This document shows, in pieces, positions 1 through 64,000 of a stretch of 64,000 bases of DNA (within the stretch, counting starts at the first letter, position 1; every line of letters starts with the position of its first letter). The translations under genes were made by a program, and so were the position numbers. The DNA lies in the NCBI GenBank assembly GCA_030141605.1, contig JAQGDQ010000164.1, positions 310,001 to 374,000 of the forward strand, in the 5' to 3' direction. The notes beneath the pieces were generated by a model that was not told the origin of the DNA, did no database searches, and worked only from the letters and a program-made list of their open reading frames with translations. This DNA comes from Tubiluchus corallicola. Lineage: Eukaryota; Animalia; Priapulida.

Positions 1-171
1 ACAACACATTAACTGGTTTTATTTTGTTTTCAGTACCGCACTGAGTTGAAAAAAGTTGTACTTTACCCTCTAAAAATGTCCGTCTGAAAAAACTTTTTTC
101 CAGAATTTTTGCCTAAAAATTGAAGGGGTCTCTTATACACAAGGGTCTCTTATACACGGGAAAATACGGTA
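1..171. mobile_element. Right end of a Tc1/mariner-pogo-type non-autonomous element (truncated by window edge)
   Basis: Ends ...TCTCTTATACAC-AAGGG-TCTCTTATACACGGGAAAATACGG followed by TA. Same TIR architecture (CCGTA.../...TACGG, TA flank, duplicated CTTATA subterminal motif) as the complete element at 42452-42978. Confidence 0.6.
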
Positions 172-429
172 TATCCTCGTCCTGTAGGTCGAAACTGCAA
201 AAGCATGCATTTATACACATTGATACATAAATCTCATTGTGCTGTGCATTCATTCATTAAGCTATGGCTGGCTATTAGGGAGCAGTAAGTAAAGACTACG
301 TAAAATGTTTGTGAATTAATTCACTCACTTTTGACTATGGAGGTGCAAAATAGGTTTCACTAGGCTGTTGTTGTTATTATTAAGGTTTTTGATGTTGTCA
401 CTCTCATTGTTGCCATCATCATCGCCATA

Positions 430-600
430 GGTGGTGATAGTAGTAAGGTGTGGTGGTATGTTATTGCATGGTGTAGATGGTATAGCGTGGTGTGGTGTAA
501 GTAGCATGTGTATGGTGTGGGTTGTCATTATAGGTTTATGTGCAAAATCCTTTTATATGGTTTAGCTAGTACATTTAATAATAAACTAATTCTAATCATA
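430..600. repeat. Dispersed repeat with (TGG/GTG)-rich tract; second copy at about 59880-60064
   Basis: Both loci have a GGTGTGG-rich run followed by GTTTATG(T/C)(G/A)CAAAAT(C/T)CTTTTT...CTAATCA. Confidence 0.5.
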
Positions 601-733
601 CAATATTGATATTTATTATTATGCCCACAAATACATGTAATGTGTTACACCTGTTAAATGGGTCAAAACAACGAAGTTGAAAATTTATAACTTTAATAAT
701 TAAAAAGCAAGGTAGTTAAAGATTAAACATTTA

Positions 734-2401
<1,668 letters not shown>

Positions 2402-2949
2402 TCAACAACTGTTCCACGTGTAGGTGCAAATAGAAAATATAATAAAATTTTGAATGCTCTATCTAAGCCAAGTGAAAGTAACTTTAAAAAACCTATTGAT
2501 TAGGTAGAGCTTTCCAGTCTTACTCAATTCAAGTACCAAAACTTTAAATGGCACATTAAAATAGTGATATTTCTGATAGAGTGCCAGAACCTGGTAACTT
2601 TTAGTTCTTCACCCAACGTTCACTACTCAATTATTTTTGAGCTCTACTAATCACCACATAACACTGAATAAGATCAACAAACTTCAGCTAGCTATGTAAG
2701 CTTGTCATCTAGTTTTCGTTTTATTACAAAAGCATTATAAAATTTCAGCATGAATAATTGATCAATGACAGTCGAGAATGATGTCAAATTTTCAACTCAC
2801 TTAATGACTTATTAATGGGTTATGTCTTATGTTTGTTAAACATTTTGCCTACTTCTATTCTCTGAAATTTAATTATTACCAAACTTCAGCTGAAAAACGA
2901 CCACTGCTTTTTAAACAGCTTAGGCCGTGGGCTCCTGAACTATCTACAA

Positions 2950-5330
2950 AAGTTCCACATTTGATGAAGATGACAAATATAAGCACCCTATCGAAGCGCG
3001 GCAGCAATACGCAACTGATTATCATCTAAACGCAGACGCAATGAAGGGATACATTTTTTACTTACTAGCTGTAAGCTTACTTGTTTCGAAGCCTCACTAG
3101 GTATCCCTTTATATTTTCCAAGAACTTTCTTTTATTCTGTACTTATTTAGATTTCACTTCGCACGCTTTTTACAAGACCGGCAACAACACTAAAAGCTTT
3201 TCACGAAAAATCTTTACATTTTGTGTCCATGTTCAATTCGTCACAGTAATTTCAGCTTTTTCGGGCGACAAATACATTCAAGCAGGCGCTTACTGGCATA
3301 TTCATTGAAAAGAAATAATTGTAAGAATGTCTCAGAAATGGAGAAATACCTGTAATGCATAAATATAAGTACTTATAAGGGACAAGATAACAACAGCAAA
3401 AACATAGTTGATAAAAATAACAATGAAAGTTGCAATCATAGAACATAAAAATTATGGCCAGGCTGTTTGTGTATCAAATGATGATAATTTTCTTTCCAAA
3501 AAGTAAAATAATAGTGCCGGTGAGGCACGGACGAATATCTGGAAGTGAGAATAAAAAATTTAAAATACCATTTAGGACAAATGTTATTACGCATGGACCA
3601 GCAACTTAGAAAGAGAGTTGATTATAGATTTTTTTGATGTTTCATTACCATAAATTCTAATTTATTAGAATTTCTAATAAACCCACATGATTAAAGATTG
3701 GCTAAGCAAGTATTATCAGACCAAATACACAATAAAAAGGTTGGTATGATGAACTATAGATATAACAGATTATAATCAGATACACAAATAAATAAAATCT
3801 GAATGTAAAAAATGATTAAAGGTAAAATACTCGTAAGGTAAATCTTGAATTTAAATTAAAAACAAATGGTATGACCACATTAATCAAGCATTCTTGAAAT
3901 GCAGTGAATTTGAAATACACTTAAGAAATTATAATTTTCAAATAATGGGAGCACTAACTGTTATGTACACGAAACTGTTGTCGTGCAATGCCTACAAAAT
4001 TTTTTGCCTTGATTATGTTGGTTATGAGGATTTAATTGCCAGAGCAGATCGAGGTGTTGAGTTTGCAATTTCTGTTGTTAGTTTCGTTTTCGTGAAATGT
4101 TCTGATCGTGTGAATGATATATAAAATTATTTTTTACGTGATTATTAAGTTCTATTACTTTTATTCTATTCTAATTATATAACAATATTAGTATAAGGTG
4201 ATATAATATGTATATATGTATGCATATGTGTACGTGCATTTTATAATATCAGTGTGGTTTCCAAAAAAAGTAAGTCACTATAATTTATGAAGGTGAGCCT
4301 CACTATAAGGGAGGTTAAATACCATTACAAAAATTCGCATAAAGATTATTTGAGTAGTTCTTTGTGTAAAGCTGATATAAATGTATGGTGGGTTAATACC
4401 ACGAGACTGAAAAAATTCAGAGAATTTCTGAATCGTGCAAAGAGCAATCAGCAGTTCTGAATTCACTGAATATCATAAGGAGCAAGGAAGAAAAGTATAT
4501 CGAATTATTAGTAAGAAATTGTTGTATGATTTGGTTGAAAAATTGGAGATGTAAAGTTTATTGTTTTGAAAAATGGCTTGCTTATAATATTAAGATAAAA
4601 TGGCGCTGAAGAAACCGCCACACCCTAAAGTACTGTGTTAGAGCTGTTGCAAAAGAATTCCAGCCTGCTGGCGTCAAGGGATATAAGCAAGAGTGCAGGC
4701 AGAAGCGAGTGAGTTGATTACTGGCCATCAATTTGAATAAACGTGTATAATATATAAATTCTTAGTAATGAGGTTACAGTTGAGGGCTCTTTCCCATTAT
4801 GAATTACAAAACTCGCCAAAAAGCTAGTGATGTCAGCTCCAATGAAGAAAGCAAAATATTTAAACTGTTAATATACTAAAGATTCCAGATAGCAATTTAT
4901 GGCGAATTACTTGTATGCAGTTCTATTGCAATAATTAACTCTCATATGCAGAACGCAAATGTAAGATTGTGATCATGTATATGAATGTCTTATTTCCTTC
5001 AATAACCCTAGCTGTTTAGCCTACATGCAACATAACGCGCATCACAACTTAACCCCTAACTTAAAGATTAAAGAAATGAGGCAGTGCAAATTGATCTCGC
5101 ATTCGCTAGAAATATCTGGTGACATAGTCGTGAAGAATATGCTTTTAGCAGTGCGTTTCTGAGCTACCAAATCGAATCGTTGAATTAATACAGTTATTTC
5201 TACTGGTCGAAGGAGTGGTTAATGCTTAGTCAGTTTTTCTCGTTAATATAATTAGAATCATAAGATTTGTATTGAATAGTGTTTGGCTGTTTTCTCGATA
5301 TGGTTGATAATCTTCGCTAGTAGCAGAAAT
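2950..5330. promoter_or_regulatory. Divergent RUVBL1/ECD promoter region with probable non-coding 5' exons
   Basis: CpG-richer patches at about 2990-3290 and 4600-5300. Minus-strand donor (GTAAG) at 3080. YY1-like AAAATGGCG at 4597-4605. Plus-strand donor GTGAGT at 4709 and tandem acceptor TAG-TAG-CAG at 5318-5326. Transcription start sites are inferred only. Confidence 0.45.
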
Positions 5331-5360
5331 TCTGCACATACCCTTTTCGGTTCTTTTGAC

Positions 5361-7310
5361 ATGGCGCATAACGGCGATTCAGCATTGGAAGATAAAGTAA
5401 ATTATAGAATTTTTATTTCGTCGATCCCTATCCAAGTCGGTACTGGAAAACAAGATGTAACCTCTGCAGATTCGCGTGTTGACCTCTACATTGCTTCATT
5501 GACGAAATATTTGGCTAGTTACATTTGGCAAAATGAAAATTTCACTCTTTCTCCAGCAGATATGCAAAATGTGGACTCTTTTCCTTTACATCTATATGGT
5601 TGTACAAAAGTAGGAGATTACATAGAAGATGAGTGGTTTATTGTGTTTCTTCTTTTGGAACTTTCAAAAGAGTATCTGGACATTGTCATTCAAGTCAATG
5701 ACGTTGATGGTGAATTTTTACTAATAGAAGCTGCAGATCACCTTCCATCATGGTTAAATCCTGAAAGCAGTATTAATCGTGTCTACATTCATGAAGGTGA
5801 AGTGCATATTATACCGAAGTCCAACAGTTCTGGCAACATTGGTATTCCTTTGAAAAACCCGGTTTCGATCTCACAAGCAGTTGATATGATACTCAAACAT
5901 ACACATATGACCAAGGCTTCCACTAAAATACAAGAGGCGGTTAAACGAAGAGTAGCACAGTATCCAGCCAAATTGTCTGAGATCAAGCAACGAGCACATT
6001 GTTATCTCCCTGCTGCTGCTGTGGCACTTTTACAGACTGATCCACACCTCATATCAGCAGTTGTAAGAGCATTTTGTCAGCGTGATTCTAGTCATAAAAA
6101 TGTTTGTAAAGTGATGAGACATTTTCCTCCAGAAACTCGAGTTATGACTGAAGTGATGTTTAGTCGAAATTTATACGCACAGTTGAGGCAACAACGGTAT
6201 GAGCCAGATCACATAGTAGGTTGGAATATTCCTACACCTAATAGCCCTCGATATATATCATATGATCTTGGTATGAAACTTGCCTGTGGCTTTGAGATTC
6301 TGCTCTCGGAGGGCACAAAGTTAGAAGCACTGCAAGGCAACACAAGTTTTGATCAGCATGAAGTTAGTGTGATTCGCTGGAACCGATATTTAGAAAAGCT
6401 AAAAGAAACTGGTTACTTTAAGAACGAGGTTGAAGGGTCAGTTCAGTTCCAGAAGCTGTTGTCTGAGTCGCGCAAAATTTACGAGGTTGCCGTACGTGGT
6501 CACATAGGTAATATATCTGGGAAAATAGCAGCTCAGTTTGCTCATTTGGATTACGATATGGATGTGCTTAAACAGCAGGAGAAAAGGTTAAAGCCACCAG
6601 ATAGTGAGGATTGGCTGGAGCTAAGCCCAGATGATGTGGATCAGATTCTTGCACAGTATCAGTTTGGGGCTAGTGGGAGTGGTACAAGAACAAGTTCTCA
6701 TCATCGTAAAGCCAGTGGTGATTCTGCCACAAAATTGTGTGGCAAGGCTAATCAAAATAAAAAAAATTCTAGTAAATCTAATATGGATTTTGACTCATTT
6801 GCCGAATCAGTCGGAAAAATTCTGGATTTCGCAATACCATTTGACAGTGATAGTGATTCTAGTTCAGGAATGAGTGGCTATGGTGAAGAGGAAGAGGATA
6901 CTTTTCATAAGGAAATGAACAGACTTCAAGATGATAATTCACTGAATGATAATTTACAGGACTATATTGATATAATGGATCGTGAATTAGCAAGGGCAAA
7001 TGTGGAAAGAAATGTCAGTGCATGTGCTCAGAATCTCAATGAGATTAATGAGAACAAGAAGGTAAAGGCTGTTCGGCCCAGGCAGAGGCCTTCGCAACCT
7101 CCTCCTGAGCCACCTGTACCTACATCAGTTCCATCAAGTACTTCAGAAGATTGTACCATGCTCGATGATTTTGGGGACTATCGGGCTGTAGATGTAGATT
7201 TGCAGAATCTTTTAGAAACCTATAGTGCACAGTCGAATGTGTCTGCTGACATTGCATCACGTGGACTTGCGCTACCTGAAGATCTAGATGAGACAGAGGA
7301 TGAACAATAA
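5361..7310 (+). CDS. ECD: Ecdysoneless (ECD, SGT1-like family) homologue, single coding exon, about 649 aa
   Basis: Uninterrupted ORF with family motifs YIWQNENFTL, GDYIEDEWFIVFLLLELSK, VNDVDGEFLLIEAADHLPSWLNPE, NRVYIHEGEVHIIP, LGMKLACGFEIL, DSEDWLELSPDDVDQIL and YIDIMDRELA. The first ATG is at 5361; the ORF-track start at 5283 is a TTG. Confidence 0.93.
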   Translation: MAHNGDSALEDKVNYRIFISSIPIQVGTGKQDVTSADSRVDLYIASLTKYLASYIWQNENFTLSPADMQNVDSFPLHLYGCTKVGDYIEDEWFIVFLLLELSKEYLDIVIQVNDVDGEFLLIEAADHLPSWLNPESSINRVYIHEGEVHIIPKSNSSGNIGIPLKNPVSISQAVDMILKHTHMTKASTKIQEAVKRRVAQYPAKLSEIKQRAHCYLPAAAVALLQTDPHLISAVVRAFCQRDSSHKNVCKVMRHFPPETRVMTEVMFSRNLYAQLRQQRYEPDHIVGWNIPTPNSPRYISYDLGMKLACGFEILLSEGTKLEALQGNTSFDQHEVSVIRWNRYLEKLKETGYFKNEVEGSVQFQKLLSESRKIYEVAVRGHIGNISGKIAAQFAHLDYDMDVLKQQEKRLKPPDSEDWLELSPDDVDQILAQYQFGASGSGTRTSSHHRKASGDSATKLCGKANQNKKNSSKSNMDFDSFAESVGKILDFAIPFDSDSDSSSGMSGYGEEEEDTFHKEMNRLQDDNSLNDNLQDYIDIMDRELARANVERNVSACAQNLNEINENKKVKAVRPRQRPSQPPPEPPVPTSVPSSTSEDCTMLDDFGDYRAVDVDLQNLLETYSAQSNVSADIASRGLALPEDLDETEDEQ

Positions 7311-10300
7311 TTTTTTGTTTTTATTGATTAGGATTAAGCTAAACATTATTTGCCAAAAGAGGTGTCATTGTACTCTTTCATAATTTTCTAGTAACAATTC
7401 TACAATTTGGATTAAAAAGTTTTTTAAGAGATATTCAACTCAGTACTTACTTAATTCATTGTGTTGTGGTTAATTAGCATGAAAATTGCTGAAGTTGCTG
7501 TACAAACCAGCTTTGCAAGTTCTTTGGAATTGTTCAAAATAAAATTTATTTGATACCGCTAATTATTTCCAAAATTCCTACGATAGAAAGAAGTAACACA
7601 AGTTACACATGGTAGTCAGGCCAGTTATTTATTATTAGCATTTGGCCACCATTTTGTATGCTAGCTATGATAGCATTTATGGCTTTCTAATACTGTTCAG
7701 CCAAAGCTGAAAGAATGAAACATTTTTGCAATACATATGTGTGTTTTCTCAAGCTGAAGTGGTCACATAGGTCACCTGAAATGAATGAGTACCATACAGT
7801 GACATATCGACATAAATTTGAACGAACTATGAAATGGAATTTTCAAGTCACAAGCACATCAAGTTTGGCACAGCTTGTGAAAAAGTTTTATGTCTTGCTC
7901 ACTAACCAGGCCCCTGCTGGTGATACCTCCATGTGTTGAAGCATTAGTAAGTCTCCTATCAAGCTGTTAGTAAGTTCACATATGTGGACTATTAGCAAGC
8001 CCACATGTTAAGCTGTCACCTTTAGACAATCTGTTTTTGTGATTTGTAAATTTCACTTAGAAGTTATGTGGTAGCCAAGTTCTTCATTTCATTTACCTGG
8101 CATTGCCGCGCACATGTCACTGAAACAGTTCAGGCTTTTACATGGATGCTTTTGCTTGAGCTGAGACATATGCCTTCGTTTCTTAAGCCTCTGCAAGCCA
8201 GCGGGTTTAGTTCTTTGGTGCAGATACAAAGTAAAAAATTCTGGTGTGCAGAATTTTTGATAGCTCACACAGTCACTTTTTTGCAGAAGGCTATGCATCA
8301 TTCATTATAGGAAATTGTTACACGATAATTTAATGATTGTGTAAGTAATTTGGAATGAGGCTTTTACAGAACTTGTGTTGCTTTTTTAGCGAGGGATTTT
8401 GGTAATAACCAGCAATAAGAAGTAATTTTAATGGCAGTGTTACATGCTGAACTTGTATGAACTTTGACTGAATTTTTGACAGGATTAATGGTTTAGTGAC
8501 TATCTTGAACATTTTGATAGCAATTTTGAACATTTGTATTTACATTACTATCACCTGGATGTGTTAGGTCACTTAGGTATTCTCTTTGATCCAGAAAGCA
8601 TAGAGGTGTTTTCATGAACTTTGAAGCCATGTTACACAGCTACACAGTTGTAGCAGGTTTTGTCATCTTTACAGCTATTTTGGATTTTCCCATGAAAGAA
8701 AAGACATTGTATAAGGTATATCTAGGAATAATGCTAGTAAATATAGTTTTTTCTGTAAACACGATGAAGTGTATTACAACCATAAATGTTTGTTTGAATT
8801 GTGGGGAATTCAAGGTGATCTCATTAGCTGTCTGACTATTTAGACATGAAATCCTGCAATAAGAGTGAACCAACTTAGAGCATCCCCAAGCACCCCAGAT
8901 AACAATTTTCTTTGGTCACAACTCTCAATTAATGATGCATGATGCAGGAAGCCAGAACAAATGATACCCGAGAGTAGCAAGGTCCCTTTTCTGGCTGCCA
9001 GCACTATAACTATAATGAGATTGTACTAGTACAGGGAACACTTTTTTGTAGTTTTTGGACATTTGCCAAAATATTTATGATTACTTACACATTGTGGGGT
9101 ACAATTTTCTTAGCATACAGATTTATGTCACTGCCATTTTATGTTGTCAGCTGTATGGCAGCATTTGTAACAGAGCTTCCAACTGCTTGTGGTGTCTTAT
9201 TGACATGTAGATACATTTCGTAACAATCATTTAATTGGCCGCTGTTAGCTAAAATTTCAAATAACTGCATGTGTAAGTTTTTGGTATCAATATGTAGAAA
9301 ACAGTTTGATTTGGCTGAAAAATTGTATTATTGGTTTTAACCATGCTTCTCAAACCTGATGGCTTGTGATATTATTTTTTGGCTTTAGTTTTCTAGCTTT
9401 GGTAATGTGGTGTTGAGTATCACACCTTCTGGATAAAACTGATGACTGAAACTGAAAATTCAAAGTTGTCAATGTTTGCTAACATTGTGTGCTGTCTGTA
9501 GGCTTGCAGGAAACTTGTGCATTGTTGTAGATAAATATACGTATTGTGGTGATGAATGAGATTATGAAAATCACAGATAGCAAAGCCAAATGCAGCCTTG
9601 CATATGAAAAATTTTCTATGCTTGATAGTAAAATTATAGAAAAATGCTTGTGAGCTTATTTTACAACAATAATATATTAAGCATGTATTACATGTAAGCA
9701 TCAAAGGACTTATAACGAGTCCTGTGATCACAGTCTTTTATTGACGCAAATCAAGGCATTGCAAATAGTTTTATACCTCAGTATTTGTTTTACCCACTTT
9801 AAAATTATGCTAGCTATTAGTTAATGTTTTATGTGCCAATAATGCTTCAGCATATATGTATAGCATAATTGTCTGTATAATAAACCATCGAATCATAGGT
9901 TGTTAATAAAAAAATTATGATAAGTGCAGGACTACTGTATACTCGTGGTTTTATGTATTTACAAGGGTAAAGTTGTGCGCAACTTGCAATCTCTACTACC
10001 CGTACAGTTTAGAGATAACTTTTTTCTCCTACTGTATAAAATTTCTATGCAATTTTGGAAATTACATACTAGATACTATGTGCAGTTGTCTGGACTTTTC
10101 AGTGATTGACCAATCAAGATTTTTGATAATGAGCCAGTTAGCATTGCTGAATCAGCAGCACATAATAAAACATTAACGTTAACTTGGCTGTAGCGGAGTA
10201 TTTTGTCATGATTTGTGCACCGAGTCAATTTTATTGCAACTTTAACAACTTTCATTAAGTAAAAACCAAGTGTTTTTGTGAACTGATTCACTTGTTATTT

Positions 10301-10744
10301 TATTGAAATAACTGATAAAGAAAAAAGTGAAAAAAGGAATAAAAATTGTTCATTAGACAATATTAATTATTAAAAACATACACGCAGAATGGTACTGCAG
10401 TCCTGCAGCAGCTTGAGAATGTTCAAGCGTTAATTTACAACAAGAAATTACTCAGTTAATCAATAATGATAATAAGAGAAATGATAATTGTAATAATAAT
10501 TTGTCTTTATTTTAGCTTGAGTTTTAGATAAACAACATAGTCTATGAAACATAAGTCTTAATTGAAGATTACTACTTCATATAACAAATAAAACCTTCAT
10601 AATGATAAAATTTAATGATTGTGCTAAAATAATGGTAAATCTTTATTTAAAGTCAGTATGCGTGTACAGACGAAAAACACAAGCTCCTAAGAGCTTTTGA
10701 ACCGACTGAAACAACAGTTGTTAAAAGCAGAGATGGAACTAAAA

Positions 10745-12080
10745 GACACAAATATATAAATTTTTATATAGATTTAAACATAATAATGCTTCCTAAAATT
10801 TTCCAAAATTACTATAAATCAGTAGCCCAGATGCACAAGTATCATACACGATTTGCTACTAACCGAACTTTCTATGTACAAAGATTTAATACTAACAAAT
10901 GGCAAAAATCTCTAATTTATCAAAGCGCTTTGTTGTGGAACAGTCTGCTTAATAAACTAAAAAATGGCACCTTTACTATTTGATAATTAACTATAAATCC
11001 ATTCTCATTTCTAATTATCATGTGTGACTTTCTCTGCTATGGTCTATTTCAAATAAATCATCTCTGTTAGTTTTAATGTATTCCCCTAGTACTAATCTAT
11101 TAAATATAATTATATTGTCATAGTACATCTTTTCATCAAAATGTATAATTATTATTATTCATTCCCAACTATGAAAAGGGAAGGTAAGCACGCAAGACAA
11201 TAGACCAAAGTATATTTGTGATAGGTCTTACGTAATCTTCGAGCAAATCCAGCAGCTACAACACTTTTTTTCATACAATTTTGTTTATAATTTTGTCTGC
11301 TCCACTTGTGTTTTTTGCTTGCATATTATGCTTTTCTCACTACACATATTCACTTCATTATATTATTTTGCTCATTGTTTCACAGTTATCATTAAGTTTT
11401 ATTATATTTTTTGTTGAGTCATATTGTCTATTTAATCACATACTCATATTTCGTTACATATTTTGTTTACTCCATTCTCTGTACTAGTGCTTGTTTTCCA
11501 TAGTCCTTCGACATTATGCTTAACATAATTTGATTAAACACTATTGCATATTTTCGTTTCATTATTAGCTTGATTTTATCATGCATATTTTGTTTCCTTC
11601 ACTGATTTATTAAATATGTTTTAGTTTTTTTTCTTTTGGTTTGACTTATTTTTTTAGTTTGTTTATGTTTTAATCGGTTAGTTAAATGCTTTACATATTT
11701 GGTTGATCATCATTGCATATTTTTCATTTTAGCTTAATGCTTCCTTGTTGCATACACTATTCAGTAATTTCGCTTTCAAGTTTAGTTTCTTCCCCTATAA
11801 ATTTATGTTAACAGTTGATTTTCTTAACCCACTTCATAATTATATTACACACTTTAATTAGCAGCGCTACAAATTTTTTACAACTTACATTATCCTGAGA
11901 AGGGTAGCTGACTTGATGACCAATTGGTCTTTCACTACCTTTTCTCCTGCATCTCCCTAACTCTTTCCTTTATGCATAATTTATCCTGTTTAATTAATAA
12001 CTAAAGCAATAATAGTCTATTTGCATTCTGGTATAAATGAGGAGATAAATAAAATATCTATGTCTATGTCTATGTCTATA
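10745..12080 (+). mobile_element. 5'-truncated CR1/L2-group LINE remnant (ORF2 C-terminus, 3' UTR and tail)
   Basis: Translation LPKIFQNYYKSVAQMHKYHTR...NTNKWQKSLIYQSALLWNSL matches the typical HxYxTR...YxxxxLWNSL end of L2/Crack/Daphne-type ORF2. It is followed by a T-rich 3' region ending AATAAA + (TCTATG)n at about 12048-12080. Confidence 0.65.
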
Positions 12081-12904
12081 TCAATATATATACATACACA
12101 TACATACATAAACATATGAAATGCAGGATTAAAAACAACAATTTTAGCTATAAATGTACTCTATTAATTTTAATAAGGATTTACACGTGGCACGTTTACA
12201 TTCTTTGGTTTGCTTGCATTCCATTTATCTCAAACTAAGTGACCTGCAGAGCCTGAGCGTTTGTCCCAAGCAGTGATTACACGAGCATTATGAATTTGCA
12301 GGCATGCTTGGAAGAAACGGTGTCAGTTTTTTAAGTTTTCGATGTGACTATAAGTTTTGATCTTAGAACAACTGACAGAACCTGGTTACAATTAATTGAT
12401 TTTTTGTTGAAATTCTCAAATATCGATTACTTTATCTAGGAAGTAACTGGTAAAAGAATTAACTTTTACTGCAAAAAATGTAGTTTGTAATTCCATTTTA
12501 AAAATATACACTGCACAACAATGTACATGAATAACGGAGTCGTGAAGAATAGCATCCTAGCGGTGTGTTTCAGTTTAAGAATATTTTTACGTTACTGCAC
12601 ATTGTATTGACATTACATGTTACACGGTTGTCTGCTAGACGAAGCGAGCTAATTTATTGTGTGACAGATCGCGGCTTTATACTTACAGTAAAATAAACGA
12701 ATTACTTTTTGCTAGAAATTACCTCTCTTTTAAACACGTGTACTGTATAATTTAGACGCAGTTTACGATTTCCCCCGTTTCTTCGTGTACTACTGATATT
12801 GACATGTCAATCCCAAGAATTTGGCTATGAATATCTACAAAAACTCTTAGTAGTTTTTGCCCTTACGCTGTTGGATAGGAAATTTGCACCCTGAAAGGAA
12901 GAAG

Positions 12905-15900
12905 ATGACTGAGGGTAAGTTAAACTAACCCAGTGGTAGTTGACTAATCGTAACCTATGCAGATATTTTTTTATTTACACCTGTATGTAGTACATTTTGC
13001 TGTTACTGTTAGTGTTAGCATATGTATACACTCTGAGAAAATATTAAACAAAAATGCTAGAGCAAAATATTGTTATCATAAGAGACATGCAAGGAGCTAA
13101 GCGCACATGCTGAATGGCGATGTCACATTTATGATGCCACCAGCCCCACCACTTTTTGCTTTTTTTATATAGTGTAATGATCATTCATTTTCAACTCCAA
13201 AACGGGTCTATATGCGATATGGAATATTTAATGTAGATCATTATAATTTTAATTTCTAGTTTCTATGTTTACATATATACAACATTTTAAGCAAAAAGGA
13301 ATGATGATAGTAAACAATGCAGATAAACCCCGACCTTTTAGTGATCCAAAACCAAAATTTAATTATTGTCTTTTCGAGTTTTAGTTTTGCTTGTGCGTGT
13401 GCAACTAAAGCATACTTACATACTGCATTGGCCTATAAACATAGCCAGAATTGTTCAGCAAAGCTGAGTACCAAGTTTGGGTGAGGGGTAGCCACCCCTC
13501 CTTTTAAAAAAATTATGGGGTCTACATAATGCCAATTCACAGCTTCCTATGCTTTCTTTTGTGGGCATGTTCGCATGGTCAGTTAGGCAGCCAAACTTTC
13601 AAAAGTAAAGTAAATTGAGTAGTGTAAGTTTATCATATCAGCATGTGAAAACCTTGACAGGTCAACATCATATCATACGCCAGTTAATCAAGTAGCTGGA
13701 AAAAGTTTCAACCTTCATCGACCAGTAATTTGTTCAGTAGGGCATAGTCAAAAGGCAGCTCAACTATTCTAATGATGTTTTTGGTATTGACTATCCATTA
13801 TTTGGTAGTCATTTGGTATCCATCAAAATGTCACAGGATAACAACATGTTGTGTGAGTAGTATATGCTATTTTGGGCGATTTCAAAGCATCTTATGTCTC
13901 ATTGAGCCTATTATCTTAGGAAGCCTTGTAGAAGCCATTTTTCTTGCTAAACACATTTTGCTTGCTTGCAGTTCATTCTGTGTTTTGAAAATGTATTATG
14001 AAACTTTCGAAATTTCTAACATTGTGTATTTACAGTTGATAAAGTAAAAGTGCTGTGGGTCCATCCTGAGTCTGACAGTGAAGACTTCGGCAGTGGAGCG
14101 AAGAGTGTTCACATGAAAAAGGAGAAGATGGTTGATTATAGTCAACCTCGCAAAGAACAGCAGCTTATCTACAAGATAAGCGACAAACTTCCGCTCTTCC
14201 TCTGTATATTCTTTGGTCTCCAGGTCAGTGAAATAAGGAAATCAGTAGATCTAGTGCATGATTATATATATTGCCATGTAGTGGAGTAGTGGAACATAAA
14301 TATTAGCTTTTAAACATGCTAGTATGATAAGAAACCATATAATACTTTGTTAAAGTAACAGGCCATCCTGTGGGCATTAGAAACCTATACGATACCTGCA
14401 CAGGTTACTCTTGAACATAGTAATTTTTTCTGGCTTTTGTCTGAATCAAAAAGTTAGGTTTTCACAGGTTCTTTCATTTTCATATCTATATGTATATATA
14501 ATAATCAAAGCTGCTTTAACTAAGTTACTGCTTACATTGTATATATTGCCCTTTGTTCTTTCCAGTAAGGGCTGTATAATGTCAAGTATACTTAACATAT
14601 TTAGCTTGCAGATTACAACATTGGTTTTGCTTTGGAAACAGTTCAACAGTCCAAATATTTTTCATTGTTCTTACAACACAGAGTTTATACGGCTATTTGT
14701 AATATTATACTTTTATGCAGTCATAATCTAATCAATGCTATTTATAATAATGTTATGTGTTTATGATAGCAACTTGTGTTAATTTTCACACATGGGAATT
14801 TTGTCCATAGACCTCTTTTAAATTTGCAGAAATTAAGTCCAGTGTTTTGGAAATATTTAAAAAGCTTATGAAGCATGGCGAATTGTACAATGCATAGTTC
14901 AACGTTTCAAGCTCTTTATAAAGTGCAAGGCTAATAAGGATTTGATTAAATGACAAGTGCAATTCCCACTTAGAAATAAGGTATAATCACATTCAAATAC
15001 TTTATAGCCAGTCTCAAGAAAAGTCCAGTTATCACTTGGAAATCATCCAAGCATTTTTGTCGTGATGTAAAAAGTTGCATGATTTATAAATATGGTACTT
15101 ACATGATCAAGTGCAGTAATAGGCATGTACTATTGTGGATGTTGCAATCTTGATATTTCTTCTTGAAAAGATTTATTTTTATTACATTATATCACTGTCT
15201 CTAATTTTTACTTTCATCATGATAATGTTATCATTATTCGACAGCGATCTGGATAAAACAACAGGACCAGGGTTTACTTCAACTTACTAGTCACAATAGC
15301 TATTATTTTGCACAGGGTATCTTTGTATACACTGTGACCATTCCGCTATTCATTTATTGGTTCAATTTCTACTTCAACTGCCTTGGAATCATACTGTTAT
15401 GTTTTCACTATATATAACCAATTATGTCAGCAATAAACAGAAGAAATTGGCTCTCATAAGCATATTTTTTGTTTTTCTAGCAAGCTCTGCTATCAATAGC
15501 CCTTCAACTTACCGTATCTTTGTTAGTGGCTGAAGTTGTTTGTGCAGGTAAAGATGAGGAGATGAAAGCAAGATTGCTTAGCTCTACGCTCTTCATGACA
15601 GGTTTTACTACCGTAGTTCAGGTCATACTGGGAGTGAGGTAAGACCCTTACTCAATTTCCACTAGGAATTAGGTAACTTTCTTGCAAAAAATCAATTAGA
15701 ATGAAGTTTTGCGCAAAGAATGAAGTTAAATTATTATTTCTGTTATACTAAAAGTGATGTGAGTCATTGTTTACACTGGTCAGTATCTTAGGGGTATTTA
15801 TAATGAAAAAATAAAGTTGCTGTTCAACCATGCACAGTGGAAAAGATTCTGGGTCATTAGTTGTTGCAGTTGCAAGTAAGAAGAAAACAAATGTGACTTA

Positions 15901-18900
15901 TGGTATTTTGAAGATTGGGTAAGACGACTGAAGCTGATTGCAAATAGCAAACCATTTGCTGGTGCTATTTATTAGTTGCCTCATCAACTAAAAGTTATCT
16001 AGCACTGTGAGGCACATCTAATTTTTGGAGTAAACGAAATAAATTGCTAAGGGATCATAGATGCTAAAATAGTGCAATCATTGGTTAATATTACGGTGTG
16101 CGTGAGATCTGTGTTTCTAGGATCATTGATCTTATTATGTTGTCATTTATAAACGTGTTCACTATTTTTTATGTGCTTTCTATGATGTAAAACATTTATG
16201 TTGCATATGTGTATTTCATGAGTTAGGGCTGATGGCTCCACCTTTAGAAGAAACCCCAGTTACTTCCTAAAAATCATTTTGATTTTACTTAGATACCCTA
16301 GCTATGGTAATGTTTAAGTAAAAAACCTGTAATATGTACCACACATAGACAGCTTTCTTTTGAGTTTTGATCTCTTAGAGTTAATTGAGTACTTTAAATT
16401 TTATTTTTTAATGAAATAAGGATGTGATTTGTATTAGTAATAAATATGGTTTAAATTGGAAAGCTTCCATATTTACTATTATGAAAGTACACAAAACTGT
16501 GTTTCGTGAATTTCACAAAGCGTGCCAGTGTTTTAGATTAGATTAGATTCCGAAATGGAAATTTCATACTTGTTCACTGAATTAATTTACCAAAAAACAC
16601 ACATTTTACCTGTGCTGTTTAAATGACTTCAAAACTTGTTCTGTTTTTAAGTGTTTTTTGCATCTAATATTCCTTTGTCAATTGCTTTGATAGATAGGGT
16701 AAGTAAAGTATAAAAGTATTGTAAAAAGGCAGTCTTATCAATCCATCTTACCAATCACGTTTGTGTTGATTTGATTGTTTATGGTTAATGGTGTAACTCA
16801 CAGGACACATTGTATTCAGAGAAAGGTGTTTTACTGTTTGCATTACTGATGCAGAAATACCAAGAACCATGCCCGTATTTTTCTTTTGATCTTTCAATTA
16901 TTATATTTGTTTTGGTCATTGGTCAAAGTTTCTTTAGAGGGTTGCTAGGTAATATTTTTATTACACTCATGTCTTACAAGGTTAGAAACTTTTGGGTCGA
17001 TTAAATTTTTCTTATTTTTTTCTTATAAGTTGATAGACATCATTGTACAGAACCCATTTATTAGTTGCTAGTGCATTGTGGTCGGCAAAGGTGGTGTAAA
17101 TGACACTTAGATCAGTTTGTTTCTGTAGTGTCATAGTTGTTATTAATTGCAGTAAAAACTGGTTTACAAGGGTTTGCGACTTAATGACCTGAGGGTGAAC
17201 CCAGGCAATACGACAATATTGTATCAATGTTTGGACATTATTTTTGCAAATATTGGGACAATATAGAAATGTGGACTTGCCACAACATAGAACGAATAAT
17301 TTTTTAACAATGTGTGTAAACCACGTGTTTCCAATGTTAGGCGACAATATTGATTCAATTTTGTACCAACATTGGACAACAATATTGGTGCAATGTTGTA
17401 CCAATATTGGACAAAAATATCCATTATTGTACATACAATATTTTCTGGTGGCAATATTTTCTGAACATATATTTTGGCAAGATCCTGACAATCTTGTGAC
17501 CATATGGTGACACTATTGTGTGCTGCCTGAGAAAGGGGAACCAGTATACCGCTAGCCATGTTTCATACATCAATATGCGATTAAATTGCTGGTCTTCAAC
17601 GTTAAAGCAAAGCCTTTTTGAGTTTGACGTTTGTTTTTTGTTCATGTTAAACTGTGACTTGTCACCTTTTTATTTGCAGGTTGCCTGTGCTTCAAGGTGC
17701 ATGCATTGACTATCTTGCCCCTCTTCTTGCTGTGTCTTCTATTGATTCAACATTCTGCAGTGCAGACACTCCTACAAGTAACTTTCATTTCACTGTAAAT
17801 CATTAAAAAACCCTACTTTAATTTCATTATAAAGTGCTTGTAAAATAATTGGCAGCTGGTTCACTGATTGATTCATTGACTGGAAGTGAGAATTATATTT
17901 TTCTATGCCTGTATTCATATTTTTGCTTTCTCTGGGGCTGAGGTGAGCATTCTTTATCAGAAAGGAAAGAGGTATTCAAATTCGAATTTAATTTTAAAGA
18001 TTTTCGAACAATTTTTCGAACCATTGATAAAAGTCTGTCTCGCAAAAACATGCATATTTCTTGATTTTGTTCTGCAAGAAAAACAGTAATAGCTGTTTAT
18101 AAATTGTGTACTGAAATCATGTCTAAATTGTGCTGATGTCATGATGTTTCAAACGTTTTAATGATAAAGAACATATGTAATTGAAGTGGCAAATTATTCG
18201 AATCCACAATTAAAGTTTGAATCAAATTCGAATTAAAAAAACTTGTCCGAATTTGAATCTTTAAATTTCTCATCCGTACTAATAAATAACTAAAAGCTAA
18301 AGATTTCCCTAAAGAAATCATACATCAAGACGAAAAGGCTAGCTAACTGGCCCAGTTTTGTTGCAGTTTTGGATCAAGCATCTAATGCAACTGACATTGA
18401 GGCTCAACGAGAAGTTATATTACATAGCCTCCAGTCAGTAAGTAGCAAATATCTACCCTTTATTGTATGTAAATGATACAACAATAGGGGTTGTCTAGAT
18501 CTATTCAGAATTGTTCGTCTTTGTGTTGTTTAGTATATACATTCTTTTGTATTCACCCAGGATAGGACTGTATCTGCAAGCTTTGCTTAACTAATACAAA
18601 ACCAGTTTGTAATGCCAATGTCTTATTAGCTTTACATTGCAAGTTATTATTATTAGTTATCTTCAGCCTCGTCAAAGCCCCATTAATGGATACAATCCAT
18701 TGTCTTTAATTTGTCTGAAAGAGTTTAAATGATTGAACTATGCATTACTCTCTTTTAACAGATTTTCATTTTTTCAATGTATTTTTAGGCACTCCTGTAA
18801 GACACTTTTCCCATCTAAGATCAGAATATACAAGTAAATGAACATACGATTGATTGAAAAGTGGAGGAGCCCCCCCCCCCCCCCGTATTTATAATAGGTG

Positions 18901-21900
18901 TCATAGCACAGTTATGGCAAAAATATTACAAGCTTTGTTTTCTTCATTTTAAAGATGACAAGCCAGTCTCAGTCCCAGTTCAAAGTCAAGTCAAGATTCT
19001 TTTCAAATACTTGAGATGTTTCTAGTCAGGCATTGCCAAGAGGCACATTGCAGTAAGTACCTATACAAATAATATCATCAGCACAGATGTTAAGCTTAGG
19101 GAGTACAGAGTCCAGCAGGATGTTGTTGATAAATAGCAAAAACAAGCTAGGGGCTATTATAGATTCTCGAGGAACACGACTTCTGTTTTCATATACAAAC
19201 AAAACTGCCCCTTCATAAACAACTTCTGTTTGTAATTGTTGAGATATGGTGATATGATAGACAGAGCATTGCCACTTTGCCTTATGATTGAAGTTTAATT
19301 ATGGAGTAGACATCTTTGCCAGACTTTATCATAAGCCTTGGCGGTGTCAAGAACTATTAGTCTAGCCTCGCCTTGGTGTAAATCTTTATTAGTTTGCTCA
19401 GTGATTAGAGACTGACATACATGTTGTTAGAACTGTGTATATTTGTGTGTATTTCTAAAGTAAAGGTCATTAGCCTTATGTTAATGAAACAAAATATTGC
19501 ATATATCCACAAGTTAACCTTTGAGTAAAATTAAAAGTGGCAGATATATCTTCTTTGGCTGGCTGATCACCAACAGCATCCAGTTACTGTGAATGAATGA
19601 CAGTCTGGTACCTTTTTAGTGGCAGCAAAAATTGCCTGTCGCCAGTTTTGTGTGTTTACACATTAGAGTTGAAACTTGATATTACATCACAGCTGTGTTA
19701 TTTTCTGTATAGATGTATTATGTGCTTTATGTTAACCAAGTGGGTTTATGTTGCTTCAACATTTTGCAGTTAGAGTTTGTTCTTTGGCCTGCTATTTGTC
19801 CTCAATGATTTGGTTGTCTCAAGGAAATGAGAAAGGAAATAATATTTTTATTGAACCCGTCTTACTTTTTATGAGTTAATATTAATAATTTAAAAATAAT
19901 GATTTCAAACAGGAAAGAAAAAAAATTAATCTGCAACTAAAAAGCCATGTTAGAAGCCTAGCAATATGAATTCTCTATTTTGAAATTGTAGATTTTTGTA
20001 GTTTCATAAAGTTAAACAGCTTTAGCTTAAATATAACTATAGCTCATTTAATGAAATTGGTGCTTTTAAGGCAGATGCCCTGAAAAAGGTTTTATATTTC
20101 TTTATCACTAGTATTTAACCATCATTTTATTACAGCTACAAGGGAGCCTCATAGCTGCAGGAGTGATTCACACTGTGATAGGAGCAACAGGATTTGCAGG
20201 GTTTCTCCTGCGCTTTATTGGACCAATCACAATTGTACCCGCTCTCATGCTCATTGGAATATACTTGATTCGGGCATCAGCCAAATTTGTCTTTGTTCAC
20301 TGGGGTATAGCAGCTTTGTAAGTTGAAGTTTGGTTGATCTGATTACCTTAACTGATTTGTGGATAGCTGAATGGTTGTTATGGATGTTTAATAGCTGATA
20401 TTAAAAGAAGCTGGGTCAGCTGGTGCTGATAACGACAGAAACATAGTGTTCATGAATTAGCACAAATAATGAGTAGAAAACCTAGCCAATTCCTTTTATT
20501 GCATCTTCCATGTCAGTGGAACAGATGCTAGGAGTGTGTAAAGCTCCTTAAGAACCATGGAAGTAACACATCGCATTGTAGTTATAGCTGCTATTATGTA
20601 ATAGCTTCGTAAAGGATGGAACCATCACAACGTACATGTGGGGGTGAAAAGAATTGGCATTTTTTAGTCGTATGCTGCCGTCCCCTACATATATATATAT
20701 ATAATCATCATATGTATATGTAAATACATAGTGTTGCAAATCAAATGCTACTACATTTTGTGTTGCAACTATTACTAGAAATTTTCTGGAATATGTTGTG
20801 AACAGTTTGTGTTTTGCAGGACCTGCATTACGGCTTTGATTTTTTCACTGTATTTGGGAGGGAAATCAATGCCCATCCCAATGTGGACACGTGAAAAAGG
20901 GTTCCATGTGGATCATTACCCTCTGCATCAAGTTTTCTCTGTAAGTTAATTTACTTAAAATAACCCAATATGTAGCAATAATTTGAAAAACATCATCTGG
21001 ATAGTAGATTATCAATTAATGTTAATTTTTTCGTGGCTGTGTGAATTTGAACAGGTTTTGTGTAAAGAACTGCAGATGGCAAATTCAGGTGAGTTGATGA
21101 GTATTTTTGAAAACATAAATTTAGATATTTTGTGTAAGTTTATATCATTTGATTTTTGGTGGTACTTGTGCCACAAAGCTATATATGCTCCGATTTGTGA
21201 TAGCTATTTAAAAAAAACAGGACCCAATTTTAAATCATAGTGCAAAATGTGATACGTAAAATATTGAAAGGGAAAATGTTGTTTGTTTTGTCTTTCTTTT
21301 GGAAATCGTTCTCTTGAATATTGTTAACAACTTGCACTCATCAGGTAGTCTCGTTATCAGTTTTTGTTCATCACCTTGGTAACAGTCCTGCCTTCCTGTG
21401 TTGCTCGTAAATTGAGATAATTATGGCCTTTTAAATGTAACAGCGTTTAAGTATCATTTTATAATTTATGGAAGCATGAATGTAAAAAGTCGTTTTGTCT
21501 AAAATAGTGTAGAAAAGGTGAAATTTTAACTAATAGCATCTTATATTCGTGTCCATTTTTAGCAAAAAGAAATATAATTATTATAAGAAATTACGTCATT
21601 GCAGTTGTTGATTGGGATTGTTATTGGGTGGCTATTTTCCCTCATTCTCACTGCAACGGATGTTCTGCCGGATGATTCCTCAAGTCCTCAATATCTTGCA
21701 AGAACGGATTCACGTTCATATATAATCAGCGACTCCAGCTGGTTTAGCTTTCCATACCCAGGTAAGTGTTCACATTTCCATATGTAAACAGATGATGGAC
21801 ATCCCTCAATACTTTGACTAAAATATGCAGGTAAAGCAGGAATCATTTAAACAATGTTTTCTCTTACACGCACGTTATCAGTTTGCTGTTTAGGCAGGGA

Positions 21901-24889
21901 ATATTAGGCATAGAAGTTTAGAGCATGGTTACGTATTGGAATGTTTATCAGCATATGAGAGCTATGATTGATTTAAATGGCATATGGCAGCCATGATTGA
22001 CTTAGATGTTGAGATGCAACATGTTATGTTGTTGTGTCTGTTCAAACGCCCCCTGACGTACCCACGTAGTATTCTGACAGTTAACTAAATGTTCTGGTTA
22101 GACATTTTATTCTGCATGTTTTTGTCTCATAATCCATTCACTGTTTCTGTTACTACTACTGCTGCTGCTGCTAATTACCAATCATTCATTTAGTCAATGA
22201 TGCTTTTGCTAATTATCAGTTTCATTGGCTTGTACAAAATTTACATTTTTCAGGTCAGTATGGGGCACCCTTATTTAATGTCACTGCTTTTATTGCGTGT
22301 CTTATTGGAACAATCTTATCAATATTAGATTCAATCGCTGATTATTATGCTTGTGCAAAAATATGTCATGTGCCTCCGCCACCATCTCACGCAGTAAATC
22401 GTGGTTTGACCATTGAGGGAGCATGCAGTGCTTTATCTGGTGCTGTAGGGTGTGGTCACGCTACAACAACCTATGCAGCCAACATTGGGGCCATGGGTTT
22501 GACTAAGGTATGCATGTGATTCTTGCATATTCATTATTTCCTATTGATTTTGTACATGGAATAGGTTATATTATAATTCAAAGTAGCTTCAACAACTTTG
22601 ACTGTCCATTTCGAACTGTGCATGCTGTTCACTTTGTATCTTACTGTCATTTTCCCATTATTGCTTATAACTGTATCTTTTGAATAGAGTATATACCTTA
22701 GACATATTGTAAAATAGCATTTTGACCTGAAATGAAGTCGTGTGGTTCTTCTGGTGTTGATGAATAGAGCATCTTCATGACCATTAAACATATTAAATTT
22801 ATAACTGTTTTATTTATTTTCAAGTCGTGAAACAACACGTTCACAAGTGCTCCATTTTGTCAGGTTGCAAGTCGTCACGTGTTTGTGGCTGTCGGCATCA
22901 TCTATATGCTCTTTGGTGTGATTGGTAAGTTTTCTGCAGTCTTCATCACGATTCCCCATCCGGTGCTAGGTGGCGCACTCATTATCATTGTTGGAGCATT
23001 TATTGGAGTGACATTTTCAAATCTGGAGCATGTATCCTTGTCTTCCTCCCGCAGTCTCACGATCATCGGCACGTCGCTTGTTGTTGGCTGGATGGTGCCG
23101 TACTGGATAGAAACTGTGCCTGATGCTATCAATACGGGTAAAAGATGAATTTCTAGATACTATTTCATTTTTTAATAACTTGAAATATGAAAGATTTAAG
23201 TGGATGCCCTATGTTGTTGCTTTTCTGTATTGCTGAGCCTAATTGCTCATAATTGAAACCTGCACTATATATAAAAAATGGGAGGAAACAGATAAAATTT
23301 GTCATTTTTAGAATTAGCCTTTTTTGCCTTTTTTGAAGTAGTAAATGGGAATGAAAATTGTTGATGACAGTAATATTCTGTACAAGTAATTCTGTAGGTA
23401 ATGTTGATCTAATGGCAAAAATAGCGTATTTTGGAGCATTGATCTTTATAGCTTTTCACTGTGACGTATCTTTATTGTTCATATCCTTAGATTTACTGTA
23501 ATTTGCATTCATATTTTGATTATTCATCACTGTTCATTCGTCAATCACTGGTTAACTTCATTCATCAAGCGCCAAACAAGTTTGTTTAATTCGAATTTGA
23601 TTTAAACATTCAAATTCGATTTGAACCTAAAATTATGAGTTTGAATAATTCAGCACTTCAACTACATACGTTCTTTATCTTTTAAAGTTTGAAACAGCAT
23701 GCATAATTAACACATTTAGCTATGATTTCAGTACACAATTTTTATACAAATTATTAGTGTTTTGTTTCAGAACAAAATTGCGCAATATGCATTATCCTTG
23801 GAAGACAGCATTTTATTATATAATTAGAAATTCTTTATCATTGAATTCTAATTCGATTCAGATTTGAAATCTTGTTTCATTTTGAATTCGAAAATTAAAA
23901 ATTCGATTCCATTCAAATTCGCTTTCTGGTAGATAATGCTCATCATAACTGCTCAGTACATTGAACTCATTCTATTTAGGTAATGCAGCAGCAGATAGTG
24001 TACTGAAGATGTGTTTGGGCAATGCCAATTTGGCTGGTGCCATCCTTGCTTGTATACTAGACAATACTGTACCAGGTATTATACCAGCTTCTCCATTTTT
24101 TTTCATAAGTGAAGACAAGGGCTTGTTTTTTGTTTAAAATGACAAAAGAATGCTTACACTCTTTCCTTTTTTGTCAAAAAGAGGTGACACCACAAGTTTT
24201 CTGTATTATAGGATCATGTGACAGTGTTTACATTAGTTGTGACACCATGTACTAAATCTAGCATGGTTTTCATGCTAGTACCAATAGCCTGACATTCCTT
24301 TTGAACTCCCACGAGCATGCAAAGTTGTTTCCCACTTTCACTGGGTTCCCTACTTTGAATTCACATTTAACCATTGCAGTTTTATGCCTATTGTAATTGT
24401 TTAGGCTCAGCCATTTAATTCACCTTGTTCTTCAACCTAGGCAGGCTCCACGTCGCATAACTAATAGTATTTTCTATGGTAGCTGGTTCTGAGTCTTGTT
24501 GAATTTACATCATGTGGCTAATAATGTCTTGTTTTCTAACATTTATCTAATAATTTCACCTACAGTGGTTCCATTCTCATCTAGAATTTCAAATTGACAT
24601 TTCATTCCGGCATTTCGTTCGTTGTGTGAAGTGTAGAGAGCAGTATTCATCTAGTCTCTTTTAAATGTGAAAGATATTTTTCCACGTTTTTGTTTCTTTG
24701 ATAGGTACAGATGAAGAAAGAGGAATTACAGCTTGGAGAACAGTGCATGTGGCATCCGACACAAAGCATTACGAGGAAGGGCTGGAAGTGTATGAGCCTC
24801 TTCTTCCCAAGTTCATCAAGAGAAGTCGTTGGCTCAAATATGTGCCATTTTTACCCGATCCAGCCCTTACTTCACACATTTATGGTTAA
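12905..24889 (+). CDS. SLC23-family nucleobase-ascorbate transporter (NAT/NCS2), paralogue A, 12 coding exons, about 597 aa
   Basis: Exons 12905-12914, 14036-14223, 15481-15638, 17680-17777, 18367-18437, 20136-20317, 20820-20940, 21605-21761, 22254-22507, 22864-23137, 23980-24075, 24705-24889; all GT-AG, total 1794 nt in frame. Motifs LQGSLI, RFIGPITIVP, ARTD, WFSFPYPGQYG, DYYACAKICHVPPPPSHAVNRG, NIGAMGLTKVASR, LDNTVPGTDEERG. Confidence 0.93.
17200..17531. mobile_element. MITE with CCCAG termini (EnSpm/CACTA-like) and internal CAATATTG repeats
   Basis: Left end CCCAGGCAATACGACAATATTG is an imperfect inverted match to right end CACTATTGTGTGCTGCCTGAG. AA dinucleotide on both flanks. Many internal CAATATT(G) palindromes. 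Confidence 0.6.
17938..18278 (+). mobile_element. TTCGAA-rich hAT-like MITE, copy 1
   Basis: Begins GAGGTGAGCATT, ends CTCATCCGTA. Shares the internal block AAATTGTGTACTGAAATCAT with the reverse complement of 23575-23948. Confidence 0.6.
19060..19420 (-). mobile_element. Decayed CR1/jockey-type reverse transcriptase fragment
   Basis: Minus-strand translation gives GEARLIVLDTAKAYDKVW (LDxxKAFDKVW motif) and RVPRESIIAPSLF / LLFINN (GVPQGS...LFIND motif) with a frameshift. Confidence 0.65.
23575..23948 (-). mobile_element. TTCGAA-rich hAT-like MITE, copy 2 (inverted relative to copy 1)
   Basis: Reverse complement starts GATGAGCATTATCTACCAGAAAG, compared with GTGAGCATTCTTTATCAGAAAG at 17943. 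Collinear similarity along the length. Confidence 0.6.
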
Positions 24890-27699
24890 AGTGGCATATG
24901 CATATGATGGTTGGAGATGCAGAACTCAGGAAAGCATTTTTTGCATTTTAAATTGTCAATGCAGGAAGCCTCAGGGTTTTATATAAGTAGAGTTTCTGGA
25001 AAAAACTTCTCCATGGTAAGGCAGTGAAAATGCCACAGATGGTTTACTGACTTGCTGTAAATAAATTTACGAATTTTTCCAACAACTTAAAAGCATGAGA
25101 AATCTGGTAAGTGCCAATATTGGCAAAATGCGGATGGTGCAGGTGTTTTAGTATATTACTCAAGTATATCGTTCTACAGCATCTCACAAGAGCTTTTGAA
25201 TTGTGATTCTGATCTATGTTTTCCTTGATTCTATGTTAAACATTATCTTTGCTGTGCCAGACAGTTTCAGACTGATGTGTTTGATCATATGCGTCTTATA
25301 GTATGTCTCAGGAGTAGAACTTTTGGTAGGTTCAGAGCATGTTTGGTGATATGTTTAGTTCTAACTTCATGGTAGTAAAACCAACATTTCAGCTTATCTT
25401 CTCATAAATTTTGCCAAGTAATATATTGATGTAACTGCTGGAATGCTTTGTTTACATTAGTTTCAAACTCATGTCTCTTATTTAATCTTGTGATATGTTT
25501 CTACATGCTCTTAAGTGCAAGTTCATATGTTAGAAGGACAAAAACAAGTTTTAAATTTCATTTATACTGAGTATTACTTGTCAGTACAGTATGTTTTCAG
25601 TTTTTCTGAATTTATTTTAACATTGCTTTTTCTACTAACAAGAATGTGTTGGAAACTAACTCACTTGTTTTATTATAGCCTGTAAGATTTTGAAAGGAAT
25701 GTATTAACTTTATATCAGGGATGTGCATCTAAGATGCATTTAATTTCAAGCCATGTACAATCTGCTTTGTTGAGAACTTACAGTAACTTAGCAGAAATCA
25801 TTTCAGCAAAAATGCTATTATTTATGGATTTTTGAGCCGTATAACAAAAGTGCTACTTAAAATGGCTGTTGTGATTAAAACTTTTAATGACACATGTTAA
25901 GTCGTTCAACTGTCATTGTAAATGGCTGCTTCAGTATTGTTTTTTACACACTCTAAATTTATACTAGTTAATAGCTATACATGTATGTTTATGTATCAAT
26001 ATTCTTCAGTATAGGGTATTTGTCAATATTATAGAATGTAGTGAGTGTTATATAGCATTTTACCATCAGATAACTTCAACACTACTAGTAAAATTTACAA
26101 GAGCATAGTTATAGCCAAACTGCAATATTGGTCAGCTTGTAAAATCATTTTCTTATCAATCATACCAAATGTTCTGTGTCACGAATTCCCGTAAATAAGT
26201 TCAATTTTGCCTTCATTGGCCTATGAGACATTACAGTTATTGCTAACTGATTTATTCTGGTTCTTAATATAACCTGTGCAGGCCTACGTAGTCCTACATA
26301 GTGGTGCCCACACCCGTAATTTTGAATAGTGTTACCATTTGGCTGTTGTATTTGCTACATGTATAAGCAACATCATTAGTTACAACTAACTTAGGTTTTC
26401 TTGTTTTTTCATAGTTAAATGACTATTGAGCTTATGCGACGATACAGCTCGTAACATTAAATGAATAGTGAATTAGTGCAGTAAGCTTAGTGATATGATA
26501 ATCTGTAGTTTGATTATCTTAACTTGTCTACTTGTGATTGAATGAGATGTGGTCATTTTAGTTGTGATATAAATTAGTTTGATATGATTATGCTACTTTA
26601 CCTGTGATAACCTGCAAAGTAATAATGTATTTGTCTATTTGCTCCAGAACATACAAGTTATAAACAAACTTTTTGTGGTCACTTTTAACAAATAGTTGTG
26701 CTTTCATAGATATGTAACTAGAAATGAAACTAAATGGCATATCTTACTATTAGCAGTAAAATGCTTTGATGTATAACTTACAAGCTGTTGACATTATGCT
26801 GCTTATGTACTTCTTTCAATAAAATACAGAGTTAGACCATGTCAAAGTCACTGCAAAATACTGGAAAATTGAACATTTTACAGTCTAGGTAAATTTACAA
26901 GTTAACAGACTTTGCCTTTGCATGAACTTTCCATCAGTGATTGACAAACTATGATTTTTATGTAATGAATTAATTAGCAGCACAATTGAAATGCCAACAC
27001 TTATTGACATTGAATTAATAACATGAAAAAATAATTTTGTTCTTAATGTGTCTAGCTAAACAATTTTGTTATAGTTTACACATAAAGTCAGAAGTTGTTT
27101 TGCAGAAGCTGCCAGCAACTATTCTGACTCTCAGACAGTGTTACTTTATTATTATATCTTTCAACAAGTGGTTAAGTCTCTTCTGTAAAGTGAATGGCTT
27201 CTTGTTGAGTAGAGTCTAACAGACAAGTAATAATAGTAATAATAATTAATAATTTGCTTATTTTTTTAGCTTATTCAGCTGCTCTCGATTGCAGCGCTCG
27301 AGAAGAATAGTTTTCAAGCAGTGCGCTCTTTTCGAGATATTTCAACGAATTTGATACTGTATAGTGTACACAGCTCACTATAGTTGATTGATTTGAGTGC
27401 ATCATCCGCGTGTACGTCGAAGAGCTCTACTAGTTTCGTATTAAGCGGTAGTGTAGTGTGTTGAATGTGGCGAGCAAGTCCAAATTATTACGTAACAGCT
27501 TGTAGTGCTATACCCTATTTTAAATATTTTTTGTGAACATTTTTCTCCCCTATATACACGCATACTGTATGGCACCCGTCAGATCTAGCCAGAATCTGCT
27601 GTATTCTTTAAATCTGATAAGCCGACTCTAGCCTGACCATGATTTTTCTGGAAACAAACGCATAACAGTTTTTCCAGTTAGTATTAGGAGGGAAGAAGA

Positions 27700-47673
<19,974 letters not shown>

Positions 47674-50616
47674 TGGTAGTATGTGATTGTTTGAAATTAA
47701 TGAGTTTAGGAAAACATTTTAAATTTCACAGCAAACAGCCTAAATGTGTTAGGTAATAGAGGTACTAGAAGAGAATTCACTGTGTTGTTGAAACGAAAAG
47801 ATGGCAGACGGTGTACCTGTTTGCCGTAAGTATTTTTACATATTTTCCTAACAGGGTTAGAAGTAGAAAGAAGCAAAAGTTTCAAGGTGCAAATATCTTA
47901 GTGCATTACTAAAGTGCAAAATATTAACATAATTATGCAAACGTAATTGCTTGTGGTTCTTGCAAAATCAGTGGATTTTCTATATCACCAATATTGCCTT
48001 TACGGATTTCCCGCTTCCTTTTGCTAAACTTTACCTTTGTTATACAAGACATTTCCGAGTTGTATGCTTGGGTTATTTGCATCTCATAGTATATCTTGGG
48101 GCATGATATGTTAGCAGTGTTGGAATGGATTCAATACAGTCAACCCGGAGTCATTAAACTCTGATTAAAATTAACCACAAAGTTGGGACTTAGGCCAGAT
48201 TTTAACCAGCGACACGTGTAAATGTCCCCCGAATCAAATGGGACCTTTGTCGGGATTTTCAAATATTTCCTTTCTTTCAGTCAAACTTAGTTCAAAAATT
48301 CATACCTAAACTTGAAGTTAAAATTCGTGAATTTGTGTGTTATGACAACTTGATTTGCATGACTTCCTATCAACGTGAATGCAATGGTACTCTTGCGCAT
48401 AAATCAGTAGACACTTCAAATGATTTTATGCGTTTAATGGTGTAGTTAAGCAGTACAAATATATCATGTTTTTTGGATATTTTTCATTATTGTTGTTGCA
48501 ATTTACAGACACTGTATGTTGTGATTGTCCTAACAATTTTGTTGCATTTTGCTAGTCATAGACGCTACACATGTTCTGATATTAGAGTCAGCTGTTGGGT
48601 CACTTAGGTGTTTAAGTCACGTAGCATAGGGTGCTTTACATGAAACCCGGTAATATTAGAAATTGTAATTGCCATAGGTATTTTGGTATGTTTCTTCCAA
48701 GTAACCATTTTTTGCTTTTTTGTGAAAAGCATTGATGACTGAATTAGGGTTTCTTCTAATCATGTGGTTTAATCTGATTTCTGATACATCAGCAAGTTTT
48801 AATTACTTTTCATCCACATCGAGTCTTCCCGTACAGAAATGTTATACAGTGTTGGTTATTTATCTAATATGTAATATATATTTGAGATAGATGGGTGTAA
48901 GGTGTAAGATTTTAGCCTGTGTCAGGGTAGACAGTAGCTTCACTGTACAATCAAAGTTATACGAGACAATCAGGAAGAGATTAATTATTCCAAATTATTT
49001 TTTTACTTTTTGATTTTACTGTTTTTAATTGCTTTGCTTAAATTTTTATTTTTGAACTTGATCAGTTTTGGTACATTTATTTAATGTTTTCGTAATAATT
49101 AGTTGAGTTCATTTGCCTATGTTCTAATCAAATGAAGGAAATAATTTCTTCTGCTTTATTACTTAATTCGTATTTTGTGAGTTTCAACAATCCTTTTATC
49201 CTTGATTCACACTCTGAAAGCATGACTTATCTGCTTTGAAAAAGTATGTCTCAGGAAGTCTTATCAAAGGACTATATTTTTTACAAGTCTTTGAAGGGAC
49301 CAGCTAATTTAATGTTAAAAATGATGCTATTATTGGTTTGACTTGTATTGTTAGAAATATGGCTAGCTTGTAATTTTGCGCACATTATTGCTTTGCAATA
49401 GCAGCTGATTTTACTGTTTTATGCAGGTTAGCTTATGTGCTTTAAACTTTAAAAACTAGTATTTCTTTCAGAAGGTTTCCTTTTCGTAGTTTATGATTTG
49501 TTTTTGTCAGCTTTGTAATAATTACGAATAGATTATGCGATCCGTTGCCATTTTGCATACAGATTTTTGAAACCCGATTTTCATTTCTGGATTTGTAGTT
49601 AGTTTTTAAGCTTATATGTTGCTACTGTAGCTAGATAAGTGTGTATTGCCTTTTAGGCTTTTTGATCATTTACAAAGGTTAGTGTTTTAAAGAAAGCTGC
49701 AGGGCTAAGTGGTGTTTACCCAGCATCCGGTTTTCCATCTTGCAGAATAGCCGCGGAGAAAAAATCAATAGGAAATAACTGCAGAAAAAGAGTAACGCAA
49801 ATGCAGGCAGCTTAAACGGGTGCATTGAAAATATATATAAACCAATTTTATTTATTCCGCACCCCCAAAATGTATACGCATCCGGATGCTGGGTAAACTC
49901 CACCTTAGGGTGTTTTCACACACATTGTACCGAGTAGGCGATACGTTGTCATCAGTTTGCCCTTATAAAAGTTACATTTTAAATAAATAGCTGTTTTAGC
50001 TGATTCACAAAAGCACAACAACCATTTGGCAATAATGAGGTAACTTTCTGGGAAACTACAGCATGTAAGGAATTCCTTTATATTTCTTCAACTATTGTAA
50101 ATTTGTAGGATTCGTGAACAATCCTTTGATTCTTGTAGTGGCGAATTGTTGTTAACTCTCGCCTCACATTACTGAAATGTGTTTGTAGAACAGAAGTACT
50201 TAGTTCCCTGCAATTGTGTACATTCTAAATGCTTAAATGTAGAGCTTAACTGCTATTGCAGAAAAATTGCATATCTGTCATGATGATAAACTTATGTAGT
50301 TGTTGAAACCCATATCAGCCCATATAAATATTCAGTGTAATTGAGATTTGCTGTTTTATTTTCGTTGAATATTGTTCTCGTCGGCCAGTGTTCCGTGTAT
50401 AAAATATTATTTAAGATGTTGTTTTAATGTACTGACTACAGTCTGATTGACAATGCTGTATTGCGTACATTGCTGCAAAGTGACTGTGAACTTATGTAAT
50501 TTCACTTAGCAAGTGTAAGATTTAGGAGTTTTTGCACTGCAGGATAGGTAGTGTCCGTGATCATGTATGCTGTAAAATTTTTACTCTGCTTGTTTAGCAA
50601 TTACTGTATCAAGGTG

Positions 50617-51222
50617 GTGGCGGCTCGTGCATAGGTACTGTGGTACTGCAGCACCCCCTGTTTTCACTCATTATTATCGATAATATTCAATATATGATCT
50701 TTTTTCTTTAGCTCTTTTTTATACTTGTGAGCAACTGGAGCATGTGAGGGAAGTACAATTTGCTTTCCTGCCCAAGCAACGCAGTGTTTGGCTGCTGTGC
50801 ACATGTGGCCATGCGCACATGTCTGAACTAACACGCTGTACGATATCGTCTGCTGCTAGGTAGAAAAGCACTGTCTGTATCACAGTAACAATTGCCACGT
50901 GCTTACCGTCTACCGTCGTATTCTTGGATATGATAGTGTAAATTTAGCGTGTTTGCTTAAAACAAATTATTTAATAATGGACGCCTTACATCCCCAACAA
51001 ATAAGTTTTGTGATTGTAAGTGAACTACAACAGCTTATTTTTTTGCAATTGTCTCCCCATGAAAAAGTTTCAGTGAAAAAAAGAGGCCGTTCAATACCTG
51101 ATCTTCAAATATAGCTGCAACATTAAAATTACATATGTTTGTTACATTTTACACAGTAGTAAAACAATGGCTAAAAATTTTCTGAAGGAGCACCCCCACT
51201 AATTTTAGCTACGAGCCGCCAC
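50617..51222. mobile_element. hAT-like MITE
   Basis: Perfect 12-bp inverted termini GTGGCGGCTCGT / ACGAGCCGCCAC, with AGCACCCCC subterminal motifs near both ends. No clear TSD. Confidence 0.65.
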
Positions 51223-52290
51223 AGACTAGCAGTGTGAGAACATAACAAAATTAGATATCCTTGCAATTTGATTTTATTGTTTCCTAACATTTTCTCATGT
51301 ATTTAACTAATACATCAATGCTATTGTTGAAGTGCGTTTTTTATGCGAGACTTAAACTTAATATTATGACTCATTTTTTCCTACATGTTTTTAACATATA
51401 TTTACATGTCAGAAGGCAAATATGTATTATAAAATTGCAAGTAGACTGTGTGATAAATCGGTTTTTCTGAATTTTTCTTTTCTATTACTGGAACATTTTG
51501 CAGTTTAAACTACTTTCTACTTGTCTGTTGATCTCTAACTTACAGTGCCTCCTGTTTCTTGCCAATAGATGTTATCATGTTGTGTCTATTATAATATTAT
51601 TGCCACTGTTTACAGTATAAGTCTCGCCATCTATTAAAATTTTATTAAACTAATAACTAGTGGAAATTTGTTTCCACATTAATTTTGAGCATTTTTATCT
51701 GTAAATAATTTATAACATGAAGCGTTTATTAACTTAGGAAAACTGAAAACTTATAAGGAGGCACGTTATAATGCTTCGCGTATTTCAAATTATTCTAACA
51801 ATCTGTATCTCAGGCAATCTATATTTTTCTTAAATTCATGTTGCTGTATTTCTAAGATGTCGTTTTTCAGCCAAGATGATCATTCACTGTTATGATGTAT
51901 TGTAAATACACTGTTGTACTTATGATGAAATTGAGAACTGTAGACTTTTTTCTTTAATTGACATTTGGTTTTTAATGGAAGACTTTGTATAAGTATCATG
52001 GGAATTCAGTCACCTTTTCTTTCTGTCAGTTTTTCCAGAGGCACGTGAATTCTGCTGTGCAGTTTACAAACTAATTCTGTACTATTAGATTCAAAATAGT
52101 AGATGTGTAATGATCAAAGTAAGAATGCAAGAAAAAGGGCAAAGCGGGGAAAAAGAGAAGGGTAGCCTTTTGTAGACGAATCGAAACGATTTGAACTACC
52201 TCAGCTGGTCAGAGCTAAAACTGTGGAAGTGAGAGAAAGAATGAAATAATTCTGCTGTAACTTTCTTATCGGGCTACTGATAATTGTATT

Positions 52291-52448
52291 CGGGGTTGGG
52301 AACTCCTGTCTTGAATTTTTGGTCCTGACCCGAATCCGGGTCACGTTCACTTCATGCTGAACCCGAAATATCTCGACCTTGAACTCAGTTAGCGTTCTGA
52401 ACCCCGACCTCGAGCAGCAGCAAATCCCTATCTGAACCTTGACCCCCC
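52291..52448. repeat. Degenerate (TGA)ACCCGA-motif cluster, likely transposon subterminal repeats
   Basis: CCTGACCCGAATCCGGG, TGAACCCGAA, CTCGACCTTGAACTC, TGAACCCCGACCTCGA, TGAACCTTGACCCC within about 150 bp. Confidence 0.45.
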
Positions 52449-52814
52449 AATGAAGTCTAGAAATTTGAAGTCAGTATATTTTTTAAATTGTTTCTTTATA
52501 CAAAGTCAAATTCTCAAATTTGACAAAATAGAAAGCCAACTGTCTTGGAACAGACAGAATTTTGAAAAGATTCAGTTTTTTGTAGAATTTCCTGCATGTT
52601 TGGTTCATCTGAAACTTTTGTGTGGCTTTTTTGTCAGACTAAAATTAATTAATGATTTTTAATCTCACTTTCGCAGTATAGTTGGTATCGTTAAGTTTTT
52701 ATATTTATTTATCATTATTTTAAGTATGATAATTTTTATATTCTGAACTCGCGTTCACCCTGCTGTTTGTGTGTAAGTTTTGAGGCAGCTGATTCATTCA
52801 AAGCAGTGCTGGCA

Positions 52815-53225
52815 GTGAGCCAGCTACAACGTCTGATTGGCTATTGCGAGGTGGATCCCTGCCAGCTGATTGGCGTTTCCCGGATCCCTCTATTGATCTG
52901 TCTGCAGTCGCTCAAATCGTAAAGCTGGATAGCTTGAAGCTGTTACGGAAGCAGAGATTTTGTTACTGTTTAGCCCTTGCGGATTATGACCATGGCTTTA
53001 CGTTGTCAGTGATACTGCAACATTGCATTTGGCTTGCAGTGATCACCATAGTGACAGAGTATTGTGAACAGTTAATTTCGTGCAAGGCGGATTTTTAATC
53101 AGATTAAAAACAGGCCCTACTTTACTGTATAGTGAACAGTCTGTTAGAGTGTATCAGAGTATTGTGAACAGTCTGATAGTGTATCAGAGACGGTGTCTGA
53201 ATAGCGATTACCCAATAAAGTGAGT
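52815..53225 (+). promoter_or_regulatory. Candidate HCP promoter and non-coding first exon
   Basis: Two CTGATTGGC (inverted CCAAT) boxes, with ATTGG at 52836 and 52869, each followed by GGATCCCT. Local CpG enrichment. Donor AA|GTGAGT at 53220. The first coding exon has an upstream acceptor (TGCAG ending 55941), which implies an upstream UTR exon. Confidence 0.45.
53056..53190. repeat. Imperfect about 30-bp tandem repeat (CAGAGTATTGTGAACAGTCTG...GTGTATCAGAG)
   Basis: Two adjacent units at 53132-53190 plus a partial unit at 53055-53072. Confidence 0.65.
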
Positions 53226-55979
53226 AATATCACACATCTGTGAATTTGTGTATTTTTGCAGTAACGTAGTGTTTAGTAAATTAGTGTTTAAAGCACTATA
53301 GAAGTGTTTTACCTACAATAGCGTTTAGAGTAGTTTAAGCACCTAAAGGTATGTACACAGGTGTGTTTTTCTAGAAATGTGTTGTGTCGGATACTGCTGC
53401 ATTCCTTTTTAACTAACTTGTCCATGTTTCCATGTAACATGACATTGTAATTTTCCGTTTATAATCATTACAATGTAAATGTACTGTTGTCAGCTAGTGC
53501 ACGTGTTATGTCACAAAATGTTGTAGTAGTCCCATAATCCCATTCTTAAATTACAAAGCATGAAATGTTTTGTAATCAAATCAGTAATGACATGGCTTCT
53601 GGATCAAATCGTGCAGTTGTCGGTTTTGGCTTTACGCTTCATCTGGTAAGTCTCAACAAGTATGGATTTGATGTACTCCAGCACATATGTTGTGTTTAGC
53701 TTAATATTATCACTGTCTGTTTTATGCAACATGTTTCATTGACATTATTATTAAACTGAACGTTTTTGACCAATTTTCAGTAGCCTTTCAAATGCTGAGT
53801 TTTTAAAGCACTTAGTCTAGATTGCAAGTCATTAAGTTATTCGCTTATTGAGTTTTTGCTTGCCAACTGCCAGGATATGTCTTTTAGAATGACATTTATT
53901 GTTGTCATGAATCTGACTCTTTGTGAACTTGCCATTTAGAACACCATTTATTGTTGCTGTGGTATCCCTTTTATCGTAAACTTTTAACACGGAGGAACTT
54001 TATTATGATGTCATAATAAAACAATGGCTAAAACTTATTACATGAACAAAATCGAGAACAAAATCATGGCGAAATAGACAGTTTTATAATATTCTGAAAT
54101 TTGTTAGATACTCATAGATACACATTTGTTTTAAAAATCTTGAATTAGCTGACATTAGAATTGAAATTAAAATGACATAATTATGTTAAATCTTTTGACA
54201 AAGTACATTATAGTGACTATAGATTTATATCAGCATGAAAATTGTTTAAAATTCACTGTAATTTTCATTTTATGTAGATTCACTGAACTTTATTGCCGGC
54301 ACAGCAAAGAAGGCAAAAACTACATCGTCTCACATTATCTTGTCTATTTAACTTAAACACAGCCTTACAAAAATCAGCATGTAATGCTCAATAATCGTGA
54401 AATTTGAACTTCTGAAGTTTAACGCATCTTTGAAAAAAATGCAAATCTCTCACCTCAAAAAATCTCCCGGCCACCATTAATAATTTGCAGTAGAAAATCT
54501 TAGTTATTTGCATTAGAAACACGCTGTGCACCAGCTTCTAGCAGATTAGTCAAAAATTAAAGTTTTAGCGTTCCAGGAACTTGACTGAAATGAATTTACG
54601 AGACCAGCGTCAGTATTTTTACTGTTATCATTACCATTGCACATGAAACATTGCGCAAGTTCAGTTCATGCATCACTACTGACCTCATTAAAAGTGCAAT
54701 CTGCCCTCAGTAGCACAAGGTGCACTATATACATGTCATTACTAGGACAACATGCCCCATAATGTACGAGCATTAGAACAAGATGCACCATTAACATTAT
54801 TATCAGTGGAACAAGTTGCCCTGTGCGCTCAGATCATTAGAACAACGCGCCCTGCTGTGCAATATTGGATTTTACAACAAAATATCTTTATTACCTTGTA
54901 ACGTGCCATGTAGATTGCTATCAGGACAAGCTGTTCAACTGCGTTCACATACGCATGCACACACACGCGCACATACACATTAGGAAAGCCTAACATCTAA
55001 TTAATTGAGGAAGGAAGCACTGAAAAATTGCAGACTGACCAGGATTTGAACCCAGCACCTCACTGCTTACATAGTAGATTGTTCACACGCACATGAAGTA
55101 CAGTGTGAACTGATTAAATATGTTTGTATAGATATATTGTAATTGGGTCAATATTACTATATAAAGCTGAACACAATGCATGCCCTAGAATAGATTAAAT
55201 CTATACTTGTTGATGTTTACCAGATGAAGCACAGAAGCAAACGTTACCATGGCATTTCTTTTTAGCAGAACATCGTGATCATTGTGATACCTGCTTAAAT
55301 AAGAACTTGTATGCTAGAAATAACAATAAATAGCAATAACATGTTTCTCAAGAAATAATTAGCTATGTTTACTATGTATTTCTCTGATGTTTTTCTCAAA
55401 ATAAAGTAATGGCCATTCACCATTCTTAGTCTCTTGTCTGTAAACAGTGCAGTACGAAAAAGCTCTAAGACGAGCAGCCCTTAATTTCCCATTTACATCT
55501 TATTTCCAGGGGTATATGCATGCGCATAGGTGTTGGCTAATTATAATAAATCACTTTATATTGTTCTATTAACATACCAGTCTTCAACATTTCTCTCTTG
55601 TCTAAACTAGACAAATTCAGGTCAACATAAAACTGTTATCTTCTTTCAGTGTTGGTGCAAGATGCTAAAATGAGGATAAACATTTTGTCTTGACATTTAC
55701 ACAAATAACAAAATAACAGTAACAATGACTTCATTTTTAATTGCTTGTTATTTTTGTGTGTTTACCAGCCACAACATGCTGTCAATTCGCATTTTTGCGT
55801 AAGTTAATGAAAATTTTGCAAATTTTCTCTTTTATTAAATTGACCACATAAACACCTGCTATAGTTACTTTAAAGCAGTTGCTGACAGAAACGTGGGAAA
55901 TAAAGGTATAATTTTATAACCTTTTTGGTTGGTAATTGCAGATATTGTGCTAGCACAGATAAAATAACTTCCGAAGAAG

Positions 55980-58900
55980 ATGGCTTCCACATTGTTGAGA
56001 GCATTGTTACGTGCCACAACTGTGCGCTATCTAACAGCAGGGCGATGCAGTGTTTTAGAGAGACACGTGGCTCCCTTTAACAGGACTATTTTGCGAAATC
56101 TTGGAGAGGTTAAGTTGAGAAGCTATACCACAAAAGCCAGAGCAGCGAATGCCGATACTGAAGGTATTATATGATTATTGTAGCGCAGCTTCTAGTGCTA
56201 TTCAGATCTCATGTCTTTCAAATTTCTTAGTGAAATACTGAGAAGTTTTGTTAATTTTCACTTAATCTGTATGACATTATGAATTTTCTATTATGTAAAG
56301 GTGAACTTATGATTGGCTTGCAAAAGAAATAGTAAAAAATGTTCTAAATCTGGATTTGAACCAGTGGCTTTCTAGCAGGTATTCTTGCCAACTCTATTGC
56401 ATTTTTGGCAACTTCTAAGCGAGAGGCACAGGTTTCAGAATCTGGCAGTGGAATGATTTTTTTATTCATTTTTTCCATGCTAGTCATAAAATTTCTCCTT
56501 AGGATGGAAGACTTATATCATTAATAACTTGATAATCAATCTTGCTTTATTAATTAGTTAGTTAACTAATTATTTTCATTAATATGAAAATAAGAGAGTT
56601 ATATTATTACTATGAAAGTTAGTATGAAATGTAAGTTTAACAAAAGTTCTTGTTGCCATGTGAAAAGGCTAATAACTAGGCTCTAGTAAGTTGTGGCTAA
56701 GTGGTCGCAATGGTACTGACTGTCCATTTCTTTCTGTTATTCACTTGCAATTTACTTGACTGATATTGTACGTGTGCCACAGTCAGTTATGTCCGGTCTA
56801 CTACAGCTGAAATCGTGCATATATCATATGTCTGATTTTCGAATGAATTAGCTTTCATGACTGTGGGTAGTGTAGAAAACAAATTGTTGCCTCTATGTTA
56901 TTTAGTGAGGTTATCTTATTTGTGCTACTGCAGCACAGCAGAGCACATAGCTCTAATTGGCTCACATATTTTTTCACTAGTTAAAACATTACGAATTGAC
57001 CAATGTAATAAAACAGCTTTGTGCACAAGATTTTTTATGATTTTCATTACTTATTTTCAGACATGTTTTGTTTTCAATGTGAACAAACCAAGAATCGGAA
57101 GGGGTGCACTACGATCGGAGTTTGCGGAAAAACTGCTGAGGTTTCGCACCTGCAAGATTTGTTGACGTACATCTTGCGTGGTCTGGCCTTGTACGGGCAT
57201 CGTGTCAACAAGCTGGGCAGACATCTTAATAATGAAGTGTACGATTTTATGTACTCAGCATTGTTCAGGTGAGCAAGTACTTTAGAACTTCCATGATCCC
57301 TTTAATGAGTATTTTAAAGTTGCTTAGACCTGTTCTTTTAGAGTGAGCATTAAATTATAGATCATAGTTTTATATTACCCATTCACGTTGTATGCCAACG
57401 TATAAGAGACTATCAGCGTATGTTTTACAATAATCCATTGTGTGCCAATGTATATGTTACACTGACTAATTCTGTTATTTGCACACCAATAATACATACC
57501 ACAGTTTGCATATTCTTTGTGAATGATGATGAACTGCATGCATCACAGCAATGTAGCCATCAAATTACTGCAATAAATGCTAATATGAGTAGATATTGTA
57601 AGTTCATTTAATTAATTTAATTTGGTACAAATGTTCTCTGATTAAATTCATTGGAATTGTTTTGGTATGTAACTTGACATATTAGCAGCAACAGCTGTAG
57701 TAGTTTATGATTCAAGTAGTTCTGAAAATTTTATGAATTAGCATTCAGAAATTTTAATTAGTACAATATATAGTGTGATCAAACATGAGAATGTGGCAGT
57801 GACAATAAAGTTCGATGATCATAATTCAATTGGTGCTCTCTAAAATACTTATACATTCTGCTTAAAGTCTGTCTGGCACAATTAATTATCCAAATTATTC
57901 TATATTGTTCCAAATTATTTAAATTATTCTAAATTATTCCAAATTATCTAAATTATTATTCTTATTTCAAACAATGGAATTAAGGAGGAACTAGATTTAT
58001 TGACCATCACATTTATTGTCACGCATCATTCTACGCCGCTCGCTTGCTTGGACACAACTTCAATATCATGCTTCGTGAATTTTAAGAAATCTGTAGACGA
58101 AGTTTTCTGTTTTTTTGGATCTGGTTTAAATCTTTTAAAACTGCTCGAATTCTGTGGTAACATCTGTCCAAAATGTTCACTAGGCTTATTTTGGGTAACT
58201 ATTTCCAAAAAGAAAACAGCGTTTTTGTTTGTTTATTGTTCTGCTTGTGTTAATTTTACTTTTGTTTCTTTTTGCAGCACACTAACAAATGTGAACTTTG
58301 ACCCAGATAGGTTTCTTGTCTACATTTCTGAGGCACTCAAACACAGGGATGCTGTAAAAGAACTATATTTTTCTACTTGCAAGGTCAGACTTAATATAAT
58401 TATAATAAAAATACTTGACAATTACCTTTATCACATCAGTTTAATATATCACACTAGTAATTTACACTTCCATTCCTATTCACTGATGATTGGATCTGTC
58501 TCATTTTGATTTATCTTATAAAGAACAGACCTTAAAGTAAACAATGACAAGACATTATATTAAGAAATGCTCGTGTCATAAACAGACCATAACAGTTTCA
58601 CCATAAAATGACTAACGCTGTCATTCTGCTTAACTGAATTTAGCTTATACATGTGTCATAAATCTGTGAGAGTATGAAATTCCTTTCACGTGCTTTTAAA
58701 CACTAATTGTCTGAAAACGGTTTACCTCGTAGGAACAAGGAGCAAAACCTGAAGCATTTCCTGAAGGTCCAGCCACATATCGCCCTCCTGCGGAAGATGT
58801 ACATACTCTTGCAGAAGAAGGTAAGTCACAGGAAGAGTTACTTATTGTGGATAATAAATGAACAATTTTACTTTTAAAAAAAGGAAAAGTACTGTGGATT

Positions 58901-61900
58901 CTATAACTGTAGAAAACTTTGTAGAAATGGAAGAGATAGCTTCTTCATTTGTTGAGCAATGATACCAGTTGGTCGCATATAAAATGTTATAACAAATTCC
59001 TTGTAAGCCGAGTCATTTTTTTATACAGTTTGGCGTGTTGCAAACTGGGATCATGCACTTAATGACATGGTCTGCTCAGTGTTGCTGTTTGTGGCAGGAC
59101 CAGAACTCATCAAGGAAAATCCGTTACGAGCAAACACTGAACTGACTTGATATATATTGTCCTCTAAACAAATTGAATATTTATATAGCGTGGCAGTTGA
59201 GACACCTCAAAACAGTACTGAACCCATCGGTCATGTGTCCATTCACTAGCCAGGTTCGCATTGATTAACTTCATACACTCGTAGTCATTTGGTTAAAAAT
59301 ATATGAATGTCTTTATTAAAAATATTAAAAGCGTTTTACTTTGAAAACGACATCAGGACTAGAAGTTAATAAGTATATTGCACTGGCAGTCGTTTTTAAA
59401 TTGAAATGTAATCATGATTTTGTTTTAAATAATCAGTTTTAATACTCTAAATAAGGACGATTCACTAAAGTGGCTTTTACATCTTTGGCAGGTAAGAAAT
59501 TTGGACTGCGCCTTGAAGAAGCCATTTACGGAGCAGATTTGCATGGAGTTCGGCAGATGATTATCTTTGGCTTGAAGGGAATGGCGACTTATGCCAGACA
59601 TGCAGCTTTGCTGGGACAAGAGTCACGAGACATTTCTGCATTTGTATTTGAGGTAACTATTTGCAAAAGGTTGCATTTCATTTTATGTGGGTGGTGTGCT
59701 ATGGTGTGGGTGGCAATACATATATATATATATATATATATATGCAAGTAAAATCAATAATATAAATTAAATGAAAGATTGTGTAAAATATTAAAGATGA
59801 TTTGCTTTGCCAATGTATGACTGTTTGACTATTTCCATATTAACACTTGTTTTCCATGTCTACACTGGTTTCAATATCAACACTAGTGTTGTTGTATGGC
59901 GTAGGAGGTGTGGTGCGGTGTGGATGGTGTGTTATGATTGGTGCAGTGGGTTAGTGTGGATGGTGTGTTGTGAGTGGGGCGTGGGTGGTTGTGTGTTGTG
60001 AGTTTATGCACAAAATTCTTTTTGCAGGTTGGCCAGTTATTAATTGATTACACACACTAATCACATCATCAGATCTCATAAAAGTAATCGTATTTGATCT
60101 GGTCATTTAGCTTCTTCCTTTGCTCTCACACAGAAATGGCTGTTTTGCTGAAAGATCTTTGTAAAAGTTCGTAAAATTTCAAGACTACCAGCTGCTGATG
60201 ATGTACGGTTAAACCAACTTGGTTCCGTGCCATTCAGTATCGATCAGCAGGATTAAAGATTTTCAGTTTAAGATTTTGTTCACAGCAGTTGCATCATTGC
60301 TATTGCTGTATTTAAGGAACTAAAGTTACAAAGCATAGTAGTACTGAATAACTGTGATTTAAATTGTAACTGATATTGCATGCAGAGGAAAATAATTACG
60401 TGGATATTTCAATATAAATATATCGAATAGATCAATATGTTGGTAAAACAGCCTGGCGTGTTTTTTCTGAAAAGTCATTTTATAAGTTTGATTCTCTGGC
60501 AGTATCGTACCAAAAAAAAACTTCAAAAATGTCAATCCTATTGAGCATAATCCATCTAAACTGCTACTGATCCTTCATATCAATTCAGCACATCAGTAAA
60601 AGTAGTGTGAGTATAGAAACTGCCAGCAGTATATGATAACTATTCCGTAAGTTAACATTACGAATGAACATTTGTTTAGCTCATGCTTTACGAACAGCTG
60701 TCAATAATCAGACAGGCAGCCATCTTTTCCATTCATGGTACTCCCCAGTGAAGAACTTTATAATGAGTTGAATGATTTCTACCGATTTTTGTGAAAAACA
60801 TTTAGGCAGTCGATTTCTTAGAAACTAGTGCAGAATCTGACAGGACCAATTTGGCCACGAACCTGGGATTGGCTTTGCGGGTTGGTGAAGTAAATTTGAA
60901 AGGCATGGAACTGCTGGACAAGGGTCATCGTGACCAGTTTGGAACTCCATCTCCCCACGAGGTCTCAACAGCTCCTGTGCCTGGAAAGGTATAATTTGAA
61001 ATTTCTGTCATTGGTTCCTGATCTTTGTCTTTTACTTCTTGTTTTAATTGAAAACTTGATTGCATGATATAATAACTGCAAGAATTAGTAAGGAGATCAA
61101 TGGTTGGGGTAACTTCCTGCATTTCTGATGAAGATATGTGGTCTCAAGCTATTTTTATCAATATTTATGATTCAAAGTGAATTAAATTTTTGAAAATTTT
61201 ACAAAATCCCGAAAATTTTACAAGATTTTTCAGAAGAATGGTATCTGCAAGCACACTGCAAACTAGAATCTAACACTCAATGGTAAGGTCTACGCAAAGC
61301 TGATATTTGTGGCAAAACAGGATCCTGGCTCAATATAAAGGCTAACATTCTAAGATGAGGCACTAAAATATGACATGAAAGACATATTTCTATTCAACTA
61401 GGACTACAAAACTAATTTACATAGTGAGAGACTGGTGAATGACTGGTGAACACTAGTCTCTCACTACGTAAATTAGTTTTGTAGTCCTAGTTGAATAGAA
61501 ATATGTCTTTTATGTCATATTTTAGTGCCTCATCTTAGAATGTTAGCCTTTATATTTAGCCAGGATCCTGTTTTGCCACAAATATCAGCTTTGCGTAGAC
61601 CTTACCATTGAGTGTTGGATTCTAGTTTGCAGTGTGCTTGCACTAAACTCCACAAAAAGGATTATTTTGTTTCTTTGAAGGAAGTTAACAGCCAAGCGTT
61701 AAACGTATTCATAGTACTATCACTACCTATTACTGTGCATTCAGATTAGTGAGTTTCTGATACGAGTTTCCTCCGTGACAGCAATCTCACACGTGTGAAC
61801 TGCTTTGTGAGTTACTGTTGGCAAGTTATTGCAAATTCTGTAACAGGTGCTGCGAGTTGATTTCCTACAAGCTAGTATGAATGCCTTGTCGAGTTAACTC

Positions 61901-63330
61901 TCGACACTTCGGAGATTAACTCGCAGCAAGATTTGTTCTCTAGTCTGATCACGCTTGGAAATTACTTGGCGAGTGACTGAGCAAGTTCACAAGACCTGAA
62001 AACTCGCTAATCTGAACGTGCCATTAGACATGAATGTGCTCATGAAAAGTGATGCATTTTGTATCATGCGATATCTTCGAGAGTCACTTTCCTAGGAGCT
62101 GTACGTTTTAATAATAGCTCGATTATAATTCTTCTTTTCCTTTATCGTTTAAGGCGATCCTTGTGTCTGGCCATGATCTTGTTGATCTTTTGGCTGTACT
62201 GAAAGCTACTGAGAAAACTGGTATCAATGTTTATACACACGGAGAGATGCTGCCAGCTCACGGATATCCCAAATTGCGCAAATATAAGGTAAATTCATTA
62301 AGGTTAGTCTAGGCTGATGTGGTCGCATGACCAAGATAGCAAAAGTTGTTGCCTTTTGTGATCTAGATATTGTAGTATGAAAATCTGTCATCACGGTATT
62401 ATGTTAGACATGTTATGGATTGACGGTGCTGTTATAGAAATTTCATTGCTTCTTACTTGAGAATGTCATATTTGTTACATTGTTAGAATACAATTGTTTT
62501 TTTTTATATATCATATTATTTTCAATAAAAGAAGCAAAAAACAAAATGGTTTATTCAAAAATTTGAATTGCATAGAATACAGTTTGTCTATACATTCAGA
62601 GCGCTGAGTTCAAATTAGCTCAAGTTTTTGCAAATTCCATTCCTTGAGTTTAATTTGGCTAAAGAATTTGATGATTTGTCGCTAATCACTGCAATCTCTC
62701 AGAATCTGGTGGGACATTTTGGAGGAGCTTGGATGCTGCAGAAATTTGAGTTTCCGAGATTTCCCGGTCCGATCGTCGTGACAACAAACTGCATCATTGA
62801 ACCACATCACTCGTACAAGGACAGACTTTTCACCCTAAACGATGTCGGGTGGTCAGGTAATTTCATTAATTAAATTGTTCATGACAAATATTTATCTTAT
62901 AAATTGTGATTACCATCCTTTACAAAATGTCGGAGCTGTTAACTTCTCTTCATAAACATTTGGACAACACCTGCACGAGTAACAACAGCAAAATGGAAAA
63001 AGTTGTGTACTGTAAAAGGTTCATTATCGTGACCTAAGAATTACACGCAAATTTTGTTGTTGTTTGCTGACATAATTTGTGTTAATGTTACATAACCTTG
63101 TTTTGTTACATATCCATATAAAATTGAAATTGTCACTTGATGAGAATTCCCCATTTGTTAAAGGCTGTAAACACTTGGATTTATCACGTGACGATCACAT
63201 GGCAGACCTGCTGTCCTCTGCTATGAGCTGCGAAGGCTATACTCGGGAGTTTTGTGATTCCTACAAAGACAGAGACGGGAAGTTGACTGTAGGATTTGGG
63301 CACGACTTCCTGCTTGCTAATGCCGGAAAG
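55980..63330 (+). CDS. hcp: Hybrid cluster protein (HCP, prismane protein, hydroxylamine/NO reductase) with N-terminal mitochondrial-type presequence; 3' exons lie beyond the window
   Basis: Exons 55980-56163, 57061-57268, 58278-58383, 58733-58820, 59492-59652, 60806-60988, 62154-62288, 62703-62856, 63164-63330; all GT-AG, total 1386 nt = 462 codons without a stop. Motifs [101 protein letters not shown]. Confidence 0.95.
57880..57962. repeat. Degenerate 10-bp tandem repeat (AAATTATTCY)
   Basis: About 7-8 imperfect units visible in HCP intron 2. Confidence 0.75.
61246..61642. repeat. Long near-perfect palindrome (foldback): two 192-bp arms, 13-nt loop
   Basis: Left arm 61246-61437 is the reverse complement of right arm 61451-61642, with 5 mismatches by manual comparison. 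The centre contains the direct repeat GACTGGTGAA-T-GACTGGTGAA. Confidence 0.95.
61734..62022. mobile_element. MITE with GGCAC(A/G)TTCAGA-type termini (possibly PIF/Harbinger-like); related end at about 63927
   Basis: Left TTCAGATTAGTGAGTTT versus right AAACTCGCTAATCTGAA-CGTGCC. A similar terminus GGCACATTCAGACTATCAAGTTTC occurs near the window end. Confidence 0.55.
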
Positions 63331-64000
63331 GTATGCATGTCTCAAAATGTTGTTGATTGTAGACACTGTTTTTAAAAAGGAAATTAGAAAATGAAGCATA
63401 TCACTACAGTATTTTTACAACTTTTTACCTTCATGAGTTTATGCAAAAAAGGTAAATATCCACCATTGTGAATGCCTGCAGTCAACTGGTCCAATTTCTG
63501 GTATTAAATTAGAGCGTGTTTTATAGATATTTGCTTATTTTGTGATTTTAATAAAGTTTGCTTTTAGAAATAATAGTGAAATGTGCTTCATATCATATCA
63601 CTATTGCTGGGTACTCACACCCACTTGTTGTTTTGTTTTAATCCCAAGTAATTATATTGGTGAATTAATATAATTTTGACTGTAATCTTACTCTTGAAGC
63701 AACAGGGACAGATTACATATTGTTTGTGCACACCCTTAAAGTAATTTTCGAGGAGGCCAAGCATTCAGGGTATTTTCATTTATGTTTTAAATCTCACATT
63801 TTGCTGTAACGGTTTGATCTGTAAAATAGATTATGTATTACACTTGCATCATTTTTTTGCTTTAATGTTCTAGTTTATTGTGTTTATTGTGACATGTCAT
63901 AATTGTCGAAAACACTACACAGTTACGGCACATTCAGACTATCAAGTTTCCTCTAGCGAATTCTCTCTGAGAGTAAACACGCAAGTGTGAACGGCTTTGC

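Follow-up and report, generated by a model that had tools for sequence, protein, structure and literature searches.

The stretch of Tubiluchus corallicola DNA analysed here (64,000 nucleotides, hereafter the window) was confirmed to contain a spliced gene for a class I hybrid cluster protein (HCP). We consider it fairly probable that this is an animal class I HCP gene which annelids, a brachiopod and bivalves also have, and that its product, for which mitochondrial import is predicted, likely reduces NO to N2O at low oxygen. The comparisons are best read as follows: HCP would be a mitochondrial enzyme that detoxifies NO in lophotrochozoans, ancient in origin and retained in a patchy way.

The portion of the gene that lies in the window comprises nine exons:

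55980..56163, + strand: HCP exon 1 (coding), with the ATG and an Arg-rich, acid-poor leader; no Pfam match.
57061..57268, + strand: HCP exon 2, class I [4Fe-4S] motif and first helices.
58278..58383, + strand: HCP exon 3, helical-bundle segment; found by tblastn with animal HCPs; GT-AG, in frame.
58733..58820, + strand: HCP exon 4, linker segment; GT-AG, frame kept.
59492..59652, + strand: HCP exon 5; Pfam Prismane positions 111-147; a run X2 contig splices it to the next exon.
60806..60988, + strand: HCP exon 6; Pfam Prismane positions 151-199; X2 splice joint.
62154..62288, + strand: HCP exon 7, ligands His317 and Glu341; Pfam Prismane positions 208-252, E 6e-14.
62703..62856, + strand: HCP exon 8, ligand Cys385; Pfam Prismane positions 255-307.
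63164..63330, + strand: HCP exon 9, followed by a GT donor; found by tblastn.

The initial annotation had described nine GT-AG exons joining into 462 codons, and this structure was borne out: the joined exons (1386 nt) contain no stop codon. All eight internal introns, 307 to about 1,165 nt long, are GT..AG, and a ninth donor GT stands at 63331, directly 3′ of exon 9. An exon 6 acceptor at 60810, the AG four bases later, was ruled out by the nine stops that it creates. Pfam Prismane matched five of the nine exons (four of the five at or above the gathering score), including exon 2 at profile positions 1-57 (E 1.8e-13; TIGR01703, E 3e-17). Because these matches follow the correct profile order and tblastn with animal HCP queries recovered exons 2, 3 and 5-9, chance similarity is excluded. 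All seven PDB matches of exon 8 were HCPs. Other Pfam matches were weak, stayed below the cut-off and were taken as chance: Toxin_TOLIP (E 0.02), YWFCY and Comm in exon 2, and DUF679 in exon 9. The final ~170 codons, with three Cys, one Glu and one Lys site, lie past the window end at base 64000; the Owenia orthologue has 172 residues after the point matching the end of exon 9, and this final stretch is uninterrupted in four ORF fragments from two annelid clades.

The ligands that identify the family were likewise recovered as first read. The cubane motif starts with CFQC at residue 65 (Cys65-X2-Cys68-X8-Cys77-X5-Cys83), and the hybrid-cluster motifs SGHD, THGE and TTNC supply His317, Glu341 and Cys385, which align through the Owenia orthologue with His244, Glu268 and Cys312 of Desulfovibrio vulgaris HCP; eight conserved sites are visible within the window. 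Class I spacing (2-8-5), with no class II insertion, was found in the window protein and in all 24 parsed orthologues. The sites corresponding to Cys406, Cys434, Cys459, Glu494 and Lys496 (D. vulgaris numbering), which in the window gene would fall past base 64000, are present in 26/26 animal-clade proteins, and 25 of the 26 have all 13 scored sites, the remaining member being an N-terminal fragment. TIGR01703 was matched singly by each of the three window exons tested and gave 617-651 bits with four full-length animal orthologues, all of which pass its cut-off of 360.8. Exons 3-5 span the central region, so that the ~100 residues missing from class III are present. A model of the Helobdella orthologue superposed on D. 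vulgaris HCP (TM 0.78/0.89), aligning with 1e1d/1e2u over ~590 columns and with class III over 416. Ni,Fe carbon monoxide dehydrogenase has Pfam Prismane and a distant fold homology in common with HCP, but the animal ligands are HCP-type, and this identity was ruled out by the TIGR01702 scores of four animal orthologues (38-46 bits against a cut-off of 478).

The closest characterised relatives by class are the HCPs of D. vulgaris (1e2u) and Methanothermococcus thermolithotrophicus (8cnr), which share with animal HCP the 2-8-5 spacing, the hybrid-cluster ligands, a full-length monomer-type fold and the lack of an adjoining reductase gene. Unlike these prokaryotic class I proteins, animal HCP is nuclear and spliced, carries a basic leader of ~60 residues and belongs to an oxygen-respiring host. 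Escherichia coli class II Hcp-Hcr, the model for conversion of NO to N2O, has the same catalytic cluster ligands as the window protein, but the latter is without the four-residue insertion, and an Hcr-like gene was not found upstream: none of 62 minus-strand ORFs (33+ aa, 47.7 to 55.9 kb) matched Pfam, in a scan that covered the 50 plus-strand ORFs of the same interval only partly. A class II system was ruled out by the Cys motif and by this lack of an Hcr match among the upstream ORFs scanned.

Including the first codon of exon 2, the leader is 62 residues long, and its first 40 amino acids contain seven Arg and one acidic residue. Residues 47-50 read R-S-Y|T, which we take by eye to be a mitochondrial cleavage-type motif. 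The best hydrophobic moment of the leader was no higher than that of shuffled sequences (383 of 2000 shuffles reached it). Length and composition fit the mitochondrial-type leader of the initial annotation, both in the window and in orthologues: a basic, acid-poor leader of 50+ residues precedes 24/26 animal-clade proteins. A similar leader occurred in 9/10 named non-algal protists examined and in none of four named bacteria. It is predicted from these features that the leader is a mitochondrial presequence.

The gene lies among animal genes, as had been noted, with neighbours matching TIP49/RUVBL, SGT1/ecdysoneless and a rhodopsin-family GPCR, and with two tandem xanthine/uracil-permease (SLC23-type) genes. 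Host transposons had been reported in the introns; what was found, with no transposon class assigned, is a high-copy repeat in intron 6 (depth 271, against mostly 1-30 in bins nearby), a 58-nt piece in intron 4 and the intron 6 element to which that piece is related:

61246..61642, unstranded: foldback (MITE-like) element in intron 6, with 192-nt arms that are 97% complementary and 13 nt apart.

When sequencing runs were searched for the exact stretch, no RNA run was listed as carrying the 462-codon locus. A contig of run X2, a ~92%-identical relative whose RNA nature is a guess, joins exon 5 to exon 6 (59655 to 60812), the sole splice joint seen directly. Within the gene, X2 reaches portions of four exons (4, 5, 6 and 8), and the gaps in this coverage carry no information; one contig begins at the 5′ edge of exon 4 with a loose end that by eye resembles the end of exon 3, and another spans exactly exon 8.

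Orthologues of the window gene are already auto-annotated in NCBI, in many annelids and bivalves. At least 12 genera, comprising annelids, bivalves and Lingula, carry them under the labels hydroxylamine reductase-like or hcp (Lingula, Owenia, Helobdella, Lamellibrachia, Ridgeia, Mytilus, Mya, Mercenaria, Mactra, Dreissena, Solemya and Sinanodonta). Together with the window gene they formed a single clade in three trees (SH-aLRT 99-100), in which rows P0046 and P0052 are sister to the remaining animal rows and the window protein adjoins Owenia and Lingula (SH-aLRT 96-97). In a blastp comparison with 141 proteins the 24 top matches all belonged to the animal clade, the best being Lingula (54%) and Owenia (59%); identities to orthologues in ten genera ranged from 46 to 59%, and the nearest row reached only about 60%. 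No HCP of a named non-lophotrochozoan animal was among the best 120 of 7,956 matches. A metagenome scan with a bivalve-clade exon returned at least 80 loci at 47-69% identity, none of them animal by score among the matches listed.

The annelid, brachiopod and bivalve genes have the same ligands and leader as the window gene, and five intron positions appear to be common to them. At window introns 1, 2, 4, 7 and 9 the exon-sized ORFs of other animals break at the same places, a comparison made on ORF fragments only. The window gene differs in having intron 8, which was read through in 9/9 informative fragments from three other clades.

These orthologues bear on how new HCP is to animals. The available parts of papers from 2006 and 2023 limit HCP to prokaryotes and unicellular eukaryotes. 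A clam genome paper of 2017 mentions the family in passing and reports its absence from oyster, snail and octopus (PMC5499747), and an HCP cDNA from Riftia gill, GenBank EF648468, was dismissed in 2007 as bacterial contamination; because two other siboglinids encode HCP, the latter was perhaps host-derived, and we suggest that it is a host transcript. PMC13777428 surveys HCP in 203 eukaryotes (Figure 6B); its wider set of 673 species includes Helobdella and Lingula, neither of which is among the 203. HCP, Prismane and PF03063 have no match in eight of its supplements. No study of an animal HCP, and no report of its activity, localisation or induction, was found in the literature, with the reviews of van Lis et al. 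(2020) and Hagen (2022), which may list metazoan HCPs, outside the scope. The newness claimed initially is therefore reduced, by the existing NCBI annotations and the clam paper; orthologues are indeed widespread, but no characterised animal orthologue turned up.

How such an enzyme would work can be outlined. The leader would direct HCP into the matrix, with cleavage near residue 49, and the mitochondrial Fe-S machinery would fill both the hybrid cluster and the [4Fe-4S] cluster near the N-terminus. When oxygen is short, the hybrid cluster would bind NO and reduce it, sparing cytochrome oxidase and Fe-S enzymes, with electrons passing through the cubane from an NAD(P)H flavoprotein. We propose such a donor because no reductase gene was found next to HCP among the upstream ORFs scanned, while fusions with diflavin or cytochrome-b5 reductases occur in distant relatives. 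In the accessible text of PMC13632651, microscopy locates the HCP of Acanthamoeba in mitochondria and hypoxia induces it, an experimental placement, whereas animal HCP is known from sequence and belongs to a multicellular host. The available part of PMC10210160 favours NO reduction as what HCP does physiologically in bacteria, although its function is still debated, and the accessible portion of PMC13777428 counts HCP among the anaerobe-enriched proteins of a reconstructed LECA mitochondrion.

The same gene product in the same location may instead serve mainly in protein S-nitrosylation (NO signalling in metabolic depression) or in peroxide handling at reoxygenation. Sequence does not separate these roles from NO reduction, both activities are reported for bacterial HCPs in what is available of PMC10210160, and the clam genome paper suggests an antioxidant function of the family (PMC5499747). 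The same part of PMC10210160, however, describes nitrosylation as debated, expression as not following oxidative stress in a consistent way and studies as tending toward NO reduction, and we regard these roles as an unlikely main job.

The source of the animal gene was assessed in trees whose supports are SH-aLRT or FastTree values. Acanthamoeba, green algal, amoebozoan and unicellular holozoan HCPs share with animal HCP the eukaryote-rich tree region and the leader type; HCPs with a similar leader occur in three unicellular holozoans, the choanoflagellate Salpingoeca, the ichthyosporean Amoebidium and the filasterean Pigoraptor. In a 76-row tree the animals fell within a 50-row clade (SH-aLRT 97) in which every named member is a eukaryote, and in larger trees each named non-animal neighbour was a eukaryote. 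The 31- and 40-row trees placed four named bacteria among eukaryotes. Across four free trees, animals were never nested with support among prokaryotes, and the three unicellular holozoans never grouped with animals. A count from the 76-row tree of one change for Holozoa was discarded as an artefact, since no more than two groups had been named. AU tests, run under LG+G4 on a quick, suboptimal tree, rejected none of six origin constraints, vertical and bacterial alike.

Direct transfer from a bacterium to an early lophotrochozoan, with leader and introns gained later, would fit the restricted animal range of HCP among the matches listed; the AU tests left both prokaryote constraints standing (p 0.34 for animals with all six prokaryotes, 0.166 with the four named bacteria), and a 2006 study leaned, in its accessible part, to transfers for eukaryotic HCPs (PMC1484493). 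This is nonetheless improbable in our judgement, given the eukaryotic 50-row clade. Moreover, bacterial constraints lay 10-24 lnL below the free tree, whereas constraints with the choanoflagellate, with choanoflagellate and ichthyosporean, or with chlorophytes lay 7-9 lnL above it (neither significant). The window protein scored 399-510 bits with the animal clade and 372-375 with two unicellular holozoans, and the best of the listed metagenome loci reached 362, a figure only roughly comparable since the database differs.

What stands of the old, domesticated horizontal acquisition proposed initially is that the gene is old and fully integrated, as the animal clade and apparently shared introns attest; horizontal transfer is not demonstrated, in view of the eukaryotic neighbours and the AU tests. 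Rare retention is at least as good an explanation. We give vertical descent from unicellular ancestors about an even chance and hold eukaryote-to-eukaryote transfer to be possible but less probable. A vertical origin requires many losses, because no named non-lophotrochozoan animal HCP was among the listed matches. The history would be one entry into, or retention in, a lophotrochozoan ancestor from a eukaryotic mitochondrial HCP pool, followed by many losses.

A physiological hydroxylamine reductase, as the NCBI names and the NCBIfam equivalog label would have it, is very improbable, since the accessible part of PMC10210160 grants several HCPs a measurable activity but finds its millimolar KM and slow turnover at neutral pH incompatible with physiology. 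Least probable, and already largely refuted, is an assembly artefact, a contaminating protist contig fused with animal sequence, or a pseudogene in decay: the 3′ end lies past the window and the DNA run carrying the stretch, perhaps the window's own source, is not independent, but run X1 has depth in all 30 bins between 50000 and 64000, named animals surround the protein in the trees, and the frame is stop-free with introns apparently common to other animals.

A ligand-complete HCP clade in annelids, a brachiopod and bivalves, farmed mussels and clams among them, contrasts with the published microbe-only range and brings the debate over ancestral versus transferred anaerobic mitochondrial enzymes to animals. 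Animal HCP is a candidate for NO management at low oxygen that can be tested in tractable species. More tentatively, and with some doubt, annelids, brachiopods and bivalves may retain an ancestral anaerobic mitochondrial NO reductase from unicellular ancestors that was lost in most other animals. N2O from sediment-dwelling macrofauna is usually put down to their microbes; if this retention is true, a host-encoded enzyme would let hypoxic animals form N2O, and a share of macrofaunal N2O would be the animal's own.

The class I hybrid cluster protein (HCP) gene in the window is a real gene and an additional member of a known enzyme family.

55980-63330, plus strand: HCP gene, nine coding exons, GT-AG splicing, open frame

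As claimed in the initial annotation, the nine exons join into 462 codons without a stop, and all eight internal introns are GT-AG. The GC content was 46% in the exons versus 33% in the introns, and mostly 32-39% across the window in 2-kb bins. The Pfam Prismane profile matched five of the nine exons in profile order, and when exon 8 alone was used as a PDB query, all seven matches were HCP structures. The four-Cys cubane motif and the His/Glu/Cys ligands proposed earlier were confirmed: the N-terminal Cys residues have the class I spacing of 2-8-5, and His317, Glu341 and Cys385 correspond to His244, Glu268 and Cys312 of Desulfovibrio vulgaris HCP, as counted via an alignment of the Owenia orthologue with the structure 1e2u. 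A GT donor lies directly 3′ of exon 9. Because 172 residues remain in the Owenia orthologue past the point matching the end of exon 9, the four remaining ligands fall past the window end.

The gene had been described as embedded among animal genes, and the window indeed contains RUVBL/TIP49, SGT1/ecdysoneless, two SLC23-type genes and a rhodopsin-family GPCR.

734-2401, minus strand: RUVBL/TIP49 exons, divergent to the SGT1/ecdysoneless gene
5280-7307, plus strand: SGT1/ecdysoneless gene, an uninterrupted single-exon frame of 676 codons, apparently without introns
~14020-24886 and ~36436-47670, plus strand: tandem pair of closely similar xanthine/uracil-permease (SLC23-type) genes
near 29309-29614, minus strand: further pieces resembling the SLC23-type first exon
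34141-35127, minus strand: rhodopsin-family GPCR in a single exon, lying either between the permease genes or inside one of them
50600-51220, 61775-61870 and 63950-64000: high-copy repeats in the DNA read run X1 (summed contig depth 150-2800, elsewhere mostly 1-30); the pieces at 61.8 kb and 63.95 kb are mutually related

In X1, possibly the source sample, every one of the 30 bins between 50 and 64 kb had depth. In X2, a run from a single study that we took by guess to be RNA, and from a ~92% identical relative, a 353-base contig links exon 5 to exon 6 with 1156 bases skipped, a second spans precisely exon 8, and a third, starting at the 5′ boundary of exon 4, carries a loose end resembling the end of exon 3. 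Because they come from one study and a different organism, these contigs support the gene model and not expression in the window's own animal.

Orthologues were found in other animals. Helobdella robusta was the second match to exon 2. The best 120 of 7,956 matches to the Helobdella query included named HCPs of Lingula, Owenia, Mytilus, Sinanodonta, Mya, Solemya, Mactra, Dreissena and Mercenaria, and searching the protein clusters brought in Lamellibrachia, Ridgeia and four further Mytilus species. The best-scoring matches of the joined window protein were Lingula (54% identity) and Owenia (59%), its closest rows in the trees as well, and its 24 best matches among 141 proteins all belonged to the animal clade. 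That clade, uniting the window protein with all named animals, was recovered in all four trees (support 1.00 with 225 rows; SH-aLRT 99, 100 and 100 with 76, 31 and 40 rows). Judged by this placement, the gene's host is likely a lophotrochozoan. All 13 scored sites were retained in 25 of its 26 proteins, and the five C-terminal sites in every one. Four full-length orthologues scored >250 bits above the cut-off of the HCP profile TIGR01703 and fell short of the carbon monoxide dehydrogenase (CODH) model, and the Helobdella AlphaFold model (pTM 0.79) aligned with D. vulgaris HCP at TM 0.78/0.89. Within the Mytilus cluster of P0035, single species (M. galloprovincialis, M. edulis) are represented by several records, complete as well as partial; some of these share a scaffold, which suggests local duplication.

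To estimate intron age, 20 exon-sized ORFs, with clades set by 90% clusters, were mapped onto the window protein. At intron 2, six fragments from the bivalve and leech-containing clades ended with an identical read-through residue; one began near intron 1, one stopped at intron 4 (bivalve clade), five began at intron 7 and six adjoined intron 9 (siboglinid and leech-containing clades). Nine continued through intron 8, which seems particular to the window's lineage, and four were unbroken from about intron 9 to the protein end. If the shared introns, inferred from ORF ends at the protein level, are right, the HCP gene would have had introns before the annelid/mollusc split.

The window protein carries a leader of 62 residues ahead of the first cluster motif, with seven Arg and one acidic residue in its first 40 positions. 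A leader of at least 50 residues with net charge of at least +3 and at most two acidic residues occurred in 24 of the 26 animal-clade members; nine of 10 named non-algal protists examined had a basic leader, and none of the four named bacteria examined had one. The hydrophobic moment of the window leader was reached by 383 of 2000 shuffles and gave no information on the apparent mitochondrial targeting noted initially. In the available text of PMC13632651, Acanthamoeba HCP was localized to mitochondria by microscopy and was among the mitochondrial proteins most induced in hypoxia. Given the leader data and these observations, animal HCP is likely located in mitochondria.

The data show that animal HCP arose once and leave its source unsettled. 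HCPs occur in the unicellular holozoans Salpingoeca punica (choanoflagellate), Amoebidium (ichthyosporean) and Pigoraptor (filasterean); other eukaryotes that carry them are amoebozoans, a malawimonad, a breviate, an alveolate and algae. With 76 rows, the tree placed animals within a 50-row clade (SH-aLRT 97) whose named members were eukaryotes only. In the 31- and 40-row trees they formed a modestly supported group (87 and 93) with Amoebidium and with Clydonella, an amoebozoan, and four named bacteria were placed among eukaryotes. Holozoans and animals formed a single clade in none of the four trees, and AU tests (31 rows) rejected none of six constraints.

AU constraints and p values
Animals + choanoflagellate: 0.657
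Animals + choanoflagellate + ichthyosporean: 0.641
Animals + chlorophytes: 0.605
Animals + all six prokaryotes: 0.34
Animals + three holozoans: 0.247
Animals + four named bacteria: 0.166

The phylogeny proposed initially gave one animal clade (SH-aLRT 99-100), and the suggested horizontal acquisition is unproven. A eukaryotic source already carrying the leader is the simpler reading. It agrees with a 2026 reconstruction that, in its available text, counts HCP as one of the anaerobe-enriched proteins of LECA mitochondria (PMC13777428); the accessible part of a 2006 study favoured transfers and foresaw that HCP would in the main remain limited to single-celled eukaryotes (PMC1484493).

By homology, the mature protein would be a monomer in which a [4Fe-4S] cluster serves electron entry and the hybrid cluster is the catalytic site. 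For bacterial HCP, the available sections of two 2023 structure papers favour reduction of NO to N2O, treat S-nitrosylation as debated and hydroxylamine reduction as kinetically unphysiological, and give no identified electron donor for class I HCP (PMC10210160, PMC10502027). A reductase was detected in none of the 62 minus-strand ORFs of the upstream 8 kb. Among 15 long HCP relatives scanned, eight carried a diflavin-reductase-type fusion, one a flavodoxin, one cytochrome b5 with its reductase and one cytochrome b5; four showed no further domain beside HCP. Fusions to flavodoxin + FAD-binding (diflavin reductase-type) or cytochrome b5/reductase domains are seen in the database proteins P0271, P0272, P0276, P0277, P0278, P0296, P0300, P0358, P0267, P0290 and P0301, eight of which cluster with Alphamonas HCP (SH-aLRT 97). 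These fusions suggest candidate donors of electrons to class I HCP; because the fusion relatives branch outside the animal clade, they give only a hint of the kind of donor. Animal HCP would, on a modest balance of probability, remove NO in hypoxic mitochondria.

As far as their available text goes, the two 2023 papers confine HCP to prokaryotes and unicellular eukaryotes (PMC10210160, PMC10502027). A single sentence in the Manila clam genome paper mentions the hydroxylamine reductase/CODH family in the clam, and the family is reported there as absent from oyster, snail and octopus (PMC5499747, section 9). A 2007 Riftia study, in the part available, found HCP among the cDNAs of a gill-enriched poly-A library and proposed bacterial contamination as its source (PMC2175520). 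In the literature searched, we found no dedicated study of any animal HCP, which may nonetheless be mentioned elsewhere. P0046 and P0052, two proteins from the database searches, are sister to the remaining animal-clade rows (SH-aLRT 99-100), and their identity could date how deep in animals the HCP gene reaches. Beyond the window locus, attention is due to the unstudied lophotrochozoan HCP clade as a whole.
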